Part shown: positions 1 to 64,000 of the stretch, in pieces
Layout: every line of letters starts with the position of its first letter
How positions within the stretch are numbered: position 1 is the stretch's first letter
Source of the DNA: Candidatus Oxydemutatoraceae bacterium
GTDB lineage: Bacteria > Pseudomonadota > Gammaproteobacteria > Poriferisulfidales > Oxydemutatoraceae
Length of the DNA stretch: 64,000 nt
Direction: 5' to 3'
Assembly: GCA_965218975.1 (NCBI GenBank)
Contig: OZ244717.1
Location: forward strand, 338,347 to 402,346
Program-made: the position numbers and the translations under genes
Notes under the pieces: model-generated
What the model saw: only the letters and a program-made list of their open reading frames with translations
What the model was told of the DNA's origin: nothing
Databases searched by the model: none

Positions 1-1043
1 ATCAGGATAAAGCTAAGGCAGCTTATCCTGACGATCTGCTTGACTGCTTGCAGAAAGATACGACATGGGTGCGCTCTCACGGTTGGAATCGGCCGCCCGG
101 CAGTCGGCGTGTCTTCTATTGGCGACCATCCAATGCCATATCGGTTGGTGCCCCGAAGGCAAGAACAGCAGCTCGACGCCAGCCACGGGTTGAAGCCATG
201 CTTCTATCTCTCACGAATACCAGCCGCAACGACCACGCGTTGCCGCCGGTGACCAGAACTTTGCCACAGGCAGAATTGCTGCATCGCAATCTCGTCGGTA
301 TTGCAGCTAAGATGCTGAAAGCTCAGCAACAAGAAAAGCATGAGGAATTGCTATCACCTGAACTGACCGGGCGCGACGACAACCGCCGACCGCTTCGAGG
401 ACCGCATGAACACGCACACATCAATCCTCTTGATCTCGACGGCGACGGGCACCTGGACCACATTCTCGTCTGGGCGCCGGGGGGACTCGGTGCCGAAGCC
501 CAGGCGGCCATTCGCGCGGCACGGACAACTTACACCAAGGGCAGCGGCGAACCGCTGCGCCTGGCACCGGCCGTAACAGGTGACCTGCAAAATTTGGCTC
601 GGTTGCCTCTGGAATACGGACAACGTGTCATCCGTCTTGTTTCCCGTTCGGTTTCTTCGGATGGCGCGACGGTTTGGGAATCCCTGACGCCCTTCGTTCC
701 TCCAAGGTATCTCAAACTGCGTGGCAAAAACACATTGGAAGGACAAATACACGCCGAGCTTCAATCGAGAGGATATCCTGAACCAGCCTCGGTGCATCCA
801 TTCGCGCCAATGTTCCGGAATCAAAATGATGCCGTGTCGGCAGGTAGCGCTGCCGGCGAACGAAGCAAAACGACCTGGAGCCGTTTCCGCCATTTCAAGA
901 TCATGCGTCAACGCGGACCGACGCCACCGGTCGTATGCTGGTTTGGCATCCGGCTGGAGTTTGATCGTCCGGTCCGAGGTCCCATAGCGCTTGGATACGC
1001 CTCGCATTTTGGTCTAGGGCTGTTCACTGCTGTTGACCCATAA
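1..1043 (+). CDS. 5'-truncated (runs off the window start) Csb2-like Cas5/Cas6-family RAMP protein; paralog of the csb2-like gene at 5847-8036
   Basis: Frame 3 is open from nt 3 to the stop at 1041-1043. The C-terminal glycine-rich loop 'GYASHFGLGLFTAV' is typical of Cas6/RAMP C-termini. Segments 'HAHINPLDLDGDGHLDHILVWAPGG' and 'VWESLTPFVPPRY' parallel 'HDHIFLAADDVDRDGLIERLIVAAPW' and 'VWESRSPYRPTRH' of the downstream 741-aa protein. Confidence 0.5.
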   Translation, partial: QDKAKAAYPDDLLDCLQKDTTWVRSHGWNRPPGSRRVFYWRPSNAISVGAPKARTAARRQPRVEAMLLSLTNTSRNDHALPPVTRTLPQAELLHRNLVGIAAKMLKAQQQEKHEELLSPELTGRDDNRRPLRGPHEHAHINPLDLDGDGHLDHILVWAPGGLGAEAQAAIRAARTTYTKGSGEPLRLAPAVTGDLQNLARLPLEYGQRVIRLVSRSVSSDGATVWESLTPFVPPRYLKLRGKNTLEGQIHAELQSRGYPEPASVHPFAPMFRNQNDAVSAGSAAGERSKTTWSRFRHFKIMRQRGPTPPVVCWFGIRLEFDRPVRGPIALGYASHFGLGLFTAVDP

Positions 1044-1086
1044 ACAGCAGCGTTGAATAGCATTTGACGTATATACTTATCGGAAT

Positions 1087-3839
1087 ATGAAAGATAGTTT
1101 TGAGAAAGATTTCAAAGAGCTGACAGGATTTCCTCCGTTCAAATGGCAGAAACGCCTTTTCTATGAGCGTTTCGCCAAAGGTGATATTCCTTCTGCGCTC
1201 GACATCCCGACAGGTCTCGGCAAGACTTCGGTGATGGTAATCTGGTATTTGGCCCGGAAGGCCAAAGCTGCATTGCCCCGGCGTTTAGTTTATGTGGTTG
1301 ATAGACGGGCAGTCGTTGATCAGGCGACAACTGTGGCCGATGAAATTAAAAAGAAATCAAAGGACGATACATTGCGGGTGAGCACGCTGCGCGGTCAACA
1401 TGTGGATAATCGGGAATGGCTTGCGGACCCAGTTGCGCCGGCCATTATTGTCGGCACCGTTGATATGATCGGCTCACGGCTGTTGTTCTCGGGTTACGGC
1501 GTATCACGCAAGATGCGCCCCTATCATGCGGGTCTGCTCGGAGCGGATACGCTCGTCGTGCTTGACGAAGCGCATTTGGTTCCACCGTTTGAAAAACTTC
1601 TCGAAAAGATTGCGAAGATTGTGAACGGAGCCAACGTATTCGGTCCGCGCGAGCAAGAGGACCGAAGAATAACGCCGCCCCTCAAGTTGCTTTCGCTGTC
1701 GGCTACAGGACGTGAAAATGATCAAAGCAGAAAAGGAGGATTCTCGCTTCTTCGCGAAGACTGGGAAGATGAAGTTGTTAAGAAGCGTCTGGAAGCACGA
1801 AAACGACTTACGATCCAAGTGCTCAATGATGCAGAAAAGCTGGCACAGGAGCTGGCCGAGCGGGCATGGAAACTTGGAGAGAAGCCGGCACGTGTGCTCG
1901 TTTATTGCGATCGCAGAAAAGATGCTGTGGAAGTAAAGAATAAAATTGATAAGAAGTTTGAGAAAGGAACCCCCGAACCTGTTTCCGAACTTTTGGTCGG
2001 CGGGCGGCGTGTGTTTGAGCGGCAAACGCTTTCTGACTGGTTGAAAGAGTACGGTTTCTTTGGCGATGCCAAAGGATCGCCAAAGCAGCCGACTTTTCTG
2101 ATTGCGACCTCAGCCGGTGAAGTAGGCGTTGATCTTGATGCGGACCACATGGTGTGCGATTTGGTCGAGTGGGAGCGCATGGTGCAGCGCCTTGGCCGTG
2201 TGAATCGGCGCGGCAACGGGGATGCCCGTATTGAGGTCGTTGCCGCGCCCCGCACGGAAAAGCCCAGCAATCAAAAAAAGGCCAAAGAGTGGGAGAAACT
2301 CTTGGCCTGTTTCCGCAAGCCGCTGGACAGCCTGCGTTGTGTCGGCGTACAGGACGAACGGGACGCGAGCCCGGGTGCGCTCCTGGAACTCAAAGAACGC
2401 GCGGAAAATCATTCGGAACTACGAAACGCGATTGAAGCGGCAACAACACCGGTCCCGTTGCGGCCGGCATTGACTCGTGCCCTCGTTGATGCGTGGTCTA
2501 TGACCTCGTTGGACGAGCATACGGGGCGACCGGACGATATTCAGCCGTGGCTGCGCGGATGGGAGGAAGATCCACAACCGCAAACTACGGTTGTCTGGCG
2601 CAAGTATCTGCCGGTACGCGCAAATGGGACCGAGACGGAGGCAACGAAGAAAGAAATTGAAGCATTTTTTGAAGCAGCGCCTCCGCATACGAGCGAGAAA
2701 CTTGAAATCGAGACTGGTAAAATTGTTGGATGGTTTTCCGAACGTGCCGAGAAACAATTCCAAATAAAGAAAACCGTCGACTCGGCGGCAGAACCAAGCG
2801 AATCCGACGACAACTCCATCGCAGATATTCAACCGTTACTGAAGAAAGATATTTGTGCCTATGTCCTGTCGCCTGCTCACGATTTGCTCTCTATACTTAA
2901 AGGGCATGACTGCGATAATAATACGAAGGTTAAAGAATACATTCTTCCCGGTTCCACGCTCATAGTGGACGCGCGCTTTGGTGGTCTTTCAGAAGAAGGG
3001 ATGCTTGCAGAAGAGGGGATGCTTGATGAGAATGCTAGCGGTCCGCCGCGCACGATTGACGACGATGAAAATTGGCTGCCTGACGATGGAGAGGGCAAGC
3101 CAACCATAAGGTTCCGTGTGCGACACGTTACTGGCGTTACTGAAAGTGACAGCACCGAGTCAAAACCAGACTCAGGTTGGCGGGAGCGGCTGAGGTTTGA
3201 TCTTAAACGTAGCGAGGAAGGCGAAGCTACCAAGTGGCTGCTCGTTGAGAAATGGCGCGACGACTCCGAAACCGGGGACGACCGTTCCATAGGTAGGTTG
3301 CAAGAATTGTGTGAGCATCACGCCTGGACGGAAGCCAAGGCGCGTAAAATAGCCAACGCTTTAGATCTGCCTGACTCCCACATTGAATTGCTAGCCGTTG
3401 CGGCACGACTGCACGATAAAGGAAAGCAACACTCATTGTGGCAACGGGCTGCCAAGGCCCCGCAGGACGGTAAAATTTATGCAAAGACGGATAAACGGAT
3501 GAATGTTAATTTGCTGAATAAATATCGTCATGAATTCGGCTCGCTTCCGTTCGCTAAAGAAGATGCAGATTTTAAGGCTTTGCCTGCTGACTTGCAGGAA
3601 CTTTCTCTGCATTTGATCGCGACACATCACGGTTATGCGCGGCCTGTCATTTCTACTAGCGGTTGCGACGACCCTCCTTCTGTTCTTGAAAAACGCGCCC
3701 GCGATGTTGCACTACGATTCGCCCAAATGCAGAAGCGATGGGGGCCTTGGGGATTGGCCTGGTGGGAATCATTGTTGCGCGCCGCAGACCAACAAGCCTC
3801 ACGCGATAATGATGACCCCAATCGAAAGAAGGATAACTA

Positions 3840-3840
<1 letters not shown>
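1087..3840 (+). CDS. cas3: Cas3 helicase-nuclease of type I-G/I-U (SF2 helicase N-terminal, HD nuclease C-terminal)
   Basis: 917 aa. Helicase motifs are I 'DIPTGLGKTS', II 'VLDEAH', V 'TSAGEVGVDLD' and VI 'QRLGRVNRRG'. The C-terminal HD domain shows 'LHDKGK' and 'IATHHGY'. The HD-at-C-terminus arrangement is the subtype I-G hallmark. Confidence 0.9.
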
Positions 3841-5814
<1,974 letters not shown>

Positions 5815-5846
5815 CAAGAATCTCATTTAAGTTTCTTGAGTTAACT

Positions 5847-8036
5847 ATGAATCGGACACTTCTCCTCTCGGCTTATTTTCATGACGGTCGCTATCACGGT
5901 GAATGTGGGCATGGCAGCAGCGAGTGGCCTCCAGCACCGGCGAGACTATTTCAGGCGCTGGTTGCCGGTGCCGCAAGAGGTGCCGAATTAGCTGGCAGGG
6001 ACGAAACGGCGCTTGAATGGCTTGAGAAGCTTGGAGCACCGGTGATTGCCGCACCAACCGTTCGCCGGGGCCAACTCTACAAAATCTATGTGCCGAATAA
6101 CGATCTCGACGCGGTCGGCGGTGACCCGAGGAAAATCAACCAGATTCGAGTCGGGAAGTACGTACATCCACATATTTTCGATGCGAGAATACCACTACTC
6201 TTCGTCTGGACATTCAATAGCGGTGCATTCAGCGAAGATCATGCTCAAGCCGTCTGCCAAATCGCGGAGCAACTCTATCAATTGGGGCGAGGCATTGACA
6301 TGGCTTGGGCTTCGGCAGAGCTTCTGGACGCAGGCGAAGTTGAAACACGCCTCAATCGTCATGGCGGTGTTGTGTATCGGCCGAGCAAAGCTGGAGTCGG
6401 CAAGATGTTGTTGTTCTGTCCAAAGAAAGGATCATTTGCGAGCCTCAAAGAGCGATACGATGCGAACAGGAAACGCTTCACCTATATAAGAAAGGGTAGG
6501 GGGTTTCAGCAACTTTTCTCTCAGCCACCTAAGCCACGGTTTGCCAGGGTCGCGTATAACGCTCCACCTCAGCGTTTTCTATTTGAGCTACGTGCAGCTA
6601 CGCACAATGAATCTTTTGTGACATGGCCATCCGCTCGAACGGTTGAGCTCGTTGTAGCTTTGCGGGATAAAGCAGCTGATAAATTGAAAGACAAACTACC
6701 CGAAGAGGCTGGAAAGATTGACCGCGTATTTATAGGCTGTGAGGCAACGGAGGCAGACAAAGCTGCCCGGATACGGATTTTACCGCTTCCTTCTATTGGT
6801 CATATCCATGCGGATCGTGCGATTCGCCGGGTACTGGTTGAAGTACCGCCAAATTGCCCGCTACGCTCGGATGACGTAGCTTGGACATTTTCCGGCCTTC
6901 CTGAGGTTGACCGAACGACCAGAGAAATCCTATGGAATCTTGTGCAGACACAAGAACGGATGATGCTCAAACACTATGGAATTAATAGCAGTAAACAACA
7001 GAGCTTCCGTGTCTGGCATACGGTTACTCCCGCGGCTCTGCCGGTCATGCGGACAGGACGCAGAAATTCCGGAGCCAAACGTGTTGCAAGGGAAGCGAAA
7101 GTAACTCGCGCTGTTATGCAAGCGCTACGTCATGCCGGAGTGACAGAACCGGTAGAGTCTGTTCGCGTGCAACGCGAACCGTTTGATCGCAATGGTTCCC
7201 GGGCAGAAGAGTTTGCGATACCCGAGCGATTTGTCGCACGTGGTCTACATCACGTGGAGATTACTTTTGCGCGAGCCATACGCGGTCCTCTTATTATCGG
7301 GAACGGCCGCTATCTTGGGCTAGGGCTGATGGCGCCGCGAGAGATCGTCGTGCGTGACGCGCTGGCTTTTCCAATAACGCCAAATATCGCTGTCGCCGAT
7401 ACTGCGCTGTTGTTACGTTCGGTCAGGCGCGCATTGATGGCATTGTCGCGAGACGGTGCTAATGGGCATGTCCCTCGACTTTTCTCCGGGCATGAGCCCG
7501 ATGGCGCACCGGCAAAATCCGGTGGACATGATCATATTTTTCTTGCCGCGGATGACGTTGACAGAGACGGACTCATTGAGCGGTTGATTGTTGCTGCGCC
7601 ATGGGTTTGCGACCACACCACCAAGGAAACTCTTAAGGATCGCACTTGCTTTGATAGAGTATCCAGGCAGTTAACCAACGTTCGAGCCGGCAGACTCGGC
7701 ATTCTTACTATTGGTCCCGCACAGACTCTGACGGTCGGCGACCCACTTGTCGGGCCTGCCTGCGTATGGGAAAGTCGTAGCCCTTATCGCCCGACACGCC
7801 ATGCCGGGCGAGGCAAAGATTTAGATGCTGCTGTCGCACGCGACATAATCGCCGAATGCGAACGTCGCGGCTTGCCTAAGCCTGAAGTCGAATTGTTAGA
7901 GCTCAACGCCGGTCCAAACGGCGGCAATCTAACTGCTCGCGCACGTCTTCGTTTTGCTGTAGCAGTTACGAAACCGATCATGCTCGGATGTGACAGCCAC
8001 AGAGGCGGAGGCCTTTTTTCCGCCGTGAGCGGATAA
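5847..8036 (+). CDS. csb2: Cas5-Cas6 fusion (Csb2-like), unusually long at ~730 aa
   Basis: There are two RAMP glycine-rich loops, internal 'IRGPLIIGNGRYLGLGLMAP' and C-terminal 'GCDSHRGGGLFSAVSG'. The N-terminal 'EWPPAPARLFQALVAG' motif is present. The listed TTG start at 5811 overlaps the cas7 stop, and the ATG at 5847 is preferred. Confidence 0.6.
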   Translation: MNRTLLLSAYFHDGRYHGECGHGSSEWPPAPARLFQALVAGAARGAELAGRDETALEWLEKLGAPVIAAPTVRRGQLYKIYVPNNDLDAVGGDPRKINQIRVGKYVHPHIFDARIPLLFVWTFNSGAFSEDHAQAVCQIAEQLYQLGRGIDMAWASAELLDAGEVETRLNRHGGVVYRPSKAGVGKMLLFCPKKGSFASLKERYDANRKRFTYIRKGRGFQQLFSQPPKPRFARVAYNAPPQRFLFELRAATHNESFVTWPSARTVELVVALRDKAADKLKDKLPEEAGKIDRVFIGCEATEADKAARIRILPLPSIGHIHADRAIRRVLVEVPPNCPLRSDDVAWTFSGLPEVDRTTREILWNLVQTQERMMLKHYGINSSKQQSFRVWHTVTPAALPVMRTGRRNSGAKRVAREAKVTRAVMQALRHAGVTEPVESVRVQREPFDRNGSRAEEFAIPERFVARGLHHVEITFARAIRGPLIIGNGRYLGLGLMAPREIVVRDALAFPITPNIAVADTALLLRSVRRALMALSRDGANGHVPRLFSGHEPDGAPAKSGGHDHIFLAADDVDRDGLIERLIVAAPWVCDHTTKETLKDRTCFDRVSRQLTNVRAGRLGILTIGPAQTLTVGDPLVGPACVWESRSPYRPTRHAGRGKDLDAAVARDIIAECERRGLPKPEVELLELNAGPNGGNLTARARLRFAVAVTKPIMLGCDSHRGGGLFSAVSG

Positions 8037-8521
8037 GCGCATAGAACTGTTGCCGAGACGAGCGTGTGAACACCTGCTATGGTGGCGCCCTAATTTGATT
8101 TTCCCTTTACAGGTTCCAAAACCCCTTTTGGCTATAATAGATACTATTATTAACGTATTAACGGCATCCTCGCGAGGACGATTATGGTCGGAGCTATCAA
8201 GCTCGGATCAGTTGGTTATGGACGCAACCAAGTAAACCGGAGTGTTTTTGTCGTTTGCCACCGAAACAGACTGATCATTGGACAACAATCGGAAAATCTG
8301 GTGAAAAAATATTGATTTACCAACAGGATATTGTGAAATATATACTAATTAGATTAGAAGAGGGGAATTTCGGCAATTCTTATCTAGTATCGGCTCGGGC
8401 GAAAATGATTCAGAGCGATGTCTTTTACGGAGTAATGAAAAGCCTTGCGAGAAAGAAAAAAGGTTGCCGGTCACGCTATCGTGATTGGTCGAAATAAAAC
8501 CCGTCGATTGCGCTTAGCGCA

Positions 8522-10243
8522 ATGCTCATGCCAAGACAAGTGATCCAACAGGAATTACCCCTGCCTTTTCCAAAGCTTGGCGCAGACATGCCATTATTGC
8601 CGGCGCGTATGGTGAATGAGTACGAATATTGCCCGCGTCTCGCTTATCTGGAGTGGGTACAAAAAGAATGGGCAGATTCGTCGGATACCGTCGAGGGCAA
8701 GTATCGGCATCGTCGCGTCGATAGATTCGGGGGCAATTTGCCGGACCCGGAGCAGGTGGCGGCAGACGAAACATTTCACGCGCGTTCGATTACTTTGTCC
8801 TCGAATCAACTCGGGGTTATTGCAAAACTTGATTTGGTGGAAGGGGAAGGCAATGCCGTTATCCCTGTAGATTATAAAAAGGGGAAACGCCCCCATGTGG
8901 CACGAGGTGCATACGATCCCGAACGTGTTCAACTATGCCTGCAGGGCATGTTGTTGGAAGAGCACGGTTATGAATGTGCGGAGGGGATCTTGTATTACGC
9001 GGAATCGAAGGAACGGATACGTGTGATCTTTGATAAAGAATTGAAAAACAAAACCCTGTCCGCAGTCTCTAGCCTGCGCCTCATGGCTGCCGGCAAAAAA
9101 ATGCCGCCGCCTTTGGAAGACAGCCCTAAATGCCCGCGTTGTTCTTTGGTTGGCATCTGCCTTCCGGATGAAGTTAACTTTTTGAAGTATATGAAAACAC
9201 CGCCGAGACCTCTAAGTGTCGCGCAGGACGACAGCCTTCCGGTATATGTGCAGGCCAACCGCGCCTCTGTCAAAAAGGCAGGAGAGACTCTGGAAATCCT
9301 GGTTGAGGATAAGTTAGTCAAGAAAGCCCGTTTGCCGGAGGTTTCGCAAGTAGTCTTAATGGGCAATGTATATCTCACCACTCCCGCTTTGTGCGAACTC
9401 ATGCGCCGGGAAATTCCGATCACTTGGCATTCCTTTGGCGGCTGGTTTCTGGGGCATACCATTGGCACCGGACACAAAAATGTCGAGCTGCGCACGGCAC
9501 AGTTCAAGGCCAGTTTTGATGAACAGGTGTGTCTGACTTTGTCTAAAGGGTTCGTGCGCGCCAAGATTCAGAATTGTCGCATCATGATGCGGAGAAACTG
9601 GAAGCTGAAAGATAAGCCTGCCAGACTGTACCGTGCATTTCACCAAGATGCTAACCGGTCTGACCGTGTGTCTTCAATAACCGAATTATTGGGTGTGGAG
9701 GGTAATGCGGCAGCGCGATATTTCGGTGAATTTCAAAATTTGATCAAGCGGGAAAAGGACACGGATCAATTTATTTTTGAGTTTGAGAAGCGCAACCGTC
9801 GTCCGCCGGCAGACCCAGTCAATGCTTTATTGTCATACGCTTATAGCCTTTTAACACGTACCTGGACGGTTACCCTTACTGCGGTAGGGTTTGATGCATA
9901 CCGTGGATTTTTTCATCAGCCCCGCTATGGCCGTCCGGCGCTGGCGCTGGATATGATGGAACCCTTTCGTCCTTTGGTTGCCGATTCCACAGTGTTGATG
10001 GCAATTAACAACGGTGAAGTTCGTCCGGGCGATTTCATATCTGCGGCTGGTAGCTTCAATCTGACGCCTGCAGGAAGAAAACGGTTTATCGGAACATTTG
10101 AACGGCGACTGAGTCAGGAAATTATTCACCCGCTGTTCGGCTATAAAATCAGTTACCGCCGCCTGTTTGAGGTGCAAGCCAGACTGTTGGCTCGATTCCT
10201 TCTTGGCGAGTTGATTGAGTTTCCCCAATTTACCACGCGGTGA
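8522..10243 (+). CDS. cas1: Cas4-Cas1 fusion protein (adaptation module of type I-G)
   Basis: The N-terminal Cas4 domain shows 'YEYCPRLAYLEW' and a C-terminal Cys cluster 'CPRCSLVGICLPDE'. A Cas1 domain follows, giving 573 aa. The Cas4-Cas1 fusion is characteristic of I-G/I-U. Confidence 0.9.
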   Translation: MLMPRQVIQQELPLPFPKLGADMPLLPARMVNEYEYCPRLAYLEWVQKEWADSSDTVEGKYRHRRVDRFGGNLPDPEQVAADETFHARSITLSSNQLGVIAKLDLVEGEGNAVIPVDYKKGKRPHVARGAYDPERVQLCLQGMLLEEHGYECAEGILYYAESKERIRVIFDKELKNKTLSAVSSLRLMAAGKKMPPPLEDSPKCPRCSLVGICLPDEVNFLKYMKTPPRPLSVAQDDSLPVYVQANRASVKKAGETLEILVEDKLVKKARLPEVSQVVLMGNVYLTTPALCELMRREIPITWHSFGGWFLGHTIGTGHKNVELRTAQFKASFDEQVCLTLSKGFVRAKIQNCRIMMRRNWKLKDKPARLYRAFHQDANRSDRVSSITELLGVEGNAAARYFGEFQNLIKREKDTDQFIFEFEKRNRRPPADPVNALLSYAYSLLTRTWTVTLTAVGFDAYRGFFHQPRYGRPALALDMMEPFRPLVADSTVLMAINNGEVRPGDFISAAGSFNLTPAGRKRFIGTFERRLSQEIIHPLFGYKISYRRLFEVQARLLARFLLGELIEFPQFTTR

Positions 10244-10247
10244 GACA

Positions 10248-10538
10248 TTGGAAGAACATCTTTATGTCATTGCTTATGACATTTCCGATCAAGCAAGGGG
10301 GCGCCTGATATTCAAACTGCTGCATGGTTATGGGGAATGGTTGCAAATGTCTGTCTTTCAATGCCGGCTATCCCGTCGTCGTCATGCGGAATTGATTGCC
10401 ATGCTGGACGAAATTATCCACCACACGGAAGATCATGTTATGCTGATGGACCTGGGATTAGCGGATTCGGTTAAACCGAAAATTGTAAGTCTAGGCAAAG
10501 GTTTTCAACCGGTGGAAAGGGAACCGATTATTGTCTGA
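10248..10538 (+). CDS. cas2: Cas2
   Basis: 'EEHLYVIAYDISDQARGRLIFKLLHGYGEWLQMSVFQCRL' matches the Cas2 N-terminal beta-strand/DIS motif. The TTG at 10248 is 5 nt after the cas1 stop. The listed 10215 start would overlap cas1. Confidence 0.7.
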   Translation: MEEHLYVIAYDISDQARGRLIFKLLHGYGEWLQMSVFQCRLSRRRHAELIAMLDEIIHHTEDHVMLMDLGLADSVKPKIVSLGKGFQPVEREPIIV

Positions 10539-10614
10539 TGTTCTTCCGTTCTTCATAACTCCCGCGAGAGCCTAGGTGATGAACGTTTGTCCGGGCAGTG
10601 CTCGCATAAAAATG

Positions 10615-10690
10615 TTCTTTGACAATCAGTATCTTACAGGTGACATCTTGCAAAAAAAATACAAGAAACACGACAGTGTTATGATGCATT
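10615..10690 (+). promoter_or_regulatory. Candidate CRISPR leader promoter within the 211-bp AT-rich leader
   Basis: Consensus -35 'TTGACA' at ~10619. An extended -10-like 'TGtTATGAT' at ~10677 lies ~65 bp upstream of the first repeat. Confidence 0.25.
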
Positions 10691-10749
10691 TAGACCTCTC
10701 GAAATGGCTTTCTATAATCTTTGCCAAACAATAGGTTATGGGATGTGCT

Positions 10750-13700
10750 GTATTCCGTAGCTATATGCTACGGCCTCATTGAAGCATCTCCATTTTATAC
10801 GCGGCAGAATTACCGCGTGATGTATTCCGTAGCTATATGCTACGGCCTCATTGAAGCGATATGGCCACATTCGGCGATGAGGACGATGACATCAGTATTC
10901 CGTAGCTATATGCTACGGCCTCATTGAAGCTAGAAGTAGTGGTTTTATACCTTGATAGAAGTTTTGTTGTATTCCGTAGCTATATGCTACGGCCTCATTG
11001 AAGCCGACACTGTATGTGATCGCGAGCTACTCTGTGACACGTATTCCGTAGCTATATGCTACGGCCTCATTGAAGCGAGAATAATGAAAAGTAAGATGAA
11101 AACACCTGCTTATGTATTCCGTAGCTATATGCTACGGCCTCATTGAAGCTTTTGCAGCAAGCTGCTAAAATTATGATAACAGATTGTATTCCGTAGCTAT
11201 ATGCTACGGCCTCATTGAAGCTTCTAAGTTCGGCTTCCATCATTTGTTGAGCACCTGGTATTCCGTAGCTATATGCTACGGCCTCATTGAAGCATCTACA
11301 AGTCGCTCGCATCTCCGCACGTCATCGGCGTATTCCGTAGCTATATGCTACGGCCTCATTGAAGCAGCACCGGTAGTTTCTGTTGAAGAACTTGCTATGA
11401 AGTATTCCGTAGCTATATGCTACGGCCTCATTGAAGCCAATGCCAAAGACCTAATGCACCATGTCATTAGATGTATTCCGTAGCTATATGCTACGGCCTC
11501 ATTGAAGCATCGACCAGCCGCTCGCATTTCTGCACGTCATCGGCGTATTCCGTAGCTATATGCTACGGCCTCATTGAAGCGAGATAACCGTCAGTAATTC
11601 CGCAAAGAATTTTGTGGTATTCCGTAGCTATATGCTACGGCCTCATTGAAGCGATTACTTGGGCACAAGAAACGAAAGCAGCATATCGTATTCCGTAGCT
11701 ATATGCTACGGCCTCATTGAAGCGAATTTTCAAGCGTTTGCGTGTACCAGATATGCCGGGTATTCCGTAGCTATATGCTACGGCCTCATTGAAGCCGTAC
11801 AGGCAGTCACGCATCGGAGATCGGCATCGCGGTATTCCGTAGCTATATGCTACGGCCTCATTGAAGCGAGAGGTTAGCTGCACCTGCCGACTGGAAAGAA
11901 TCAAGTATTCCGTAGCTATATGCTACGGCCTCATTGAAGCTCGAGTTATCTTCGCGTTAGTCGGGTCAAAAAATAGTATTCCGTAGCTATATGCTACGGC
12001 CTCATTGAAGCCTGCAATTCAACCTGCAAACCGTTTTTTACAATGCGGTATTCCGTAGCTATATGCTACGGCCTCATTGAAGCTGCCGCAAGTGTCGGGT
12101 TGCCGAAGTCGTTAAATGCGTATTCCGTAGCTATATGCTACGGCCTCATTGAAGCTTTACCCCGCTCCACAATGGCCATGATTGCTGCGTAGTATTCCGT
12201 AGCTATATGCTACGGCCTCATTGAAGCTGCGGGTCGCCGACGCAAGAAAAAAGGTTGCATTAGGTATTCCGTAGCTATATGCTACGGCCTCATTGAAGCT
12301 TGGCGGGACGCAACTAAGTCGACCGAAGGGTTAGGTATTCCGTAGCTATATGCTACGGCCTCATTGAAGCTGGGCTGTACCCTGACGACTCCTGCGAATT
12401 TGATGATGTATTCCGTAGCTATATGCTACGGCCTCATTGAAGCGCGGTAAACGCTAACTCCATGTTCAGCTAATCGGCTGCGTATTCCGTAGCTATATGC
12501 TACGGCCTCATTGAAGCCTCACTGCCTTCGTTTCCTTCCAGCATAATTACAGCGTATTCCGTAGCTATATGCTACGGCCTCATTGAAGCTATATTTTTTT
12601 TCTACATCTTCCATGTTTTATCTCCGTATTCCGTAGCTATATGCTACGGCCTCATTGAAGCCCACGATTATCTTTGTGTTGCGAATGATTGCCGAGGTAT
12701 TCCGTAGCTATATGCTACGGCCTCATTGAAGCCGGTGTAAAATCATCCATCAAAATAACGGTCTTGCTGTATTCCGTAGCTATATGCTACGGCCTCATTG
12801 AAGCAAGAAATTGAACATCGGCTACAGCTATGATACCTGACGTATTCCGTAGCTATATGCTACGGCCTCATTGAAGCTGTTTTGTAGTAGTGCATTGTTA
12901 GCAGTTCGTTTGTGTATTCCGTAGCTATATGCTACGGCCTCATTGAAGCTTCTCCAATAACTGTTGGGTCAGGCACAAGGCCTGCGTATTCCGTAGCTAT
13001 ATGCTACGGCCTCATTGAAGCTAGTAAGATCATTAGTTCTGCTGTTTTGAGATTCCGGTATTCCGTAGCTATATGCTACGGCCTCATTGAAGCTGCAAGA
13101 GCTAATTGAAGGTGGAAAAAATGGCAGGTGTATTCCGTAGCTATATGCTACGGCCTCATTGAAGCAACGTTACACAGAATTAGTTGTATAGACTTATTAG
13201 GGTATTCCGTAGCTATATGCTACGGCCTCATTGAAGCCCACGATTATCTTTGTGTTGCGAATGATTGCCGAGGTATTCCGTAGCTATATGCTACGGCCTC
13301 ATTGAAGCCGGTGTAAAATCATCCATCAAAATAACGGTCTTGCTGTATTCCGTAGCTATATGCTACGGCCTCATTGAAGCTCATTGACTCGGGATATGGA
13401 CGTCCTCGATTCTTTAGTATTCCGTAGCTATATGCTACGGCCTCATTGAAGCTATGCAAAAGATACCGAAGAATACAATAATTTGAAGTATTCCGTAGCT
13501 ATATGCTACGGCCTCATTGAAGCTTTGAAGATCAATATGTATTCAATCGTTAAGTTGGGGTATTCCGTAGCTATATGCTACGGCCTCATTGAAGCACATT
13601 GGATAGTGCTGCGATTGAGCCTTTTATGAGAGGTATTCCGTAGCTATATGCTACGGCCTCATTGAAGCCCATTCTCCAAAGCTGCCGCGAGAAACCCGTT

Positions 13701-15981
13701 CCCGCGTATTCCGTAGCTATATGCTACGGCCTCATTGAAGCTCTACGGTGATCTGACCGAGCACTTCCAACTCAGCGTATTCCGTAGCTATATGCTACGG
13801 CCTCATTGAAGCTACGCAGCGGTACGGCGTCTCGGAGCCGCACACTTGGGTATTCCGTAGCTATATGCTACGGCCTCATTGAAGCGAGGCAGCTTTGTCC
13901 ATTTGCTGGAGCCGCACGCGGTATTCCGTAGCTATATGCTACGGCCTCATTGAAGCCGGTGTAAAATCATCCATCAAAATAACGGTCTTGCTGTATTCCG
14001 TAGCTATATGCTACGGCCTCATTGAAGCTCATTGACTCGGGATATGGACGTCCTCGATTCTTTAGTATTCCGTAGCTATATGCTACGGCCTCATTGAAGC
14101 TATGCAAAAGATACCGAAGAATACAATAATTTGAAGTATTCCGTAGCTATATGCTACGGCCTCATTGAAGCTTTGAAGATCAATATGTATTCAATCGTTA
14201 AGTTGGGGTATTCCGTAGCTATATGCTACGGCCTCATTGAAGCACATTGGATAGTGCTGCGATTGAGCCTTTTATGAGAGGTATTCCGTAGCTATATGCT
14301 ACGGCCTCATTGAAGCCCATTCTCCAAAGCTGCCGCGAGAAACCCGTTCCCGCGTATTCCGTAGCTATATGCTACGGCCTCATTGAAGCCTCACTGCCTT
14401 CGTTTCCTTCCAGCATAATTACAGCGTATTCCGTAGCTATATGCTACGGCCTCATTGAAGCTATATTTTTTTTCTACATCTTCCATGTTTTATCTCCGTA
14501 TTCCGTAGCTATATGCTACGGCCTCATTGAAGCGCGGATGATAATTTGTGCAATTCCCTCATTTGCCTTAAGTATTCCGTAGCTATATGCTACGGCCTCA
14601 TTGAAGCCCGGAAGTTAAAGTCCCCATGTCCGCAGTTAAAGCGGAGTATTCCGTAGCTATATGCTACGGCCTCATTGAAGCGGCTCGGCAATTTCAGTCA
14701 TCAAATCTTTATAACTCGTATTCCGTAGCTATATGCTACGGCCTCATTGAAGCATGATGGTGTTTTAGCACCGTCATGAATGATGTTAAGTATTCCGTAG
14801 CTATATGCTACGGCCTCATTGAAGCTTGTTGCAGTATTTATTTTTATCTCGCTTGTCATGTTGTATTCCGTAGCTATATGCTACGGCCTCATTGAAGCTG
14901 GTAAGCACATTCGACTCAACCATGGCTTTCCTCACGTATTCCGTAGCTATATGCTACGGCCTCATTGAAGCTGTGTGGCGGAATGTCCCTTTTGGGTATA
15001 GTTTATCCGTATTCCGTAGCTATATGCTACGGCCTCATTGAAGCAGCGAAGAAGCCGATGAGGCAGGCGTATATATAGTGTATTCCGTAGCTATATGCTA
15101 CGGCCTCATTGAAGCGACCGCTGTAACTACGACCTGTCACATTACATAATGTATTCCGTAGCTATATGCTACGGCCTCATTGAAGCGGTGCTTTACTCAC
15201 GCATTCAAGGAATCCGGCGCATGTATTCCGTAGCTATATGCTACGGCCTCATTGAAGCAAATCTCCGTTGTTGTGGTGCCGGCAAGAGCGCCGGGTATTC
15301 CGTAGCTATATGCTACGGCCTCATTGAAGCAACCTTTGCATCTGGGGATAAAAAACAGTACTGGAATGTATTCCGTAGCTATATGCTACGGCCTTATTGA
15401 AGCATTGCAAATCATCCATATACGGATAAGGAAACAAAGTATTCCGTAGCTATATGCTACGGCCTCATTGAAGCTTTGGCTTCTATTGTTCTGCGCGGTT
15501 CGGGTACGCATGTATTCCGTAGCTATATGCTACGGCCTCATTGAAGCCCAACTATTTGGTCAACACCTATCAACCCAGAAATAAGTATTCCGTAGCTATA
15601 TGCTACGGCCTCATTGAAGCGACTCAACGCTAATGACGCATACGGCAAAGCCGGATGTATTCCGTAGCTATATGCTACGGCCTCATTGAAGCGGCGTTGG
15701 GTAAATCTCAGCTAGTGCGTAAAGTGCACGTATTCCGTAGCTATATGCTACGGCCTCATTGAAGCGATTTTCTAAGTCAGGAAGCTCCAACCCGCAACAT
15801 AGGTATTCCGTAGCTATATGCTACGGCCTCATTGAAGCAAGCCGCTGTTATATCGAGTGGTCAAGGAGTGAGTGGTATTCCGTAGCTATATGCTACGGCC
15901 TCATTGAAGCTTTTCGTTATTGGGACGCAAGTCATTCCAGGAGACGTATTCCGTAGCTATATGCTACGGCCTCATTGAAGC
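10750..15981 (+). CRISPR. CRISPR array, ~73 repeats of 36 bp (GTATTCCGTAGCTATATGCTACGGCCTCATTGAAGC) with ~35-37 nt spacers
   Basis: A perfect 36-bp direct repeat recurs at ~72-73 bp periodicity, with an internal 7-bp palindrome CCGTAGC-TATAT-GCTACGG. The 3' 'ATTGAAGC' end resembles the I-C/I-G 'ATTGAAAC' handle. The leader is cas2-proximal. One repeat (15368-15403) carries a C>T variant. Confidence 0.97.
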
Positions 15982-16010
15982 GCGATTAAATGTTTTTCGT
16001 AAATTTATGC

Positions 16011-16901
16011 TCAACGTTCACCACTGAATAAAGCCTCTTGAATGTCGCCTTGAATACAATTCTTCACGCCATTCGCATTTCTTTGTTTTGTATTTTTAAC
16101 AGGTTTCCTAAGTGGTTGCCCATTATGTTCAAGATACCCAAGAACTCTCCGCAAGCCAATTTCAACATGCTTTTGTGATCTTTCAATACCGATGCTTTTT
16201 CTACCTAATGTTCGTGCAACTGCATTAGTAGTAAATGCTCCTGCAAACGGGTCAAGAATTATATCTTCTTTATTTGAACTTGCTTGAACAATTCTTTGAA
16301 GAAGCGTTTCAGGTTTTTGGGATGGATGATCTTCATATTCATCCATCTTGTAACGTACTCGAGGAAAATACCAAACATTTCCTGGAACTTTTTTCGTATT
16401 ATAAATCGTTGGAATCTTTTTTCTGTAGTCAATAAGTTTACGTTTAGCCCCCGTTTTAGCTTCTATAGCAATTGTGTCAGCGTTAAAAGTGTAATTATCA
16501 AGATCTTTCACACAGAAAAGAATCGGTTCATACATGGAACCATAATATTTTTTCGCTTGCACCCCCGAACTATCATATGACCAAATAATTCTGCTAAGTA
16601 TGTTTATTCTCTTTCTCAATATAATATCTATGTAGGGCATAGCTTGGGTGCTTGTCATCACATACATAGAGCCTTGAGATGAAAGTTTATCAATACAAAG
16701 AGTTAACCATTTCTCACACCATTCAGCATACGCTTCATCAGAAGGCCATTTGTCATCAAATCCATCAAAGCGTTTCCCAATGTTGTAAGGGGGATCAGCA
16801 AATATCAAATCAATTGAATTATTAGCAATTTTATCGCGTAATACTTCTATTGCATCGCCTTGGTAAATGGCATGATTTTTTATTTCGTATTTTTTAATCA
16901 T
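16011..16901 (-). CDS. DNA methyltransferase, beta-class (motif IV 'DPPYNIG' precedes motif I 'LDPFAGAFTT'); N6-adenine or N4-cytosine
   Basis: 296 aa with both catalytic and AdoMet-binding motifs. The start codon is 4 nt downstream of the IS1595 transposase stop. Confidence 0.85.
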   Translation of the reverse strand: MIKKYEIKNHAIYQGDAIEVLRDKIANNSIDLIFADPPYNIGKRFDGFDDKWPSDEAYAEWCEKWLTLCIDKLSSQGSMYVMTSTQAMPYIDIILRKRINILSRIIWSYDSSGVQAKKYYGSMYEPILFCVKDLDNYTFNADTIAIEAKTGAKRKLIDYRKKIPTIYNTKKVPGNVWYFPRVRYKMDEYEDHPSQKPETLLQRIVQASSNKEDIILDPFAGAFTTNAVARTLGRKSIGIERSQKHVEIGLRRVLGYLEHNGQPLRKPVKNTKQRNANGVKNCIQGDIQEALFSGER

Positions 16902-16905
16902 TAAA

Positions 16906-17826
16906 TCAAGCTACCAATTGTTCATAAGTAATCGTCTTCCCAACCATGGCCTTAAAGAGATCATCAAGTCTGTCCTGTGTATCACGTTTCACATTGCCTT
17001 CATTAAGTCTGAATGTAAACTCATTTACATATTGTTGACAATGCTTCTTGCTCCAATTGTGGTAAACACCATTGAAGCCACGTTTAATCACTGACCATAC
17101 AGATTCAACTCCATTAGTATGCGCCATCCCGTTAACATATTCTCTTGCTGAATGTTTTACGCTTTCATGCTGATAATAGTCGCCTCCAATATCTTTATAA
17201 CCCTTGTGGTCATCCGTATAAATGGTGGTACCCACTTCAATGTTAGCAAGAACAGCACTATGAATAGTAGCCTTGTCTTCACCTTCAACTGGCATAGCTT
17301 TTACACGGCCTTCCCGTTCTCTCATACCCAGCACAGCCTGCTTTCCCACAGTACCGCGTCCGGCCTTGAGTTTCTTATGAGAGTGTTTATTCTTTTCAGC
17401 CCTACCAATATAGGTGGCGTCCATTTCCACTTCACCACTCAAGGCTTCAAGATTGTTGCCGCAAGCTAAACGTAGCCTATGCAGCATGTACCAGGCTGTC
17501 GGATAGCTAACGTCCAGTTCCTTGCTTAATTGCATGGCGGAAATACCTTTACGGGCGGTCATAAGCAGATACGCTGCAAATAGCCACATACGGGCATCAC
17601 GCACCCTGTTATGTTCAAGTGGGGTTTCTGTGAAAGCATTGAAATATCCGCGACAATCGCCGCACCAATAACCTTTCTTGTAGTTCTTTTGCTTGGTGAT
17701 TCTGCCGGTACAGCCGCATTTGACACATACAGGCTTAGTTCCCCATCTAAGCTGCTCAAGCTTCGGCAAAAATGTTTTCAAGGGCAATTTCATAATTGGA
17801 CTCTTTTGGCGATAGACCCCGTTCAA
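16906..17826 (-). CDS. IS1595-family (ISXO2-like) DDE transposase
   Basis: N-terminal zinc ribbon 'CVKCGCTGRITKQ...CGDCRGYF', a 'TAWYMLHRLR' helix and a DDE core 'IYTDDHKGY...HTNGVESVWSVIKRGFNGVYHNWS' are present. The start may be the second Met (17793). Confidence 0.8.
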   Translation of the reverse strand: MNGVYRQKSPIMKLPLKTFLPKLEQLRWGTKPVCVKCGCTGRITKQKNYKKGYWCGDCRGYFNAFTETPLEHNRVRDARMWLFAAYLLMTARKGISAMQLSKELDVSYPTAWYMLHRLRLACGNNLEALSGEVEMDATYIGRAEKNKHSHKKLKAGRGTVGKQAVLGMREREGRVKAMPVEGEDKATIHSAVLANIEVGTTIYTDDHKGYKDIGGDYYQHESVKHSAREYVNGMAHTNGVESVWSVIKRGFNGVYHNWSKKHCQQYVNEFTFRLNEGNVKRDTQDRLDDLFKAMVGKTITYEQLVA

Positions 17827-18193
17827 TTGATTTATTGCGGGTCACGCCCCGTGCCTTTAGGCAGGCAACTTTTAGGAGCCACTCATCAACATCCGGAATC
17901 CATTGTTCCTTTGTATCCGAAGGCAGCAGAAAAAGTCTTTGCTTCCCACCTTCGAGAAAGGGACTTTGTAAATTGTCACGTATATTTTTTAAAAGTATAT
18001 CGCTTGCTACAGAATCATCATAAATTTTATGGCACCAATTCCAAATCGGACCAAGTTTATCGGCCTTATCAACCACTTCCCCTGTTTCATCAAGGAGGAT
18101 ACTAACAGGAATTAGCTTCTTGTCGAACGCCTTCTTAGGATCAACAAGAGATTTACCGATTTTGGAATTTCGGTAACGTAATTCTTCCTTCAT
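17756..18193 (-). CDS. Hypothetical protein (145 aa), last gene of the GHKL/desulfurase operon
   Basis: Co-directional ORF after the 300-aa gene. No recognisable motif. Confidence 0.4.
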   Translation of the reverse strand: MKEELRYRNSKIGKSLVDPKKAFDKKLIPVSILLDETGEVVDKADKLGPIWNWCHKIYDDSVASDILLKNIRDNLQSPFLEGGKQRLFLLPSDTKEQWIPDVDEWLLKVACLKARGVTRNKSIERGLSPKESNYEIALENIFAEA

Positions 18194-18298
18194 CTACCAA
18201 TTTAATCCAATCATGAATTGAGCGTTCTTTATAGATTGTTTCCATAGTCTGTTGTCCTCCTTATCGGAAATACAACCTCTGCATCGACAATTGCAGCT

Positions 18299-19201
18299 TC
18301 AATTCTTTCCATCTTCAGCGGCTTTGACTGCATCAACAACGTCATCAGCAAGTCGACGAAGTTCAACATATTCAAGCACTGCTAGTTCTCGAGAACCGCC
18401 GATAAAGCAAATCTCCCGGCATACATCTAGCACTTTGCCGGCAGGCGGCAGTTTGCCGCTACTTTCATTGTCGTCGGGAAGAAATCTTGTGAGACTCGCC
18501 GCCACGGCTTCTTGGACCGAAGCTATTCCAAAAACGGGATTCCTGGATACCATTGCAGATACAAACCATTCCCAGTGGGCTTTTGTTTGCCGAAGTATTT
18601 TTCCTATCCGGTCTTTCGCTATCCCGGATTGTATCTCGGCTCGCCGAACTAGCCGCTCCCGCCACCAAGCTCTCGCAAACGGACAATCAACAAGAACACT
18701 TTTGTTCCCCCGAACATGAGGCAATCCACCCAGTTGGCGTAGAACCGAACGCACGCAGTTGTCCGTTTGCTCTTTTCTTTTAGGGTTCTCGTTGGCCATT
18801 ATCCTGTCAATACGCTCTGCGCCTGTTTGTGATGCGATCCCATTACTTGCGAGGAAACTCGGTTCGATTCGACCTTCCCGAACGTGGCACATAGTGACAT
18901 GAGTCCAAAATAATGTGCTTGAGGCAATCGACAAAGAAAGGTTATTCCAGAGATCGTACATCTTGGATTCAGTGCTAGCTGGGGGATCCTTGAATTGCGC
19001 CTCGCTCATCTTGACCTGATACAGATCGGGATCAATCAAACCAGAAACCGGAATCTGCTCCATAGTTTTGATGAATGCTTCCCCGTCTCTGATCTCTTGA
19101 AGAAATGCCTCTTGTTTTTCGCTACCTTTCTCGCTAAGCAAATTCGCCCGGAATTTGGCCCACTCTTTGTCGTCAAGACATTTCCAATCAAGTTCACTCA
19201 T
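18299..19201 (-). CDS. Hypothetical protein (300 aa) in the GHKL/desulfurase operon
   Basis: Its start overlaps the upstream stop (ATGA at 19198-19201). No family recognised. Confidence 0.55.
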   Translation of the reverse strand: MSELDWKCLDDKEWAKFRANLLSEKGSEKQEAFLQEIRDGEAFIKTMEQIPVSGLIDPDLYQVKMSEAQFKDPPASTESKMYDLWNNLSLSIASSTLFWTHVTMCHVREGRIEPSFLASNGIASQTGAERIDRIMANENPKRKEQTDNCVRSVLRQLGGLPHVRGNKSVLVDCPFARAWWRERLVRRAEIQSGIAKDRIGKILRQTKAHWEWFVSAMVSRNPVFGIASVQEAVAASLTRFLPDDNESSGKLPPAGKVLDVCREICFIGGSRELAVLEYVELRRLADDVVDAVKAAEDGKN

Positions 19202-20087
19202 CTTCGTGCCTCAATGGTGGGGGTACATCATGCGGATAAAGCAGCGTTGCAGCCTCCTCAGGTCTGAAATCCGGATCTTCCCAATTACAATTAGTGCAGC
19301 CTTTCGTTTCCAGATCATTGGCAAGCGATTCTAGAGCTTTGTAACTGCACCATCCTTCTTCACTATCTCCGTCGGAATCCTTGTATTTCCGTTGCAGTGC
19401 AGAAAAGCACGAAGTCACGACATGAGTCATAATGTCCTTGCGTTTATCCGAATAGTGCCCTTTGTCTTGAAGAAAAGTATAAAGAGCTGGACCACAATGT
19501 ACTACGAAGCGGAACGTGTCTCCATCAACAGCCTCTGTATAAAATTGGCCTTGCTTTAAGCTTTCGTCCGACCAAATAGAAATGAGTCCTTGAAGACCTG
19601 ATGCCCCAAGATTAAATACCGGCCCCTGCGCAAGCCAAGCACCCTTCGGAAATATTACTTCCAAACCATTCCAGTCGGGATGTACATCATCCTTTTCAGA
19701 ATCCAGAGTACAGAATATTTCCCGGATGCATACAATTACTGGAGTGAAGTACGGAGGCTCACCAAAGTTTGTGTTATTCCAAGCAATTTCCTGGGTCGGA
19801 TCTTGAGAACACTGAAGTTCCCGATACGCCGAGCGAGGCGCGGCCAAAGAACAAGCATACCGGGCATGTTTTTGCGCAATCAGTCGCTCGACCAGACGGG
19901 CACCCGTCACCGAATGCGTTAGCAAGAAGCGGCTTTTGTCGGAACTAAACCTATGTTGAACCTGACTATGTTGAACCTGATAATTGCCATTCGGGAAGGC
20001 ATCATTGCCTTCCTCAATTGCCGGATAATTACGCGCCAGAATCGCGTTCGCCCCGGGGGCGCTCTTGGCGTTGATGTCGGTATTCAT
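19194..20087 (-). CDS. Hypothetical Cys-rich protein (297 aa) in the GHKL/desulfurase operon
   Basis: A 4-bp overlap with the upstream GHKL gene. The C-terminal 'GWCSYK...KGCTNCNWEDPD' may be a zinc-binding cluster. Confidence 0.55.
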   Translation of the reverse strand: MNTDINAKSAPGANAILARNYPAIEEGNDAFPNGNYQVQHSQVQHRFSSDKSRFLLTHSVTGARLVERLIAQKHARYACSLAAPRSAYRELQCSQDPTQEIAWNNTNFGEPPYFTPVIVCIREIFCTLDSEKDDVHPDWNGLEVIFPKGAWLAQGPVFNLGASGLQGLISIWSDESLKQGQFYTEAVDGDTFRFVVHCGPALYTFLQDKGHYSDKRKDIMTHVVTSCFSALQRKYKDSDGDSEEGWCSYKALESLANDLETKGCTNCNWEDPDFRPEEAATLLYPHDVPPPLRHEDE

Positions 20088-22051
20088 TCTGAAGTGCTTA
20101 TGGTGGGCTTAGTATCATCGGAGGGTCTCTTGCCAATCTCCACTCGGAGACTTGCTCCGGATTGGATAGGGACACCATCGGCTGCCAGTTTATATTCGGC
20201 CTCTACTTCGGTCGTAGTATTCTTTCCAAGATTGCCCAGCAAAATAGCAGGATAGGGTTTGGTAATTATTCTATCCGGCTGAATCGTTTTTCCATTGACC
20301 TTCGCCGCGGTGATTGCGGCAACACGATCAGTCCATATACGCTCAGTCGTTACATCCGAATGATCATCAACAACGAGACGGAGTTCCAGATCTTCACAAG
20401 GCTCAATGCAATGGATCCGGATTTTCCGGCGATTTGAAGCCGATGGAGTAACAACGATCTTAAAATATTGCGGCAAGGTCGGCCTTTCCCGAGAGCCGCT
20501 CCGGCTACTTTGCCGTCTTTTCCCGGTATTCTTGCTTCGGCCCTTGTTCCTGCCACCTGTCGTTCCCCCGGGCCCTGTTTCATGTGGTCGCCGTGAGGAT
20601 ATCCGTCTCTTAATCAGCGCGATTGTGCCCTGATATTCCCGACCGGCTTTTTTTCCTTGTCGGCTTCCGGCGGTGCTATCAGGGAAGACCAAGAAGTCGT
20701 CAGGGCTATACTCGTCAGAAGTAAGTTTTGGTATTACCTCTTCGATTTTCTTTTTAATCACATTAAATGCCTGACGTAGCTGCTTCCAGTCCTCGTTGCT
20801 GATAGCCTTCTTATCAAGCCGATTGTGTAGAGGCCCCTCAGCTTTTCCAATAAGATCGTGGAACCGGCGGGGCGCGCTCTTTGCGGAAACCAGAACCAAA
20901 CCTTCAAAGGCCTCATAGTCTGCAAAGTTAAAACCGGGAATGTTGCCGGTAATCCACATACCGTTCCTGCAAAGATTTACTCGCGTTCGCCCTGAAGGCG
21001 CCGGATGCTGAACGAAAAGTCTTACCGAGCCATCCAGGACCTCAACTTCATGGCGATAACCTCCTCGGTAGGCTTGATAGGCAAAAAATGCCTGTTCGCC
21101 CGGGAGATAGTCCTTTTTCCGTTTTTGTTCCCGATATTTCTCCAGAACAGTCTGCAACTGCTCACTCGTAAGTTCCCGCTGGGGCTTATTGCCCTCGCCT
21201 TCAATAACCACCTCGAGCTGCCCATCAGCTATTGCGACAAAAAAACTACAGGCAATAGCCTCCGGTACGGTATCAGATAGAAAATCCTTATCCTTACTAC
21301 GAAAACGGTTGAATGCAGGAACGATAACGGCAGTCCCATGTCCGGAATCCTTCTCAATATCCGCCAAAGCGTTTTTAATCAATATCGGAAGGTCATTTCC
21401 CCACGGGTATATGTATTCTCTTTTTTTGCGATCAACCAAGTAATAACCGTTAGCGCTCCGCCCTGTGTCGTCGCTCTGGTTAGCATAATGGGATGCGAGA
21501 ATTGCGTGGCCGCTTGCAATCCGTTTCCCGTTGCAAATACCACCGTAGAGTACATACCTGAGATCTGAGGCGGGAAATAACGAAAAATGCCCAACGCCGA
21601 AGGTACCGGACGCTCCACTTTCCTTGCGACTTCTGCCGTCCGACAATAATGCCGTCATTCTGTCTTTGTCGAGGCCAATACCATTGTCCGAAACAATAAG
21701 TGCCTGCTGCCAATCTTGTGATAGCGCTTCAGAGATTCTGTCAGCCACAATTTGCTCCTGATCATTGAGCGAACCGTTGTTTTCCTCCTCACGCCTTTTC
21801 ACTGCTTTCTTAAAAGCGGATTTATAACTCTCAATTCCAGGTATATCTTCGGTTTTTACCTCCGTAGTAGAAAAACGTACTATAGCCCTAGCCTCACGAA
21901 CCCCAGTGTAATGGAGGGCGGCGGCGGCATCCAGAGAATTTTGGATCAGCTCGCGCACAATTGCGAACGAACTCATCTCTCGGAAGCTGCTAATGCTAGC
22001 AGCCGTAAATCCGTAAGAGTCACTCGATTTGAAAAAATAAAGATCTGTCAT
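20084..22051 (-). CDS. GHKL-superfamily (MORC/MutL/Hsp90-like) ATPase, 655 aa
   Basis: Bergerat-fold motifs are 'VRELIQNSLDA' (N box), 'VSDNGIGLDKD' (G1) and 'GTFGVGHFSLF' (G2). There is a basic low-complexity linker and a C-terminal domain. The ORF overlaps the desulfurase stop by 4 bp. Confidence 0.8.
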   Translation of the reverse strand: MTDLYFFKSSDSYGFTAASISSFREMSSFAIVRELIQNSLDAAAALHYTGVREARAIVRFSTTEVKTEDIPGIESYKSAFKKAVKRREEENNGSLNDQEQIVADRISEALSQDWQQALIVSDNGIGLDKDRMTALLSDGRSRKESGASGTFGVGHFSLFPASDLRYVLYGGICNGKRIASGHAILASHYANQSDDTGRSANGYYLVDRKKREYIYPWGNDLPILIKNALADIEKDSGHGTAVIVPAFNRFRSKDKDFLSDTVPEAIACSFFVAIADGQLEVVIEGEGNKPQRELTSEQLQTVLEKYREQKRKKDYLPGEQAFFAYQAYRGGYRHEVEVLDGSVRLFVQHPAPSGRTRVNLCRNGMWITGNIPGFNFADYEAFEGLVLVSAKSAPRRFHDLIGKAEGPLHNRLDKKAISNEDWKQLRQAFNVIKKKIEEVIPKLTSDEYSPDDFLVFPDSTAGSRQGKKAGREYQGTIALIKRRISSRRPHETGPGGTTGGRNKGRSKNTGKRRQSSRSGSRERPTLPQYFKIVVTPSASNRRKIRIHCIEPCEDLELRLVVDDHSDVTTERIWTDRVAAITAAKVNGKTIQPDRIITKPYPAILLGNLGKNTTTEVEAEYKLAADGVPIQSGASLRVEIGKRPSDDTKPTISTSE

Positions 22052-23202
22052 GCTACTGCTACTCCTTCACCAAACTGCCGTTCAAACGCAAGAGCGGCAA
22101 GCATAATATCCTCCTCTGTGGTAAACCGGCCTAGGCTAATACGGACCGCCTGAAGCGCCGACAAAGGCGGTTGTCCGAGGGCCGTTAAAACATGAGACGG
22201 TTCAACCCCTCGTGACGAACAGGCAGAACCCGTTGAAATCGCCACGCTCCCTTCAAGCCCGGCAATTACTTCATCTCCGGATATCCCCGGAAACGACACA
22301 TTTAAACTTCCCGGTACACGTTGATATTTGTGCCCGTTCAGTTGAAGCCCTGGCGCGCTTTTCTGCAGTAACTGCCATAGCCGGGAAGTCAGTTTCCTGA
22401 TACGTAACGAATCCTTTTCTGTCTCATTCAACGCAATTTCACATGCCGCACCAAAGCCAACAACGAGATGTACGGGCAAGGTGCCGGGACGTAAGCCGCG
22501 CTCCTGACCACCTCCTGTAGCAACCGGCCCGATGCGATCAAAAGTATCGTTGTGGACATAGAGGACCCCAATCCCCATCGGGCCATATACTTTGTGCGAG
22601 GATAACGACAACAGGTCGATTCCAAGCGAATCGACATCAATTCCTATTTTTCCGGCGGCTTGGGTTGCATCCGTATGCATTAACGCACCATGCTCATGGG
22701 CAATCGACGCAATCTCGGCAACCGGATGAACAACTCCAATTTCGTTATTAACCAGCATAGCGGATACTATCGCAGTCTTATCGCTGATCGCATCTTGCAT
22801 TTCGTCCATATCCATAATGCCGTCCGGATTCACCCCGATCTTGCGGATAGGAACTCCATCCAAACCCAATGCTCGAACTGTTTCCAAAACTGCCGGGTGC
22901 TCGGTAGCTACAGTAATAATCTCGTTACGGCCAGTGCTTCTCTTGATCGTGCCTCGAAGCGCAATGTTGCAGGATTCCGTTGCGCCGGAAGCAAAAATAA
23001 TTTCTTGGTCGTCTGCGCCTAACAGGGCAGCTACCTGAGCACGACCTTCAGCTACGGCCCGCGCCGCATTCCATCCATAGGCATGATGGATTGCATGGGG
23101 ATTCCCAAAACGCTCTTGCAGAAAAGGCTGCATGGCATCTCGAACCCGGGGGTCAAGCGGAGTGGTGGCCTGGTAGTCCAGATACACCGGTGCAGAAGCC
23201 AT
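22048..23202 (-). CDS. Cysteine desulfurase (class V PLP aminotransferase; IscS/NifS/DndA/SspA-like)
   Basis: PLP-lysine motif 'SSHKVYGPMGIGVLYV' and active-site Cys loop 'STGSACSS'. The likely start is 'MASAPVYLDYQATTPLD' at 23202. The longer listed ORF to 23274 overlaps the upstream gene. Confidence 0.85.
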   Translation of the reverse strand: MASAPVYLDYQATTPLDPRVRDAMQPFLQERFGNPHAIHHAYGWNAARAVAEGRAQVAALLGADDQEIIFASGATESCNIALRGTIKRSTGRNEIITVATEHPAVLETVRALGLDGVPIRKIGVNPDGIMDMDEMQDAISDKTAIVSAMLVNNEIGVVHPVAEIASIAHEHGALMHTDATQAAGKIGIDVDSLGIDLLSLSSHKVYGPMGIGVLYVHNDTFDRIGPVATGGGQERGLRPGTLPVHLVVGFGAACEIALNETEKDSLRIRKLTSRLWQLLQKSAPGLQLNGHKYQRVPGSLNVSFPGISGDEVIAGLEGSVAISTGSACSSRGVEPSHVLTALGQPPLSALQAVRISLGRFTTEEDIMLAALAFERQFGEGVAVA

Positions 23203-23206
23203 ATGT

Positions 23207-24568
23207 TTAGTCAGTGCAATCACATGGCAACATGGCCTTGGTTTCAGTGAGCGCTTGGACTCCGCGGTCCGCAATGTTTCGGTAAGTCATCTTGCTGTTC
23301 GTTCCAAAGAAACCGACTGTACCGTCAATGCCTCGTTGTTCTGCTGTCAAATCCCGAGTGTAGGTATCCTCTATACGAGCCCACCAAGCGACATCCATCG
23401 GTGTGTTCTGCTGACTGTTAGGTAAATCTGCCTCGCATTCCGAATGAATACTCTCATAAACCTTAGTCAGGTTTGATGTTCCCTTGAGAAAACAGTAAAC
23501 ACAATTGGACAGATGCCCGGTCGCGGGGAGTTTCAATTCAAAATCCTTGTTTTTCCGCCAGAATGCCTTAACGTCTTCTTTTTTTACACACATGTCTGAA
23601 AGCGGCATATAGACATGTTCTCCTTCATACTCCCGAACCTCAGAACTGCCCGAGATTCTCGCTTCGACACGTTGCACACGTGCCTCTTCATCTCCCCTCA
23701 ACCCGATAAAAGCGACATATTGCACTCCACCCTCGCCAAATACAGCATTCCCCCCATACGCTTTCCCATCCAAGAGCTTACTGTCCATGGCGTCTGATGC
23801 TGTCGAAAAATCCTTATAACGTTGCTCCGGACGACATACCGGCTGTGACATCACAAATTTCTTCTTGGCCAGAAAAATATCTCTTGGGACCCCGCCATTA
23901 TTGCGACGGTGGCGTTGATAAAGCGTTTCCTCATCAACCTGGGGCTTATTCTCCCAATGGCCAAGACGAGGAATGATTTTTTTGCAGGCCAGCCAGTCGC
24001 GCAGAAACATTCGTGTTGTCTCAAGTTTCAGAGTTGCTGTGCAGGTCCGGCGGAACTGGTTGGGAACATACCCTGACCACGACAACATCTCCTCAAAGAC
24101 CTCGCCCCTCCAGCAGTAACCATCCGGGTTATTTTCCGAACGAGGCTTGGCATTCACTAGCCGATAGGAAGGCAAACGAGTCCAGTCGCCGTTGCGCACA
24201 TCTTCATAGGTTTGATACTCGATCAGAAAAAATGGAATTCCGTAGCAAGATTCTGCTCGTTTCTTGCATTGGGCTACAAAGTCATAGGTGGCCGGATGTT
24301 CGGCAGCAGTATTGTTAAAGAGTATGACATCACCGCGCTCGGCCTTTAGTACACGGTTTTCCAGCAGAGTAAACAAAAGCATTCCGCTGGATCGACCGCC
24401 GGAGAATTTGACAACGTGAGGAAAATTCTCGTGCCTTTTAGACCGATATCGAAACTGATACTCGAACTCCGGATCGTATTTTTTTGGTTTGCGAAGGCGT
24501 TTCGAAACTACTAGCTTGGGAATTCCTTTTACAGAATGTTTAACAAGATTTTCTACAACGGTCTGCAT
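23207..24568 (-). CDS. PAPS-reductase-family PP-loop ATP pyrophosphatase (DndC/SspD-like), 453 aa
   Basis: PP-loop 'VVKFSGGRSSGMLLF', 'FNNTAAEHPATYDF', and a C-terminal Cys cluster 'MLPCDCTD'. Confidence 0.7.
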   Translation of the reverse strand: MQTVVENLVKHSVKGIPKLVVSKRLRKPKKYDPEFEYQFRYRSKRHENFPHVVKFSGGRSSGMLLFTLLENRVLKAERGDVILFNNTAAEHPATYDFVAQCKKRAESCYGIPFFLIEYQTYEDVRNGDWTRLPSYRLVNAKPRSENNPDGYCWRGEVFEEMLSWSGYVPNQFRRTCTATLKLETTRMFLRDWLACKKIIPRLGHWENKPQVDEETLYQRHRRNNGGVPRDIFLAKKKFVMSQPVCRPEQRYKDFSTASDAMDSKLLDGKAYGGNAVFGEGGVQYVAFIGLRGDEEARVQRVEARISGSSEVREYEGEHVYMPLSDMCVKKEDVKAFWRKNKDFELKLPATGHLSNCVYCFLKGTSNLTKVYESIHSECEADLPNSQQNTPMDVAWWARIEDTYTRDLTAEQRGIDGTVGFFGTNSKMTYRNIADRGVQALTETKAMLPCDCTD

Positions 24569-24623
24569 TACGGCCTGCCTCCAAAAATCCGGGAATTATT
24601 AAGATTCGTTGACAAGGACTGAC

Positions 24624-24968
24624 TTATTCAACCTCTTCCATGATTGGTTTTCCCTTGCGACCTACCCGCATTCTAAACTTTCTTTGCAAGTCTTTCTTGA
24701 AAACATAGGTTCGATTAAGAGGGTAAAACTCGTTCATCATCGAAAGTTTAGACATGACAAAAGAGTCTTTATCGTAATTTTCATCAAAATCGCAACCCCA
24801 TCCAAAGCAAACAAACGGCGTCAGAGCCTCATGGTTCATCGCTGCCCTGATGCCTATCAGATTCTTGCCAAGTCGTTCTATAGCGTTTCCTTGTGCCTGT
24901 TTTTTCTTTCCTTCCTGTTCACGTTCCCTATTCGTTCCCTGTTTCTTTATTTCTGAAACAACAATCAA
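24624..24968 (-). CDS. Possible small protein (114 aa) at the head of the sulfur-modification-like operon
   Basis: Co-directional ORF 55 bp upstream of the PP-loop gene. Lys/Glu-rich N-terminus, no motif. It may be non-coding. Confidence 0.25.
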   Translation of the reverse strand: MIVVSEIKKQGTNREREQEGKKKQAQGNAIERLGKNLIGIRAAMNHEALTPFVCFGWGCDFDENYDKDSFVMSKLSMMNEFYPLNRTYVFKKDLQRKFRMRVGRKGKPIMEEVE

Positions 24969-25031
24969 TTTGCGGTAGTTGGCATCATTTTCCTTTCTCA
25001 GCCAGATTACCCCGCCATCGGGTATTATTGT

Positions 25032-25781
25032 TCAATCAGTAAACACCAAATCAAACTCATGTCTCTGGCCGGCCCCTTTGATTATAGATGGCTTTGTCGC
25101 TCCGTTTGGAGTCTTTATTCTTGACCTTGTGTTGCGCCGTGTTTTGGCGCAGATCCTCTGCTCTAGCCACTGTAGAAATAATGCCCCTTTTAGCCCATGA
25201 ATATTGAAAATCAAAACTTCACTATGGAATAGAACATCGTTGTATATGTCTTTCGGCAAGGCCACTATAGACGTGATTTCAGGGTAGGTTCCATCTACAA
25301 AACGCATCCAACGCTTGCTATTCAGAGTCTGGTTAAGACGTAACCCATAAGGCGCAAACAAAACAATCGGGATGTTTTTACCAAATAACTCTATCGTTTT
25401 ACGCAACCAGACTTCAAGTAAAAGCGGACGTCTGCCGAATGTTTCCGATACCAACTGTTTTGTTTTTTCTTCAATATTAAAAGGCGGGTTCGCAATGACA
25501 AGTGCGGGTTTTTCCACTTCACCTCTTGAAAGGGAAATAAAATCCCTGACAATCGTGTCGGGAAATCCTTGATCCTCTATGTCAACCCCTTTTGTTTTGA
25601 ACCCCGCTTGCTTAAAAGGGATAAGAAGCGAACCCTTACCTACACACGGGTCAAATACGATTCTGTCGGATTTGATTTTCTTATGAACAATACTAAACAG
25701 GAATTGGCTTAATTCCGGCGGGGTGTAGACTGTGGAGTTCTTTTGCTCCTTGTAAAAGTCGTTGCGGTCAACGCGATACAT
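25032..25781 (-). CDS. N6-adenine DNA methyltransferase, gamma-class (motif I 'FDPCVGKGSL' then motif IV 'NPPF')
   Basis: 249 aa. The ATG immediately abuts the TGA of the upstream IS1595 transposase remnant (tgaATG). Confidence 0.8.
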   Translation of the reverse strand: MYRVDRNDFYKEQKNSTVYTPPELSQFLFSIVHKKIKSDRIVFDPCVGKGSLLIPFKQAGFKTKGVDIEDQGFPDTIVRDFISLSRGEVEKPALVIANPPFNIEEKTKQLVSETFGRRPLLLEVWLRKTIELFGKNIPIVLFAPYGLRLNQTLNSKRWMRFVDGTYPEITSIVALPKDIYNDVLFHSEVLIFNIHGLKGALFLQWLEQRICAKTRRNTRSRIKTPNGATKPSIIKGAGQRHEFDLVFTD

Positions 25782-26130
25782 TCATGCTACCAGTTTCTCA
25801 AACGTTACGGTCTTCCCAACCATGGCCTTAAACAGGTCATCCGGTTTGTCTTGTGTATCACGAGCAACATTGTCTTCATTCAGGCGAAAGGTGAACTCGT
25901 TGACGTACTGCCGGCAATGCTTCTTGCTCCAATTGTGGTAAACACCATTGAAGCTGCGTTTGATGAGCAACCATACAGACTCGACCCCGTTTGGTATGAG
26001 CCGTCCCGTTCACATACTCTCTGGCCGAATGGTTGACCTTTGCCTTTATACCCCCTGTAATCATCGGTGTAAGGAGTAGAGCCAAGCTCAATGTGCTCGC
26101 GGAATGGCATTGCTGGTCGTTTCATGGTCC
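25782..26130 (-). pseudogene. 5'-truncated, frameshifted remnant of an IS1595-family transposase
   Basis: The 62-aa ORF 'FNGVYHNWSKKHCRQYVNEFTFRLNEDNVARDTQDKPDDLFKAMVGKTVTFEKLVA' is ~85% identical to the C-terminus of the 16906-17826 transposase. An upstream 81-aa ORF in another frame matches the 'IYTDDHKGYK' region. Confidence 0.75.
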
Positions 26131-26544
26131 TCGGCCCGTATCGGCATGGCCTTTATATGGCCGCCACGCTCCTGCATCCCCAGCACGGCCCGTTCGTCTA
26201 CCGATCCTCGTCCAGCTTTCAGCTTCTTGTCCATGTGCTTGTTCTTTCATTTACGGGCATCCATGAGCTTGTTGTGCTCAAAAAGACTTAGCGTTTTAGC
26301 GTGTTTTCTAGACATCTTTCTTGTTCCTACAGAATATGAATTAATGCCTTTGAAGCCCCGCAACTTTGAAGAATATGGGCTAGTGATTATACACGCTTCG
26401 CTTCTGCTCTCCCGCTTCTCTCCTTACCTTTCTGCACAGGAGGCATGTCAACAGATGAGCCAACGACATGCCCTTCAAACTACCTCAATCGGTCGCAAGG
26501 CAGTGCCTTATTGGTCGTTCCCCCGTTCGCGGGTGCATAAGCTC

Positions 26545-27060
26545 AGAAACATTTGAAACCGTTTTGTGTTTGGTGGCAGATTGTCGGCGGATTGTGCCGG
26601 ATTATTGGTGGATTGTTGGTAGGTTGTGCCGGATTATTAGCAAAGTGCATGTCGTCCATGACGCGACTGGGTTCTGTCAACAAGCCCCAGCCCCGACATC
26701 CTTGTCGGGTCGTTCGCCGCTGAAAACCGTTCGGTTTTCCGGGCGCGGCTTACCCATGACGCGACTGGGTTCTGTCAACAAGCCCCAGCCCCGACATCCT
26801 TGTCGGGTCGTTCGCCGCTGAAAACCGATCGGTTTTCCGGGCGCGGCTTACCCATGACGAGACTGGGTTCTGTCAACAAGCCCCAGCCCCGACATCCCTG
26901 TCGGGTCGTTCGCCGCTGAAAACCGTTCGGTTTTCCGGGCGCGTCTCACCCGACAACGGACAGAAAGCACCGATCCGAATGTTGCTGCCGAATGCTTCCC
27001 CGGAAGCCCTTCAAGAATCCCATTTAGGGTGGCATCGTACATTCTTGACAAGCCCGCCGC
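26545..27060. repeat. Composite intergenic repeat locus R1: GGATTGTCGG-type short repeats, 3 tandem ~98-bp two-hairpin units, and a conserved ~110-bp tail
   Basis: The unit 'ATGACGCGACTGGGTTCTGTCAACAAGCCCCAGCCCCGACATCCTTGTCGGGTCGTTCGCCGCTGAAAACCGTTCGGTTTTCCGGGCGCGGCTTACCC' recurs three times. It carries hairpins CCGACA-tcct-TGTCGG and GAAAACC-gttc-GGTTTTC. Confidence 0.9.
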
Positions 27061-27166
27061 TTTCCCCTAACCTGAGCTTAAGTTACGAGGCGCAGGCCTT
27101 ATTCTTTACTCGCCCGCGGGGAGGATCCTCGCGGGGACCTTCCAGCGGTAACAACAGGAGACTATT

Positions 27167-27376
27167 ATGGAAATTACTGCTGAGAAATTTGAGCAGGAGC
27201 TTCAAAAGCTTGAACAGAGGCTTGAGCGAAAGTTTGATACGAAGCTTGATACGAAGTTTGATAAGCTCGAAGCCAAACTCGACTCGGTGAAGACTTGGTT
27301 TGTCGGTTTAATGGTCACTACCGTTTTAGTCGTGACCGCGTTGATGACAACATTCGTCAACATTAACATGAACTAA
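27167..27376 (+). CDS. Small membrane-anchored coiled-coil protein (69 aa), XhlA-like architecture
   Basis: A strong RBS (AGGAG) sits 7 nt upstream. The N-terminal heptad-like 'KFEQELQKLEQRLERKFDTKLDTKFDKLEAKLD' is followed by a single TM helix 'WFVGLMVTTVLVVTALMTTFV'. The gene sits between repeat loci R1 and R2. Confidence 0.5.
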   Translation: MEITAEKFEQELQKLEQRLERKFDTKLDTKFDKLEAKLDSVKTWFVGLMVTTVLVVTALMTTFVNINMN

Positions 27377-27487
27377 CCCGGGCATCACCGCCTATTCTTA
27401 AAACTTGGTTTCGCGTCTGCTCGCGAAATCCTACTCTAAATTGATGATACAAACCATGGGTTTTTATCCTTAGCCTGCCTATCAGCA

Positions 27488-27852
27488 TCGTTCGCCGCTG
27501 AAAACCGTTCGGTTTTCCGGGCGCGGCTCACCTGTTTTGTGTTTGGTGGTAGATTGTCGGCGGATTGTGCCGGGTTGTTGGTGGATTGTTGGTAGGTTGT
27601 GCCGGATTATTAGCAAAGTGCATGTCGTCCATGACGAGACTTCGTGCTGTTAATGAACCCCAGCCCCGACATCCTTGTCGGGTCGTTCGCCGCCCGCTAA
27701 AAAAGGTGGCACCGTTCGGTTTTCCGGGGCGCGGCTCACCCATGACGAGACTTGGTTCTGTCAATGAGCCCCAGCCCCGACATCCCTGTCGGGTCGTTCG
27801 CCGCTGAAAACCCCGCTGAAAACCGTTCAGTTTTCCGGGCGCAGCTCACCCT
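27488..27852. repeat. Composite repeat locus R2 (same family; head plus ~2.5 units)
   Basis: Same head ('gattgtcggcggattgtgccgggttgttggtggattgttgg...caaagtgcatgtcgtccatgacg') and same hairpin units as R1. Confidence 0.9.
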
Positions 27853-27909
27853 GCGGCGTCAGGGTGGGCCTTATCCGCACGTAGCGGTCAACCGTATATA
27901 GCGTCAGGC

Positions 27910-29661
27910 ATGCGAGCCGAAATCGGACAGCGCCGGCAACCGATATATCCTCGCATCCCGGTAACATTGCCTGCGCGGACCGCGCAGCTCATTGGGTTAC
28001 AATACCCCGTAGCTAAAAATAAAAAAGGTCTGACTGACAACTACATGTTTTACCTAGATACGACAACGCCTTTATTTCAAGACAAAGAGAATCAAGACCT
28101 GATTACCATATATCAGGCGAGTGTTTGGATATCAAAGCACCTAAACAAAGAAGTAACCTCCTCCAATATCTCGTATCTAATCCAATACGGAAGGATTGCC
28201 AAATATTCGGAGAACGGGACAACCGCGGTCAGTAAAAACGAGCTGGTCAATTACTATAAAGGCTTTCTTCAGGACCGGGAAAGTGTTTGGAAGAATAAGC
28301 TCGGGGACGACCTAAACTGGAATCTTTCATTCGACTTCCTCAGAGAGAAAGACACAACGAAGCATGTGCATCGATTTCATCCCTACAAGGGGAAGTTTAT
28401 CCCTCAATTAGTTGAGTATTTCTTGGATGGCCACACGGATGAGTTTAAAAAAGAGGCCTTTTTCCAAACCGGGGATATTGTTTTAGACCCGTTCTGCGGC
28501 AGCGGAACAACGCTGGTGCAAGCAAACGAACTCGGAATGCACGCCGTCGGCGTTGACATTTCAGCTTTCAATACTTTGATTGCCAACGTAAAAATAGCGA
28601 AGTATGACCTCAACGAGCTGCGCAACGAACTGAGATGCATAGGCCTTTTACTTCGGCGGAAAACATACGATTCTCCGAATATTGAGTTTGAAAGAGAATT
28701 GTCGGAAGCGTTAAACGTCTTTAATAAAAACAACTTTCCGACACCGGATTTCAAAAGAAAGCTTCGGGTAAAGGAAATAGATGAAAAAACTTATGCCTGC
28801 GAAAAAGAGAAGGAATTTATGCCTGCTTATGACAAATTGGTTAAGAGGCATCGTATTCAAATTAAGCAGACTAAAACCGGCCGTTTTACGGACAAGTGGT
28901 TTTTGAGGCCCGTAAAGGATGAGATAGAGTTGTTGCTCAAACAAATCAGGGAAGTCAAGAATGAGCGCATCAGAAAAATCTTGGAAATCGTTTTAAGCAG
29001 AACCGTTCGGTCGTGCCGAGCTACGACCCATGCCGACCTGGCCACCTTGAAAGAGCCCGTAACAAAACCGTATTACTGCAAAAAACACGGCAAGATTTGC
29101 AAGCCCTTGTTTTCTGTCCGGTCGTGGTGGAAGAGATACGGTGAGGACACTTTAATCAGGATTCAGGCATTTAATACTCTGCGCACTGAAACCAAACAAA
29201 TCTGCCTGCAGGGAGATTCGAGAACAATAAACTTGATTGATCGCCTGCCGGGGAAAGAGAAGCGCCTTGCGGGACTTATAAAAAGCAAAGGAATAAACGG
29301 CATATTTACCAGTCCTCCTTATGTCGGACTGATTGACTACCACGAACAGCACGCCTACGCATACGACCTATTTGGCTACAAAAGAAACGACCGGCTTGAA
29401 ATAGGCCCCCTGTCCGAAGGGCAAGGCGCTATAGCAAGACAAACTTACTCGGAGTCAATTGCCGAAGTGCTACGAAATTGCAGAAAATACCTTGCGAAGG
29501 ACTTTAATGTTTTTCTTGTCGCGAATGATAAATACAACTTGTATCCATCAATCGCCAAACTTGCCGATATGCGCATAGCGAATACGTATAAGCGACCGGT
29601 TCTTAACCGAACGGAAAGGGATAAAGGGGCTTATTCGGAGATGATATTTCACTTGAAATAA
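27910..29661 (+). CDS. DNA methyltransferase (motif I 'DPFCGSGTT', motif IV 'SPPYVGLIDY'; SPPY suggests N4-cytosine or N6-adenine), 583 aa
   Basis: Both MTase motifs are present. The true start may be internal (e.g. Met at ~28045). Confidence 0.75.
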   Translation: MRAEIGQRRQPIYPRIPVTLPARTAQLIGLQYPVAKNKKGLTDNYMFYLDTTTPLFQDKENQDLITIYQASVWISKHLNKEVTSSNISYLIQYGRIAKYSENGTTAVSKNELVNYYKGFLQDRESVWKNKLGDDLNWNLSFDFLREKDTTKHVHRFHPYKGKFIPQLVEYFLDGHTDEFKKEAFFQTGDIVLDPFCGSGTTLVQANELGMHAVGVDISAFNTLIANVKIAKYDLNELRNELRCIGLLLRRKTYDSPNIEFERELSEALNVFNKNNFPTPDFKRKLRVKEIDEKTYACEKEKEFMPAYDKLVKRHRIQIKQTKTGRFTDKWFLRPVKDEIELLLKQIREVKNERIRKILEIVLSRTVRSCRATTHADLATLKEPVTKPYYCKKHGKICKPLFSVRSWWKRYGEDTLIRIQAFNTLRTETKQICLQGDSRTINLIDRLPGKEKRLAGLIKSKGINGIFTSPPYVGLIDYHEQHAYAYDLFGYKRNDRLEIGPLSEGQGAIARQTYSESIAEVLRNCRKYLAKDFNVFLVANDKYNLYPSIAKLADMRIANTYKRPVLNRTERDKGAYSEMIFHLK

Positions 29662-29669
29662 AAAACAGA

Positions 29670-30455
29670 ATGGCACTTGATGAACGACAAATAACAGGAA
29701 TCGGGGGCACTATAAGGGAAAGCCTAAGGAATAAGCTCAGCAATTATAAACCCGAGACAAACCACATGCCCTTTCACTACAGATTGATCGGTAAAGACAG
29801 AATGGCGTTGTTTTCTTTTATTCACTCTCTGAATACAACCTTCGGAACTTCTATCTTTGAACCTGCGGCAGAAGCTTTGGCGAAACCGAACTTCCGGTCC
29901 GTAAACAAACAATACGAAGTCGGCAATAAAATCAGCAAACGGTCCCAGTCCGAAATTCAGAGCATTATCAATGATCTTACAACCGGAAAAGACCCGGATA
30001 AAAAAGCAGAGAGCGAAAGAATAAGAAAAGTATGTAACAGCGGCAGTATGGAAGAACTACAAACTGTAAAAGTAGATTTATACGCTCAAAGTTTTGACGG
30101 AGTAGTCCATTTGTTCAACCTGAAACCCGCCAAACCGAACATTAGCGACTTCAAAGACTTTAAAAGAACCCTGTTAGAGTGGACTGCAATTTTTCTGGCC
30201 AACAATCCACAAGCAAGAGTAAATTCATATATTGCCATCCCCTACAATCCTTATGAACCGAAACCTTACGAGAGATGGACCTTAAAAGGAATGCTAGACT
30301 TGGAAAATGAACTGAAGGTTGCGGAAGAGTTCTGGGATTTTTTAGGCAGCGAAGGCACTTACGAGGACTTGCTCGGATGCTTTGAAAAAGTGGGAGTCGG
30401 AATGAAGGAAGAGATAAGCGATTATTTCCAGAGATTTAATCAGGTTTTAATATGA
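29670..30455 (+). CDS. Putative type II restriction endonuclease partner (261 aa) of the upstream MTase
   Basis: It starts 8 nt after the MTase stop, has no homolog family I can name, and the size is typical of type II REases. This is a context-only inference. Confidence 0.35.
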   Translation: MALDERQITGIGGTIRESLRNKLSNYKPETNHMPFHYRLIGKDRMALFSFIHSLNTTFGTSIFEPAAEALAKPNFRSVNKQYEVGNKISKRSQSEIQSIINDLTTGKDPDKKAESERIRKVCNSGSMEELQTVKVDLYAQSFDGVVHLFNLKPAKPNISDFKDFKRTLLEWTAIFLANNPQARVNSYIAIPYNPYEPKPYERWTLKGMLDLENELKVAEEFWDFLGSEGTYEDLLGCFEKVGVGMKEEISDYFQRFNQVLI

Positions 30456-30584
30456 AAAGGCCAAACCAAAGCGGCCTTGCGGGTAGCCGCCGAAGAATAT
30501 CCCGCATACCCGGGATACACCGCCGCTTAGTCCATCATGCTAGGAAAGTGCGCATAAGGCAAAAATTGCCATTCAAAGATTGCA

Positions 30585-30701
30585 TGGGGCTGTCATAATT
30601 TACACACTTGATGTCGCGCGGGTGTCCTCCGCGGGATTGATCCGACCGCGAGGCAAAGTCAGGCTCCTGCGGGAGCTTCAAAGCAGCCGAGACACAACGG
30701 A
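30585..30701 (-). other. Conserved GC-rich ~115-nt element immediately 3' of the Sel1 gene (copy 1)
   Basis: 'gcgcgggtgtcctccgcgggattgatccgaccgcgaggcaaagtcaggctcctgcgggagcttcaaagcagccgagacacaacgg' with several short palindromes (GCTCCCGCAGGAGC). It is duplicated at 31335-31456. Confidence 0.5.
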
Positions 30702-31295
30702 TCAGCAATTCTTAAAGTTCTTCTTAATACATTCGCGAGCAAGGTCTTGCGCTTTAGAGATATCGGCAGAGGTCATTTTTTTTGCCATCGTCTCTCTTAA
30801 TTTTCTTCCGTCCTCAGCCCCGTTTGCGGAAGCGATGTTCGCCCACATATGGGCATAAACATTATCCTTTATTAACCCCCGACCTAAAGCATACATCAAA
30901 CCCAGATTATTTTGCGCGGACGCATGTCTCTGTCCGGCGGCGAGCCTGTACCATTTCACTGCCTCGCGATAATCTTGAGGAACACCGTCTCCGTTGCGAT
31001 ACATCACACCCAGACTGTGCTGCGCGTCCGCATGTCCCTGTTCGGCGGCGAGCCTGTACCATTTCACTGCTTGCCGACCGTCTTGAGGAACACCGTGTCC
31101 GTTGTCATACATCACACCCAGATTGTACTGCGCGGACGCATGTCCCTGTTCGGCGAGAGGCATCCACTTTTGCAGGGCGGTCGCAAAGTCTCGTTTTAGA
31201 GCGACATCCAACCCTTTCTGAAAATCAGCAGAATAGGCAAACGACCCGAATAAGAGTGCGAACAGTAAAATAGAAATGATAGACAGAGTTCTCAT
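30702..31295 (-). CDS. Sel1-repeat (TPR-like) secreted protein, 197 aa
   Basis: An N-terminal signal peptide. Repeated 'AQYNLGVMYDNGHGVPQDGRQAVKWYRLAAEQGHADAQ' Sel1 units. Confidence 0.8.
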   Translation of the reverse strand: MRTLSIISILLFALLFGSFAYSADFQKGLDVALKRDFATALQKWMPLAEQGHASAQYNLGVMYDNGHGVPQDGRQAVKWYRLAAEQGHADAQHSLGVMYRNGDGVPQDYREAVKWYRLAAGQRHASAQNNLGLMYALGRGLIKDNVYAHMWANIASANGAEDGRKLRETMAKKMTSADISKAQDLARECIKKNFKNC

Positions 31296-31334
31296 CCTTG
31301 GATTGTAATCCGAATAATGTTAACGGCGAAAAGA

Positions 31335-31456
31335 TTGTATGGAGCCGCTGTAGTTTACACACTCGGTGTTGCGCGGGTGTCCTCTGCGGGATTGACCCGC
31401 CCGCGAGGCAAAGTCAGGCTCCTGCGGGAGCTTCAAAGCAGCCGAGACACAACGGG
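31335..31456 (-). other. Conserved GC-rich 3' element (copy 2) downstream of the second Sel1 gene
   Basis: ~90% identical to copy 1. Confidence 0.5.
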
Positions 31457-32374
31457 TCAACAATTCTCAAAGTTCTTTACGATGCATTCGCGAGCAAGGT
31501 CTTGCGCTTTGGAGATATCGGCAGGGATCATTTGTTCCGCCATTATCTCTTTTAATTTTTCGCCGCTTTCATCGCCGTTGATGGAGCCGATGCTTCCCCA
31601 CATATAAGCATAAATATTATCTTTTGATAACCCTTTACCCAGAGCGTACATCAGGCCAAGTTTGGTCTGTGCTCTCGCATCCCCCTGTTCGGCAGCGAGT
31701 TGGTACCACTTTACCGCTTGCCGATTATCTTGGGGAATGCCGTCTCCGTTATAGTACATTGATGCAATATTGTACTGTGCCTTTGCATGCCCCTGTTCGG
31801 CGGCAAGTTGGTACCACTTTGCTGCTTGCCGACTGTCTTGAGAAATGCCGTCGCCGTTGTGATACATCACTGCCAGATTGGTCTGTGCGGTAACTCGTCC
31901 CTGTTCGGCGGCTAACCTGTACCATTTCACTGCTTGTCGACTGTCTTGAGGAATGCCGTCGCCGTTGTCGTACATCAACGCCAGATTAGTCTGTGCTAGC
32001 CCTTCTCCTTGTTCAGCAGCTCGCTCGTACCACCTCATCGCCTCGCGATAATCTTGAGGAACACCGTCGCCGTTGTAGTACATCCATGCCAGATTGGTCT
32101 GCGCTTTTACGTCTCCTTGTTCGGCGGCGAGCCTGTACCATTTCACTGCTTGCCGATCGTCTTGAGGAACGCCGTCGCCGTTGTCGTACATCACGCCCAG
32201 ATTGCACTGAGCCCTTGCATCTCCCTGCTCGGCGAGAGGCATCCACTCTTGCAGGGCGGTCGCAAAGTCTCGTTTTAGAGCGGCATCCAACCCTTTCTGA
32301 AAATCAGCGGAGTAAGCGGACACACCAAACAGGAGCGTATGCAGTAAAACAGAAACGACAAACAGAGATTTCAT
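31457..32374 (-). CDS. Sel1-repeat secreted protein, 305 aa (tandem paralog)
   Basis: A signal peptide plus ~7 Sel1 repeats. The C-terminus 'ISKAQDLARECIVKNFENC' is nearly identical to the 197-aa paralog. Confidence 0.8.
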   Translation of the reverse strand: MKSLFVVSVLLHTLLFGVSAYSADFQKGLDAALKRDFATALQEWMPLAEQGDARAQCNLGVMYDNGDGVPQDDRQAVKWYRLAAEQGDVKAQTNLAWMYYNGDGVPQDYREAMRWYERAAEQGEGLAQTNLALMYDNGDGIPQDSRQAVKWYRLAAEQGRVTAQTNLAVMYHNGDGISQDSRQAAKWYQLAAEQGHAKAQYNIASMYYNGDGIPQDNRQAVKWYQLAAEQGDARAQTKLGLMYALGKGLSKDNIYAYMWGSIGSINGDESGEKLKEIMAEQMIPADISKAQDLARECIVKNFENC

Positions 32375-32725
32375 ACTCGCATTGTAATCAAATAATTTTT
32401 GAACTGTAAAGAAATTGTATAGGCCCGCTATATATCACGCTTAAGTGAATTTTTTTTATCAATGACACGATATGAATTTGAATTTATACACCTTTTTCTA
32501 ATAATACGGCCTTTTTCATATAAAAATGATTGACATCAGGAATAGCGGCTTCCGGAAAAATGAGTCGCTTTCATCGCCAACATGAGCCGTCTAAGAAAGC
32601 CGGAACTTGAACGACGTCAGAGCGGCGACGCCCTTACAAACACCGAAGAGTTTGTAGACTTGATATATAGCAATTCCATCAAACAGATCGTTAAATTTCG
32701 TTGATAAGCGACCTGGTTTCTATAA

Positions 32726-35700
32726 TCACCTTTCCCCGATACGCAATAAACAGGGTAACAGCACTAGCGTAAATAAAGTGCTCAGCAGCAATCCGCCCAC
32801 AATCACCGTCGCTAACCCGCGATAGAGTTCGGCGCCGGCGCCGAATGCCATCAGCAATGGGAGCATGCCGAATAAACTGGTCAATGTGCTCATTAGAATA
32901 GGGCGCAGACGCAAACGAATCGCCTGCCGTACCGCATCGCAACGATTGCAACCGCCGCGTTCCGCCTGACGTGTTTGATGCACTAGCAAAATGGCATTAT
33001 TCACAACCAAACCCAACAGGATGATAAGACCGATCATCGTCAACAAATCCATCGGCTGAAATGTGATGAAATTGACAATTCTTAACAAAATCACACCGCC
33101 GACAGTTGCCAGCGGTAAAACAATCACTACGAATAAGCTATCGCGGAAAGAACGGAATAACACCGCCATCAGCAAATACAGAATTAAGACCGCCAGTGCA
33201 AATGCTTGCGACATACCGGATAGGGCCACTTTTAATTTATCTGCGCTTCCGGTATATGTAATTTCCCCGTCCTCAGGCAATTGTTCGCGCAGAATCGGCT
33301 CGACTCTTTCGCGCAACAATTTCGCCGTTACTTCAAGCGGTAAAAACGGCGGCGAAATCACTTCCAATGTAACGGTGCGACGTCGGTCAAGGCGACGAAT
33401 GCGATTGGGGCCTGCGGTTCGGCTGATTGTAACCAGCTCGCCAAGCGGTACGGTCCCGGCATTTGGCGTCGCCAACGGAACTGCTGCCAATTCCTCAGGA
33501 GTTTTCCAACCGCTGATTCTACCGATAACATCAATCTTCTTGTCGCCGTCAAAGTAATCGGTAATAAACAAACCGTCGCCGATCATACGAGTGAGCAGTC
33601 CCATTGTCGTATAATCCCACCCCACCTCGACAATCCGCTCTTCGCGGGGAAGCAGCGAAATCTGAGATTCCGCCAGTTCGAGTCCCGGTTTCGGGTTGAC
33701 TCTTGCACCGGGGACCTCGCGCATGATTAGACCATAACCGGTATATGCGGCTTGCAATAAACTCTCAATATCGCGCGTTTGTAAGTTCACCTCAACGCTA
33801 CGAGTGTTCCCTTGACTGAATAAAGATGCGATTCGCGCAAATGAGAATGTGTCAGGGAAATCACGAAATACATTCCCGATAATTGATGATAGTTGTTTCA
33901 CTTGACTCGGTATTCGCGCGACCGCGCCCATGAATGCCCCATTGGCAAAGGCGACAAAAAAATAATGTCGTATCGCGGGTTGTTTGTCGCCGATAACATG
34001 CGGCTGTAATTGTTGCGTAACAACCTCCCCCATTTCTTTTTCCAGCGTTGCAAGATTCATCCCCGGTGGCGTCAGTAGAAATGCAAAAACCAAATTGCGA
34101 TTACCCGCGGGCAAATAATCAGCTTTAGGCAGCAATAACCCCGTCAGAACGACCGGCATTAGAAATAACCCGGCAATTAAAATATGTCTGTGTGTCTTCG
34201 CCGCGGTCAAGCGCATCAAGTGTTCCGTAATTCGGTCCCAAACTTTTGCGAATAAATCCGTATTGCACTCTTTATGCAACCACTCCTTGCTCATCGCCGG
34301 AACTAAAATCAGTGCAGCAACCATTGAAGCGGTGACCGCTGCCGACAGCCCGACGGCAAGATCGGCAAACAATTGCCCGGCCTCGTCCTCCAACAAAATA
34401 ATCGGCAGAAAAACCGCCACAGTGGTAATGGTTGATGCGATCAACGCAACCTTGATTTGATCGCTGCCTTCAACCGCCGCTTCGCGCAAGCCACGCCCCG
34501 CTTCACGCAAACGCAAAATATTTTCAATCGCAATAATTGACGCATCCAGCACCATGCCGACTGCTAACGCCAATGCCGCCAGCGAAATCACATTGAGCGT
34601 GCGTCCGGTAATTTGTAATACAATCAATGCGGCAAATAGCGAGATAGGAATGCTAACGGCAACGATCAAAACCGTACGCACACGGCGGGTGAACCACCAC
34701 AATATCGCACCGGCGAGCACAATGCCAAGCAACAAGTTCGTCAATAACACTTCAATCGACTTCTCGATATAAATCGTCTCGTCGTACACTTGCTCCATTT
34801 CGAGTCCGACACGTTTGAGCGGGCCTTCTGCCAATGCGTTTGCCACCTCCCGCAAACGCGCCATCACCTCGATGACATTCACACCGACTTCACGGTACGC
34901 ATTGACCGCTAACGACCCCTCGCCATTGTTGATTACAAATGATTGACGGTCTTCATAATCCGGACGAATATCGGCTATATCGCGTAAACGTACGGGTCTT
35001 CCGTCGCGCCATTCCAGAATCATTTCCGATAAACCGACGATATCAAACGCGCCTTCAAAGCGAATCGTATAACTCCGCCTGCCGATATCTTCCGTTCCGC
35101 CGGAAATATTTTCTTGTCCGGTAATCATCCGTGCCGCCCGCGGTAGGTCTATACCCAAACCGGCCGCTTTATAAGGGTCCACGGAGATTCGAATTTCCTG
35201 CTCCAAACCGCCGCGCACTTCAGATTGCGAAATTCCCCATACCCGTTCAAACCGAGATTGCACCACTTCTTCGACAAATCGTTTGTACTCCGCAATGTTT
35301 TTGTCGTTACCGTGTATCGGCTTGATAATAAACCAAGCGATCGGACGTGCCGCTTCGCCGACAGTGCTTAATATCGGTTCGTCGGCATCAACCGGATAGT
35401 CCGCCACTCGATTCAAGCGATTGAGCACTTCAATCAACGCACGTTCGATGCTGTAACCTAAATCAAATGTCAAAGTAACAGAACCTTGACCACGGCTTGC
35501 TTCCGAAAGCATCGATACGACTCCCGGCAGTCCTTTTAACGCATCTTCTTGCGGCTCAATAATTTCAGACTCGATTTCTTCAGGCGCCGCCGCGCGCCAA
35601 GTCGTTGTAATAGTAATCTCAGGCTTAATAATTTCCGGAGTGAGCTGAATCGGTAATTTAAGCAACATTACAATCCCAAAGGTCATCACTAACAAGAGGA

Positions 35701-35749
35701 TGACATATCCCATAATCGGATTGTCTATTACCGTACGCGTCAGCTTCAT
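32726..35749 (-). CDS. RND-family efflux transporter permease (AcrB/HAE1-like), 1007 aa
   Basis: 12-TM architecture with two large periplasmic loops. The size and the start overlap with the upstream MFP gene are typical. Confidence 0.85.
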   Translation of the reverse strand: MKLTRTVIDNPIMGYVILLLVMTFGIVMLLKLPIQLTPEIIKPEITITTTWRAAAPEEIESEIIEPQEDALKGLPGVVSMLSEASRGQGSVTLTFDLGYSIERALIEVLNRLNRVADYPVDADEPILSTVGEAARPIAWFIIKPIHGNDKNIAEYKRFVEEVVQSRFERVWGISQSEVRGGLEQEIRISVDPYKAAGLGIDLPRAARMITGQENISGGTEDIGRRSYTIRFEGAFDIVGLSEMILEWRDGRPVRLRDIADIRPDYEDRQSFVINNGEGSLAVNAYREVGVNVIEVMARLREVANALAEGPLKRVGLEMEQVYDETIYIEKSIEVLLTNLLLGIVLAGAILWWFTRRVRTVLIVAVSIPISLFAALIVLQITGRTLNVISLAALALAVGMVLDASIIAIENILRLREAGRGLREAAVEGSDQIKVALIASTITTVAVFLPIILLEDEAGQLFADLAVGLSAAVTASMVAALILVPAMSKEWLHKECNTDLFAKVWDRITEHLMRLTAAKTHRHILIAGLFLMPVVLTGLLLPKADYLPAGNRNLVFAFLLTPPGMNLATLEKEMGEVVTQQLQPHVIGDKQPAIRHYFFVAFANGAFMGAVARIPSQVKQLSSIIGNVFRDFPDTFSFARIASLFSQGNTRSVEVNLQTRDIESLLQAAYTGYGLIMREVPGARVNPKPGLELAESQISLLPREERIVEVGWDYTTMGLLTRMIGDGLFITDYFDGDKKIDVIGRISGWKTPEELAAVPLATPNAGTVPLGELVTISRTAGPNRIRRLDRRRTVTLEVISPPFLPLEVTAKLLRERVEPILREQLPEDGEITYTGSADKLKVALSGMSQAFALAVLILYLLMAVLFRSFRDSLFVVIVLPLATVGGVILLRIVNFITFQPMDLLTMIGLIILLGLVVNNAILLVHQTRQAERGGCNRCDAVRQAIRLRLRPILMSTLTSLFGMLPLLMAFGAGAELYRGLATVIVGGLLLSTLFTLVLLPCLLRIGER

Positions 35750-36882
35750 TGACGTGACTTCAAAGATGGCTGGGAATCGCCTTGCGGCGCATGAAGCGGC
35801 CGTACCGACATCCCTTCGCGTACCCGCTCGGCGCCGCGAATAATCACTTGGTCGCCGATTTTTAATGTGCTGTTGCGCACTTCAATCAAACCATCGCTGG
35901 TGGATACTCCGACTTGTACCGGCACACGTTGCGCCATCTGATCACGAGTCACTCTCATCACGCTCATCCCGGTGTTGCGAATAACCAATGCATCTTCCGG
36001 TACTACCAAACTATTGCGCGGCGATGAAATCGGTACTGCAACGCGCACCAACTGCCGAGCATAACCCGTCGGTATTATCCAATCCAAACGCAACTCAAAC
36101 AGCCGCGATACGCTGTCGGCAACCGGCACAACGGTGCGCAGATTTGCTTGTTGAGCTTGCCCGTTGACCTCGATTATCAACAGGTCGCCTACGGCAACTT
36201 GCGATAGGATGTAGGCAGGGACCGATGTTGTAATTTCCAAACTCTGCGGGTCTGTCAATGCGACAATTTCATCTCCCGCCGACACCCATTCGCCTTCTTC
36301 CGCGTGCCTTTCGTTAATCACTCCGTCAAACGGCGCAACAATGCTCATCCGGCGAAGTAATTCATCCGTCCGTGCCACTCTTGCTTGGTTTGCCGCATAC
36401 ATTGCTCTAGTCGCATCCAAATCGGCCTGCATCTGTTCAAGCCGGCTTAAAGCCGCATTGTTATTTTTCGCAAGTTCGTTAAGACGCCCAACTTCCCTAT
36501 TCAGAAATCCGATGCTTGCTTGCAGGCTAACACTTTCCGCTTTCTGCGCGATCAATTCTTGTTGCAACAATGCATCGTCAAGCCGCACGATGACTTCACC
36601 GCGCTTAAAGTAATCGCCAACTTCCGGTACCGCGATAATCCGCCCGGCATTTTCAGCAGCGATGTCAGCGTGATTGCGACTTATCACACTGCCGCTAAAC
36701 CATAATTGTTCGCGTAATTCCTGCTGTTGCACCGGAGCAAGAATTACCGGCATTGAGGGGACTGCCCCGCCGGGCGGTCCTCCCGGCAGTTGCGCGACAC
36801 TCGACGCTACCGTAAACAACAGCGCCACACAAATCATGCCTGCTGCCGACACACTCAACTTTACTTTTAATATTATTGACAA
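35746..36882 (-). CDS. RND efflux periplasmic adaptor (membrane fusion protein, HlyD/AcrA family)
   Basis: A signal/TM anchor, coiled-coil hairpin 'LQQELIAQKAESVSLQASIGFLNREVGRLNEL', and biotinyl/lipoyl-like and beta-barrel segments. It is translationally coupled to the permease. Confidence 0.8.
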   Translation of the reverse strand: MSIILKVKLSVSAAGMICVALLFTVASSVAQLPGGPPGGAVPSMPVILAPVQQQELREQLWFSGSVISRNHADIAAENAGRIIAVPEVGDYFKRGEVIVRLDDALLQQELIAQKAESVSLQASIGFLNREVGRLNELAKNNNAALSRLEQMQADLDATRAMYAANQARVARTDELLRRMSIVAPFDGVINERHAEEGEWVSAGDEIVALTDPQSLEITTSVPAYILSQVAVGDLLIIEVNGQAQQANLRTVVPVADSVSRLFELRLDWIIPTGYARQLVRVAVPISSPRNSLVVPEDALVIRNTGMSVMRVTRDQMAQRVPVQVGVSTSDGLIEVRNSTLKIGDQVIIRGAERVREGMSVRPLHAPQGDSQPSLKSRQ

Positions 36883-37001
36883 CTTACCCTTTGCGTTATT
36901 TGCTTATAGTTTAAACCAAGATCGGACTGTACTCGTTCCTTAGCGGAAGAATAAAATTTTCGACTTAGAATCGGGGCGCTGCCGCCGCAATCCGCGCACT
37001 T

Positions 37002-37751
37002 TTACCAGTAAGCTTCAACCGTGATGTGTCCTGGCGTGCGTCGCCGATTTCTCTCTAACCCCTTCTTGCGCAGAACAGTCATGGTGTCTTTTACCATATC
37101 CGGATTGCCGCAAAGCATCACCTGCGAATCTGCCGTATTGAACCGGCAGCCGGTTCCCGCTTCCAGCGAACCATTCCGAATCGCCGCGGGGATTCTTCCC
37201 GGCAAAGCGAAGTCGCTTTGTTCACGACTAACAAAATGTACCAATGTGAACTGATTCGGGTGTTGCGCGGCAAACTGCCGAAGAATGTCGCGGTAAGAGG
37301 CTTCTTTAATCATTCTTACCGCATGGATAAGAATCACTTTCTCAAACCTTTGCCATGGCGTTGCAGTTTTGAGTATGGATAAAAATGGCCCTATTCCCGT
37401 GCCGGTCGAAATTAACCAAAGATGCTTGCCGTGCGGAATTTCATCAAGAACTAAAAAACCGACGGGCGATTTCGCGACCAAGACCGAATCGCCGGATTGT
37501 AATTCGGCAAGCTTTGAAGACAAGCGGCCGGCGGAAACGACAATGGAATAAAACTCTTTGATCGGATCGCCCGGTGCATTGACATATGAATAGGGGCGAG
37601 CCACCTGCTCTCCGTCAATCATCAACGCCAATTTGCCGAACTGTCCCGCTTGGAACAGATCGGTTTCCACATCCACACGCAGCGAATACAACCGATTTGT
37701 CCAGTGTTTATTCTCGACAACTGTTCCTTCCGCATACTTTGCATTGACCAT
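37002..37751 (-). CDS. fpr: Ferredoxin-NADP(+) reductase (flavodoxin reductase)
   Basis: 249 aa collinear with E. coli Fpr: 'RPYSYVNAPGDP...EFYSIVV', 'LWLISTGTGIGPFLSIL', and the C-terminus 'RRTPGHITVEAYW' vs Eco 'RRRPGHMTAEHYW'. Confidence 0.9.
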   Translation of the reverse strand: MVNAKYAEGTVVENKHWTNRLYSLRVDVETDLFQAGQFGKLALMIDGEQVARPYSYVNAPGDPIKEFYSIVVSAGRLSSKLAELQSGDSVLVAKSPVGFLVLDEIPHGKHLWLISTGTGIGPFLSILKTATPWQRFEKVILIHAVRMIKEASYRDILRQFAAQHPNQFTLVHFVSREQSDFALPGRIPAAIRNGSLEAGTGCRFNTADSQVMLCGNPDMVKDTMTVLRKKGLERNRRRTPGHITVEAYW

Positions 37752-37949
37752 TTCTTTGTACCGATATTTTTTAAAAACGCATTGTAGTGCAGAATAAATT
37801 ACCTGTCTTTATTACTTAAGGATGAACATACGTTATAGATCAATCGGGTGGATACGGCGTTAGTTGCCGAGCATAATAATCATTGATTGACGTAGAGATT
37901 TTTTCTATAGTACCCGTTACGATTACAATTGTTTGCAAAGGAGAAACGA

Positions 37950-38027
37950 ATGGATATCTATCGCATCACCGCTATTATCGTTGGTCTGTTTATAATGGGC
38001 CTTGCGGTGTATATGGGCATGCACTAA
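37950..38027 (+). CDS. Possible 25-aa hydrophobic micro-protein (MDIYRITAIIVGLFIMGLAVYMGMH)
   Basis: ATG preceded by 'AAGGAGAAACGA'. A single predicted TM helix. It lies in the fpr/pilin divergent intergenic region. It may be spurious. Confidence 0.2.
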   Translation: MDIYRITAIIVGLFIMGLAVYMGMH

Positions 38028-38136
38028 ACGCCGCGCTTAATCAATCGCAACCCAATCGCGACCGCTGGTTACCTGCTTCGCAACCGTTTATCGGTTGAGC
38101 TGCCGTCTGTTCCGCCATCTCTGGTAAAACACCCGA

Positions 38137-38673
38137 ATGATGGCATGGCGGCACGCAACACTTGGCTTCACTCTGGTAGAACTATTAATTACATTGACTC
38201 TGATCGCAATTGCATTAAACGGTGCGGTATACGGCTACCGTGACTGGCAGAAACGCACTTTGATTAGCGAACACTTAAACTTGTGGGTCAAGACTTTGCG
38301 CTTTGCTCGCAATTATGCGTTAATTTCAGGTAACGCAACGGTTCTTTGTCCGAGCTCAAGCATTGTCGGATGTAATGGGAACGATTATGCAAAAGGCTGG
38401 TTGGTCTTTGCAGAAAATTCTCATGGCGACGCGGGACGCTACGACAGCGAAGATCGCATCATTGCTCGCTCGGATGCTTGGCATTCCTCGCTAACATTAC
38501 ATAGCAATTTTAAAACGCCGGTGCGGTTTAACTCTTCGGGCAGAACCAATGCCAACGGGCGGTTTGTCCTCTGCATTGATCATGACCCCGGATTAATGCG
38601 CGGAATCTTTTTGATTCGTTCCGGACGGCTGCGTTTGACACGAAGCGGCGAACTCAACGAGTGTTTATCGTGA
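38137..38673 (+). CDS. Type IV pilus minor pilin, FimT/FimU (GspH-domain)-like
   Basis: N-terminal prepilin motif 'LGFTLVELLITLTLIAI'. 178 aa. Confidence 0.7.
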   Translation: MMAWRHATLGFTLVELLITLTLIAIALNGAVYGYRDWQKRTLISEHLNLWVKTLRFARNYALISGNATVLCPSSSIVGCNGNDYAKGWLVFAENSHGDAGRYDSEDRIIARSDAWHSSLTLHSNFKTPVRFNSSGRTNANGRFVLCIDHDPGLMRGIFLIRSGRLRLTRSGELNECLS

Positions 38674-39176
38674 CGAACACGGCAAACCGCTTGCAGAAAT
38701 CAACATGCGGATTTGCTTTAGTGGAATTGCTGATCACTATTTTACTGCTAACGGTCGGTGTACTCGGCACTTTACATTTGCAACAATACGCCGCCATGAT
38801 AGAGCGTGATCTGCAATATCGCATTCGCGCAAGCGCCTTAATCGAAGACATCGTCCGCAAGATGGATGCGGCAGAACATCATGCCGATAATTTTTTAACC
38901 GGTTTCGGCGCACCGCCCGCAACTACTAATTGCTGGCAAACAAACTGCGGAGAAACTCAACGTCACCGCTTTCATCTCGCTCATTGGAAATGCCGCTTAG
39001 GGAGATGGCAAAATACAAGCGTTTGCCGCACCCGACTTCGCACTCGCGGATTACTGCCTTACGGTGACGGTGAAATTCAACGCGGCCATCAAACCTTGCG
39101 CATTGCCGTGCGCTGGCATGACAGTCGCCAACAGATACAAACACTGACCCACCATTATGTTCCGTTACATCCTTAG
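38661..39176 (+). CDS. pilV: Type IV pilus minor pilin PilV-like
   Basis: Prepilin motif 'CGFALVELLITILLLTVGVLG'. Confidence 0.6.
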   Translation: MFIVTNTANRLQKSTCGFALVELLITILLLTVGVLGTLHLQQYAAMIERDLQYRIRASALIEDIVRKMDAAEHHADNFLTGFGAPPATTNCWQTNCGETQRHRFHLAHWKCRLGRWQNTSVCRTRLRTRGLLPYGDGEIQRGHQTLRIAVRWHDSRQQIQTLTHHYVPLHP

Positions 39177-40179
39177 CGCCAACAATCCTAAATTCTTAAG
39201 CATTGCGGGCACAGCTCTTCTCGAATGGATACTTGCCTCATTACTCGGGATTTTTCTGATAGTCGCATTAGAACGATTGTTTCAGACGATCGCTACCGAT
39301 CATAGCTTTAGGGAGGCACAATCCGCCGCGATAATAACGTTGGCAGTAACCGAGCAAACCGTCAGTAAACGCTTGCACCTTAGTACCGCGCTTCCTTGCG
39401 GTAACACCCCGGGACAAATCAACCTTGTGAACGACGGAAGCGCTCTCTATTGGCTTGACCTGTTTGCAAGTGCAAAACAAATACATCCCTACGATAGCGA
39501 GGAAGCATCAGCGATTCGTCGCCTCGGCACTGCTGCGGGCGAACGCGCCGCCGGCAGCGATGTATTAGTGATTCTCGCCGCACAACAACCGATTCGGGTT
39601 GTCACACACAATGTTGAAGAGGGCATATTAGTTTTAGCCGAAGCTTCCTTATTGCGGCCCGGTGAATTTGCGATCGTCTGCGACCCGCAAGTAACCGCGT
39701 TATTCCAAATCACCCGGCAATTTGATCAAGGGCAGCGATTGGCATATCGTGGTGGCGGCGTGTCGCCGGGCAATTGTGCAAACGATTTTGATATAAATCG
39801 GCCGTGTGCCCCGAACACTGCTTACATATTTTCCGACCACGCCTTGCTCACGGTGTTTGAACCGGCTGTTCTGTTTGTCGGGCAATCGCATCATCCCGGT
39901 CGTCGTTCACTTTATCGCGAACGGCTCAGTCTGACTCAATCCGGCGATGGCAACATTCGTGCCGGCATGCGCCGCGAGGAAATTATTGAAGGTGTTGAAA
40001 TTCTGCGTGCCCGCTCGCTAAGCGATAACGTGGTTGATTTTGGAATTGTCGCCGCCGCTCCATTACCGGTTGCCGACCTAACGCCCGCTTCCGTTCATTT
40101 GCTTGGCAGGGATGTTACATCATGGCTATCCGACCACGGAAGCTTATATGACGTAACGGAGTTCAGCGTTGCACTATAA
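39157..40179 (+). CDS. pilW: Type IV pilus assembly protein PilW-like
   Basis: N-terminal 'GTALLEWILASLLGIFLIV' prepilin-like helix. 340 aa. Confidence 0.55.
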   Translation: MFRYILSANNPKFLSIAGTALLEWILASLLGIFLIVALERLFQTIATDHSFREAQSAAIITLAVTEQTVSKRLHLSTALPCGNTPGQINLVNDGSALYWLDLFASAKQIHPYDSEEASAIRRLGTAAGERAAGSDVLVILAAQQPIRVVTHNVEEGILVLAEASLLRPGEFAIVCDPQVTALFQITRQFDQGQRLAYRGGGVSPGNCANDFDINRPCAPNTAYIFSDHALLTVFEPAVLFVGQSHHPGRRSLYRERLSLTQSGDGNIRAGMRREEIIEGVEILRARSLSDNVVDFGIVAAAPLPVADLTPASVHLLGRDVTSWLSDHGSLYDVTEFSVAL

Positions 40180-40591
40180 ATATTTCATTGACCAATGTTT
40201 GGCGTATCCTCATTCGAAAACTCGTGGCAGTAGCCTGATTATTACTTTAGCATTACTGTTGATTTTGACACCTTTAGCGCTCGGCAGCATGTACCGATTG
40301 CAATATCAGTCTCAAACCTTATATGCGCTAGACAACAAACGCCGCCTGCAAACCGAAGTCAGGCAGCAACTCGTTCTAGCCGCCGCAATTGCGCAGACGC
40401 TGCCGGCAAATATCTCAGTAGCCAATTCAAATTGGCAAATCACCGCCTTAGCCAATACCGCCTCAACTCAAACCATCAGTTATTTTCAGCTCAGCGGGCA
40501 AGTTGAAAATGCTTCCGGTCGCGTTACCGCTCACGCCCTGTACCGACGCGGCATTGATCCGGCAATACGGATGTTTCAGTTTGCTCAATAG
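40169..40591 (+). CDS. pilX: Type IV pilus minor pilin PilX-like
   Basis: 'RGSSLIITLALLLILTPLALGS' N-terminus. 140 aa. Confidence 0.5.
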   Translation: MHYKYFIDQCLAYPHSKTRGSSLIITLALLLILTPLALGSMYRLQYQSQTLYALDNKRRLQTEVRQQLVLAAAIAQTLPANISVANSNWQITALANTASTQTISYFQLSGQVENASGRVTAHALYRRGIDPAIRMFQFAQ

Positions 40592-41006
40592 CTCGAATAA
40601 CGCGAAATACGGTTGCCGTATTGCAGCCTTCTCTTTGCTTGAACTGCTGTTTGCAATGGTCATCAGCGCCATTATTTTATCGTTGGCGATCAACACTTAT
40701 GATCGTTATCAAATAAAAATTCAATATTTAGACGGGCGCAATAAACTGCTTGAAATCATGCAGAAACAGCATCACCATTTTGCCGAACATTTAACTTTCA
40801 CCGACCAACTCGAATCTCTAGGGTTTTCCTCGATTGATCATGCCGTCTTATCCGATCACCAACATTTTCGCATCCGTGCCGCACCTTGCCAAACCGTGAT
40901 TGCTCAATGTGTCCGCTTAACCGCAACTGCAACCGATCCCACAAACGATGTTGACACTTTAACTTTGGACTCCATGGGGCGCCGAACTCCAGCAGATATC
41001 TGGTAG
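40581..41006 (+). CDS. Type IV pilin PilE-like minor pilin
   Basis: 'AAFSLLELLFAMVISAIILSLAI' prepilin helix. The start is uncertain: TTG at 40581 or upstream ATG at 40503. Confidence 0.5.
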   Translation: MLNSSNNAKYGCRIAAFSLLELLFAMVISAIILSLAINTYDRYQIKIQYLDGRNKLLEIMQKQHHHFAEHLTFTDQLESLGFSSIDHAVLSDHQHFRIRAAPCQTVIAQCVRLTATATDPTNDVDTLTLDSMGRRTPADIW

Positions 41007-41276
41007 ATTGAACAAGTGAAAACAGGATTTATTAGTTTAAGGTAATTGCTTAATTTTTTATATATTTTGCACGATGCCACCCTAAATGGGATTCTTGAAT
41101 AGCTTCGGGGGAAGCGTTCGGCAGAAAGCACCGATCCGAATGTTATGGTCCTATACATATTGTTGACATGCTGTTGTAAAGTCAATATACTTTGACGCAA
41201 ACCAAACAAGATGGCGCAACGCTTAGTGGCGTTACGGCGTTTAATAAAATACCCCGAATTCGAAGGAATGTAAGAT

Positions 41277-42803
41277 ATGAAAGAAATAACCCCGCGTCGT
41301 TTCCAGCGTGCCAGATTAACCGCCTTTCTCCTAATCAGCGGCTTTGCGTTAAGCGGTTGTTTTGATTCGGGCGGAAGCGGTTCAAGCGGCGCTTCGGTTG
41401 AGCGGTTTTTATACACGAGTAGCAATAGCAGTAGCGGGAATGAAATTATACGGATGGGTATTGCTTCCGACGGCACACTCAGTAGTAGCACCGTAACTCG
41501 AATACCGACCCATGGTTTTGGCGATGCCGACGATGACGACTTTGACGGGCAACATTCGTTGCATATCGTGCATAATTATCTGCTTGCCGTCAATGCCGGG
41601 GAAGATCCTGCATTTTCGGACATGAAATTTAATGGCGAGTTTGCCGCTCGCACCAGCGGCAACGGAACTATATCGGTATTTCGTTTTGAAGATGACGCTT
41701 TAACCCAAGTGCCGCAGGGAGAGGATTCTGCAAGCAGTAATGTGGAGTCGCACGGAATCAGACCGGTGAGTCTGACATCGGCAATAATCGACGATGTAAC
41801 ATGGGTATTAGTCGCAAACCAATACGACAATCCATTTTGTAAGTGGTTTGACGGCAAGGAGCCGCAATGTCCTGCTATTCCGTCGCCGCGTGAGGATGAC
41901 AAACCGAGTATTGATGCGTTTAAATTCAATCCCGAGGACGGACAATTGACTTATTCCGGCGAAATGGACCTTTTTAATTTCGGCGACAACGGCGGGCCGT
42001 CACAAGTTTCTTTTAGTCCGGACCGGAGCAAAGTTGCGGCAACGATGTGGGGAATACCGTTTCTAAGTTCCACAGGAGTGGAAACGATAGATATATTGCG
42101 GAGTACAACTGTCAATACTTTCCGTGAAGGTGGGGTGTTCGTATGGGATGTGGAAGTACAGGATTCCACTCAGGGTTCCAATTTGATGCTTATCAAGCGC
42201 CGCTTTTGGTTTGAACCGGGGGTTTCGGGTAGTATCGGGTTTGTTTGGAGTCCGGATAGCCGGTATCTTTATGTAACAAACTTCAATGTCCCGATCAACG
42301 GGGATAGGAACTTCAGCGTAGTTTCGTTGGAAGATACGTCTTCGGAACTGACTCCTGTCGATCAGTCGGGAACACGCGACAATGACGGCGCGATGCAGGT
42401 GCGACATGCCGATGAGGCCTGTTGGGCATGGCTTGAACCCGACGGGAGCAGGCTTTATACGGCAAGTTTTAGCGGAAACATCGTGTCGTTCTTTGACGTG
42501 ACACCCGAGACCGGCATGATTGATCACAATTCGTATTATCCTCGTCGTGACCAAGCGCTCCCATTTCCGATCGCTCCTTCTTTAAGAATATCCGAAGCTC
42601 CGGATACAAAGGATATTTACGTTTTATCGAACGGAACATTTCTCTATGTTTCCGGCGCATTAAATTCGCACACGATTTCAATTTATGCGGTGAACAGCAA
42701 GGGAACTTTAGTGGAAATAAATTCCTCGCCGTTTAGCGTCCCGTTTCCGGATGCAAGGACGGATAAGCGCGAAGAAGCATTTTTGGGTCTTGTCGGCTAC
42801 TAA
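41277..42803 (+). CDS. Lipoprotein, probable beta-propeller (lactonase-like) fold, 508 aa
   Basis: Lipobox 'ALSGC' after the signal peptide. Repeated 'YV(T/S)N' / 'SFSGNIVSFFDV' propeller-blade-like segments. Confidence 0.5.
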   Translation: MKEITPRRFQRARLTAFLLISGFALSGCFDSGGSGSSGASVERFLYTSSNSSSGNEIIRMGIASDGTLSSSTVTRIPTHGFGDADDDDFDGQHSLHIVHNYLLAVNAGEDPAFSDMKFNGEFAARTSGNGTISVFRFEDDALTQVPQGEDSASSNVESHGIRPVSLTSAIIDDVTWVLVANQYDNPFCKWFDGKEPQCPAIPSPREDDKPSIDAFKFNPEDGQLTYSGEMDLFNFGDNGGPSQVSFSPDRSKVAATMWGIPFLSSTGVETIDILRSTTVNTFREGGVFVWDVEVQDSTQGSNLMLIKRRFWFEPGVSGSIGFVWSPDSRYLYVTNFNVPINGDRNFSVVSLEDTSSELTPVDQSGTRDNDGAMQVRHADEACWAWLEPDGSRLYTASFSGNIVSFFDVTPETGMIDHNSYYPRRDQALPFPIAPSLRISEAPDTKDIYVLSNGTFLYVSGALNSHTISIYAVNSKGTLVEINSSPFSVPFPDARTDKREEAFLGLVGY

Positions 42804-42844
42804 AAGTGAGTCTTTTCGGAAGAAAAGATATAACTTAATAGGCA

Positions 42845-43585
42845 ATGCGCAACGCATTATTTTTGCTCGGTGTGGTACTGATGCTCGCGTTCGTTTGGAA
42901 TCGGATGCTACCCTCCGCATCTGAAAGTGGTGCGGAGAAAAACGGGCACAACCACGCGACAGCAAAAATGTCCGCTCCCACTATGATTCTTACGGCATCG
43001 GATGAAAAAGTGTCCGATTTGTCCGATGCAAAAGCGGTTCCGTCGCGGCAACTATTCCCTCGTTCAATGATTGAAGCTGAATGGCAAATTTCCGAGGAGA
43101 TTATTCCTTGGCTTGGCACTTTCGGCCCTTTCTCCAGAGAAGAACTCCGACAGTTTGCTTCAAACCCAAGCTTTATTCCGCGTTTTCTCGAGATTGGGCT
43201 TTCGGACAAGGAGGTACGCCCTGCAGATATCGGTCAAGGAGCAGAACAAAGAAGAAAAGTTCATTTTCGACACAACGCTTTACCGCAGTCTCGGGACGCT
43301 GCGATACCGCCTGATTTTCCAATCGATCAAAAAAGAATTTATGCTCACTTTACATATCACAACCTCCCGCATGATCAGGTGCTGGTCAAATGGAGCGAGT
43401 CGGCGGAAAATGGGGAAGTGTTGTTGTTTAAGCGATATCCGCTGATTACTTCAAATCAGCATCATTATGTTTGGTTTGATAAAGACGCTCCATGGGACCC
43501 GGGCGTTTATCGCGTTGAGATATTTTCCGCAGATGCCGACCTAACGGCGCTTGCGGCAGGAACTTATACGGTAAACGTTAATTAG
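42845..43585 (+). CDS. Secreted/anchored hypothetical protein (246 aa)
   Basis: N-terminal hydrophobic signal 'LFLLGVVLMLAFVW'. Confidence 0.5.
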   Translation: MRNALFLLGVVLMLAFVWNRMLPSASESGAEKNGHNHATAKMSAPTMILTASDEKVSDLSDAKAVPSRQLFPRSMIEAEWQISEEIIPWLGTFGPFSREELRQFASNPSFIPRFLEIGLSDKEVRPADIGQGAEQRRKVHFRHNALPQSRDAAIPPDFPIDQKRIYAHFTYHNLPHDQVLVKWSESAENGEVLLFKRYPLITSNQHHYVWFDKDAPWDPGVYRVEIFSADADLTALAAGTYTVNVN

Positions 43586-43664
43586 TTAATTGCATAGATC
43601 ACTTATCCTGTCGGACCCCATGAAGAAACCTGCATACTAGTGAAAAACTTTACATCGCTATAGA

Positions 43665-44420
43665 ATGCTTGTCGGAGGCACCATGAAACGTACGCTCATA
43701 CTCTTATTTATATTGCTTGTTTCGTCCGTCGCTTACGCGAAGGGAAGCGCCGTGCTTTACAAGGTTAACGGACAGTCTTATGAAGGCTATTTCGTGATGC
43801 CGTCTCCCGGCGCGCCGCTGGTGTTGCTCATCCACGATTGGGACGGTTTGACCGATTATGAAATCCGTCGTGCCGAGATGCTTGCCGGGATGGGGTATGC
43901 AGTGTTTGCAGCCGACCTGTTCGGGGCAGGAGTACGACCGTCCGAACTTGCCGATAAACGCCGGCACACCGGCGAGTTGTACGCAGACCGCAAGAAAATG
44001 CGTGCTGTACTACAAGGCGCGCTCAACACCGCCCAAGCGAAAGGCGCCAGCGTTCGCAACGCTGTGGCAATAGGCTACTGTTTCGGCGGGGCTGCCGTGC
44101 TTGAGCTGGCAAGATCAGGCGCGGCGCTCAAGGGATTTGTTACTTTCCACGGCGGCTTGAGCACCCCGCCTGGGCAAGGGTATGCCGACACTAAGGGAAA
44201 GCTGCTGATCCTGCACGGCACAGCAGATACTATCATCACGATGGATCAGTTTGCCGCACTCGGTAGCGAGCTGGAAAAAGCGAACGTTGACCACGAAATG
44301 ATCACGTACGGCGGCGCGCCGCATGGGTTTACTGTATTCGGCTCAAATAACTATCGGGAAGACGCCGATAGAAAGTCATGGCGACGGTTTTCGAAGTTTT
44401 TGGTTGATACGCTGGGATGA
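43665..44420 (+). CDS. Dienelactone hydrolase family protein (secreted)
   Basis: A signal peptide. Nucleophile elbow 'GYCFGG', and 'HG..D' late in the sequence. Confidence 0.75.
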   Translation: MLVGGTMKRTLILLFILLVSSVAYAKGSAVLYKVNGQSYEGYFVMPSPGAPLVLLIHDWDGLTDYEIRRAEMLAGMGYAVFAADLFGAGVRPSELADKRRHTGELYADRKKMRAVLQGALNTAQAKGASVRNAVAIGYCFGGAAVLELARSGAALKGFVTFHGGLSTPPGQGYADTKGKLLILHGTADTIITMDQFAALGSELEKANVDHEMITYGGAPHGFTVFGSNNYREDADRKSWRRFSKFLVDTLG

Positions 44421-44844
44421 CGAACGTACTAGATATTTAAAAATATACACCGAGAGAATCTAAAATATATTAAATGGCGTCGTGCCGGTTCCGTCCGAAG
44501 AAATAACGGATGCCAATCTCGGTTATTCACCGTCTTTGGACTTCGTTTTTATCCCACGGCACATCGGAGAGGAAATAACGGATGCCAAGCTCGGTGATTC
44601 ACCGGGAATACGGTAATGATAGATTGGCTTACATTAGAGTCACCACAGAGTCACCACTAACTCATGGAGGGGCATTTTCCTTGTCGCAGGCTGCACAATT
44701 CACTAAGAATGCCGTCGCCGGATTGTGGCTGATCTTCTCCCACAAATTGAACACTATGCGAAGGGAAGCTCGGTGCAAAATAGCTCCGGAGGAAACGAAC
44801 CTCCCGAATAATCGGCCGTGTCTCCTTGAAGTTCAAATCAGAAA

Positions 44845-47433
44845 ATGCCGCACCTTTTTGAAGCATTAGAACATTCTGCTGCCAGCTGGCGTAAGAAGGG
44901 TTATCCTTGTGACGCCTATCCGCTCATAGGCGAAATTCTTGCTTACCAAACGGAAAAGCAGGAGGACAGGTCAACCCCGAAGTTTCTGCGCGAACCCCAA
45001 TTCCTTGCCTTGGAGGTTTACTGGTATATCCGCCTTATACGGGAAACCCCTCATATCATAGACCTTTACAAGCATTATCACGGCAGCAATAAAGAAGATT
45101 TTTTTGATGCGCTTGGAATCTCAGTATCAAGAGATGCTTTGGAGTTTGCAGAAATAGACGGAATGATTGAAAAAATTAAAAGGGATGAGGGTTTTGTCAA
45201 AGACAAAAGAATTCAAGCGTTGCACGAAGCCGTCAAATTAGACTATCCGAGCTACATTTTTGCTTTGGCTATGGGTGCGGGCAAAACCGTTCTGATAGGG
45301 ACGATTATCGCAACCGAGTTTGCAATGTCGCTGCGTTATCCCAAAGATAGATTTATGAAAAATGCCCTCGTTTTTGCTCCGGGCACGACAATCATAGAAA
45401 GTTTGCGCGAACTCAGCGATATATCTTATGAGCAGATTTTGCCGCCCGGCCTTAACCGCGATTTCCTTGCTAATTTGAAGATTGAATTTCCGGGCAAGGA
45501 AAAAGACATACAGGCGCAGAGAAACAGCAGTTATAACTTGATTGTTACCAATGTTGAAAAAATCAACCTGCGTGCCAGGCAGCGGGAGAATCAAACACAA
45601 TTATCTTTTGAACACGAAGAAGCACAGGCGAATCTACGGCTTCAAAAGATCGCAAGCCTGCCCGGCCTCGGGGTTTTTTCAGATGAAGCGCACCACACAT
45701 ACGGAAACACCTTTGACAAACTCAAACGCGTGAGGGAAACCATCAACTACATACACGAGCAGACTGAAATAGTGGCGGTGATCAACACCACCGGAACGCC
45801 TTACTATAAAAAGCAACCCTTAAAGGAGGTGGTTGTCTGGTACGGGCTTGGCGACGGCATCAAAGATAATATCCTCAAAGGCCTCAATAACGGCATTCAT
45901 CTATACGATATCGGAGAGCAGCCGGAGGAAGAGGTTTTTAGGGACATCATTCGAGAATTTTGGGAGGGCTACGGAAATGTTTCTCTTCCCAACGGCGCAC
46001 CGGCAAAGATTGCCTTTTATTTCAAAACGCAACAGCATCTGGTAAGTTCAAAACAACAAATAGAGAAGGCGATGACGGAAATCGGGCAACCTGTTTCCCA
46101 TATATTAGTTAATACACAACAATCCGATGCAGCGCAGATCGACGAGTTTAAGCGTCTCAATAATCCCGAAACCCAGAAGCGAGTTATTCTGTTGATCGGC
46201 AAAGGGGTTGAAGGTTGGAACTGCCCCAGCCTGTTTTCCTGCGCACTGATAAAGGAGCAGACGAGTAAGAATTACGTTTTGCAAGCATCAACGAGATGTT
46301 TGCGGCAGGTTCCGGGCAATAGCCTTCCGGCGAAGATATTTCTAGATTCCGTCAACGCAACGATTCTAGACAAAGAATTACAAAATAACTTCGGCACCGA
46401 TCTTGATAGACTTAGCGGGGAAACGGGAGACAAAGAAACCATCACTCTGCGTATTCTTAAAACAGAACTGCCGAAACTGGAAATCACCCGCACTGTTAAA
46501 AGAGCTATAAGAAAAGGGGAAATAAACAGAAATATACGTTTGGAGAAACCGAAGGCGCAAAAACTGCCCGTTGTATTGCGCAGCATTTGCACCCCTGATT
46601 TCAGCGGTCCAAAGGAAATATTAATGCCGACAGGACAAACGAAGGAGCTACCGGCGGGAAGACGTGTTACCGGTTGCCATACTGCCGCTTGGAGAATCGC
46701 TTCACGATACCATGTACCGGTTCTACCGATCTTGAAAAAACTCAAAAGCTTTTATCCGAAAGGAGTAATGCCGGATAGTCATTTATACGGGCTTTTTCAG
46801 CAGGTTGAACGGCAACAAACAAGTTACACAACGGTTGAAGAAAAAGTAACCGAGGCGATGGCGTTGATCCGAGTTCAGGATGAGAACGGAGAAGGCATCT
46901 TTGATAAGGATGAAAAGGGGGTTTTTGTTCACCGTTTGCGGTTGCTTAAAAGGACTGTTGAACGTATGGAAGAAGGCGGATTGTTTGCAGAGAGGGAAAA
47001 TTATGAGGACCAGCACGAGTTGAGTTTTCACTATACCCCCTACAACTTTGACAGCAAACCGGAACGTTCCCTGTTCCGAAGGATTTTATCCATGTTGAAT
47101 ACAGAACCTTATGACGTGGAAGTGTTTCTGTTCACCGGTGGGCTAACAGACCCGAAGAAAACTGATTTCCATTTTGAATATCTGGGCGAAGACAAGCGGT
47201 ATCATCGCTACTTTCCGGATTTTGTGATTGCCAAAAAGACCGGTGAGTTTTATATTGTCGAGGTGAAAGAAGATAAGCGCGAGGATAAAACTGTGGAGGC
47301 CAAGAAAAAGGCAGTTGAGAAACTGCAGAATTTGCCAACGAACAAGTTCGGATACCATATTATCTATGCTTCTACAGCGACGCTAGGCGTGAGAGAAACC
47401 ACGCCGATTCAGAATTGGATACAAAAAAACTAA
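44845..47433 (+). CDS. Type III restriction enzyme Res-like subunit: SF2 helicase plus C-terminal PD-(D/E)xK nuclease, 862 aa
   Basis: Motifs I 'AMGAGKTVLIG', II 'FSDEAHH', III 'NTTGTPY' and VI 'QASTRCLRQ'. The C-terminus 'YFPDFVIAKKTGEFYIVEVK' is a PD...EVK nuclease motif. Confidence 0.7.
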   Translation: MPHLFEALEHSAASWRKKGYPCDAYPLIGEILAYQTEKQEDRSTPKFLREPQFLALEVYWYIRLIRETPHIIDLYKHYHGSNKEDFFDALGISVSRDALEFAEIDGMIEKIKRDEGFVKDKRIQALHEAVKLDYPSYIFALAMGAGKTVLIGTIIATEFAMSLRYPKDRFMKNALVFAPGTTIIESLRELSDISYEQILPPGLNRDFLANLKIEFPGKEKDIQAQRNSSYNLIVTNVEKINLRARQRENQTQLSFEHEEAQANLRLQKIASLPGLGVFSDEAHHTYGNTFDKLKRVRETINYIHEQTEIVAVINTTGTPYYKKQPLKEVVVWYGLGDGIKDNILKGLNNGIHLYDIGEQPEEEVFRDIIREFWEGYGNVSLPNGAPAKIAFYFKTQQHLVSSKQQIEKAMTEIGQPVSHILVNTQQSDAAQIDEFKRLNNPETQKRVILLIGKGVEGWNCPSLFSCALIKEQTSKNYVLQASTRCLRQVPGNSLPAKIFLDSVNATILDKELQNNFGTDLDRLSGETGDKETITLRILKTELPKLEITRTVKRAIRKGEINRNIRLEKPKAQKLPVVLRSICTPDFSGPKEILMPTGQTKELPAGRRVTGCHTAAWRIASRYHVPVLPILKKLKSFYPKGVMPDSHLYGLFQQVERQQTSYTTVEEKVTEAMALIRVQDENGEGIFDKDEKGVFVHRLRLLKRTVERMEEGGLFAERENYEDQHELSFHYTPYNFDSKPERSLFRRILSMLNTEPYDVEVFLFTGGLTDPKKTDFHFEYLGEDKRYHRYFPDFVIAKKTGEFYIVEVKEDKREDKTVEAKKKAVEKLQNLPTNKFGYHIIYASTATLGVRETTPIQNWIQKN

Positions 47434-48389
47434 TGGAACGCCACTCATTCTCGCCCGACAACCGAACAGGCCGGAAAGTTTTCCATGGACTGTATTACCG
47501 CAGGCGCATCCTGCTTGCCATTCTGGCGCAAAGAAAGAGGCGCATAGAGAAACTGCGTTTGCAGAAGCTGCTCTTCCTTTTCACTCAACAGCAAGAAAAG
47601 CCGGCATACTATTTTCTTCCTTATAAATATGGAAGCTACTCATTTCAGGCCTCCGAAGACGCAAGAATACTCGCTTGCCATTACGGTTTGATAATAAATA
47701 GCCGGGACGACTCTTATTCCTTGAACAAAAAAAACGTTAAAGAAGAATATTTTGCACTAAAAGACACGGACCACGATCGGCTGGCACATGTATATAAGCA
47801 ATACGGACCTCTCTCAACAAAGGAGTTAATTTACCAAGTTTACAAACAGTATCCGTACTATGCGGTCAGAAGTGAAATAATTGGTGAGCAGCGCTTCAAG
47901 GCGTTACATAAGAGCATAAAGAAAGAGCAGCTACAATTCCAAACAAGCAACGGTCGCCGTTGTCTCTACACAATCGGTTATGAAGGCATAAGCATAGAGC
48001 AATATATTTCCCGCCTGATGAGAAACGGCATATCCGCTCTGGTGGATGTCAGACGCAACCCCTTCAGCATGAAGTACGGATTTTCCAAAACTCAGTTACG
48101 GCGTATCACTAAAAAATTTGACATAGAGTATTACCACATACCTGAGCTCGGGGTCGAAAGCGACCGTCGCGTGAACTTGACGACCCGCGCCGACTATAAT
48201 CAACTCTTCAGAATGTATCGTAGATCATTGCGGCAAGAGGAGGAAAGTCTGCAATGTATTCAAACTATTTTGCGTGAACATTTGCGTACGGCGCTGACGT
48301 GCTTTGAAAAAAAACACGAGTGGTACCATAGAGGAATTTTATCCGAAGCAATTCATGCTCAATGCGGTATAACCGTAAAGCACTTTTGA
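47415..48389 (+). CDS. Two-domain protein: unknown N-terminal domain plus C-terminal DUF488 domain
   Basis: The C-terminal 'LYTIGYEGISIEQYISRLMRNGISALVDVRRNPFS' matches the DUF488 N-terminal signature (TIGY...VDVRR.P.S). 324 aa. Confidence 0.6.
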   Translation: MDTKKLMERHSFSPDNRTGRKVFHGLYYRRRILLAILAQRKRRIEKLRLQKLLFLFTQQQEKPAYYFLPYKYGSYSFQASEDARILACHYGLIINSRDDSYSLNKKNVKEEYFALKDTDHDRLAHVYKQYGPLSTKELIYQVYKQYPYYAVRSEIIGEQRFKALHKSIKKEQLQFQTSNGRRCLYTIGYEGISIEQYISRLMRNGISALVDVRRNPFSMKYGFSKTQLRRITKKFDIEYYHIPELGVESDRRVNLTTRADYNQLFRMYRRSLRQEEESLQCIQTILREHLRTALTCFEKKHEWYHRGILSEAIHAQCGITVKHF

Positions 48390-49007
48390 AAGGCGTGGGA
48401 ATCCAAAAAATAAAGGCAAAACAGTTTACAGATTTTTCTCATGCGCCTATTCCAAACCCGGAACGTCAAAAATACCAAGCAAAGAGAGAGAACATTCTGA
48501 ATAGTCGGAAGCAGGGGTCGCTGATAGATGATGGCCTGAGAGATGCCGAGCTGGTATCTGCCCCCGACTATCGTTTCTACTATCACTTTGACGATCTAAA
48601 CGGCAAAAACAGTAAAATGATGATAGCAGATTGGGAAATACAAGCGTTATACAGAAATTGTTTGCGAGGGAAAAATAAGCAACAAGCGCTTGAGGATGTG
48701 CGCAAAAAATACTCTGGCGGGCCGACAGACTCGAACAAAACCGATTTCCATTTTTGAATATCTAGGCGAAGACAAGCAGGATCATCGCTACTTTCCGGAT
48801 TTTGTGATTGTCAAAAAGACCGGCGAGTTTTATATTGTCGAGGTGAAATCGAAAGATGAGCGCGGGGATGAAACCGTAGAAGCAAAGAAGAAAGCGGTGG
48901 AAAAGTTACAAAATCTACAAGCTGATAAGGTTAAATATAATATCATTTACACAAAGACGAACACAATAGGGGTTGAGGACATTGACATCAATACGATTGT
49001 GGATTAG
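48362..49007 (+). pseudogene. Frameshifted duplicate of the Res C-terminal PD-(D/E)xK domain
   Basis: The 131-aa ORF ends '...YSGGPTDSNKTDFHF*' and the next-frame 105-aa ORF continues 'EYLGEDKQDHRYFPDFVIVKKTGEFYIVEVK...'. Together they parallel Res residues '...FTGGLTDPKKTDFHFEYLGEDKRYHRYFPDFVIAKKTGEFYIVEVK'. An extra T in 'ccattttt' causes the shift. Confidence 0.65.
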
Positions 49008-49022
49008 GTAGGAGTCGGATGA

Positions 49023-49893
49023 ATGCGACCACTTGATGAGTATATCAAATCTCACCTGAATGATTACATTAAAGAAATCGGTGAGGCATTGGGAGGGGTT
49101 GACACAATGTCAATAGTTAGCCCGATTATTCCCGGTGTTGATCAAAAAGTTAGAAATGTTATTGATATGAAGCAAGAGAAAAAATCCGCAATCGCTGTGG
49201 TTCTACAGACTCCTGGTGGCGTAGTTGAAATTGTTGAAAGGATGGTTGAAGTAATCAGAAATTTTTATACTGAAGTAAGTAGTAGTGATAGTACCAGACC
49301 GGGCAATGTCTGCCGGAACTGTTTTTACGTTGAGTGCAGACAGAATAATGATGGACTATTTTTCTCGATTGGGTCCGATTGACCCACAAATTGTTAAAGA
49401 CGAAAAACTTGTACCCGCTCTCTCTTACTTGAATCAGTATGAAATTTTGAATAAAAAAGCTAAACAGGGCCAACTCACCACGGCAGAGTATGCCATGCTT
49501 GACAAACTTGATTTGGGTGAATTGTATCGATTTGAGCAAGCCCGCGAACTCTCCATAGAACTTCTCAAGAAGTGGCTTTTTACATACAAATTTAAAGATT
49601 GGAGAAAGACAGAGAGTAGAAAACAGGCGGTTACAGAAGAAATGAAAGAGGAGCGTGCCGAAGAGATTGCTCAAAAATTAAATGATACAAACAGATGGCA
49701 TTCGCACGGACGAGGAATAGATATTTTCACTTTAAGGGAAGAATTAAATTTGAGAATTGAAGACTATTCGGAAAACAAAAAATTAAGCAAATATATACAG
49801 AATTACTATAATCTTCTAATTGATTATTTGGAACGAGAGAGGGTGGGTTCTTTCGTTCACACGGAGGAATATTTCTCGGAGGGATATTTTTAG
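49023..49893 (+). pseudogene. ClpP-like SDH-family (serine dehydrogenase proteinase) serine protease, frameshifted
   Basis: 'LQTPGGVVEIVERMVEVIRNFY' in one frame continues in the next frame as 'IVPDRAMSAGTVFTLSADRIMMDYFSRLGPIDPQ'. The shift is near 49276-49290. Confidence 0.6.
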
Positions 49894-50088
49894 ACATGGG
49901 GGAAAAATAAATCGACTGGAGAAAATTCCATTTAGTCAGTTGTCCAAAAACAATCCGAAAATATCAACATCTGTTGTTACCCAACATCGTGAGTTGGAGG
50001 AAAAATTGAAAAACATAGGTGTGCGTAAAAAAGCTCGCTACACGCTTTCTCCCCCACTTGGCGAGACCATTAATCTATCAAAAATAGT

Positions 50089-51810
50089 TTGAAGTCTCTA
50101 AAAATCACCCCAGTTAAAGGTCGCCCGATGCTACACTGGATCGGTAAGAAGCCGCTGGATGTTGTCCGCCATTTTCCGGCGCAGTTATGCGAGAGTATCG
50201 GCATTGAAAACCCGCCTGTTGAGCCGTCGCACAAGAAATTTATTAAAAGCGATTACAACCTGCTCTTTCACGGCGACAACAAAGAAGTTCTTTCCTCTCT
50301 TTTGATTGCCGGGTTTCGGGGCAAGATAGATCTGATTTACATTGACCCGCCGTTTGATTCCGGCGCGGATTATGTCCGCAAGGTGACGTTGCGCGGGCAG
50401 TCTGCGAAACTTGCGGGTGAGGGGCATACTTTTATTGAGCAGGTGCAATACGAAGACATTTGGGCCAATGATAACTATTTGCAGTTTATGTATGAACGAC
50501 TGATTCTGATGCGCGAGTTGTTGAGTGATAAGGGAAGTATTTATCTGCATTGCGATTGGCACAAAAGCCACCATCTGCGGTTTTTATTGGATGAAGTATT
50601 TGGTGCGGAAAACTTTATAAATGAGATTGTTTGGTATTACAAAGATGCATCGGGAATTCTTAAGAAAGGTTTTAGAAAAAAGCACGACGGCATTTTTATT
50701 TATTCTAAGAGTACAGATTTTTATTTTGACGTAGATTCTGTTCGTCAGGAGTATGGAGATTCAACGAAAAAAGCGGCAGAAACAGGAACATTTTCTTTTG
50801 GCAGACCTACAAGGATTAATCCTTTGGGGAAGTATCCCGATGATGTTTGGGAAATAGCTATAATTAACAGTCAAGCAAAAGAAAGACTCAATTTCCCCAC
50901 CCAAAAACCCGAAGCACTTTTAGAGCGTATTATCAAAGCCTCCAGCAACGAAGGTTCCATCGTCTTGGACTGCTTTTGCGGCAGCGGCACAACCGCCGCA
51001 GTCGCCGAAAAGCTGGGACGGCGCTGGATTATGGCGGACTTGAACAAAGGCGCGATTCAAACGACCATCAAGCGATTGCAAAGTGTTATCAAAGAAAAGA
51101 ATGGCGACCTTGCGGAAAAAAACGGACGCGGGTTGATTCATTATCGGGTCAACAACTACGATTTCGCAAAGCAGGCCGAACTCAAGAAAATCATCGTCTC
51201 TAAATACGGTATTCAAACAGACCACAAGGATTTGTTCTTTGACGGAACGGCCGACGGCCGGTTGGCAAAGATTACCGATTTGGACAAGCCGCTGACGCGG
51301 TTGGATATTCAGATTATCAAAGACGAAATTGCCGATAACCGGCCGGACGAAACACGACACATCATCGTTTTCTGTAATGGTTCCGAGTTGGAATTGATCA
51401 AAGAGCTTAACGAAGAAATAAGACCGATCAATAAAATTAGCATCTGCGATATCCGGCAGGACGGAATGATTACCGATCAGCTGGCGCAAGCGGAGATTAA
51501 AATTACGAAAAGAGGCAAAAAGGCGATTATCAAAATTGAAGATTACATCAGCCCTACGATACTTGCCCGACTGGAGATTGACCGCAGTTTGTTTAATGAG
51601 CAGGTCGAAGATTTCCGATCGCAAATAGATTGCGTATTGATTGATACCAATTACAACGGCAAGGATTTCAGAATAACGGAAAGCGACTTGCCTGAGAAAA
51701 AGACCGGTCTCATCAGAGGGGAATACACACTGAACTTGCCCCGAGCAGGCGTCAAAGTGGCGGTAAAAATCGTGGATATGCTCGGAGAGGAAGTTTTGGC
51801 GATTAAGTAG
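50089..51810 (+). CDS. Beta-class N6-adenine DNA methyltransferase, type III Mod-like
   Basis: Motif IV '[16 protein letters not shown]' precedes motif I '[15 protein letters not shown]'. The '[15 protein letters not shown]' box is present. 573 aa. Confidence 0.8.
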
Positions 51811-51889
51811 AAGGGTTATATACCTGACTTCGCGTACCGCCGGCGTCGGCGGATCTGGCCGCAGGCGATCCGCCATAGAATCAAACGCC

Positions 51890-52560
51890 TGCGTCGGGTG
51901 AATCTCGGTAGCTTTGTGTTCGGTGTGGGGTTGTCGGTGGATTGTGCCGGATTGTCGGCGGATTGTTGGCGGATTGTTGGCAAAGTGCCTGTCGTCCATG
52001 ACGCGACTTAGTTCTGTCAACAAGCCCCAGCCCCGACGTCCTTGTCGGGTCGTTCGCCGCTGAAAACCGTTCGGTTTTCCGGGCGCGTCTCACCCTGTCG
52101 TCCATGGCGAGACTTGGTTCTGTCAATGAACCCCAGCCCCGACGTCCTTGTCGGGTCGTTCGCCGCTGAAAACCGTTCGGTTTTCCGGGCGCGTCTCACC
52201 CGTTTTGTGTTTGGTAGCAGATTATTGGCAAAGTGCTTGGTGCAGGTTTGTCGGCGGATTGTGCCGGGTTGTTGGCAAAGTGCCTGTCGTCCATGACGAA
52301 ACTTAGTTCTGTCAATAAACTCCAGCCCCGACATCCTTGTCGAGTCGTTCGCCGCTGAAAACCAGTAGGTTTTCCGGGCGCGGCTCACCCAGCCCCGACA
52401 TCCTTGTCGGGTCGTTCGCCGCTGAAAACCGATCGGTTTTCCGGGCACGTCTCACCCGGCAACGGACAGAAAGCACCGATCCGAATGCTACTGCCGCACG
52501 CTTCCCCAGAAGCTCTTCAAAAATCCCATTTAGGGTGGCATCGTACACGGTGTTGGCAAG
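51890..52560. repeat. Composite repeat locus R3 (same family as R1/R2): two heads, ~3.5 hairpin units and the conserved tail
   Basis: 'caaagtgcctgtcgtccatgacgcgacttagttctgtcaacaagccccagccccgacgtccttgtcgggtcgttcgccgctgaaaaccgttcggttttccgggcgcgtctcaccc', and the tail 'cggcaacggacagaaagcaccgatccgaatgctactgccgcacgcttcccc...'. Confidence 0.9.
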
Positions 52561-52745
52561 TGTTGTCGTTTAATGTATATTAGCAACCTGCTACAGCACT
52601 ACGTGTCCGCCCTGTCGGGCGGCCCGTGAATATAAAACCGTTCGAAAATAAGCGGGAATACTTCTTTACGTAGTGTTTGTAGCAATCGCCTGACTCCTTA
52701 AGTCAGGCGATTAAGCAGATTTAATTTAATCTATGGAGAAATATA

Positions 52746-54761
52746 ATGAAACTATTAATTCGAACGGCTACTCTTTTAATGGCCTTTGCTTTTATTCTCA
52801 CCTCGACAACGCAAGCGCAAAACGCCCCGGCGGATCAAGCGGAGTTCGAGAGGCTGGTTGCAGGTATGCAGATAGAGGCTGCTGTTGGTAGCACCATGAC
52901 CACACTGCAATTCCCGAATCCAGGGCGTATCCTAGAAATTAGTGAAGAAGGAAACTTCCTTGGTAATTATCAGTACACAAATACCGGCGACAATACGGGA
53001 ATGCTCACTTACACCTACGACGCGAGCGGTAACAATGCGGCTATGGAGCAAACCGAGGGTACACTCACGTTCACTTCGGCGACAATGGGAACATTCGAGA
53101 GTACCTATTTCTATGTCACAGCGAGCGAACCCCGTGTGATGAGCAGTGGCACATTTGAAATCGTCGACGCCGAACCTCCAGCTGTGTTTGCCCCACTGGA
53201 TCAAGCGGAGTTCGAGAGGCTGGTTGCAGGTATGCAGATAGAGGGGATTGATGCTCGCGGCAGCATGGGCACACTGCAATTCCCGAATCCAGGGCGTATC
53301 CTGGAAATTGTGGAAGAAGGAAACTTCTTTGGTGATTATCAGTACACAAATACCGGCGACAATACGGGAATGCTCACTTACACCTACGACGCGAGCGGTA
53401 ACAATGCGGCTATGGAGCAAACCGAGGGTACACTCACGTTCACTTCGGCGACAATGGGAACATTCGAGAGTACCTATTTCTATGTCACAGCGAGCGAACC
53501 CCGTGTGATGAGCAGTGGCACATTTGAAATCGTCGACGCCGAACCTCCAGCTGTGTTTGCCCCACTGGATCAAGCGGAGTTCGAGAGGCTGGTTGCAGGT
53601 ATGCAGATAGAGGCTGCTGTTGGTAGCACCATGACCACACTGCGATTCCCGGACTCGGGCCGTATCCTAGAAATTAGTGAAGAAGGAAACTTCCTTGGTA
53701 ATTATCAGTACACAAATACCGGCGACAATACGGGAATGCTCACTTACACCTACGACGCGAGCGGTAACAATGCGGCTATGGAGCAAACCGAGGGTACACT
53801 CACGTTCACTTCGGCGACAATGGGAACATTCGAGAGTACCTATTTCTATGTCACAGCGAGCGAACCCCGTGTGATGAGCAGTGGCACATTTGAAATCGTC
53901 GACGCCGAACCTCCAGCTGGGTTCGCCCCGCAGGATCAAGCGGAGTTCGAGAGGCTGGTTGCAGGTATGCAGATAGAGGGGATTGATGCTCGCGGCAGCA
54001 TGGGCACACTGCAATTCCCGAATCCAGGGCGTATCCTGGAAATTGAAGAAGAAGGAATCTTCCTTGGTAATTATCAGTACACAAATACCGGCGGCAATAC
54101 GGGAATGCTCACTTACACCTACGACGCGACCGGTAACAATGCGGCTATGGAGCAAACCGAGACTATACTCACGTTCACTTCGGCGACAATGGGAACATTC
54201 GAGAGTACCTATTTCTATGTTGAAGCAAGCGAAACCCCCGAGGTGAACACAGGTACATTTGAAATCGTTGCTGCTCCGGTCGCCCCGGCGACTCAAGCGG
54301 AGTTCGAGAGGCTGGTTACAGGTATGCAGATAGAGGCTGCTGTTGGTAGCACCATGACCACACTGCGATTCCCGGACTCGGGCCGTATCCTAGAAATTAG
54401 TGAAGAAGGAAACTTCCTTGGTAATTATCAGTACACAAATACTACCGCCGTTTCCACCAGTGTAGGAAGCCTCACTTACACCTACGACGCGAGCGGTAAC
54501 GATCCGGCTATGGAGTACGTCACGGTCAACCTCGTGTTCACTTCGGCGACAATGGGAGCATTCGAGAGTACCTATTTCTATGTTGAAGCAAGCGAACCCC
54601 GTGTGATGAGCAGTGGCACATTTGAAATCGTCCCTATTCCTGGTAGCAGCGGTGGCGGTGGCGGCAGCGGCAGCGCGGGTTTGTGGCTGTTATTGCTACT
54701 GCTTGCATCAGTTGTCGGCAATCGCTGTGCTCCTGTCATTTTTCGGACCGGATCATCCTAG
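52746..54761 (+). CDS. Secreted repetitive protein with a GlyGly-CTERM-like sorting signal, 671 aa
   Basis: Signal peptide 'MKLLIRTATLLMAFAFILTSTTQAQ'. Five ~121-aa repeats. The C-terminus is 'GSSGGGGGSGSAGLWLLLLLLASVVGNR'. Confidence 0.8.
   Translation: MKLLIRTATLLMAFAFILTSTTQAQNAPADQAEFERLVAGMQIEAAVGSTMTTLQFPNPGRILEISEEGNFLGNYQYTNTGDNTGMLTYTYDASGNNAAMEQTEGTLTFTSATMGTFESTYFYVTASEPRVMSSGTFEIVDAEPPAVFAPLDQAEFERLVAGMQIEGIDARGSMGTLQFPNPGRILEIVEEGNFFGDYQYTNTGDNTGMLTYTYDASGNNAAMEQTEGTLTFTSATMGTFESTYFYVTASEPRVMSSGTFEIVDAEPPAVFAPLDQAEFERLVAGMQIEAAVGSTMTTLRFPDSGRILEISEEGNFLGNYQYTNTGDNTGMLTYTYDASGNNAAMEQTEGTLTFTSATMGTFESTYFYVTASEPRVMSSGTFEIVDAEPPAGFAPQDQAEFERLVAGMQIEGIDARGSMGTLQFPNPGRILEIEEEGIFLGNYQYTNTGGNTGMLTYTYDATGNNAAMEQTETILTFTSATMGTFESTYFYVEASETPEVNTGTFEIVAAPVAPATQAEFERLVTGMQIEAAVGSTMTTLRFPDSGRILEISEEGNFLGNYQYTNTTAVSTSVGSLTYTYDASGNDPAMEYVTVNLVFTSATMGAFESTYFYVEASEPRVMSSGTFEIVPIPGSSGGGGGSGSAGLWLLLLLLASVVGNRCAPVIFRTGSS
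52838..54652 (+). repeat. Five near-identical tandem 363-bp coding repeats in A-B-A-B-A order
   Basis: 'DQAEFERLVAGMQIE...' recurs five times. It alternates between 'AAVGSTMTTL(Q/R)FP(NP/DS)G' and 'GIDARGSMGTLQFPNPG' variants. Confidence 0.9.
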
Positions 54762-54879
54762 AAGGTTGAGATATAGCGCATAAAATCCGTATTGTCGCCT
54801 AGAAATAGGCGGCAATACGGTTTATCAGTGTATGCTGCTTTAAGAGAGACCTGCGCAAGTGTTTTTGTGTGGGTCACTC

Positions 54880-55125
54880 TCGGCCGGAGGCAAAGTGCTT
54901 AGTCCAGGTTTGTCGGCGGGTTGTGCCGGGTTGTTGGCAAAGTACATGTCGTCCTTGACGAGACTTGGTGCTGTCAATGAACTCCAGCCCCGACGTCCTT
55001 GTCGAGTCGTTCGCCGCTGAAAACCAGTAGGTTTTCCGGGCGCGTCTCACCCAGCCCCGACGTCCTTGTCGAGTCGTTCGCCGCTGAAAACCAGTAGGTT
55101 TTCCGGGCGCGTCTCACCCTTACAA
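54880..55125. repeat. Composite repeat locus R4 (head plus ~1.5 hairpin units)
   Basis: 'gtttgtcggcgggttgtgccgggttgttggcaaagtacatgtcgtccttgacgagac...ccagccccgacgtccttgtcgagtcgttcgccgctgaaaaccagtaggttttccgggcgcgtctcaccc'. The second hairpin loop changes from GTTC to AGTA while the stem is kept. Confidence 0.85.
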
Positions 55126-55180
55126 AATTTTGCGAGTCGGGTATGATTAGCATATTGTTAAACTCGTTAGGTGAAATATT

Positions 55181-55948
55181 GTGATTGCCGTTATTTCTCC
55201 CGCAAAAACTTTAGACTTTAAAACACCTCCTTCAACCAAGATATATTCGGAACCGATCTTTTTGGATGATAGCGCCAAGCTGATACGGAGGTTGAAAAAA
55301 ATGACTGTGGAAGACTTATCCGGTTTGATGGATGTAAGCGAACGAATCGCGCAGTTGAATTATGCGCGGTATCGATCATGGAACAAGCCTTTCACACCGA
55401 ATAATGCAAAGCAGGCAATCCTTGCTTTCAAAGGCGACGTTTATGCCGGGCTTGATGCTGAAAGTTTCACCAATGCCGATTTCAAGTTTGCGCAAAAACA
55501 CTTGTGTATCTTGTCGGGCCTTTACGGCATTTTGCGCTCATTGGATTTAATTCAGCCGTACCGTTTGGAAATGGGAACACGTTTGGATGTCGACGGTAAT
55601 AGGAATTTGTATCAATTTTGGGACAATCGTGCTACCGATTGGCTGAACGGTCTTCTGCATGTCGAGAGAAGCCCGGCGCTGATTAATCTTGCTTCCAATG
55701 AATACTTCAAATCAATTAAACTTGATAGAATCAACGCAAGAGTTGTGACTCCGGTGTTTAAGGAGCGTAGGAAAGGAGTATTCAAGGTGATTAGCTTTTC
55801 TGCGAAAAAAGCGCGCGGGATGATGAGCCGCTATATCATCAGAAATCGGCTCCGCAACATTACCGCGATTAAACAATTCTGTGAAGCAGGTTATTGCTAT
55901 CACAAAAATTTATCCGGTCATGATACATGGGTATTTGCTCGCGGTTAA
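55181..55948 (+). CDS. yaaA: Peroxide stress protein YaaA (UPF0246/DUF328)
   Basis: Collinear with E. coli YaaA: 'ISPAKTLD', 'QAILAFKGDVYAGL', 'QPYRLEMGTRLD', 'INLASNEYFKSI', 'ISFSAKKARGMMSRYII'. Confidence 0.9.
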   Translation: MIAVISPAKTLDFKTPPSTKIYSEPIFLDDSAKLIRRLKKMTVEDLSGLMDVSERIAQLNYARYRSWNKPFTPNNAKQAILAFKGDVYAGLDAESFTNADFKFAQKHLCILSGLYGILRSLDLIQPYRLEMGTRLDVDGNRNLYQFWDNRATDWLNGLLHVERSPALINLASNEYFKSIKLDRINARVVTPVFKERRKGVFKVISFSAKKARGMMSRYIIRNRLRNITAIKQFCEAGYCYHKNLSGHDTWVFARG

Positions 55949-56002
55949 TTGATCGGAGCTTGCTAATTAGCTAATCGTAACTTTTGGGCGTCAAGCACGC
56001 AT

Positions 56003-57377
56003 GTGAAAATTTATCTGGCAGGTATTTGCGGTGCTTTTATGGCAGGGCTTGCGCGTCTAGGGCAAGAGATGGGACATATTGTCGGAGGTTGCGATGTTGC
56101 CGCTTGGCCGCCGATGAGCACCCAACTTGAGCAAATCGGTATTATTCCCGATCAAGGTTGGGATCAGGTGGAACCGGAGCAAGGTTTGGGACTGCATCAT
56201 TATAGGAAATGCGTTACCGCGCGGCAATCCTTTGGTTGAAAAAGTCCTAACCGAACGTTTGCCTTTTACTTCGGGCCCGCAATGGCTGCGCGATGAAGTT
56301 CTTACCCAACGCGAAGTTATCGCTATTTCCGGCACTCACGGCAAGACAACGACAACCGGCATGTTAGCGTGGATTTTAGAAAACGCAGCGCTATTTCCAG
56401 GATTTTTACTCGGCGGACTAGCAAAAAAATTTTCAGCCTCGGCACGATTCGGTAAAACATCGGCGCCTTTTGTAATTGAGGCCGATGAATACGACACAGC
56501 TTTTTTCGATAAACGGCCGAAGTTTATTCATTACTACCCGCGTGTTGCGGTTTTGAATAATCTTGAGTTTGATCATGCTGATATCTACCCGGATATTCGG
56601 GCAGTTCAGCGTCAATTTCATTATTTTTTGCGTACCGTGCCGAGTGACGGGATGATACTATATCGTGCGGCTGATTCGGTTTTGCAAGAAGTTATTAATG
56701 AAGGTGTATGGACACCGATAGAAACCTTTGGTATTGATGGCGGCGGTCTGCGGGCGGATTGGACGGCACGTTTGATCCCCGATAAAGATAGTAACCGATT
56801 CGCTGTGTTTTATCGCGGGAAGGAGCAGGGAGTCTGTCGAATGAACGCTGTCGGAAAACACAATGTTGAAAATGCGCTGGCGGCAATTGCAGCGGCCTAT
56901 CACGCGCAAGTTGACGTTGCGTGTGCAATAAATGCGCTTGAGTTTTTTACCGGTGTCAGTCGCAGACTCGAAGTCGAGGCGGAAGTTTCCGGGGTCACCG
57001 TGTATAATGATTTTGCTCATCATCCGACAGCAATTGCGGCAAGTTTGCAGGCGTTAAAACAGTATGCGGCGAAAGGTCGTTTGCTTGCGGTGTTTGAACC
57101 GCGTTCCAATTCAATGAGAGCAGGTGCGCATCGTAAAGGATTAGTAACGGCGTTTGTCGATGCGGACCAGGTGTTTATGTATCAATCCGGGCGGTTAGAT
57201 TGGTCGCCGGCAGAGGTATTGCCTGCGGCGCAATGCTTCACCGATACCAAAATGCTATTGGAAAGCGTTTGCGCCGAAGCACGTGACGGAGATTGCATTA
57301 TTGTCATGTCAAATGGTGCTTTTGATAATTTGCCGACTCGTATCAGCGAGCGCTTATCGGCGCGAATGCCGCATTGA
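56003..57377 (+). pseudogene. mpl: UDP-N-acetylmuramate:L-alanyl-gamma-D-glutamyl-meso-DAP ligase (Mpl) with an apparent +1 frameshift near 56185
   Basis: The 78-aa ORF 'MKIYLAGICGAFMAGLARLGQEMGHIVGGCDV...PPMSTQLEQIGI' matches the Mpl N-terminus. The main ORF resumes in another frame at 'DCIIIGNALPRGNP...GTHGKTTTTGM...DEYDTAFFDKRPKF'. The 7 nt 'ggtttgg' between the 'gagcaa' and 'gactgc' codons is one base too many. Confidence 0.8.
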
Positions 57378-58324
57378 AAGGCGGAGACGCAAGCATGTCT
57401 AAAATGTTTGGCGTATGGCTTTGGAAAAAGATTGCAAACTGGTTGTCTCAGATCACCATTGATGAGTTTTTATCGCCGAATGACATGAACTGTGTCATGC
57501 GGGAAATACGTGCGGGCGATGTGCTGTTGGTTGAAGGGCGCACGCGTATCGGTAACGTTATTAAAATTATTACACGCAGTTCGTGGAGTCATGCGGCAAT
57601 ATGTATCGGGCGACTCGAAGAAATAAAAGATGAGAAAACTCGCGCATTGATTTTACAGCATTATGACGGGGATACCTCAGTGCCGCTGATTATTGAAGCT
57701 GAGCTGAATAAAGGAACAGTGGTTGAACCGGTTACTTTTTATCTTTACCATCATGTGCGAATTTGCCGTCCGGCAGGGCTCTTAAAAGAAGATGCCGACA
57801 AAATTGTCGCCTATGTTGCATCGTATCTCGGCAGTCATTACGATGTTCAACAATTGTTTGACTTGGCGAGGTTTCTAATTCCGTGGTGGGTTGTTATTCC
57901 GCACCGTTGGCATTCGACGTTATTTGAACACAATGCCGGTATTCCGACGCGTACTGTCTGTTCAACGATGATTGCCAGCGCATTCCGGCATGTTGATTTT
58001 CCTATATTGCCGCTAATTGAGCGATGTCCCGACGGCGGATTTAGAATGCGCCGGCGTAACCCAAAAATTTTCACGCCGCGTGATTTTGACTATTCACCAT
58101 TTTTTCGTACGATCAAATGCCCGTTGTTGATAGATATGCATCACGGTTATTATCGTAAGTTACCATGGAACGATGAACAGAAAATGCATGATAAGATCAG
58201 CGATTATCTGGATTCGGCGGACGTTATTCATGTAAAAAGCGCTACCGATCCGAACGATGAAAAATTTGGGCGACAAGATCACTCCGCCGATACGGTGCAA
58301 TCCGATGAGAAACCAATCCGATGA
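57374..58324 (+). CDS. Conserved hypothetical protein (316 aa)
   Basis: Long ORF, with the start overlapping the mpl stop. 'SSWSHAAICIG' is possibly a permuted-papain-like His/Cys pair. No firm family call. Confidence 0.5.
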   Translation: MKGGDASMSKMFGVWLWKKIANWLSQITIDEFLSPNDMNCVMREIRAGDVLLVEGRTRIGNVIKIITRSSWSHAAICIGRLEEIKDEKTRALILQHYDGDTSVPLIIEAELNKGTVVEPVTFYLYHHVRICRPAGLLKEDADKIVAYVASYLGSHYDVQQLFDLARFLIPWWVVIPHRWHSTLFEHNAGIPTRTVCSTMIASAFRHVDFPILPLIERCPDGGFRMRRRNPKIFTPRDFDYSPFFRTIKCPLLIDMHHGYYRKLPWNDEQKMHDKISDYLDSADVIHVKSATDPNDEKFGRQDHSADTVQSDEKPIR

Positions 58325-60783
58325 TATTTGATATCGTTTCCGAACTGATTCTACTTGTGCTGCTTGGTATTGCTTTGCTCGGAATCATTTATCTCAAAGC
58401 AAGGCTCCCGGTTGCAGTCGCTCTGACGGTTGTTACGGTAATCGCATATAAGGCTTATTCGATACTGCCGCTGTGGTTGCATCTGATATTGTGGTTATTG
58501 ATTATCGCCGGAATAACTCTATTCAACGTTCCGTTTTTGCGCCGCCAATGGGTTAGTCGATTTGTGCGTTTATATATGCAACGCAGACTCCCGCATATTT
58601 CAACCACTGAGCGTGAAGCGCTTGAGGCCGGCACGACTTGGTGGGATGCCGAACTGTTTTCGGGCAAACCGGATTGGAATATATTTCTTGCAGGACGGAA
58701 GCCTGAGTTAAACGATGAGGAGAAATTTTTTCTGGAAGAGACAACGCAGACTTTGTGTTCCATGATTGATGACTGGAAAGTAACGACAGAGCACTATGAT
58801 TTGTCGGAACCGGTGTGGGATTTTATAAAGCGGAATAAATTTTTTGGAATGGTTATACCCAAACAATACGGCGGACTTGGGTTTTCGGCTTATGCACATT
58901 CTTGTGTAGTGCAAAAAATCGCCAGCCGTTCGGTTACCGCTGCCGTAACCGTGATGGTGCCTAATTCTTTGGGACCCGGTATGCTGCTGCTGGAGTACGG
59001 CACCGACGAGCAGAAAAATCACTATCTACCACGTCTCGCGAGTGGTGAGGAGATACCATGTTTTGCATTAACAAGTGCACAATCAGGTTCGGATGCGGCA
59101 AGTATGATTGATACCGGGGTTGTATGTCGCGGAACATTTGTCGGTGAGGAGATGATCGGTATTCGTTTGAACTGGAGCAAACGGTACATCACACTGGCGC
59201 CGATTGCGACAGTGCTTGGAATTGCATTTCATTTGTACGACCCCGACGGTCTGTTGAGCGATCAGCAAGATGTCGGTATCACGTTGGCGTTGGTCCCGTC
59301 CGGAACTCCCGGTGTTGAGGTTGGTGATCGTCATATGCCGCTAAATACACCATTTATGAACGGACCGATACGTGGTAAGGATGTATTCATTCCGGTGGAT
59401 TGGCTCATCGGCGGAAAGAAATACGCAGGACAAGGATGGCGTATGTTAATGGAATGCTTGGCCGAAGGACGCGGTATTTCATTACCTGCCTTGGCCGCCG
59501 CCGCGGCAAAGTTTGCTTGCTTTAATACGGGCGCTTATGCGCGCGTACGGAATCAATTTAAGCTCCCGATTAGCGAATTTGAGGGGGTTGCCGAACCATT
59601 ATCACGAATTGCCGGAAATGCTTATTTGATGGAAGCGGTACGTAGTGTGACTGCGGCGGCGATTGATACGGGCGAGAAGCCGGCGGTTATTTCTGCAATT
59701 GCAAAATATCATTTGACCGAACGGATGCGTTCGGTTATCAACGATGCGATGGATGTCCATGGAGGCGCCGGCATCTGTATAGGGCCGCGTAACCATATTG
59801 CACGGCTTTATCAATCTGTTCCCATTGCAATTACCGTCGAAGGGGCAAACATTCTTACACGTAGTATGATTATCTTCGGGCAAGGTGCGGCACGTTGTCA
59901 TCCGTGGTTGAGTAAGGAAATGGCAGCCGCTTCGGATACCGAGAACTACACACTCGAAGATTTTGATGAAGTACTCTACGGACACATCCAAAGTATTTTA
60001 CGCAATACCGCAAGATGTTTGTTCTTAGCGCTTACGAATGGGCGTTTGGCAAAATACATTCCCTCGCATGTTCAGCTCAAAAATCATTTTCGGCAAATTT
60101 CCAGAATGTCGGCAGCGTTTGCTTTAGTATCCGACTATACCCTACTTAGGTTAAAAGGAGGTTTTAAGCGCAAGGAACATTTATCGGCTCTACTCGGCGA
60201 TATGTTGAGCGCCATGTACTTGGCATCATCAACACTTAAATATTTTCACGACAATAACTGCCTGAGCGAACAAATCGTGTTTGTTGATTGGGCAATGAAA
60301 GAATGCCGGAATTGTTTTCATGCCGCATTACTGAATTTGCTTGAAAATCTTCCTGGCGGATTGCTTAAAATAAAACTACGCTGGCTGATTTATCCGTATG
60401 GCAAGCCGAACATAACGCAGAATGAGCAGATGATCGCGCGAGTCGCCGACACAGTGAGCGAAGCATCGCCGGCACGTAAACATTTGATTAAGGGAATGTT
60501 TGTTCCGCAATCTGCCGACGAACCGCTGGCAAAATTAGAGGATGCTTTCTATAAAGTGCTTGCCGCCGAGCTGCCGGAGAAAAAATTGCGCCGAGTCCAA
60601 CGTGAGAAAAATATCAAAAGCCTCAATTATGAACATTTGCTGGATATTGCCGAGACACAAAATATTTTAACCGGTGAGGAGTTGAAGATTGTGCGTCAGG
60701 CACATCGAGCACGACTGGAAGTAATCGCGGTGGATCAATTCAATCCGGCTTACTGGCAACGTTCTTATTCGGTCAACGAATAA
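58321..60783 (+). CDS. fadE: Acyl-CoA dehydrogenase FadE
   Basis: 820 aa collinear with E. coli FadE: 'TEREALEAGTTWWDAELFSGKPDW', 'NSLGPGMLLLEYGTDEQKNHYLPRLA', 'IPCFALTS', 'RYITLAPIATVLG', 'ITVEGANILTRSMIIFGQGA'. Confidence 0.95.
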   Translation: MIFDIVSELILLVLLGIALLGIIYLKARLPVAVALTVVTVIAYKAYSILPLWLHLILWLLIIAGITLFNVPFLRRQWVSRFVRLYMQRRLPHISTTEREALEAGTTWWDAELFSGKPDWNIFLAGRKPELNDEEKFFLEETTQTLCSMIDDWKVTTEHYDLSEPVWDFIKRNKFFGMVIPKQYGGLGFSAYAHSCVVQKIASRSVTAAVTVMVPNSLGPGMLLLEYGTDEQKNHYLPRLASGEEIPCFALTSAQSGSDAASMIDTGVVCRGTFVGEEMIGIRLNWSKRYITLAPIATVLGIAFHLYDPDGLLSDQQDVGITLALVPSGTPGVEVGDRHMPLNTPFMNGPIRGKDVFIPVDWLIGGKKYAGQGWRMLMECLAEGRGISLPALAAAAAKFACFNTGAYARVRNQFKLPISEFEGVAEPLSRIAGNAYLMEAVRSVTAAAIDTGEKPAVISAIAKYHLTERMRSVINDAMDVHGGAGICIGPRNHIARLYQSVPIAITVEGANILTRSMIIFGQGAARCHPWLSKEMAAASDTENYTLEDFDEVLYGHIQSILRNTARCLFLALTNGRLAKYIPSHVQLKNHFRQISRMSAAFALVSDYTLLRLKGGFKRKEHLSALLGDMLSAMYLASSTLKYFHDNNCLSEQIVFVDWAMKECRNCFHAALLNLLENLPGGLLKIKLRWLIYPYGKPNITQNEQMIARVADTVSEASPARKHLIKGMFVPQSADEPLAKLEDAFYKVLAAELPEKKLRRVQREKNIKSLNYEHLLDIAETQNILTGEELKIVRQAHRARLEVIAVDQFNPAYWQRSYSVNE

Positions 60784-62084
60784 TGTCGCAAGATGAAACG
60801 CGCAGTGTCTATATCGTTGACGGCACTCGAACCCCGATACGAAAATTCCGCGGCAAACCGGGGGGTCTGACTGCGACAAACCTTGCGGTTTCAGCCGGTA
60901 ATGCATTATTGATTCGTCAAACTTTTGACATGAATGCGATTGATGAAGTAATTCTCGGGTGTGTGATGCCTTTACCTAAGGAGGCGAATATTGCCAGAGT
61001 CGCGGCATTGCGGCTGGGTTTGCCGGTGCATATTCCGGCATGGACGGTACAACGTAATTGCGCTTCGGGAATGCAAGCTTTAGATAGCGCAGCGGCTCGC
61101 ATCACACTCGGAGCATCGAATATCGTGCTTGCCGGCGGGGTGGAAGCGATGAGCCATGCGCCGTTGTTATTTGATTCTATGGCAGTGGCTTGGCTAGGGG
61201 AATGGCGCAACGCCCGCTCCGTTCGGCAGAAAATTCGGGCTCTTACTAAACTGCGCTTGCGATATTTCAAACCGGTTGTTTCATTATTGCGCGGACTCAC
61301 CGATCCTACGGTTAATTTGTCGATGGGGCAAACTGCAGAAAACATTGTGCACCGCTTTGGCATCACTCGCGAAGCGATGGACTTGTTTGCGTACGAGAGT
61401 CATAGTCGTTTGGCACGTGCTCAGGATGAAGATGTGTTTAGTGAGGAAATCAGTCCGATCTATGATGATCAAGGGAATGTGTTTATACATGATGATGGTT
61501 TGCGTCGTGATACCGATGCGGAAAAGTTATCTGCGTTACCGGCAGTGTTTGATCGTCGATTCGGTAACGTTACCGCCGGCAATAGCGCACAAATTAGCGA
61601 CGGTGCCGCTTGGTTAATCTTAGCTTCGCATGAAGCAGTGCGCAAGCATCGTCTGCCGGTGTTGGGGAAATTGTGCGCGACTCGTTGGGCGGGATTAGAT
61701 CCGGCACAGATGGGTTTGGGGCCGGCTTTTGCCGTTGCGGCATTATTGTGCGAACGGAAACTTTCACTGCAGGAAATTGACTACTGGGAGATTAATGAAG
61801 CATTTGCGGGGCAGGTGCTTGCCTGTCTTGCCGCTTGGGAAGACGAACGCTTTTGCTGCGAGCAGCTGCGGCTAACCTGCGCGCTAGGGCGATTGAATCG
61901 CACCCGCTTGAATGTTGACGGAGGAGCAATTGCCTGCGGTCATCCGGTGGGCATGAGCGGAGCGCGAATCGTTCTGCATCTACTGCATGTATTGCGTAGA
62001 AATCAGGTAAGGCAAGGCATTGCGACAATGTGCATCGGTGGCGGACAAGGCGGTGCAATGCTAATTGAGCAACCAAATGATTGA
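60783..62084 (+). CDS. fadI: 3-ketoacyl-CoA thiolase FadI
   Basis: 433 aa. Thiolase motifs 'VQRNCASGMQAL' (active Cys), 'NVTAGNSAQISDGAA' and 'NVDGGAIACGHPVGMSGAR'. The fadE-fadI-fadJ context supports the call. Confidence 0.9.
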   Translation: MSQDETRSVYIVDGTRTPIRKFRGKPGGLTATNLAVSAGNALLIRQTFDMNAIDEVILGCVMPLPKEANIARVAALRLGLPVHIPAWTVQRNCASGMQALDSAAARITLGASNIVLAGGVEAMSHAPLLFDSMAVAWLGEWRNARSVRQKIRALTKLRLRYFKPVVSLLRGLTDPTVNLSMGQTAENIVHRFGITREAMDLFAYESHSRLARAQDEDVFSEEISPIYDDQGNVFIHDDGLRRDTDAEKLSALPAVFDRRFGNVTAGNSAQISDGAAWLILASHEAVRKHRLPVLGKLCATRWAGLDPAQMGLGPAFAVAALLCERKLSLQEIDYWEINEAFAGQVLACLAAWEDERFCCEQLRLTCALGRLNRTRLNVDGGAIACGHPVGMSGARIVLHLLHVLRRNQVRQGIATMCIGGGQGGAMLIEQPND

Positions 62085-64000
62085 GCATGGTCGACAAAGT
62101 CATCGCCATTGGTCGCTTAATTACAATGCGGACGGGATCGGTCGTTTAACTTTGGATTATGCCGATGGCGCGGTAAATGTATTAAATGCCGCAGTGTTGG
62201 AAGAATTAGAAGCGGCATTAACGGACATTATGCAATCTGCTCCTCACGGCCTGATTATTGCGTCGGCAAAGCTTCGGGGATTTCTTGCCGGCGCCGATAT
62301 CGCCGAATTTATTAAATTGGAAAGTCGCCGGCAGGCGTTGGAAAAATTGCGTTACGGACAAGTATTATTTGAACGTATTACACAGCTGAAATGTCCGTCG
62401 GTCGCGATAATTCACGGTTATTGCCTCGGCGGCGGGTTGGAATTGGCGCTTGCTTGTGATTGGCGTGTTGCCGAAGATGCGTCGTCATGCCGTCTCGGCT
62501 TTCCCGAAGTGCGTTTGGGAATCCATCCGGGTTACGGCGGCACTGTTCGCTTACCGGAGTTAGTCGGTGATTTGCCGGCGATGTCTTTAATGTTGCGCGG
62601 ATGCCTAGTCCCTGCACGGCAGGCGCAAGCAATGGGGCTTGTTGACTATGTCGAACCGTTTAGACAATTGGATACTGCCGCAAATCAGCTTGCGGTCAAA
62701 ATATCGCAACGAAAGAAGCCCCGATTTCATGCAATCACACGGCTTTTTCCGGTGCGTCAGACGCTTGCAAAGATTATGCGTCATCAAATCGGGCGGCATG
62801 TACGCCGCGATCATTACCCGGCGCCATATCAGTTGATTAAGCATTGGCAAAGCGCACCTAAAAAAAGAGCGCTGCAACTTGAAGCGGAAGCGCAATCGGT
62901 CGCAACATTGTTTTTATCTCAAACCGCAAGAAATCTTGTACGAGTATTCTTTTTGCGTGAACAGCTTAAAGAGCAAGGAAAGAAACGCACGTTCGAGGCG
63001 CGTCATGTGCATGTGATCGGTGCCGGTGTTATGGGTGGCGACATCGCCGCATGGTGTGCGCTACAGGGGCTTAGGGTTACATTACAAGATCGTGAACCGC
63101 GATTGATTGCCCCGGCAATTGCTCGTGCATACGGCCTATTTCAAAAGAAACTCAAACAGCCGCATCGGCGAATTGCCGCTCGCGACCGTTTGATACCGGA
63201 CCCGAATGCGTGCGGACTTCGGCAAGCGGATGTGATTATTGAAGCGGTATCTGAAAATCTTGAGATTAAACGTGAGATTTTTGCCGCAATTGAACCGCAA
63301 ATTAAAGCGGATGCGATATTAGCGACGAACACTTCAAGTATACCGCTAAAACAGCTGGCGCAAGGGTTGAATCATCCCGAACGTATAGTGGGCTTACACT
63401 TCTTTAATCCGGTCGCTAAAATGGAATTGGTTGAAGTAGTGTACGATACGGCAACCGCTTCCACGCTTGTCGAACAAGCAGCGGCATTTGTTTCGGCAAT
63501 TCGTCGGCTGCCGTTATCGGTGCGGTCGGCGCCGGGGTTCGTCATCAATCGTATTCTGATGCCCTATCTGTCGGAAGCGATTTTATTGGTCGAAGAAGGT
63601 GTGCCGCCAGCTGCAATTGATCATGCGGCTGAGAGTTTCGGGATGCCGATGGGCCCAATTGCCTTAGCAGATACTGTCGGTTTGGATGTGTGTTTGTCGG
63701 TTGCGCAAGTGCTCGGGCAGGCATTTGATCGAATCATACCGGATTCTTTGATACGGCATGTAAACGCACAACGCTTAGGACGCAAAACCGGTCGCGGCTT
63801 TTATGTTTGGAAGAACGGCAAACCGAAACGTGCTCGTTTGCGGCGTTCGCGTCGGTTCGAATTTGATGTCACCGAGCGATTGACAATGACGTTGCTGAAG
63901 GAGTCTATGGCATGTTTAAGCGAGCGGTTAGTCGCTTCATCCGATTTGCTTGACGCCGGTATGATTTTCGGCACCGGTTTTGCGCCGTTTCGCGGCGGGC
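62069..64000 (+). CDS. fadJ: Fatty acid oxidation complex alpha subunit FadJ (enoyl-CoA hydratase/3-hydroxyacyl-CoA dehydrogenase), 3'-truncated by the window end
   Basis: The ATG at 62069 overlaps the fadI stop, and the frame stays open to the window end. Crotonase motif 'IIHGYCLGGGLELALACDWRVA', 'GFPEVRLGIHPGYGGTVRLPELVG', and an NAD-binding 'IGAGVMGGDIAAW' follow. Confidence 0.9.

What the first reader, a model, noticed from the sequence alone, without database searches (positions are those of the whole stretch)
1..1043. A second csb2-like (Cas5/Cas6) paralog immediately upstream of cas3
The window opens inside a gene whose C-terminal ~190 aa parallel the Cas6-like C-terminal domain of the 741-aa csb2-like protein. 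Both share the HxH.......DGDG/DRDG segment, the 'VWES..P..P.R' segment and a terminal G-rich loop.

It ends 43 bp before cas3. Type I-G loci normally have a single cas5-cas6 gene downstream of cas7. This implies either a second effector module upstream of the window or an unusual standalone Cas6-like crRNA-processing gene.
Basis: seen in the sequence. Interest (0 to 1): 0.55.

Follow-up and report, generated by a model that had tools for sequence, protein, structure and literature searches.

The report
Second type I-G csb2 gene, tandem module
The window opens inside an intact, ordinary csb2 (Cas5-Cas6 fusion) gene that is almost certainly the last gene of a second, Csx17-type type I-G CRISPR effector module lying just upstream, placed head-to-tail with the complete Cas8g2-type I-G locus inside the window.

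Summary
Window 3-1043 (+) encodes the last 346 residues of a 569-aa protein (P0001, 100% identical). It stops 43 bp before cas3g. Full-length P0001 scores 174.6 bits against the NCBIfam Csb2 equivalog (cut-off 45). Its C-terminal domain is homologous to residues 536-741 of the 741-aa Csb2 (hhalign probability 99.4%, E 3e-21), so the similarity is not just glycine loops.

It is not a standalone Cas6. In 18 of 18 related loci this Csb2 subfamily is the last gene of a Csx17-type cluster, normally ordered cas3g-csx17(Cas8g1)-csb1-csb2. A Csx17-type Csb1 (P0323), absent from the window, is recorded on a contig of the same length (2,081,000 bp) as the window's proteins. One sponge-symbiont MAG (L011) has the same tandem of Csx17-type and Cas8g2-type modules.

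Cas8g1-only, Cas8g2-only and window arrays share one repeat family (...CGGCCTCATTGAAGC). The single 73-repeat array could therefore feed both effectors, but that is inference.

The upstream DNA itself could not be retrieved. The gene is an ordinary member of a known family. The fused two-module arrangement is uncommon and modestly interesting.

The parts
3..1043 (+). 3' part of csb2 (residues 224-569 of the 569-aa Csb2 P0001): the interdomain linker plus the whole Cas6-like C-terminal domain. Csx17/Cas8g1-type subfamily.
   Evidence: The ORF was translated and is 100% identical to P0001. TIGR02165 scores 78 bits for the partial protein and 174.6 bits for the full-length one. The window-encoded part matches 141 of 147 columns that are at least 90% conserved in the subfamily.
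405..461 (+). Subfamily-invariant HxHxH...D...DG..DH segment (P0001 H358, H360, H362, D367, D371, G372, D375, H376). The HxH part is shared with the long Csb2 (H573, H575). Its role is unknown; it may bind RNA or a metal.
   Evidence: Invariant columns of alignment A1, consensus of A2 and the hhalign pairing.
1005..1007 (+). Invariant His558 in the terminal SHFGLG glycine-rich loop. It is the candidate catalytic histidine of the Cas6 domain.
   Evidence: The residue is invariant in A1, and the paired H730 is nearly invariant in A2. The published catalytic histidines of Csb2 lie near the C-terminus (T. sulfidiphilus H503, PMC9638904; B. animalis H520, bioRxiv 10.1101/2022.08.19.504415). Equivalence to those residues was not checked by alignment and is inferred.
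1044..1086 (+). 43-bp spacer between the upstream csb2 and cas3g, with no promoter-like or terminator-like site.
   Evidence: The consensus scan found nothing in this interval.
1087..3840 (+). cas3g of the Cas8g2-type module (917 aa).
   Evidence: TIGR02621 scores 619 bits. It is 41-46% identical to the Cas3 of Cas8g2-type loci (L016, L011) and only about 25% identical, in the helicase region only, to Csx17-type Cas3.
3840..4760 (+). cas8g2 (small large-subunit variant, 306 aa).
   Evidence: TIGR04106 scores 125.3 bits against a cut-off of 125. It is 34% identical to Cereibacter cas8c.
4714..5814 (+). cas7g/csb1 of the Cas8g2-type module. The true start is probably the ATG at 4762.
   Evidence: TIGR02570 and PF09617 both match. 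Alignments to orthologues begin at residue 23-24.
5811..8036 (+). Long-form csb2 (741-aa ORF; the probable start is M13 at 5847). Residues 16-509 are covered by TIGR02165, and residues 536-741 form the Cas6-like domain homologous to the upstream gene.
   Evidence: The long form is a large family: 552 representatives at E<1e-30, most of them 700-750 aa.
8522..10538 (+). cas4/cas1 fusion (8522-10243) and cas2 (10215-10538).
   Evidence: NF049935 scores 817 bits and TIGR01573 also matches. The Cas4/Cas1 protein is 54-61% identical to those of both Cas8g1-type and Cas8g2-type loci.
10750..15981 (+). CRISPR array of 73 repeats, 72 of them identical: GTATTCCGTAGCTATATGCTACGGCCTCATTGAAGC.
   Evidence: Pattern search. 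The repeat folds into a 7-bp stem, followed by 4 nt and an 8-nt AUUGAAGC handle.

Best explanation
Window 3-1043 is the 3' end of an intact csb2 gene. Csb2 is the Cas5-Cas6 fusion subunit of type I-G Cascade. This copy belongs to the Csx17/Cas8g1-type subfamily. It is most likely the last gene of a second effector module (cas3g, csx17, csb1, csb2) lying just upstream of the window. That module is joined head-to-tail, with only 43 bp and no terminator, to a complete Cas8g2-type I-G locus: cas3g-cas8g2-cas7g-long csb2-cas4/cas1-cas2-array.

By analogy with characterised family members, the window-encoded C-terminal Cas6 domain would bind the repeat hairpin. It would cut 4 nt downstream of the 7-bp stem to leave an 8-nt AUUGAAGC 5' handle, and then stay on the 3' hairpin. 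The Cas5-like N-terminal half, which lies outside the window, would dock it onto the Csb1 backbone.

Both I-G variants use the same repeat family. Both effectors could therefore draw crRNAs from the single 73-repeat array and the single adaptation module.

Shown directly: the identity of the gene, the homology of the Cas6-like domains, the synteny in relatives, and the relatedness of the repeats. Inferred: the presence of the upstream module in this genome, co-transcription with cas3g, the catalytic residue, and array sharing.
For: Family: full-length P0001 scores 174.6 bits on the TIGR02165 Csb2 equivalog (cut-off 45), aligned over residues 5-566.

Intactness: P0001 matches 239 of 246 columns that are at least 90% conserved in 76 relatives.

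Homology to the 741-aa Csb2: BLASTP E 6e-8 and hhalign probability 99.4%, E 3e-21. The Cas5-like N-terminus also matches (HMM positions 5-170 against 741-aa residues 19-186).

Synteny: csb1 lies directly upstream of this csb2 subfamily in 18/18 loci. Every locus with enough flank also carries csx17 (TIGR04113, 532-599 bits) and a Csx17-type cas3g.

This genome: P0323 is a Csx17-type Csb1, 77% identical to the L012 Csb1 and a singleton cluster. It is not encoded in the window and is unrelated by BLASTP to the window's own Cas7g.

Same tandem elsewhere: L011 carries a Csx17-type module at 574-9080 and a Cas8g2-type module at 12081-18980.

The downstream cas3g belongs to the Cas8g2 module. It is 41-46% identical to Cas8g2-type Cas3 and about 25% identical to Csx17-type Cas3. 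A Cas8g2-type locus is complete on its own in a Cereibacter plasmid.

Repeats: the window array, a Cas8g1-only locus (L012), a Cas8g2-only locus (L016) and an archaeal locus (L010) share TTCCG-stem-loop-stem-CGGCC(T/C)CATTGAAGC. The fold is a 7-bp stem, then 4 nt, then an 8-nt handle. This is the geometry reported for T. sulfidiphilus Csb2 cleavage (PMC9638904).

Junction: no promoter-like or terminator-like site lies in the 43-bp gap.
Against: The DNA upstream of the window could not be obtained. Look-ups for P0001, the window's Cas3g and P0323 all returned nothing.

A Csx17 search listed no protein from a 2,081,000-bp contig among its best 120 hits. This is weak evidence, because Csx17 diverges fast: it is 50-64% identical between loci whose Csb2 proteins are 80-84% identical.

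Structure gave only weak support. The AF2 model has mean pLDDT 71. The best Foldseek PDB hits are RAMP proteins at E 7e-4 (a type I-A Cascade subunit) and E 0.046 (Cas6 4c9d_A). The domain-only model (pLDDT 62) gave no meaningful hit.

Sharing of the array is untested. Some relatives carry cas4/cas1 upstream on the other strand (L009, L019), so the upstream module might have its own array.
Confidence: 0.75

Rival explanations
1. Partial or relic module. Only csb1-csb2, or csb2 with a degraded neighbourhood, survives upstream, without its own Csx17 and Cas3. The Csb2 would then be either a redundant extra pre-crRNA processing enzyme for the downstream system or a gene on its way to being lost.
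For: No Csx17 from a 2,081,000-bp contig appeared among the 120 best Csx17 hits. The direct 43-bp junction to a foreign-type cas3g shows the locus has been rearranged. The GC content of the csb2 fragment (57%) differs from that of the downstream module (48-53%) and of the window (48%).
Against: The Csx17 negative is weak, because Csx17 diverges quickly and only 120 of 4554 hits are listed. P0001 keeps 239 of 246 highly conserved positions, so it is not decaying. An apparently full-length Csx17-type Csb1 is recorded on a contig of the same length as the window's proteins. None of the 18 relatives has csb1-csb2 without csx17 and cas3g where the flank allows a check.
Confidence: 0.17
2. Accessory subunit of the downstream system. 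The upstream Csb2 works with the Cas8g2-type Cascade, for example as a second crRNA-processing or capping subunit, rather than with a Cascade of its own.
For: The 43-bp spacing and the absence of a terminator suggest co-transcription with cas3g. The repeat family is common to both variants.
Against: A Cas8g2-type locus works with a single long Csb2 and has a WYL regulator gene, not csb2, in front of cas3 (Cereibacter plasmid). The two Cas7 families show no BLASTP similarity. The N-terminal docking halves of the two Csb2 proteins are only distantly related, so cross-assembly is unlikely. In 18/18 relatives this Csb2 travels with its own Csb1.
Confidence: 0.05
3. Standalone Cas6-like crRNA endonuclease gene.
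For: Only the Cas6-like half is visible inside the window.
Against: The identical database protein is 569 aa. Its N-terminal 220 residues align to the Cas5-like part of TIGR02165 and to the N-terminus of the 741-aa Csb2.
Confidence: 0.02

Closest known systems
Csb2 of the Thioalkalivibrio sulfidiphilus type I-G (Cas8g1/Csx17) system (Shangguan et al., NAR 2022, PMC9638904)
   Same: It has the same gene order (cas3-cas8g1-cas7-csb2) as the relatives of the window gene. It is the same two-domain Cas5-like plus Cas6 protein with a catalytic histidine near the C-terminus. The repeat geometry is also the same: 36-nt repeat, 7-bp stem, cleavage 4 nt below the stem, 8-nt handle.
   Different: I could not align the T. 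sulfidiphilus sequence, so residue equivalence (H503 against H558) is inferred. In T. sulfidiphilus the module stands alone. Here its csb2 abuts the cas3g of a second, Cas8g2-type module.
Long-form Csb2 of Cas8g2-type I-G loci (NCBIfam cas5_6_GSU0054 and cas8c_GSU0052 models; Cereibacter azotoformans plasmid p4; the window's own 741-aa protein)
   Same: It shares the Cas5-like N-terminus and a homologous C-terminal Cas6-like domain (hhalign E 3e-21). It uses the same repeat family.
   Different: It is only about 25% identical in the Cas6-like domain. The long form has roughly 170-200 extra residues, including an internal glycine-rich loop at 480-509, which is where TIGR02165 and PF09609 end. 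Its partner proteins differ: Cas8g2 of about 300 aa against Csx17 of about 750 aa, Cas7 without BLASTP similarity, and Cas3 about 25% identical.
Bifidobacterium animalis Csb2 (Csb3-type I-G; Chhetry & Anand, bioRxiv 10.1101/2022.08.19.504415)
   Same: It has a similar size (545 aa), with Cas5-like residues 1-250 and Cas6-like residues 251-545. Catalytic H520 and D530 lie near the C-terminus, and the RNase is metal-independent.
   Different: It belongs to a different large-subunit variant. No sequence comparison was made here.
Genomes in which different CRISPR-Cas effector modules share crRNAs or arrays (established for mixed type I/type III systems; cited from my own knowledge, not checked here)
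   Same: More than one effector module sits next to one adaptation module and one array, with a repeat compatible with both.
   Different: Here both modules are of the same subtype (I-G) but of two deeply diverged variants. They are apparently fused into one gene string. Sharing is inferred and has not been shown.

Membership tests
Type I-G Csb2 (Cas5-Cas6 fusion; NCBIfam TIGR02165) | Score above the curated equivalog cut-off over the full length | tested here: met
   The full-length protein scores 174.6 bits (cut-off 45), with residues 5-566 aligned to profile positions 4-491. The window part alone scores 78.1 bits. Pfam PF09609 did not report the window part.
Type I-G Csb2 (Cas5-Cas6 fusion; NCBIfam TIGR02165) | Two-domain architecture: a Cas5-like N-terminal RAMP domain plus a Cas6-like C-terminal domain | tested here: inconclusive
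Type I-G Csb2 (Cas5-Cas6 fusion; NCBIfam TIGR02165) | The gene lies directly downstream of csb1/cas7g in a cluster with cas3g and cas8g | tested here: inconclusive
   This holds in 18/18 related loci. In this genome the upstream DNA is outside the window and could not be retrieved. The indirect support is a Csx17-type Csb1 (P0323) recorded on a contig of the same length as the window's proteins.
Type I-G Csb2 (Cas5-Cas6 fusion; NCBIfam TIGR02165) | Conserved histidine next to the C-terminal glycine-rich loop (published catalytic residues T. sulfidiphilus H503 and B. animalis H520) | tested here: inconclusive
   His558 (window 1005-1007) in SHFGLG is invariant in 77 sequences, and its partner H730 is nearly invariant in the long family. 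Equivalence to the published residues was not verified by alignment.
Type I-G Csb2 (Cas5-Cas6 fusion; NCBIfam TIGR02165) | A cognate repeat with a hairpin and an 8-nt 5' handle nearby | tested here: met
   The 73-repeat array lies at 10750-15981. The repeat has a 7-bp stem, then 4 nt, then AUUGAAGC. It is of the same family as the repeats of Cas8g1-only and Cas8g2-only loci.
Type I-G Csb2 (Cas5-Cas6 fusion; NCBIfam TIGR02165) | Endonucleolytic processing of pre-crRNA | not testable with these tools
   This needs a biochemical assay.
Standalone Cas6 endoribonuclease | A single Cas6 domain protein of about 200-280 aa without a fused Cas5-like domain | tested here: not met
   The protein is 569 aa with a conserved Cas5-like N-terminal half.
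Cas8g1/Csx17-type variant of subtype I-G (as opposed to the Cas8g2 type) | Csb2 subfamily that co-occurs with Csx17 (TIGR04113) | tested here: met
   The closest homologues (47-70% identical) all sit in csx17-containing clusters. The protein is only about 25% identical to Cas8g2-type Csb2. Csx17 of this genome itself was not seen.

The most novel reading that the evidence does not exclude
The locus is a fused dual-effector type I-G system. Two deeply diverged I-G Cascades sit side by side: a Csx17/Cas8g1 type with a Cas3g (Fic-fused in relatives), and a Cas8g2 type. They are probably co-transcribed and both are loaded from one 73-repeat array through two different Csb2 processing subunits. This would give the host two PAM-recognition and Cas3-recruitment machineries for the same spacer memory, for example as insurance against PAM escape or anti-CRISPR proteins. 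The arrangement recurs in a sponge-symbiont gammaproteobacterial MAG (L011).
Probability: 0.4. Interest if true: 0.5.

Novelty: new member of a known kind. Interest (0 to 1): 0.3.

Why it matters
The gene itself is an ordinary Csb2, so it should simply be annotated as such. The point of interest is the architecture. Two variants of subtype I-G share no recognisable Cas8 or Cas7 similarity, yet they have near-identical repeat 3' halves and interchangeable Cas4/Cas1 proteins. Here they sit 43 bp apart next to one array. If both are active on the same crRNAs, this is a natural experiment. It would show how far Cascade proteins can diverge while keeping crRNA compatibility. It would also be a candidate example of effector redundancy within one subtype. 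On the practical side, the curated Csb2 models end at an internal glycine-rich loop of the long form. They miss the domain that is homologous to the catalytic Cas6 domain, which matters for annotation and for engineering of I-G systems.

Tried and rejected
1. Direct retrieval of the upstream DNA failed. Exact look-ups of P0001, the window's Cas3g and P0323 returned nothing. The genome-collection and metagenome scans found only relatives, not the source contig.

2. A Csx17 search meant to find a same-contig hit listed none among its best 120. I judged this uninformative because Csx17 diverges fast.

3. Sequence searches of solved structures with both Csb2 proteins gave only chance-level hits.

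5. A viral-contig scan with the Csb2 alignment found one distant relative, which I did not follow up. The plasmid collection holds no P0001 relative.

6. A search of all spacers against the phage collection, intended to find protospacers and PAMs, gave no match.

7. A literature search on the Cas8g1/Cas8g2/Csb3 names was dominated by unrelated uses of 'CSB3' and turned up no description of tandem I-G modules.

8. I considered that the downstream cas3g might be the partner of the upstream csb2, as in the permuted archaeal order csb1-csb2-cas3g-csx17 (L006, L010). I rejected this because the window's Cas3g is of the Cas8g2 type.

Full report
**1. What is at the coordinates**

A single open frame runs from window position 3 to the TAA at 1041-1043 on the + strand. 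The 346 encoded residues are 100% identical to residues 224-569 of a 569-aa database protein, P0001. P0001 is a singleton cluster seen on one contig of 2,081,000 bp from NCBI/ENA. The window's own Cas3g (P0121) is recorded on a contig of the same length.

**2. The rest of the locus**

Downstream lies a complete type I-G CRISPR-Cas locus of the small-Cas8 variant:
- cas3g, 1087-3840 (TIGR02621, 619 bits)
- cas8g2, 3840-4760 (TIGR04106)
- cas7g, 4714/4762-5814
- a long csb2, 5811/5847-8036
- a cas4/cas1 fusion, 8522-10243
- cas2, 10215-10538

An array of 73 repeats follows at 10750-15981, and 72 of the repeats are identical. TIGR02165 and PF09609 cover only residues 16-509 of the 741-aa Csb2.

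**3. Is the similarity real?**

Yes. Three independent comparisons agree:
- Pairwise BLASTP gives E 6e-8 between the window protein (partial residues 133-344) and residues 571-739 of the 741-aa protein.
- An HMM I built from 115 relatives of P0001 hits the 741-aa protein, and its L011 orthologue, in four collinear pieces. These are the Cas5-like N-terminus (19-186), an internal glycine-rich loop (480-508), and 539-692 plus 711-739.
- Profile-profile comparison of 77 P0001 relatives (A1) with 72 long Csb2 proteins (A2) gives probability 99.4% and E 3.2e-21 over 205 columns. It pairs P0001 314-569 with 536-741.

[quoted passage not shown] In characterised relatives that domain is the catalytic Cas6 domain. 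In the long form it is the last ~200 residues, which lie outside the curated models. The long form is the norm for its variant: 552 cluster representatives at E<1e-30, most of them 700-750 aa and covering the whole query.

**4. What the gene is**

Full-length P0001 scores 174.6 bits on the NCBIfam equivalog for Csb2 (cut-off 45), aligned end to end. Homologues are numerous, with 2287 at E<=1e-3. Sources that give a name call them type I-U Csb2 or Cas5/Cas6. P0001 keeps 239 of the 246 positions that are at least 90% conserved among 76 relatives, including 141 of 147 in the window-encoded part. It therefore looks like a working gene.

Invariant residues in the window part:
- an HxHxH...D...DG..DH segment (H358/H360/H362...H376; window 405-461)
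- W448, S450, P453 and R458
- G554, Y555, S557, H558 and G562 in the terminal loop (H558 = window 1005-1007)

Published work places the catalytic histidine of Csb2 close to the C-terminus. It is H503 in T. sulfidiphilus (PMC9638904), and H520 with D530 in B. animalis (bioRxiv 10.1101/2022.08.19.504415). I infer that H558 is the equivalent residue but could not align those sequences.

Structure prediction gave moderate confidence (pLDDT 71). The Foldseek PDB hits are weak and are essentially all RAMP proteins: a type I-A Cascade subunit at E 7e-4, Csm/Cmr subunits, and Cas6 4c9d_A at E 0.046. This is consistent with the assignment but not decisive.

**5. Where this subfamily lives**

I collected 18 loci with P0001 relatives that are 47-70% identical:
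- 11 from reference genomes
- 1 from JGI metagenomes
- 6 by exact look-up

In all 18, a csb1/cas7g gene ends a few bases before csb2. In every locus with enough flank there is also a csx17 (Cas8g1; TIGR04113, 532-599 bits in the two tested) and a Cas3g of a distinct type. The usual order is cas3g-csx17-csb1-csb2. That is the order of the experimentally studied T. sulfidiphilus system. Two Nitrosopumilaceae MAGs have the permuted order csb1-csb2-cas3g-csx17 (L006, L010).

So this Csb2 is the terminal subunit gene of the Csx17-type I-G effector. It is not a standalone Cas6.

**6. Is that module present in this genome?**

The upstream DNA could not be obtained. I therefore used the contig length reported with database hits as a handle.

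A Csx17 query listed no 2,081,000-bp contig among its best 120 hits. That result is weak, because Csx17 is only 50-64% identical between loci whose Csb2 proteins are 80-84% identical.

A Csb1 query did list P0323. It is 312 aa, 77% identical to the L012 Csb1, a singleton, on one contig of 2,081,000 bp, with NCBI+ENA sources. P0323 is not encoded anywhere in the window. It has no BLASTP similarity to the window's own Cas7g.

Together with the 18/18 adjacency, this makes an upstream csb1-csb2 pair very likely and a full module likely.

**7. The neighbouring cas3g is not its partner**

The window's Cas3g is 41-46% identical over its full length to the Cas3 of Cas8g2-type loci. It is only about 25% identical, in the helicase region only, to Csx17-type Cas3.

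A Cas8g2-type locus is self-sufficient in a Cereibacter azotoformans plasmid. There a WYL-domain gene and an HTH regulator, not csb2, precede cas3.

The same tandem of a Csx17-type module followed by a Cas8g2-type module occurs in L011, a sponge-associated gammaproteobacterial MAG. In L011 the two modules are separated by 3 kb that contains a HicB-like gene. The tandem did not occur in about 12 other relatives with downstream flank.

The window's junction is tighter, at 43 bp, with no promoter-like or terminator-like site. This suggests read-through transcription, but that is inference. The csb2 fragment is somewhat GC-richer (57%) than the downstream module (48-53%).

**8. One array for two effectors?**

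The repeats are:
- window: GTATTCCGTAGCTATATGCTACGGCCTCATTGAAGC
- L012 (Cas8g1-only): GAATTCCGAGGCATATTTGCCTCGGCCTCATTGAAGC
- Cereibacter L016 (Cas8g2-only): CCTTCCGAGGCGGGCACGCCTCGGCCTCATTGAAGC
- archaeal L010...TTCCGCGGCTGAAAAGCCGCGGCCCCATTGAAGC

All have a 7-8-bp stem with compensatory changes. After the stem come about 4 nt and then the 8-nt AUUGAAGC. This matches the cleavage geometry reported for T. sulfidiphilus Csb2.

Cas4/Cas1 proteins are equally similar (54-61%) across the two variants.

The two variants thus share crRNA and adaptation features while their effector proteins have diverged almost beyond recognition. It is plausible, but unproven, that both Csb2 proteins process the single array. 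The upstream module may also have its own array further upstream.

**9. Verdict**

The gene is an ordinary member of a characterised family. The fused arrangement of two I-G variants is uncommon and recurs in at least one other genome. I did not find it described in two literature searches. Interest is modest.

Noticed in passing
L012 3183-6680; also L014, L015, L017 and L019 (split into two genes in L018): The Cas3g of the Csx17-type modules carries a C-terminal Fic domain (PF02661; it also matches 'mobile mystery protein B'), giving proteins of 1130-1230 aa. The archaeal versions (L006, L010) and the window's Cas8g2-type Cas3g lack it. A Fic (AMPylation-type) domain fused to a CRISPR helicase-nuclease is unexplained here.
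   Followed up: partly
window 5811-8036 (residues 480-509 and 510-741 of the 741-aa Csb2): The curated Csb2 models (TIGR02165, PF09609) end at an internal glycine-rich loop of the long-form Csb2. The last ~230 residues are the true homologue of the Cas6 domain of the 569-aa form and are not covered by either model. The long form therefore seems to have an extra RAMP-like module.
   Followed up: partly
window 4714-4762 and 5811-5847: The longest-ORF starts of cas7g and the long csb2 are probably too early. Orthologue alignments begin at about residue 23 and residue 13. This points to ATG 4762 (just after the cas8g2 stop) and ATG 5847.
   Followed up: partly
window 10750-11112: The CRISPR array starts at 10750, five repeats earlier than the tandem-repeat finder reported (11113). 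A promoter-like site (TTTAGA-18-TATAAT, 10689-10718) lies in the leader just upstream.
   Followed up: yes
window 16011-30455: A defence island lies downstream of the array. It holds an N6/N4 DNA methylase (16011-16901, -), an IS1595-family transposase (16906-17826, -) and a cluster on the - strand. The cluster has an SspA/DndA-like cysteine desulfurase (22048-23274), PADLOC candidates PDC-M33A/B (19194-22051) and a weak SspD-like hit (23207-24568). A type II methylase (27910-29661) with a TdeIII restriction endonuclease (29670-30455) follows.
   Followed up: partly
window 26656-26951, 27629-27851, 51988-52201, 52322-52457, 54984-55119: Copies of a ~67-110-bp element (core CCAGCCCCGACATCCTTGTCGGGTCGTTCGCCGCTGAAAACCGTTCGGTTTTCCGGGCGCG...) recur in intergenic regions, often as tandem pairs. 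It looks like a REP/MITE-type repeat with internal hairpins.
   Followed up: no
window 52832-54632 (inside ORF 52746-54761, +) and 30890-32234 (-): Long in-frame tandem repeats occur within coding regions: 369-bp units x 4.9 at 88% match, and 108-bp units x 2.5-5.5. They suggest repeat-domain proteins.
   Followed up: no
L006 and L010 (Nitrosopumilaceae MAGs): Thaumarchaeal genomes carry the same Csx17-type I-G module with 52-54% identical Csb2, in a permuted order (csb1-csb2-cas3g-csx17). This implies inter-domain transfer of the module.
   Followed up: no
window 405-461 (P0001 residues 358-376): The strictly conserved HEHAHINPLDLDGDGHLDH segment resembles a metal-binding or DxDxDG-type loop. 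Csb2 cleavage is reported to be metal-independent, so its role is unexplained.
   Followed up: no

What the first reader, a model, noticed from the sequence alone, without database searches (positions are those of the whole stretch)
12520..14535. Segmental duplications of spacer blocks inside the CRISPR array
Identical spacers recur. Spacers A and B (12521-12634) reappear at 14390-14533. Spacers C and D (12662-12770) reappear at 13238-13346, and D appears a third time at 13957. The block K-L-M-N-O (13381-13741) reappears intact at 14029-14389.

This pattern indicates repeat-mediated intra-array recombination or duplication. Ordinary adaptation never re-adds old spacers in order. It could also be an assembly artefact of a repetitive region.
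Basis: seen in the sequence. Interest (0 to 1): 0.6.

Follow-up and report, generated by a model that had tools for sequence, protein, structure and literature searches.

The report
Duplicated spacer blocks in CRISPR array
A 72-spacer type I-G CRISPR array really does contain three blocks of spacers copied exactly, with every junction inside a repeat, but this is a well-documented kind of repeat-mediated rearrangement and only its extent is unusual.

Summary
The array (10750-15981, + strand) has 73 repeats of 36 nt and 72 spacers, of which 62 are unique and 10 are extra copies. Spacer order is 1-24 | A B C D | 29-34 | C D K L M N O | 42-44 | D K L M N O | A B | 53-72. The copies are 100% identical (182, 179 and 470 bp), and identity starts and stops at repeats.

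The array belongs to a complete type I-G cas operon with a conserved leader next to cas2.

The best explanation is several rounds of repeat-mediated duplication and deletion (replication misalignment or recombination between the identical repeats). A single lineage needs at least 5 tandem-duplication and deletion events. Copy-paste events, or crossovers between diverged array alleles, need only 3.

The phenomenon is documented in the literature. In my baseline, 9 of 66 other I-G arrays also had duplicated spacers. The window ranks first: 13.9% extra copies against a maximum of 10.6%, and a 6-spacer block against a maximum of 3.

An assembly artefact cannot be excluded without reads. However, the junctions form order cycles that an assembler could not produce without chimeric reads. 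The finding is real but ordinary, so interest is low.

The parts
1087..10538 (+). Type I-G cas operon: cas3g 1087-3840, cas8g2 3840-4760, cas7g 4714-5814, csb2 (cas5/6 fusion) 5811-8036, cas4g/cas1g 8522-10243, cas2 10215-10538
   Evidence: NCBIfam hits, all above the curated cut-offs (cas8g2 only marginally, 125.3 vs 125)
10539..10749 (+). Leader between cas2 and the first repeat
   Evidence: Conserved blocks shared with the leaders of four relatives whose Cas1 is 79-86% identical. This fixes polarity: the newest spacers are at the 10750 end.
10750..15981 (+). CRISPR array: 73 repeats, 72 spacers (62 unique)
   Evidence: All 73 repeats match Rfam CRISPR-DR16 on the + strand. The repeat forms a 7-bp hairpin with 4 covarying pairs across 18 I-G repeats.
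12482..12661 (+). Block A-B, copy 1 (spacers 25-26 with their flanking repeats)
   Evidence: Exact identity 12480-12661 = 14352-14533
14354..14533 (+). Block A-B, copy 2 (spacers 51-52)
12626..12804 (+). Block C-D, copy 1 (spacers 27-28)
   Evidence: Exact identity 12626-12804 = 13202-13380
13202..13380 (+). Block C-D, copy 2 (spacers 35-36). Its D is also the first spacer of D-K..O copy 1, so C-D-K-L-M-N-O is the hub shared by two of the duplications.
13273..13741 (+). Block D-K-L-M-N-O, copy 1 (spacers 36-41)
   Evidence: Exact identity 13272-13741 = 13920-14389, 470 bp
13921..14389 (+). Block D-K-L-M-N-O, copy 2 (spacers 45-50)
12805..13201 (+). Unique spacers 29-34, separating the two C-D copies
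13742..13920 (+). Unique spacers 42-44, separating the two D-K..O copies

Best explanation
The array is a genuine type I-G CRISPR array in which contiguous repeat-spacer blocks were copied several times by Cas-independent events between its identical 36-nt repeats. The likely mechanisms are replication misalignment (template switching) or unequal recombination between sister copies, combined with deletions of parts of the duplicated units.

The result is an S-T-S layout. A block S recurs after an intervening set T of unique spacers, rather than as a clean tandem.

What is shown directly: the exact copies, the junctions inside repeats, the preserved order and orientation, and the impossibility of a history using tandem duplication alone.

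What is inferred: the molecular mechanism, the number and order of the events, and that the structure exists in cells rather than only in the assembly.

The only functional consequence expected is extra dosage of 10 crRNAs (three copies for D). That is inferred and was not tested.
For: 1. The three pairs of segments are 100% identical over 182, 179 and 470 bp. Identity begins and ends at repeat boundaries, give or take 1-2 nt of chance matching.

2. 72 of the 73 repeats are identical, so any repeat can pair with any other.

3. After removing the leader-proximal unique spacers there are no adjacent identical blocks. A budgeted search found no history with 4 or fewer events using tandem duplication, deletion and leader-end acquisition. 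It found a 5-event history: 2 duplications plus 3 deletions.

4. The same signatures occur in other I-G arrays. 9 of 66 carry duplicated spacers, as perfect tandems (for example 57 58 59 57 58 59 in L062) and as S-T-S patterns (17 18 19 20 17 18 and 46 47 48 49 46 47 in L067; 110 111 112 113 110 111 in L015).

5. Literature:
- PMC8047081: repeated blocks are interpreted as duplications, and replication misalignment is the favoured mechanism.
- PMC11472070: 3.3% of 24,090 spacers are duplication candidates, and 162 of 333 array groups contain one.
- PMC5641575: 35.6% of GBS isolates carry a duplication, adjacent or distant, sometimes combined with a deletion.

6. The junctions imply order cycles: D>29-34>C>D, D>K-O>42-44>D, and A>B>C>D>K-O>A. 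No set of duplicate-free alleles related only by leader-end acquisition and deletion can yield these junctions. An assembler could not create them without chimeric reads. This is my inference from the order.

7. The exact Cas4/Cas1 protein is recorded on a single 2,081,000-bp contig. The window also contains other resolved repeat families. Both fit a long-read assembly in which single reads span the 5.2-kb array; this is inference.
Against: - No read-level or independent-assembly confirmation exists. The repeat has no exact match in GTDB representative genomes or JGI metagenomes. The Cas1 cluster at 90% identity has one member. Exact lookups of four window proteins found no contig.
- A single-lineage history needs at least 5 events, which is less parsimonious than the 3-event alternatives.
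- The copies and repeats are all identical, so neither the direction nor the order of the events can be determined.
- The extent (13.9% extra copies, a 6-spacer block) exceeds every comparator. That could point to something beyond background slippage, or to an artefact.
Confidence: 0.68

Rival explanations
1. The array is a mosaic made by crossovers between diverged array alleles. Three non-allelic crossovers at repeats, between co-existing array variants that share older spacers, joined prefixes and suffixes. The variants could be different strains (via HGT or transformation) or different chromosome copies. The pieces would be [1-24 A B] + [C D] + [29-34 C D K-O] + [42-44 D K-O A B 53-72].
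For: It needs only 3 events, against at least 5 for a single lineage (and the decomposition of the order). Each piece is a plausible simple array derived from a common base (A B 53-72, then D K-O, then C) by ordinary leader-end acquisition. Recombination between arrays has been proposed for some internal gains in GBS (PMC5641575).
Against: Recombination between arrays was found to be rare (PMC4524480; PMC11472070). None of the postulated parental alleles is observed, because no sibling sequences exist in the collections. A generic intragenomic copy-paste model, such as an excised circle reintegrating at another repeat of a sister chromosome, is equally a 3-event history.
Confidence: 0.15
2. 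The duplications are an assembly artefact. The assembler mis-threaded a repetitive, strain-heterogeneous array, and the true array is shorter.
For: The source is most probably a metagenome-assembled contig. Its relatives are all MAGs, and arrays are hypervariable between strains. In my baseline, duplications were more frequent on contigs of at least 0.5 Mb (6 of 19) than on shorter ones (3 of 47; p=0.013). That could reflect assembler behaviour.
Against: The junction set is cyclic, so at least two order-violating junctions must exist in real molecules unless reads are chimeric (inference). A 5.2-kb array lies within single long reads if the 2.08-Mb contig is long-read (inference). The contig-size effect weakens when array length is controlled (p about 0.1). 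It is also what is expected if short-read assemblies simply cannot represent duplicated spacers. Identical phenomena are documented in isolate genomes (PMC5641575; PMC4524480).
Confidence: 0.12
3. The duplicates come from independent re-acquisition of the same protospacers by the adaptation machinery.
For: Re-sampling of related protospacers does occur in this array. Spacers 8 and 11 are two variants of one protospacer, differing at 5 of 36 positions.
Against: Blocks of 2, 2 and 6 spacers recur in the same order and are exactly identical. An identical series is not expected from repeated adaptation (PMC8047081). Only about 1% of duplicate candidates in CRISPRCasdb are classed as reacquisitions (PMC11472070).
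Confidence: 0.01
4. The duplications are Cas1-Cas2-dependent. Either a multi-unit fragment was integrated, or an integration event made its second strand attack at a distal repeat, which would duplicate the leader-proximal block around the new spacer.
For: A distal second-site attack would generate S-N-S patterns. A few comparators do have a single intervening spacer (17 18 17 in L016; 65 66 65 in L067).
Against: In the window the intervening sets are 6, 3 and 24 spacers, not 1. Duplication has been shown to be Cas1/Cas2-independent in S. thermophilus (PMC8860593). I know of no biochemical precedent (own knowledge).
Confidence: 0.03

Closest known systems
Spacer and block duplications in CRISPR arrays as catalogued by SpacerPlacer (PMC11472070) and Kupczok et al. 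2015 (PMC4524480), and reviewed by Garrett 2021 (PMC8047081)
   Same: Identical spacers recur within one array with order and orientation preserved and with breakpoints in repeats. They are attributed to replication misalignment or recombination between repeats. They violate the leader-end chronology.
   Different: Typical load is about 3% of spacers (1-11% across the species sets of PMC4524480). Here 10 of 72 (13.9%) are extra copies. They form three interlocking non-tandem duplications, one of them 6 spacers long.
Adaptation-independent repeat-spacer duplication in Streptococcus thermophilus type III-A and II-A arrays (PMC8860593)
   Same: Pre-existing spacers are copied in the same orientation, and the mechanism is assigned to homologous recombination or template slippage.
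   Different: [quoted passage not shown] Here the copies are fixed in an assembled type I-G array, and Cas independence is untested.
Streptococcus agalactiae CRISPR1 duplications (PMC5641575, citing Lopez-Sanchez 2012)
   Same: Adjacent and distant duplications of one or two spacers, sometimes coupled to a deletion, which is the S-T-S type of outcome.
   Different: That is a type II-A system in isolate genomes with small blocks. Here the system is type I-G in an uncultured gammaproteobacterial lineage, with blocks of up to 6 spacers.
Other type I-G arrays retrieved here (L067, L043, L062, L015, L016, L057, L075, L085, L010)
   Same: Same repeat family (hairpin plus GGCCTCATTGAAGC tail) and the same two patterns, perfect tandems and S-T-S.
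   Different: Comparator blocks are 1-3 spacers and at most 10.6% extra copies. No spacers are shared with the window.

Membership tests
Type I-G (formerly I-U) CRISPR-Cas locus | Cas3g helicase-nuclease | tested here: met
   TIGR02621 cas3_GSU0051, 619 bits against a cut-off of 400, full length
Type I-G (formerly I-U) CRISPR-Cas locus | Cas8g2 (Csx17), Cas7g (Csb1) and the Csb2 Cas5-Cas6 fusion | tested here: met
   TIGR04106 125.3 bits against 125 (marginal); TIGR02570 139.6 against 38; TIGR02165 360.5 against 45
Type I-G (formerly I-U) CRISPR-Cas locus | Fused Cas4g/Cas1g, plus Cas2 | tested here: met
   NF049935 817 bits against 560; TIGR01573 35.5 against 24.5
Type I-G (formerly I-U) CRISPR-Cas locus | Adjacent array with a hairpin repeat ending in the ATTGAAGC handle, and a conserved leader | tested here: met
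   Rfam CRISPR-DR16 matches all 73 repeats. The stem is 7 bp with 4 covarying and 0 broken pairs. The leader is conserved with relatives.
Repeat-mediated intra-array duplication | Identical spacers recur in the same orientation, and multi-spacer order is preserved | tested here: met
   Blocks of 2, 2 and 6 spacers, 100% identical
Repeat-mediated intra-array duplication | Breakpoints lie within the repeats | tested here: met
   Identity runs from repeat start to repeat end at all six boundaries, give or take 1-2 nt of chance matching
Repeat-mediated intra-array duplication | Simple tandem (head-to-tail) arrangement, as expected from a single slippage or unequal crossover | tested here: not met
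   No adjacent identical blocks. At least 5 events are needed with tandem duplication plus deletion. The structure is therefore multi-step or non-tandem.
Repeat-mediated intra-array duplication | Independence from Cas1-Cas2 and from RecA | not testable with these tools
   Requires genetics. Precedent exists in PMC8860593.
Repeat-mediated intra-array duplication | The structure is present in single DNA molecules (reads spanning the array) | not testable with these tools
   No reads are available and no sibling assemblies were found

The most novel reading that the evidence does not exclude
The array is a mosaic assembled by three non-allelic crossovers between co-existing, diverged array alleles of one population, or between chromosome copies in one cell. 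On this reading, recombination shuffles and concatenates immune memories between lineages, rather than merely duplicating them within one lineage. This is the most parsimonious history (3 events) and is not excluded by any result here.
Probability: 0.15. Interest if true: 0.35.

Novelty: new member of a known kind. Interest (0 to 1): 0.15.

Why it matters
The significance is modest.

The finding is a clear, extreme example showing that spacer order is not always a clean chronological record. Methods that read arrays as timelines, such as strain typing, ancestral reconstruction and orientation prediction, need to mask or model such blocks.

My small baseline hints that duplications are more visible in multi-Mb, presumably long-read, assemblies: 6 of 19 arrays against 3 of 47. 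This is not robust once array length is controlled. If it held, databases built on short-read assemblies would underestimate duplication rates.

Functionally, the only expected effect is a higher dose of a few crRNAs.

Tried and rejected
1. Looking for the same array elsewhere, to confirm the structure or determine which copies are ancestral.
- The exact repeat gave 0 hits in genome contigs and in metagenome contigs.
- Exact-protein lookups of cas3g, Cas4/Cas1 (P0001), the downstream methyltransferase and cas7g gave nothing.
- The Cas1 cluster at 90% identity has a single member.

2. The nearest relatives (Cas1 84-87% identical; L001-L006) use a different 37-nt repeat and share no spacers.

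3. Protospacer searches, to see whether the duplicated spacers target one virus.
- The whole array against INPHARED phages and PLSDB plasmids gave no match.
- IMG/VR scans with the spacer 8/11 consensus, spacer D and spacer K gave 0 hits, so I abandoned this line.
- A check of the first 20 nt of each spacer, on both strands, found no exact match elsewhere in the window, so no self-targets were seen at that stringency.

4. Pure tandem duplication is rejected, because no adjacent identical blocks exist.

5. Independent re-acquisition is rejected because of the order-preserving blocks.

6. A distal second-site integration model would produce S-N-S with one new spacer. It is rejected for the window because the intervening sets are 3, 6 and 24 spacers.

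7. My first fuzzy-regex script and my first minimum-event search timed out, and I rewrote them.

8. No comparator arrays with duplications share spacers with another assembly, so they could not be used to determine which copies are ancestral.
Full report
**What is there**

The flagged region lies inside a large CRISPR array on the + strand (10750-15981). The array has 73 copies of the 36-nt repeat GTATTCCGTAGCTATATGCTACGGCCTCATTGAAGC. Of these, 72 are identical and one has a C>T change at 15368-15403. They separate 72 spacers of 35-38 nt. All 73 repeats match Rfam CRISPR-DR16 on the + strand.

Upstream on the same strand is a complete type I-G operon:
- cas3g, 1087-3840
- cas8g2, 3840-4760
- cas7g, 4714-5814
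- csb2, 5811-8036
- cas4g/cas1g, 8522-10243
- cas2, 10215-10538

The 211 bp between cas2 and the first repeat share conserved blocks with the equivalent segment of four relatives. It is therefore the leader, and the newest spacers lie at the 10750 end.

Across 18 I-G repeats the stem of the repeat hairpin (7 bp) shows 4 covarying pairs and none broken. The 3' tail GGCCTCATTGAAGC is nearly constant.

**Checking the observation**

Labelling spacers by exact sequence gives this order:

1-24 | 25 26 27 28 | 29-34 | 27 28 37 38 39 40 41 | 42 43 44 | 28 37 38 39 40 41 | 25 26 | 53-72

The maximal exact segments are:
- 12480-12661 = 14352-14533 (182 bp)
- 12626-12804 = 13202-13380 (179 bp)
- 13272-13741 = 13920-14389 (470 bp)

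Each runs from the start of a repeat to the end of a repeat, with at most 2 nt of chance extension. The repeat finder confirms them independently.

One correction is needed: the third D is contiguous with the second K-O, so the unit is a 6-spacer block. Chance identity of 36-mers is negligible, about 5e-19 over all pairs.

**What kind of history the order implies**

I compressed the order to X A C D E C D K P D K A Z. Here X is spacers 1-24, A is 25-26, E is 29-34, K is 37-41, P is 42-44 and Z is 53-72.

No two identical blocks are adjacent. The last rearrangement therefore cannot have been a simple tandem duplication.

It found no history with 3 or 4 events. It found one with 5:
1. Start from C D K P A Z and duplicate CDKPA.
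2. Delete P from the second copy.
3. Acquire E at the leader end.
4. Duplicate ECDKPACD.
5. Delete the leading ECDKP and then the internal AC.

This search restricts reverse deletions to those that serve a later collapse. I consider that restriction harmless, but it is not a formal proof.

If a block can be copied to a non-adjacent repeat, three events suffice. That could happen through an excised circle reintegrating into a sister chromosome. Three events also suffice if prefixes and suffixes of diverged alleles are joined at repeats.

All copies and repeats are identical, so neither the direction nor the order of the events can be recovered from this sequence alone.

The middle segment C-D-K-L-M-N-O shares D with both neighbouring duplications. 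It is therefore the likely ancestral contiguity. This is inference.

**Real structure or artefact**

I could not find any other copy of this locus.
- The repeat has no exact match in GTDB representative genomes or JGI metagenomes.
- The Cas4/Cas1 protein is the only member of its 90% cluster and is recorded on one contig of 2,081,000 bp.
- Four exact-protein lookups returned nothing.

The question therefore cannot be settled without reads. Two arguments favour a real structure.

First, the junctions define cyclic orders: D before 29-34 before C before D; D before K-O before 42-44 before D; and A, B, C, D, K-O and back to A. No collection of duplicate-free alleles that differ only by leader-end acquisition and deletion contains such junctions. 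An assembler could not generate them without chimeric reads. This is inference.

Second, a multi-Mb contig that also resolves several other repeat families is most plausibly a long-read assembly. In that case single reads would span the whole 5.2-kb array. This too is inference.

I put the artefact at about 12%.

**How unusual it is**

I retrieved 80 I-G loci from GTDB representative genomes and the loci of close relatives. I then ran a simple array detector on them.

| Set of arrays | With duplicated spacers |
|---|---|
| All 66 non-redundant arrays | 9 (14%) |
| 43 arrays with at least 20 spacers | 9 (21%) |
| 19 arrays on contigs of at least 0.5 Mb | 6 (32%) |
| 47 arrays on shorter contigs | 3 (6%) |

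The contig-size difference gives Fisher p=0.013. It weakens to about 0.1 when arrays are matched for length.

The comparators show both patterns. Perfect tandems include 16 16, 57 58 59 57 58 59 and 11 11 11. The S-T-S pattern seen in the window appears as 17 18 19 20 17 18, 46 47 48 49 46 47, 110 111 112 113 110 111 and 52 53 54 52.

Extra copies make up 1.1% of the 2708 comparator spacers. The window ranks first of 67 arrays: 13.9% against 10.6% and 10.5% for the next two. It also has the largest block, 6 spacers against a maximum of 3.

The case is therefore the same in kind as the others and extreme only in degree.

**Comparison with the literature**

- Garrett's 2021 review states that repeated blocks of spacers have been taken as duplications rather than repeated adaptation since 2005. 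It proposes RecA-independent replication misalignment as the likely mechanism and notes that this is unproven (PMC8047081).
- SpacerPlacer finds that 3.3% of 24,090 spacers are duplication candidates, of which 86% are simple duplications. 162 of 333 array groups contain at least one (PMC11472070).
- Kupczok et al. report 1-11% duplicated spacers and consider duplication the commonest cause of order inversions. They find recombination between arrays to be rare (PMC4524480).
- Zhang et al. show that duplication of repeat-spacer units persists in cas1 and cas2 deletion strains and keeps orientation (PMC8860593).
- In group B Streptococcus, 35.6% of isolates carry duplications, adjacent or distant, sometimes combined with a deletion (PMC5641575).

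**Targets**

No protospacer was found for the array in INPHARED phages or PLSDB plasmids. IMG/VR scans for three spacers also found nothing. A 20-nt prefix check found no spacer matching elsewhere in the window. Whether the duplicated spacers share a target therefore remains unknown.

**Verdict**

The duplications are real in the sequence and most probably real in the organism. They are mechanistically ordinary: repeat-mediated, multi-step and Cas-independent by analogy with other systems. The phenomenon is already documented. The only notable aspects are the extent and the interlocking, non-tandem layout. The layout leaves a minority possibility that the array is a mosaic of diverged alleles. 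Interest is 0.15.

Noticed in passing
window 11294-11329 and 11509-11544: Spacers 8 and 11 are variants of the same protospacer (ATCTACAAGTCGCTCGCATCTCCGCACGTCATCGGC and ATCGACCAGCCGCTCGCATTTCTGCACGTCATCGGC, 5 mismatches in 36). They are in the same register, which suggests two acquisitions from diverged variants of one invader. An IMG/VR scan with the degenerate consensus found nothing.
   Followed up: partly
window 48-1043 (+): An ORF immediately upstream of cas3g matches only the C-terminal half of Csb2/Cas5-6g (NCBIfam positions 224-491 of 492; PADLOC Cas56g). The full csb2 lies at 5811-8036. This may be a remnant or a second effector-gene copy. In relative L004 the order is cas7-csb2-cas3-cas8, so the operon may have been rearranged.
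   Followed up: no
window 16011-17826 (-): An adenine DNA methyltransferase (PRK11524-like) and an IS1595-family transposase abut the trailer end of the array. The last repeat (15946-15981) is intact rather than degenerate, so the original trailer may have been replaced by a mobile insertion.
   Followed up: no
window 19194-24568 (-): A gene cluster with a cysteine desulfurase that matches SspA and DndA about equally (E about 1e-140), PADLOC candidate proteins PDC-M33A (20084-22051) and PDC-M33B (19194-20087), and a weak SspD-like hit (23207-24568). It may be a phosphorothioation-type or candidate defence system. Several of its ORFs have no Pfam match.
   Followed up: partly
window 27910-30455 (+) and 44845-48389 (+): More defence genes: an N6/N4 methylase plus a TdeIII-type restriction endonuclease, and a ResIII helicase followed by a DUF488 protein matching PADLOC candidate PDC-M19A (E 9e-94). 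Together with the CRISPR locus, these make the window look like a defence island.
   Followed up: no
window 26656-26951, 27629-27851, 51988-52201, 52322-52457, 54984-55119 (all +): A dispersed REP/MITE-like element of about 67-110 bp, with core CCCCAGCCCCGACATCCTTGTCGGGTCGTTCGCCGC followed by a second hairpin AAAACCGTTCGGTTTT. It occurs 11 times in 5 intergenic clusters of 2-3 tandem copies, always on the + strand. None is expected by chance, and there is no Rfam match at gathering threshold.
   Followed up: partly
window 52832-54632 (+): A 369-bp unit repeated 4.9 times in tandem at 88% identity, inside a 671-aa ORF (52746-54761) with no convincing Pfam domain. It is a repetitive protein of unknown function, flanked by the REP-like elements.
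   Followed up: no
loci L015, L043, L062, L067 (and L010, L016, L057, L075, L085): Other type I-G arrays carry duplicated spacers. Non-tandem S-T-S patterns are about as common as perfect tandems, and the perfect tandems have smaller units (1-3 spacers). This fits large tandem duplications being unstable and surviving only after partial deletion. Duplications were seen more often on contigs of at least 0.5 Mb (6 of 19 against 3 of 47), but this is not robust to array length.
   Followed up: partly

Follow-up and report, generated by a model that had tools for sequence, protein, structure and literature searches.

The segment between positions 15986 and 17760 of the DNA analysed here (the window, a 64,000-nt stretch of contig OZ244717.1 from a Candidatus Oxydemutatoraceae bacterium) is in all likelihood the immobilised remnant of an IS1595-family transporter insertion sequence (tIS), belonging to the subgroup with GGGAATTAT ends and 8-bp target duplications. 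The two minus-strand genes from which the original prediction started, a transposase at 16906-17826 and a complete DNA methyltransferase at 16011-16901, are both present, and they form one unit, the same tight junction being found in 18 of 39 relatives, in a second relic within the window and in the related locus L054. The description as a mobile orphan-methylase unit is right in part: the relatives transpose as a unit, and this copy was probably mobile in the past. At present it is not: it has no ends and can no longer move, and its cargo appears to have been a restriction-modification pair. The finding is real and mostly ordinary, a known kind of element and not a new kind of system. IS1595 elements had been said to be normally single-gene, which leaves out of account the passenger-carrying tIS already recognised in this family; according to the TnCentral preprint (bioRxiv 10.1101/2021.05.26.445724), only the IS1595 and IS66 families contain tIS.

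Table 1. Positions of the features at the two IS1595-related loci of the window and at the adjoining CRISPR boundary
Positions	Strand	Feature	Basis or remark
15946..15981	+	Last CRISPR repeat, perfect copy, of an array of 73 repeats	Regex scan
15986..16024	-	Remnant of Type II restriction-endonuclease gene: GTG start, 12 codons, then TAA	Homology to L056
16011..16901	-	N6-adenine DNA methyltransferase, beta-class, YhdJ/PRK11524 type, complete, 296 aa	Pfam, PADLOC, NCBIfam
16902..16905	-	Transposase/methyltransferase spacer, 4 nt (ttta)	Sequence
16906..17826	-	IS1595-family transposase ORF	306 aa, TTG start
16906..17760	-	Part of the transposase homologous to relatives, residues about 23-306	Pfam, NCBIfam, alignment
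17761..17826	-	Non-native stretch of 22 codons at the 5' end of the transposase ORF	Upstream DNA and protein alignments
17756..18193	-	145-aa orphan ORF	Ends at first stop codon within transposase-homologous sequence, spans breakpoint
24591..24699	+	Conserved right-end module of the second relic, with the right inverted repeat GGGAATTATTAAGATTCGTTGACAAGG	Motif scan, identity to L033
24624..24968	-	114-aa chimeric ORF: EcoRI-like restriction endonuclease fragment (N-terminal) and translated right-end module (C-terminal)	Pfam, tblastn
25032..25781	-	Second cargo methyltransferase, gamma-class, NPPF, 249 aa	Sequence and profile searches
25785..26264	-	Transposase pseudogene, frameshifted, 5'-truncated, residues about 135-306	blastn, tblastn

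The transposase ORF matches the Pfam domain DDE_Tnp_IS1595 (E=3e-43) and the NCBIfam model ‘IS1595 family transposase’ (NF033547; 193 bits, cut-off 75); its identity to the relatives ranges from 39 to 79%. In an alignment with 11 relatives the catalytic residues D136, D205 and E241 are invariant, and the window protein reads DDHK where many relatives have DE. The Pfam match to Zn_ribbon_IS1595 is weak (21.6 bits, under the cut-off of 25.4); the zinc-ribbon cysteines C34, C37, C55 and C58 are invariant among the relatives, and the N-terminal zinc ribbon is present. As a counter-point to the reading as a relic, the ORF is uninterrupted and has kept all its catalytic and zinc-binding residues, which is unexpected in an old relic and could reflect a recent truncation or some retained function.

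At its 5' end the gene no longer resembles those of its relatives. Homology begins at about residue 23, while the first ~22 codons are homologous to no relative; an alternative ATG exists at 17793. This foreign sequence has taken the place of the native N-terminus, promoter and left inverted repeat. The overlapping 145-aa ORF has no homologue besides itself and found no match in Pfam, PADLOC or NCBIfam; it is probably a fragment or fusion ORF lying outside the element. A search for the terminal motifs GGGAATTAT (at most one mismatch) and ATTAGTTGACAA (at most two mismatches) across the whole window returned the site at 24591 only, and neither a left nor a right inverted repeat was found near the copy at 16011-17826. 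De novo searching for inverted repeats between 15900 and 18400 produced only short pairs at chance level, and comparison of the upstream with the downstream flank by blastn-short gave a 12-mer palindrome and nothing more. Promoter and terminator predictions were at or below shuffle expectation and were not used. Of the inverted repeats and target duplications that the original prediction had proposed to look for, none can be demonstrated at this copy; in the relatives the repeats lie beyond the methyltransferase and are accompanied by 8-bp duplications. No inverted repeat separates the two genes.

The methyltransferase is recognised by N6_N4_Mtase (Pfam, E=2e-54) and MTase_II (PADLOC, E=9e-128), and it fits the PRK11524 equivalog for adenine-specific DNA methyltransferases full-length (NCBIfam, 447 bits, cut-off 292; the match covers positions 8-283 of the 294 in the profile), placing it with the CcrM-related beta-class methylases of YhdJ type; MboIIA, CcrM and RsrI methylases are its fold relatives in the PDB. 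Motif IV (ADPPYN, near residue 36) lies N-terminal to motif I (DPFAGAFTT, near residue 218). The DPPY signature was correctly called; motif I contains FAGAF and is not a strict FxGxG. The gene has a GC content of 35.6% compared with about 48-50% around it; that of the transposase is also below the surroundings, the methyltransferase being the lowest. Exact look-ups of this methyltransferase in the contig index gave no match. E. coli YhdJ is a solitary, non-essential enzyme that methylates ATGCAT. This hexamer occurs 12 times in the window against 13 expected, i.e., there is no avoidance, in a sample too small for this to carry meaning.

On the minus strand, the transposase TGA (16908-16906) and the methyltransferase ATG (16901-16899) are separated by ttta, which confirms the predicted 4-nt gap. 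Translational coupling of the two genes is plausible from this arrangement. A short-motif scan found no Shine-Dalgarno-like sequence upstream of the methyltransferase ATG; in the relatives, such a match was absent in 10 of 18 cases and weak in the other 8.

The far side of the methyltransferase provides evidence for a lost partner. Homologues that are 69-82% identical to it are followed by an overlapping gene of 370-394 aa, and complete pairs of methyltransferase and restriction genes are found in L055, L056, L057 and L059; the downstream genes of L055, L056 and L059, the three tested, correspond to REase_II in PADLOC (PDLC03455, E about 1e-170 to 1e-182). The L056 DNA is 80.7% identical to the window over 922 nt, continuing 22 nt beyond the methyltransferase stop codon, and residues 1-12 of its restriction gene align to 16024->15989, where the GTG of the remnant overlaps the 3' end of the methyltransferase gene. 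Homology to both L056 and L054 stops at 15989-15990. The window thus contains an incomplete Type II restriction-modification system, with a whole methyltransferase and 12 codons of the restriction gene. The distance of exactly 29 nt from the last CRISPR repeat to the methyltransferase stop codon is as originally given, but this stretch is not neutral, since it holds these 12 codons. These alignments argue that the element first carried a Type II restriction-modification pair and later lost the restriction gene by deletion, and that the last CRISPR repeat forms the edge of the presumed deletion. The spacers of the array do not match the related elements. Compared with enzymes of the YhdJ/PRK11524 type, what distinguishes the window methylase is that its close homologues usually have a Type II restriction enzyme as partner; it would therefore have become an orphan secondarily and would not be a housekeeping methylase of ancestral origin. 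Were it expressed, perhaps through transcription reading in from the operon upstream, it would today act as an orphan modification enzyme.

Searches for the transposase elsewhere yielded 53 related loci; 39 distinct elements were evaluable, nearly all of these from sponge-symbiont MAGs. The pairing recurs: the first cargo gene is a DNA methyltransferase in 20/39 elements, and in 18/39 its start overlaps the transposase stop codon or lies within about 20 nt of it (gaps of -4, -1, +2, +4 and +18), the two remaining cases having longer gaps (+31 in L038, about 420 nt in L013). These cargo methyltransferases span at least five Pfam families (N6_N4_Mtase, MethyltransfD12, N6_Mtase, EcoRI_methylase and MT-A70), and a restriction enzyme gene often comes next; the third genes of L003, L008 and L021 are REase_II according to PADLOC. 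Inverted-repeat pairs enclose both transposase and cargo in about 25 loci, and about 20 relatives have passenger genes placed between the transposase and the terminal repeat; these terminal repeats are 25-40 nt long and begin with GGGAATTAT. L011 and L012 have a 3182-bp unit in common that is bounded by perfect 40-nt inverted repeats, and 8-bp target duplications are seen in L014, L015 and L025-L028. The last four are copies, on one Amylibacter chromosome, of a 2.66-kb unit composed of a transposase and a methylase-HNH gene, each with its own duplication (TAAAAATA, TAAACAAG, TTAAATTT and TTTCCATT). This multi-copy evidence comes from records titled chromosome assemblies, although nearly all comparison loci are MAGs. 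On the transposase tree, IS forms with a single gene and those with cargo are intermixed. The restriction-modification pair related to that of the window also occurs in L059 and L060, with a fragment of an IS1595 transposase two genes upstream; these two loci lack convincing inverted repeats and were therefore not counted as tIS.

At the locus L054, the decayed 3' end of a transposase is joined through the same junction to an 83%-identical methyltransferase, followed by an internally deleted restriction gene. Its context is housekeeping and unrelated to that of the window; L054 is an independent recurrence of the same pair. The placement of the window methyltransferase as a passenger gene derives from this junction homology.

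A second relic from this element family, in a further state of decay, lies at 24591-26264 and is the only other copy within the window. Its pseudo-transposase is 79% identical to 16906-17165 by blastn, with a tblastn match spread over three frames, and its stop codon abuts the ATG of the second methyltransferase (TGAATG). The 114-aa ORF gives a borderline match to Pfam EcoRI (E=1.2e-4, 21.7 bits, cut-off 22), and its C-terminal part matches the right ends of relatives by tblastn. The right end itself is 78% identical to that of the L033 element over 109 nt. The right inverted repeat at 24591 sits beyond the second methyltransferase and thus offers in-window proof of a methyltransferase as cargo. 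Together with the relatives, this second relic suggests that the copy at 16011-17826 was formerly mobile.

Could the flagged unit instead be a still-active two-gene element, whose transposase moves itself and the methyltransferase? Its intact catalytic core and zinc ribbon speak for this, and equivalent two-gene units do transpose in the relatives. We nevertheless consider this very unlikely, because the unit has no inverted repeat on either side, the native 5' end of the transposase has been replaced, its 3' side passes into a truncated restriction gene and from there into the CRISPR array, and the single further copy in the window is decayed. An even slimmer chance is given to domestication, in which a transposase-like protein and the methyltransferase would form a two-component defence or epigenetic module, the former being, e.g., a DNA-cutting or DNA-targeting partner of the methylase. 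The flagged unit is part of a defence island, with CRISPR-Cas on one side and a phosphorothioation-like cluster on the other. This location, the persistent and tight coupling of the clade's transposases to many methyltransferase families, and an ORF that remains intact despite the loss of the element ends speak for such a module. However, the relatives show the inverted repeats, 8-bp duplications and multiple copies of ordinary transposons, single-gene forms are scattered among the cargo-bearing ones on the transposase tree, and PADLOC has no model that matches the transposase. Moreover, the transposase decays while the methyltransferase is kept, both in the second relic and in L054; the pair is therefore not co-maintained.

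The boundary of the flagged copy cannot be read directly, as its inverted repeats are missing, and a single-gene IS might by accident have inserted beside a resident methyltransferase. This is hardly credible and already contradicted: L054 and the second relic have the same junction, a methyltransferase occupies this slot in 18/39 relatives with the inverted repeats beyond it, and both genes, the methyltransferase most, have a lower GC content than their surroundings.

Under the preferred reading as a tIS relic, the ancestral element would have comprised, in order, a left inverted repeat, the transposase, the methyltransferase, the restriction endonuclease, a conserved segment, about 110 bp long, of the right end, and a right inverted repeat. 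Its cargo genes would have been linked to the transposase via overlapping or nearly abutting stop and start codons, and would therefore probably have been co-transcribed, and possibly co-translated, with it. The element would have landed next to the CRISPR array in the defence island and undergone two rearrangements afterwards. One took about 22 codons of the transposase along with its promoter and the left inverted repeat; the other removed the right end and the restriction gene from codon 13 on. Left behind would be a lone adenine methyltransferase of YhdJ type, next to a transposase ORF whose catalytic core is intact but which lacks ends to work on. The second relic would illustrate a later stage of the same history, with a pseudo-transposase, an intact methyltransferase, a fragment of a restriction gene and a right inverted repeat that has stayed in position. 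Such relics would explain the low-GC methyltransferase at the CRISPR trailer, the absence of its restriction partner, and why two different methyltransferases of the island each come after a transposase.

In ISfinder, the tIS of the IS1595 family are the groups ISNwi1+ and ISPna2+ (Siguier, Gagnevin and Chandler 2009). To these the window transposase is similar in its DDE_Tnp_IS1595 domain and N-terminal zinc ribbon, and its relatives do so in their inverted repeats, 8-bp duplication and passengers located between transposase and right inverted repeat. The ISNwi1 subgroup presumably has ggnnatTAT ends, an 8-bp duplication and its own catalytic signature, and the ends and duplications of the relatives fit this description. 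The window copy differs by lacking both ends and part of its cargo, and this clade, mostly from sponge symbionts, differs in that about half of its elements have methyltransferase or restriction-modification genes in a cargo slot linked directly to the stop codon of the transposase. IS-flanked restriction-modification and solitary methylase genes are on record; for these, Furuta et al. 2010 refer to the paper on the IS1595 family. Known restriction-modification and solitary methylase units bounded by inverted repeats share the 8-bp target duplication and the loss of the restriction gene that leaves a solitary methylase; these units are without an identifiable transposase gene of their own, whereas here the transposase lies directly upstream of the methylase.

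These elements offer a route, defined by sequence, by which restriction-modification systems may arrive on IS1595-type tIS and decay to solitary methylases, and intact relatives with defined ends, e.g., the four-copy Amylibacter element or the 3.18-kb element of OZ241969, are open to experimental testing. A broader proposal is more tentative, and we place it somewhat on the doubtful side of even. This IS1595 clade, abundant in sponge symbionts, might be a dedicated vehicle for restriction-modification and methyltransferase genes, with a fixed, stop-codon-chained slot that takes unrelated methyltransferase families and ties cargo expression to that of the transposase; its decay, in which the restriction gene and the transposase are lost and the methylase is kept, might be a major source of the orphan methyltransferases and layered defence islands that are typical of these genomes, the window preserving two fossils. 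No account of an IS1595 clade with a methyltransferase bias turned up in the literature searched, and a scan of viral contigs found no relative of the transposase. Plasmid matches to the transposase are at most 43% identical; their cargo is of other kinds (a PIN-domain gene, or nearby an AAA ATPase), and they therefore have no bearing on the methyltransferase bias.

The IS1595-family transposase and the adjoining complete methyltransferase of the original prediction were confirmed by their ORFs, profile matches and junction sequence (TGA-ttta-ATG, from transposase stop to methyltransferase start). The transposase scores 193 bits against a cut-off of 75 with the NCBI IS1595-family model and matches the Pfam IS1595 zinc ribbon weakly. 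In PADLOC the methyltransferase matches MTase_II (E=9e-128), and with the NCBIfam PRK11524 adenine-methyltransferase equivalog it scores 447 bits against a cut-off of 292; its closest relatives of solved structure are the MboIIA, CcrM and RsrI methylases. The GC content of 35.6 % for the methyltransferase and 44.3 % for the transposase, in surroundings of 48–50 %, fits a recent import of the pair. The flagged feature is real and well explained, a decayed new example of an already known kind of element.

Features of the flagged copy, the second relic and the intervening gene cluster
Feature	Position	Strand	Basis
IS1595-family transposase, 306 aa	16906..17826	minus	Pfam DDE_Tnp_IS1595, E=3e-43
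N6-adenine methyltransferase, complete, 296 aa	16011..16901	minus	Pfam N6_N4_Mtase, E=2e-54
Transposase pseudogene, frameshifted, 5'-truncated	25785-26264		match to flagged transposase
Second methyltransferase, intact, gamma-class, NPPF motif	25032-25781		Pfam N6_Mtase
114-aa ORF between right inverted repeat and second methyltransferase	24624-24968		N-terminal part: EcoRI family, weak
PDC-M33B	19194-20087	minus	
PDC-M33A-like HATPase protein	20084-22051	minus	
DndA/SspA-type cysteine desulfurase	22048-23274	minus	
PP-loop protein	23207-24568	minus	weak SspD and BrxP matches
300-aa protein, fifth member of cluster 18299-24568		minus	

Relatives of the transposase (39–79 % identity) were found at 53 loci when one genome per species was scanned; nearly all are in MAGs of marine bacteria, sponge-associated or otherwise. 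With identical copies collapsed and two loci cut by contig ends left out, 39 distinct elements could be evaluated. The pairing, whose recurrence in other genomes had been proposed as a check, does recur: the cargo begins with a DNA methyltransferase ORF in 20 of the 39, and in 18 its start overlaps or nearly abuts the transposase stop (ATGA, GTGA, TAATG; gaps -4, -1, +2, +4, +18), the wider gaps being those of loci L038 (31 nt) and L013 (~420 nt). Methyltransferases of at least five unrelated families fill exactly this slot at the transposase stop codon; Pfam assigns the cargo enzymes to N6_N4_Mtase, MethyltransfD12, N6_Mtase, EcoRI_methylase and MT-A70, with a fused HNH nuclease in six and Mrr in one. 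The third gene of three loci (L003, L008, L021) matches a PADLOC Type II restriction enzyme; other cargo comprises KilA-N, Bro-N, HNH and DUF2513, and single-gene forms also occur. In a neighbour-joining transposase tree, single-gene elements and those with different cargo are intermingled, including among the relatives closest to the window. Some wider interest attaches only to the bias of the clade towards restriction-modification cargo. Many cargo methyltransferases are ~400–500 aa long with a DPPF motif (L023-L028, L001, L005, L022, L030, L046). The fused HNH domain is C-terminal in the six scanned, shown individually for L026; candidate roles for these methylase-HNH proteins are single-chain restriction-modification enzyme or homing-type nuclease.

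Eight Oxydemutatoraceae copies of a 1382-bp single-gene element (L014-L020, L041) have 28-nt inverted repeats starting GGGAATTAT and 8-bp target duplications, and two loci of OZ241969 (L011, L012) share a 3182-bp unit with 40-nt perfect inverted repeats. In Amylibacter (L025-L028), each copy of a 2.66 kb element encoding the transposase and a 412-aa methylase-HNH protein has its own 8-bp duplication (TAAAAATA, TAAACAAG, TTAAATTT, TTTCCATT); at least four copies of this version have transposed. These multi-copy genomes answer directly that the cargo is inside the element, and a pattern search found inverted-repeat pairs around transposase and cargo at ~25 loci. The ends and 8-bp duplication presumably fit the ISNwi1 subgroup of ISfinder. 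The transposase-cargo elements of the relatives are transporter insertion sequences (tIS), which carry passenger genes between transposase and terminal inverted repeat, a category that TnCentral gives for the IS1595 and IS66 families only (bioRxiv 10.1101/2021.05.26.445724). Furuta et al. (2010) refer to the IS1595 family paper on restriction-modification genes and solitary methylase genes that have IS elements at their flanks. A ~110-bp segment beside the right inverted repeat is conserved despite unrelated cargo (window 24591-24699; L033 6446-6554; L002, L003, L004, L030, L021, L011), and cargo always enters between it and the transposase stop.

The flagged copy is truncated on both sides. 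Upstream DNA and protein alignments place the start of homology to relatives no earlier than about residue 23 (LEQLRWG), near 17760; the relatives' additional ~22 codons (M.KK.A.TLSLF.LM..YPTEEDAI.YFE), promoter region and left inverted repeat are replaced by an orphan 145-aa ORF (17756-18193), which terminates at the first stop codon within transposase-homologous sequence and for which a homologue search found none. The remainder of the transposase is intact, with its four zinc-ribbon cysteines, D136, D205 and E241 all kept in the alignment. A whole-window scan for inverted-repeat core motifs gave 24591 as the sole site and none at the flagged copy.

On the other side, close homologues of the methyltransferase (69–82 % identity) are followed by an overlapping 370–394-aa gene, which in the three tested (L055, L056, L059) is PADLOC REase_II PDLC03455 (E ~1e-170 to 1e-182). 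DNA homology to L056 (80.7 % over 922 nt) continues for 22 nt beyond the methyltransferase stop, as far as 15989, leaving a restriction-gene remnant of 12 codons (16024-15989), then TAA, four bases and a CRISPR repeat. Judged from this remnant and the pairing in the homologues, the original cargo was therefore a methylase-restriction pair. The last of the 73 repeats (15946-15981) is a perfect copy, which suggests that the original trailer was deleted, and its predicted distance of 29 nt from the methyltransferase stop is exact in the repeat scan. The array (10750-15981) has 62 unique spacers out of 72, with duplicated spacer blocks (e.g., 13309-13705 again at 13957-14353).

Comparison of the region with the window by blastn aligned 16906-17165 with 25782-26041 (79 % identity), starting exactly at the transposase stop codon. 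There a pseudo-transposase stop abuts the ATG of another methyltransferase without a gap (TGAATG); the window therefore holds two such transposase-methyltransferase pairs, whose methyltransferases are unrelated to each other. At 24591 the right inverted repeat reads GGGAATTATTAAGATTCGTTGACAAGG, and the 109 nt from this point match the right end of the L033 element at 78 % identity. The EcoRI restriction endonuclease match of the 114-aa ORF is weak (E=1.2e-4); relative L051 matches the same family with E=1e-40. The pseudo-transposase is thus followed by the methyltransferase, the restriction-gene fragment and the right inverted repeat, in this order. The second methyltransferase sits inside the element, which settles the boundary question within the window, and the use of inverted repeats as a check on methyltransferase position has borne out its inclusion: they enclose transposase and cargo in relatives and lie beyond the methyltransferase in the second relic.

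In the metagenomic locus L054, a methyltransferase 83 % identical to the flagged one is flanked by housekeeping genes and directly preceded by the decayed 3' end of the same transposase (residues 209–306), with an equivalent stop-to-ATG junction; an internal deletion in its restriction gene fuses the first ~12 codons to the last ~45. As the layouts of L054 and the second relic show, restriction gene and transposase have thus been lost, with the methylase retained, in at least two further cases. In L059-L061, a fragment of another IS1595-clade transposase is located two genes upstream of the same methylase-restriction pair (methylase 69 % identical), and a search for inverted repeats detected none; this module seems repeatedly associated with IS1595 transposases.

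Protein family membership, junction recurrence, the relatives' inverted repeats and target duplications, and the window truncations are counted as the observed basis. The ancestor of the flagged copy would have had standard ends, and its cargo would have depended on transposase transcription and translation; ahead of the cargo start, a scan for short motifs detected nothing resembling a Shine-Dalgarno sequence in 10 of the 18 relatives and only weak matches in the other 8. The restriction gene and the element's right end were deleted as far as the CRISPR array; the methyltransferase may still be expressed and active.

An accidental adjacency of the two genes is contradicted by the recurrence of the pairing. 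The original prediction of a mobile orphan-methylase unit is partly right: transposase-methylase units have transposed in relatives, but the cargo of the flagged copy was once a methylase-restriction pair, and because its ends are missing this copy is unlikely to be an active mobile unit. Domestication of the pair as a transposase-methylase module is also unlikely: the relatives behave as ordinary transposons, and two of the three relics keep the methylase although their transposase has decayed.

The decayed tIS copy lies within a defence island with type I-U/I-G-like cas genes (Cas3, GSU0053, GSU0054, Cas4-Cas1) and the CRISPR array, a phosphorothioation-like cluster, the second relic and another methyltransferase paired with a TdeIII restriction enzyme. 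The five genes of the phosphorothioation-like cluster, which has a tIS relic on either side, may encode a variant of DNA phosphorothioation or a candidate defence system. The further Type II pair (27910-30455) consists of a 583-aa N6_N4 methyltransferase, then the TdeIII-family endonuclease (E=4e-87). Directly 5' of the truncated pseudo-transposase lies a 98-nt GC-rich repeat in three tandem and additional diverged copies (26656-26949, 27629-27837), possibly a REP- or MITE-like element; a 160-nt block is duplicated (26561-26720 and 27534-27693). Elsewhere, a ~35-nt near-identical motif, cttccttGGTAATTATCAGTACACAAATACCGGCG, occurs four times in ORF 52746-54761 (52962, 53697, 54066, 54420), indicating an internally repetitive product.

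Follow-up and report, generated by a model that had tools for sequence, protein, structure and literature searches.

Gene content of the locus

The 64,000-nucleotide stretch of DNA analyzed here, referred to as the window, is a defence island with a type I-G CRISPR-Cas system, a 73-repeat array and remnants of restriction-modification (R-M) systems. Its minus strand carries a five-gene core (18299-24568) of intact, tightly spaced genes. The first (23207..24568) encodes a PP-loop ATP pyrophosphatase of 453 aa, the predicted sulfur-inserting "writer," and the second (22048..23202) a class-V PLP cysteine desulfurase of the IscS/NifS/DndA/SspA type, the predicted sulfur donor, with 384 aa counted from its ATG start and not from a TTG further upstream at 23274. 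These are followed by genes for a GHKL (Bergerat-fold) ATPase of 655 aa (20084..22051), assigned by its catalytic motifs and the PADLOC model PDC-M33A; its 297-aa partner, the "B" protein (p297; 19194..20087), assigned by PDC-M33B; and an all-alpha DUF6339-family protein of 300 aa (p300; 18299..19201). Start and stop codons overlap at three junctions of the operon. The 4-bp overlaps reported in a preliminary description of this DNA hold for desulfurase/GHKL and GHKL/p297 (ATGA), but p297 and p300 overlap by 8 nt, and the remaining spacings are gaps of 4 nt (PP-loop stop to desulfurase ATG), 55 nt (orf114 to PP-loop gene) and 105 nt (p300 to p145). All seven ORFs of that description were found in place, together with every motif quoted for them: KFSGGRSSG and the C-terminal LPCDCTD in the PP-loop protein, SSHK and STGSACSS in the desulfurase, and ELIQNSLDA, DNGIGL and GTFGVGHFS in the ATPase. 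Its operon of six or seven genes, however, is reduced to the five-gene core, with both outer ORFs excluded.

One of these, orf114 (24624-24968, minus strand; 114 aa), aligns with an interior portion of EcoRI-type restriction enzymes (Pfam, 1.2e-4; PADLOC REase_II, 1.5e-5), and none of the 80 related loci described below has it; it was rejected as a component of the system and is regarded as an EcoRI-like relic. The other, p145 (17756..18193, minus strand), is what is left of a sixth, variable gene of the DUF262/GmrSD_N type, which, when intact, encodes ~440 to 620 aa; an intact copy reads in the direction of the core in 24 of the 80 loci. In the closest relative, a 443-aa GmrSD_N/DUF262 gene (L081:4960-6291) comes after p300, and p145 aligns with residues 128 to 318 of its product (BLASTP, 7e-42, with a 57-aa gap); by tblastn, 25 DUF262-cluster proteins were placed, through residues ~129 to 327, on window positions 18184-17759. 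Since p145 has an internal deletion (57 residues) and has lost both ends (~127 N-terminal and ~125 C-terminal residues), it is a pseudogene fragment. The 3' end of this remnant is overlapped by an IS1595-family transposase gene (16906..17826, minus strand; Pfam DDE_Tnp_IS1595, 3.3e-43; NCBIfam transpos_IS1595, 4.8e-57). The transposase gene is not part of the system and marks its broken point; the boundaries of the element are undefined because no terminal inverted repeats were found. The decay of the DUF262 partner next to the IS1595 element suggests that the locus is probably modification-only. The two flanking methyltransferase genes, previously proposed as partners, show no conserved partnership in the related loci.

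Conservation and relatives of the core proteins

According to the preliminary description, these genes should co-occur in other genomes, and they do. The order PP-loop, desulfurase, GHKL, p297, p300 is kept in ~73 of the 80 related loci identified by tblastn in other genomes; all of these genomes are uncultured MAGs, and they span at least 10 phyla. The desulfurase gene comes after the PP-loop gene in 76/80 loci and the p297 gene after the GHKL gene in 74/80; a DUF262 gene takes the place of the desulfurase gene in L041 and L072, and the PP-loop relatives of L044 and L060 are without the GHKL/p297/p300 trio. At 39% identity a homologue is still linked with the trio, with the gene order permuted. 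Moreover, the pairwise-identity matrices of the five proteins correlate (Spearman, 0.58 to 0.86), with values of 0.75 to 0.79 for the PP-loop protein against the trio and 0.78 to 0.86 inside the trio; mean identity is 39 to 44% in the trio versus 55 to 57% in the PP-loop/desulfurase writer pair. The five-gene core is therefore a real operon, far beyond chance. Its distribution is patchy (165 matches among 185,579 species genomes), which fits horizontal transfer, and the core is a conserved, horizontally spread, mobile operon.

The PP-loop protein has an SGGRSSG motif and six conserved cysteines (C101, C176, the pair C356-x-x-C359 and, at the C-terminus, C449-x-C451). It was not assigned to any family of Pfam or NCBIfam, whose PAPS_reduct and DndC models, respectively, did not match it. 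In PADLOC, SspD (4e-7; 28 bits across a 33-residue stretch) and BrxP (1e-5) matched the window copy weakly and partially and DndC did not match it, while all 16 family members tested matched SspD (best, 6.6e-11) and 15 of them BrxP. No relative was found among PDB sequences, and none of the TtcA, MnmA, ThiI and TilS models matched at E<=0.01. Identities as DndC, SspB/C, DndD/E or BrxC failed all tests and were rejected. With an AF2 model of pLDDT 84.7 and pTM 0.89, the protein is a distant SspD/BrxP relative with a PAPS-reductase-like fold, in a family of 916 clusters at 50% identity (E<=1e-3). The desulfurase matches Pfam Aminotran_5 (6e-82) and, in PADLOC, SspA (1.8e-140) and DndA (2e-140); its NCBIfam scores for IscS (423 bits), DndA (395) and NifS (391) are all under the equivalog cut-offs. 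The pairing of a PAPS-reductase-like PP-loop enzyme with an SspA/DndA-type desulfurase, as first proposed, is thus borne out.

Members of the PP-loop family also occur with cytosine-5 DNA methyltransferases. P0313 is a fusion to a full C5 enzyme (Pfam DNA_methylase on record), the context of the fusion being an ICE-like mobile element; P0323 and P0294 have C5-MTase motifs at the C-terminus; and a C5 methylase gene directly follows a PP-loop gene on a T4-like phage-type contig. These fusions and adjacencies in distant relatives on mobile elements suggest that the substrate of the operon is most likely DNA.

As for the trio, the GHKL motifs (E34-x3-N38-x2-D41, D122-N-G-x-G126 and G149-x2-G152-x-G-H155) are invariant across 49 homologues, and a basic low-complexity linker (approximately residues 480 to 525) leads to a conserved C-terminal domain. 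Besides PDC-M33A (1.1e-36), two NCBIfam models matched the ATPase at scores under their cut-offs, the sacsin ATP-binding domain (4.8e-8) and the HSP90 family (3e-5), and a PDB profile search returned HSP90 (E=0.007), MORC3 (0.3) and MutL (0.6). The GHKL assignment of the preliminary description is therefore kept, but its "MORC-like" qualifier has no specific support, the sacsin/HSP90-type matches being better, although still weak. p297 matches PDC-M33B (1.1e-6), with no relative in Pfam, NCBIfam or the PDB; only C79 and C227 are conserved, so the cysteine richness once ascribed to it is not a family trait. Homology between p297 and p300 was rejected (hhalign probability, 0.1). PF19866 is found on most of the p300 homologues listed (24 to 32 bits in three that were rescanned), and the window copy had no Pfam match; its AF2 model reaches pLDDT 93.2. 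An Arg/Trp-rich core at residues 151 to 175 (GGLPxVRGNxSVxVDCPFARAWWRER) is ~92% conserved. Neither p297 nor p300 matched the DndB, DndE or SspB models.

Plasmids of Lactococcus, Ligilactobacillus, Planococcus and Deinococcus also carry the trio, with no sulfur genes beside it; in the first three, stops and starts overlap and the three-gene order is identical. By blastp, the window GHKL protein matches its plasmid counterpart at 1e-21 and p297 the second plasmid gene at 3e-6; the third gene, the p300 counterpart, is labelled "DUF6339 family protein" in RefSeq. The Lactococcus trio adjoins AbiGI/GII and an AlwI-family REase, those of Planococcus and Deinococcus come after a C5 MTase, and that of Ligilactobacillus comes after hsdS and an N6 MTase.

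Phosphorothioate-associated neighbours and known systems

Phosphorothioate (PT)-associated genes (PbeA/C, DndB, TIGR04096 or DUF262) lie within 10 kb of the core in 49 of the 80 loci, the other 31 having no recognized PT-associated neighbour. They include PbeA (PADLOC, 4.8e-151; TIGR04095, 7.7e-93), the TIGR04096 [quoted passage not shown] (1.2e-183) and DGQHR/DndB proteins exceeding the TIGR03187 cut-off, along with PbeC, a PbeD-sized ORF and DUF262. Where ORFs were listed in full (e.g., L006), no DndC/D/E was seen beside the core. None of the Pbe, DndB and DUF262 modules is strictly specific to PT systems. In line with the PT context of the core, 320 of 553 pbeAC pairs are "solitary," without dndCD nearby (PMC6459918).

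Each of the four known PT systems relies on a PAPS-reductase-domain protein, and an NTPase is additionally required in Dnd, Ssp and BREX-4 (PMC12914056). Like SspABCD and BREX type 4, the operon combines a dedicated IscS-like desulfurase, a PAPS-reductase-like PP-loop enzyme, whose only defence-library relatives are SspD and BrxP, and an ATPase; its DUF262-family partner recalls SspE. However, the similarity to SspD/BrxP is weak and partial, DUF4007 (SspB), the BrxC/SspC P-loop ATPase (DUF6079), PglZ and BrxL are absent, the ATPase is of the Bergerat fold with two uncharacterized partners, and no DUF1524/HNH nuclease domain is recognizable in the DUF262 partner. The operon follows the logic of DndABCDE, in which five genes supply a desulfurase, a PAPS-reductase-like writer, an ATPase and small or unknown proteins for DNA handling; in both, a ParB-like gene (DGQHR/DUF262) is optional and the modification module often occurs without a restriction module. 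The accessory PbeA/C/D-like, DndB-like and TIGR04096 genes resemble those of Dnd with DndFGH or PbeABCD. Nevertheless, it has no homologues of DndC, DndD (an SMC-like ABC ATPase) or DndE (RHH), its desulfurase falls under the DndA equivalog cut-off, and its writer has a cysteine pattern of its own (C176, CxxC and a C-terminal CxCT[DE]). In the thermophile TdpABC system, compared by description, the single writer TdpC is reported to act via an adenylated DNA intermediate; with PP-loop relatives found apart from the trio, a PP-loop-type writer may suffice alone here as well. No TdpA/B-like genes were recognized in the operon. Overall, its helper proteins are unlike those of the four known PT systems.

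The plasmid trio is PDC-M33, an unpublished candidate system in PADLOC (PMC11811056). It has the GHKL protein, the partner and the gene order in common with the operon, but lacks the PP-loop and desulfurase genes, adjoins DNA methyltransferases or Abi genes and is only ~25% identical in sequence. Prokaryotic MORC/paraMORC proteins are likewise Bergerat-fold ATPases inside DNA-modification or defence operons, although the ATPase described here is not specifically MORC-like; in the survey of MORC/paraMORC in R-M systems by Iyer, Abhiman and Aravind (2008), neither PAPS reductase nor desulfurase nor Dnd genes were reported as linked to them. No gene of the operon could be assigned to a characterized pathway or to a canonical Dnd/Ssp family, and no description of the operon was found in the searchable literature. 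These results, with the conserved co-occurrence of the genes, the PT-associated genes and the methyltransferase::PP-loop fusions, support the original proposal of an undescribed sulfur-modification system.

Proposed mechanism and competing explanations

The operon probably serves a defence system as its module for DNA sulfur modification, and its best reading is a self-marking system of a fifth, undescribed type, which would label DNA with sulfur, probably as a backbone phosphorothioate. The full statement, in which host DNA is self-marked with sulfur, the product is PT and the trio is a machine that assists the writer, is put forward tentatively, at slightly less than an even chance. In this scheme, the desulfurase would draw sulfur from L-cysteine as a persulfide and hand it to conserved cysteines of the PP-loop enzyme, the candidates being the flexible C-terminal CxC tail and C176 with the CxxC, the latter a likely Fe-S or relay site. 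The PP-loop enzyme would then activate (adenylate) the DNA target with ATP, and sulfur would replace the activated oxygen. The GHKL ATPase, p297 and the DUF6339 protein may form an ATP-driven, DNA-engaging machine that couples the writer to DNA, substituting for DndD/DndE or SspB/SspC, and the mark would be read by interchangeable adjoining modules (PbeABCD-like, DUF262-family or DndB/DGQHR genes).

Since the trio is found without sulfur genes and is listed by PADLOC as a stand-alone candidate, it may be an effector and not a helper of the writer. The operon would then be a complete R-M-like system, in which the PP-loop enzyme and desulfurase alone write the mark, as TdpC by itself does in Tdp systems, and the trio attacks, clamps or silences incoming unmarked DNA. 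We consider this rather unlikely, even though the plasmid trios sit in defence contexts, the ICE-like fusions, the phage contig, L044 and L060 have PP-loop relatives without a trio, MORC-type GHKL ATPases have been predicted as parts of R-M systems (PMC2292703), and the faster evolution of the trio relative to the writer pair is typical of arms-race components. Against it, no nuclease-like motif or domain was detectable in the trio proteins, and the extra reader or restriction-type module in 49 of the 80 loci would be redundant. In addition, writer-helping DndD/DndE cores also adjoin cytosine methylases without DndC (PMC10853773), so that the plasmid contexts cannot discriminate a helper from an effector, and in Planococcus and Lactococcus the MTase next to the trio could be part of the AlwI-family R-M system beside it.

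The chemistry of the mark could also differ from that of the PT reading, with the PP-loop enzyme adenylating a base carbonyl and so producing thiolated bases in DNA such as 2-thio- or 4-thio-pyrimidines. Such base thiolation would itself be novel as a DNA modification and would suit the base-flipping cytosine-5 methyltransferases fused or adjacent to distant PP-loop relatives, and DndC models miss the family while those of SspD and BrxP match it weakly. We regard it as improbable: the PT writers SspD and BrxP are the only relatives found at the level of sequence, the tRNA-thiolation-type models gave no match, the neighbours (PbeA/C, DndB, TIGR04096) are companions of PT systems, and bona fide Dnd components are also accompanied by C5 methylases (PMC10853773). 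Finally, the writer pair might be a housekeeping sulfur relay for tRNA thiolation, Fe-S or cofactor synthesis lying beside an unrelated GHKL defence cassette. The desulfurase does score highest against IscS models, and its PP-loop partner has fold neighbours with Fe-S-type cysteines that thiolate tRNA. Nevertheless, this explanation is strongly disfavoured and very improbable, as no tRNA-thiolation, ThiI, MnmA, TtcA, MoaD or ThiS-pathway model matched, and it is opposed by the adjacency of the genes across phyla and, in permuted order, at 39% identity, by the tight co-evolution of the proteins, by their patchy distribution and defence-island setting and by the existence of the DNA methyltransferase fusions.

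The core operon and its surroundings

The ORF listing contained all seven minus-strand ORFs of the preliminary description, at matching coordinates and with every quoted motif present. Its operon of six or seven genes was narrowed to five intact, tightly packed ones, encoding a PP-loop ATP pyrophosphatase (23207-24568), a cysteine desulfurase (22048-23202, from ATG), a GHKL ATPase (20084-22051), and the proteins p297 (297 aa; 19194-20087) and p300 (300 aa; 18299-19201), while the ORFs beside this core, orf114 and p145, proved to be relics and not members. The desulfurase start was set at the ATG because a longer ORF from TTG would overlap the upstream gene. As seen in the junction sequences, the 4-bp overlaps described earlier hold, as ATGA, at desulfurase/GHKL and GHKL/p297, but p297 and p300 overlap by 8 nt and the other junctions are spaced, with 4 nt from the PP-loop stop to the desulfurase ATG, 55 nt between orf114 and the PP-loop gene, and 105 nt after p300. 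Sites found by a promoter and terminator scan were no more frequent than chance.

As an operon member, orf114 (114 aa; 24624-24968) was rejected: its similarity to EcoRI-type enzymes is limited to an internal segment of them, and it is absent from the other loci. It adjoins a short N6-methylase-like ORF and is a remnant of another restriction-modification (R-M) system. The EcoRI-type relics comprise orf114, which matches the middle portion of EcoRI-family endonucleases, and a 249-aa ORF (25032-25781) whose N-terminal part (residues ~14 to 58) matches N6-adenine DNA methylase. The proposed seventh component, p145 (17756-18193), was likewise discarded, since it is what is left of the inner part of a DUF262/GmrSD_N-family gene, equivalent to residues 128 to 318 of the closest relative's DUF262 homologue, minus 57 aa internally; the DUF262 N terminus is entirely gone in the window copy, and at its 3′ end the fragment overlaps an IS1595 transposase ORF (16906-17826), for which no terminal inverted repeats were found. 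Five nucleotides past the transposase stop, on the same strand, starts an N4/N6 DNA methyltransferase gene (16011-16901), which might be IS1595 cargo or simply a neighbor.

The operon sits in a defense island. A complete set of type I-G cas genes (Cas3g, Cas8g2, Cas7g, Csb2, and Cas4g/Cas1g; 1087-10243) is followed by a very long CRISPR array (10750-15981) in which a 36-nt repeat (Rfam CRISPR-DR16) occurs 73 times; 30 nt separate the end of the array from the methyltransferase gene at 16011. On the other side, a methyltransferase-like gene of 583 aa (27910-29661) and, directly after it, a 261-aa ORF matching no family (29670-30455) may form another R-M pair of the island. Noncoding DNA separating the R-M relics from the 583-aa gene carries tandem repeats of ~98 to 111 nt, at 26656-26951 (3.0 copies, 96% matches) and 27629-27851 (2.0 copies, 82% matches). 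Further along, an 862-aa ORF (44845-47433) gave a weak match (1.5e-14, far below the cutoff) to the BPTD_3080 restriction endonuclease family, suggesting that the island may extend further.

Predicted writer pair, GHKL trio, and known phosphorothioate systems

In phosphorothioate (PT) writers, an IscS-type desulfurase is joined by a PAPS-reductase-like ATP pyrophosphatase; those of Dnd, Ssp, and BREX-4 also require an NTPase with DNA-handling partners, and the PT restriction modules (DndFGH, PbeABCD, and SspE) are swappable and often missing (PMC12914056, PMC6459918, PMC10853773). A 2026 paper on BREX-4 lists four PT-writing systems, dnd, ssp, tdp, and BREX type 4; in three of them, the PAPS-reductase-like writer is paired with a P-loop NTPase, a neighbor that a recent screen demanded (PMC12914056). 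That screen would therefore have missed a GHKL-based system.

The PP-loop protein, the predicted writer, falls in the PAPS/APS reductase-like PP-loop (adenine nucleotide alpha-hydrolase) superfamily, with an SGGxDS-type PP-loop on a Rossmann-like core. Library scans assigned it to no Pfam or NCBIfam family, and neither single-sequence nor profile searches of the PDB yielded a sequence relative. The NCBIfam DndC model (TIGR03183) did not match it at E ≤ 0.01, and PADLOC DndC matched only 1 of 16 tested family members, weakly (2e-3). PADLOC SspD matched all 16 (best 6.6e-11), the hit in the window protein being partial and confined to a 33-residue stretch (4e-7), and BrxP matched 15 of the 16, weakly and in the PP-loop region for the window protein (1.1e-5). 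These profile scores indicate a distant relative of SspD rather than a member. Cysteines are strongly conserved in the family (C101 at 97%; C176, C356, C359, C449, and C451 each at 100%), in a pattern that would fit an Fe-S site and a persulfide-carrying tail. Relatives number more than 1,280 at 90% clustering; among 1.84 billion 50%-identity representatives, 916 were found at E ≤ 1e-3 and 134 at E ≤ 1e-30, and viral contigs held no close ones. The desulfurase of the operon is a group-I enzyme of the IscS/NifS/DndA/SspA type. PADLOC DndA matched it at 2e-140, as expected of the DndA/IscS-type enzyme of Dnd, and it scores below every NCBIfam equivalog cutoff (TIGR03235, 395 bits against a cutoff of 480).

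The GHKL ATPase retains invariant Bergerat-fold motifs. Calling it MORC-like, as the preliminary description did, appears too specific, because its best weak matches are of the sacsin/HSP90 type (HSP90, E = 0.007 in a PDB profile search) and MORC3 reached only E = 0.3; Pfam HATPase_c_3, the domain that MORC/paraMORC ATPases combine with an S5-fold transducer domain, gave 17.4 bits, below its cutoff of 25. Apart from these weak hits, PDB sequence searches returned nothing useful for the ATPase, p297, or p300. PADLOC profiles of PDC-M33, one of the PDC-x systems, which are unpublished candidates for defense, matched the ATPase (PDC-M33A, 1.1e-36) and p297 (PDC-M33B, 1.1e-6) in the A-then-B order of that system. 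Most of the p300 homologues listed carry Pfam DUF6339 (PF19866), with marginal scores of 24 to 32 bits in the three rescanned, and a DUF6339 protein also comes third in the plasmid-borne versions of the trio. The predicted structure of p300 is all-alpha (pLDDT 93.2), and no specific structural neighbor was found for the model. Crude blastp clustering had suggested p297 and p300 as paralogues, which hhalign rejected (probability 0.1).

The ATPases and partner proteins of Dnd, Ssp, and BREX type 4 could not be matched to this trio. Dnd uses the SMC-like ABC ATPase DndD with the RHH DNA binder DndE, in contrast to the GHKL-type ATPase here, and NCBIfam and PADLOC found neither among the window proteins. 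The DUF4007 nickase SspB and the BrxC-like P-loop ATPase SspC matched none of the GHKL ATPase, p297, and p300 in PADLOC, Pfam, or NCBIfam. In BREX type 4, BrxP (a PAPS reductase fused to DUF4007) works with BrxC, PglZ, and BrxL, whereas the core operon resembles BrxP weakly and PADLOC detected none of the other three in it. Tdp, the remaining system, consists of the single-enzyme writer TdpC and a TdpA/B restriction pair. The noncanonical character proposed earlier thus stood up to profile searches for DndC, DndD/E, and SspB/C. Full-text searches of the freely accessible literature returned nothing linking GHKL with phosphorothioate and cysteine desulfurase, or HATPase with PAPS reductase and phosphorothioate, and nothing on PDC-M33 or DUF6339. 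GHKL, MORC, and HSP90 are all absent from a 2024 reappraisal of the PT machinery, and a 2008 MORC paper makes no PAPS, desulfurase, or Dnd link.

Conservation of the operon and its neighbors

With each species represented by a single genome, a scan detected 165 loci among 185,579 species; 80 of these loci were retrieved. In about 73 of the 80, tblastn with the window proteins recovered the order PP-loop, desulfurase, GHKL, p297, p300, bearing out the co-occurrence of the five genes in other genomes. The exceptions were loci at contig ends, two with a DUF262 gene for the desulfurase (L041 and L072), one with the trio upstream (L071), and two with the writer pair only (L044 and L060), whose neighbors matched no Pfam family and are unrelated to the trio. 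In 54 complete loci, the five proteins gave strongly correlated matrices of pairwise identity (Spearman 0.58 to 0.86; PP-loop versus GHKL, 0.79); mean identity was 57% and 55% for the more slowly evolving writer pair and 39 to 44% for the trio. In a further locus, L092, with a homologue at 39% identity, the trio comes first and the PP-loop gene last, and its trio aligns with the core trio at hhalign probabilities of 100%, 96.8%, and 98%. The link between writer and trio is therefore more than recently copied synteny.

All 80 loci come from uncultured metagenome-assembled genomes (MAGs), with no cultured isolate among those retrieved from the collection scanned. Their sources are Alpha- and Gammaproteobacteria, Binatia, Latescibacterota, Gemmatimonadota, Chloroflexota, Acidobacteriota, Verrucomicrobiota, Spirochaetota, Rhodothermales, and Desulfobacterota. 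Identities of 50 to 67% across at least 10 phyla suggest intense horizontal exchange within one habitat. Sponge-symbiont names or lineages are common, e.g., Candidatus Poriferihabitaceae (genera Poriferihabitans and Spongiihabitans), pointing to a sponge association through taxon and isolate names rather than metadata; the MAG accessions had no match in a sponge data note. With every retrieved locus uncultured and many so named, the system may be a main item in the horizontal exchange of defenses in this type of habitat.

ORFs around the 80 loci were clustered and then scanned against family libraries. Recurrent neighbors were mostly codirectional with the core, and at least one of DUF262, PbeA, PbeC, DGQHR/DndB, and TIGR04096 lay within 10 kb in 49 loci. 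PbeA-like helicases occurred in 11 loci (PADLOC PbeA, 4.8e-151; TIGR04095, "DNA phosphorothioation system restriction enzyme," 7.7e-93), PbeC with a PbeD-sized ORF in 4, DGQHR/DndB-like genes in 9 (TIGR03187 above cutoff), and TIGR04096, the [quoted passage not shown] in 13 (1.2e-183). Where all ORFs were listed, as in L006, the PP-loop gene is the immediate neighbor of the Pbe genes, with no DndC, DndD, or DndE in between. A protein of ~660 aa with a sigma-70 region-4 (sigma70_r4) HTH was found in 19 loci (L006:2513-4498 and 18 others), mostly immediately upstream of the PbeA-like helicase where both are present; it is absent from the published description of PbeABCD.

A DUF262/GmrSD_N gene was present in 24 of the 80 loci, after p300, between desulfurase and GHKL, or in the place of the desulfurase. 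Intact homologues matched GmrSD_N at 8e-15 to 2e-16, and their C-terminal halves contained no nuclease domain even at E ≤ 1, lacking the DUF1524/HNH domain of GmrSD and SspE. These proteins could be SspE-like readers or DndB-like regulators. Operon-internal copies replace the desulfurase in L041 (11368-13122) and L072 (11440-13041), and internal placement of either kind also occurs in L043, L058, L069, L070, L078, and L079; the C-terminal half of the proteins from L041, L072, and others has no recognizable domain.

Proposed function and alternatives

The operon repeats the logic of PT systems with different parts, and we therefore propose that it encodes a self-marking module: the writer would mark the cell's own DNA with sulfur, and the GHKL trio would stand in for DndDE or SspBC. 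That the operon is a DNA sulfur-modification defense module in general we consider probable; the specific replacement of DndDE or SspBC by the trio is put forward tentatively. A housekeeping sulfur relay is effectively excluded. The main alternative holds that the trio is a modification-sensitive effector and that the writer pair suffices for marking. It is favored by plasmids that carry the trio with neither a PP-loop nor a desulfurase gene (tblastn and RefSeq annotation) and whose proteins are homologous to the core trio (blastp; GHKL, 1e-21; p297, 3e-6). On Ligilactobacillus salivarius megaplasmids (L082), the trio follows hsdS, an N6 methylase gene, and an 80-aa ORF; on a Planococcus lenghuensis plasmid (L087), it follows a C5 methylase gene and a 77-aa ORF, with Vsr and an AlwI-family restriction endonuclease (REase) nearby. 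A Deinococcus actinosclerus plasmid (L086) has a C5 methylase and Vsr near the trio, and in Lactococcus lactis plasmids (L083/L088) it lies beside AbiGI/GII and an AlwI-family REase. Distant PP-loop family members without the trio argue in the same direction. Nevertheless, the core is accompanied by extra reader modules, and no nuclease signature is recognizable in any trio protein; we regard an effector role as possible but less likely than the self-marking reading. Since catalytic motifs are intact in all five core genes and the DUF262 partner is destroyed, the window copy is probably an orphan modification module if the self-marking reading holds, or a complete system if the trio is an effector.

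Trio-less relatives also bear on the substrate and the chemistry. P0313, a PP-loop family protein (L089:8001-10472), is a complete cytosine-5 DNA methyltransferase (FSGIGG, GSPCQDLS, ENV, QxRxR, and GNAV motifs; Pfam DNA_methylase on record) joined to a PP-loop domain in which SGGRSS, NCVxCFLKG, and the C-terminal CxCTD are preserved. Its ICE-like surroundings (Rep3, TopB, SSB, secretin, and T2SSE) contain neither a desulfurase nor the GHKL trio. In P0323 and P0294, the same PP-loop domain is fused to C-terminal C5-methyltransferase motifs (ECERLQ and GNAV blocks). Immediately after the gene for P0314 (L090:4735-6984; 35% identity) comes one for a C5 DNA methylase, and the contig also has T4-like phage genes (gp32, gp59 N-terminal domain, Dam methylase, and Clp protease). 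Long homologues had been considered as desulfurase::PP-loop fusions, which BLASTP rejected, their N termini being C5 DNA methyltransferases. These Rosetta-stone fusions give the strongest indication of DNA as the substrate of the PP-loop family. The fusions may serve anti-restriction modification of mobile elements, an unexplored role. Base thiolation instead of PT draws on the same pairing with base-flipping methyltransferases and on a writer fold that resembles tRNA base modifiers no less than PAPS reductases; we consider it improbable. Equally doubtful is a broader scheme in which a non-PT sulfur mark (e.g., a thiolated pyrimidine on a flipped-out nucleotide) would be used in phages and mobile elements with C5 methyltransferases as anti-restriction hypermodification, and in sponge symbionts with the GHKL machine for self/non-self discrimination; if true, it would add a chemically new class of DNA modification as well as a new defense architecture.

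If the self-marking reading is true, the operon would represent a fifth PT architecture, built on a Bergerat-fold ATPase plus two proteins with no recognized fold. Over half of the PbeAC restriction modules look "solitary" (PMC6459918), and Dnd genes in sponge metagenomes seemed enriched yet "not functionally complete" (PMC5099237); a GHKL-based system may explain both. It would also offer an initial clue to the function of DUF6339 and of the PDC-M33 candidate trio from dairy and gut Lactobacillales plasmids. The ORFs of ~77 aa that precede the Planococcus and Deinococcus trios are homologous to each other (5.5e-20).
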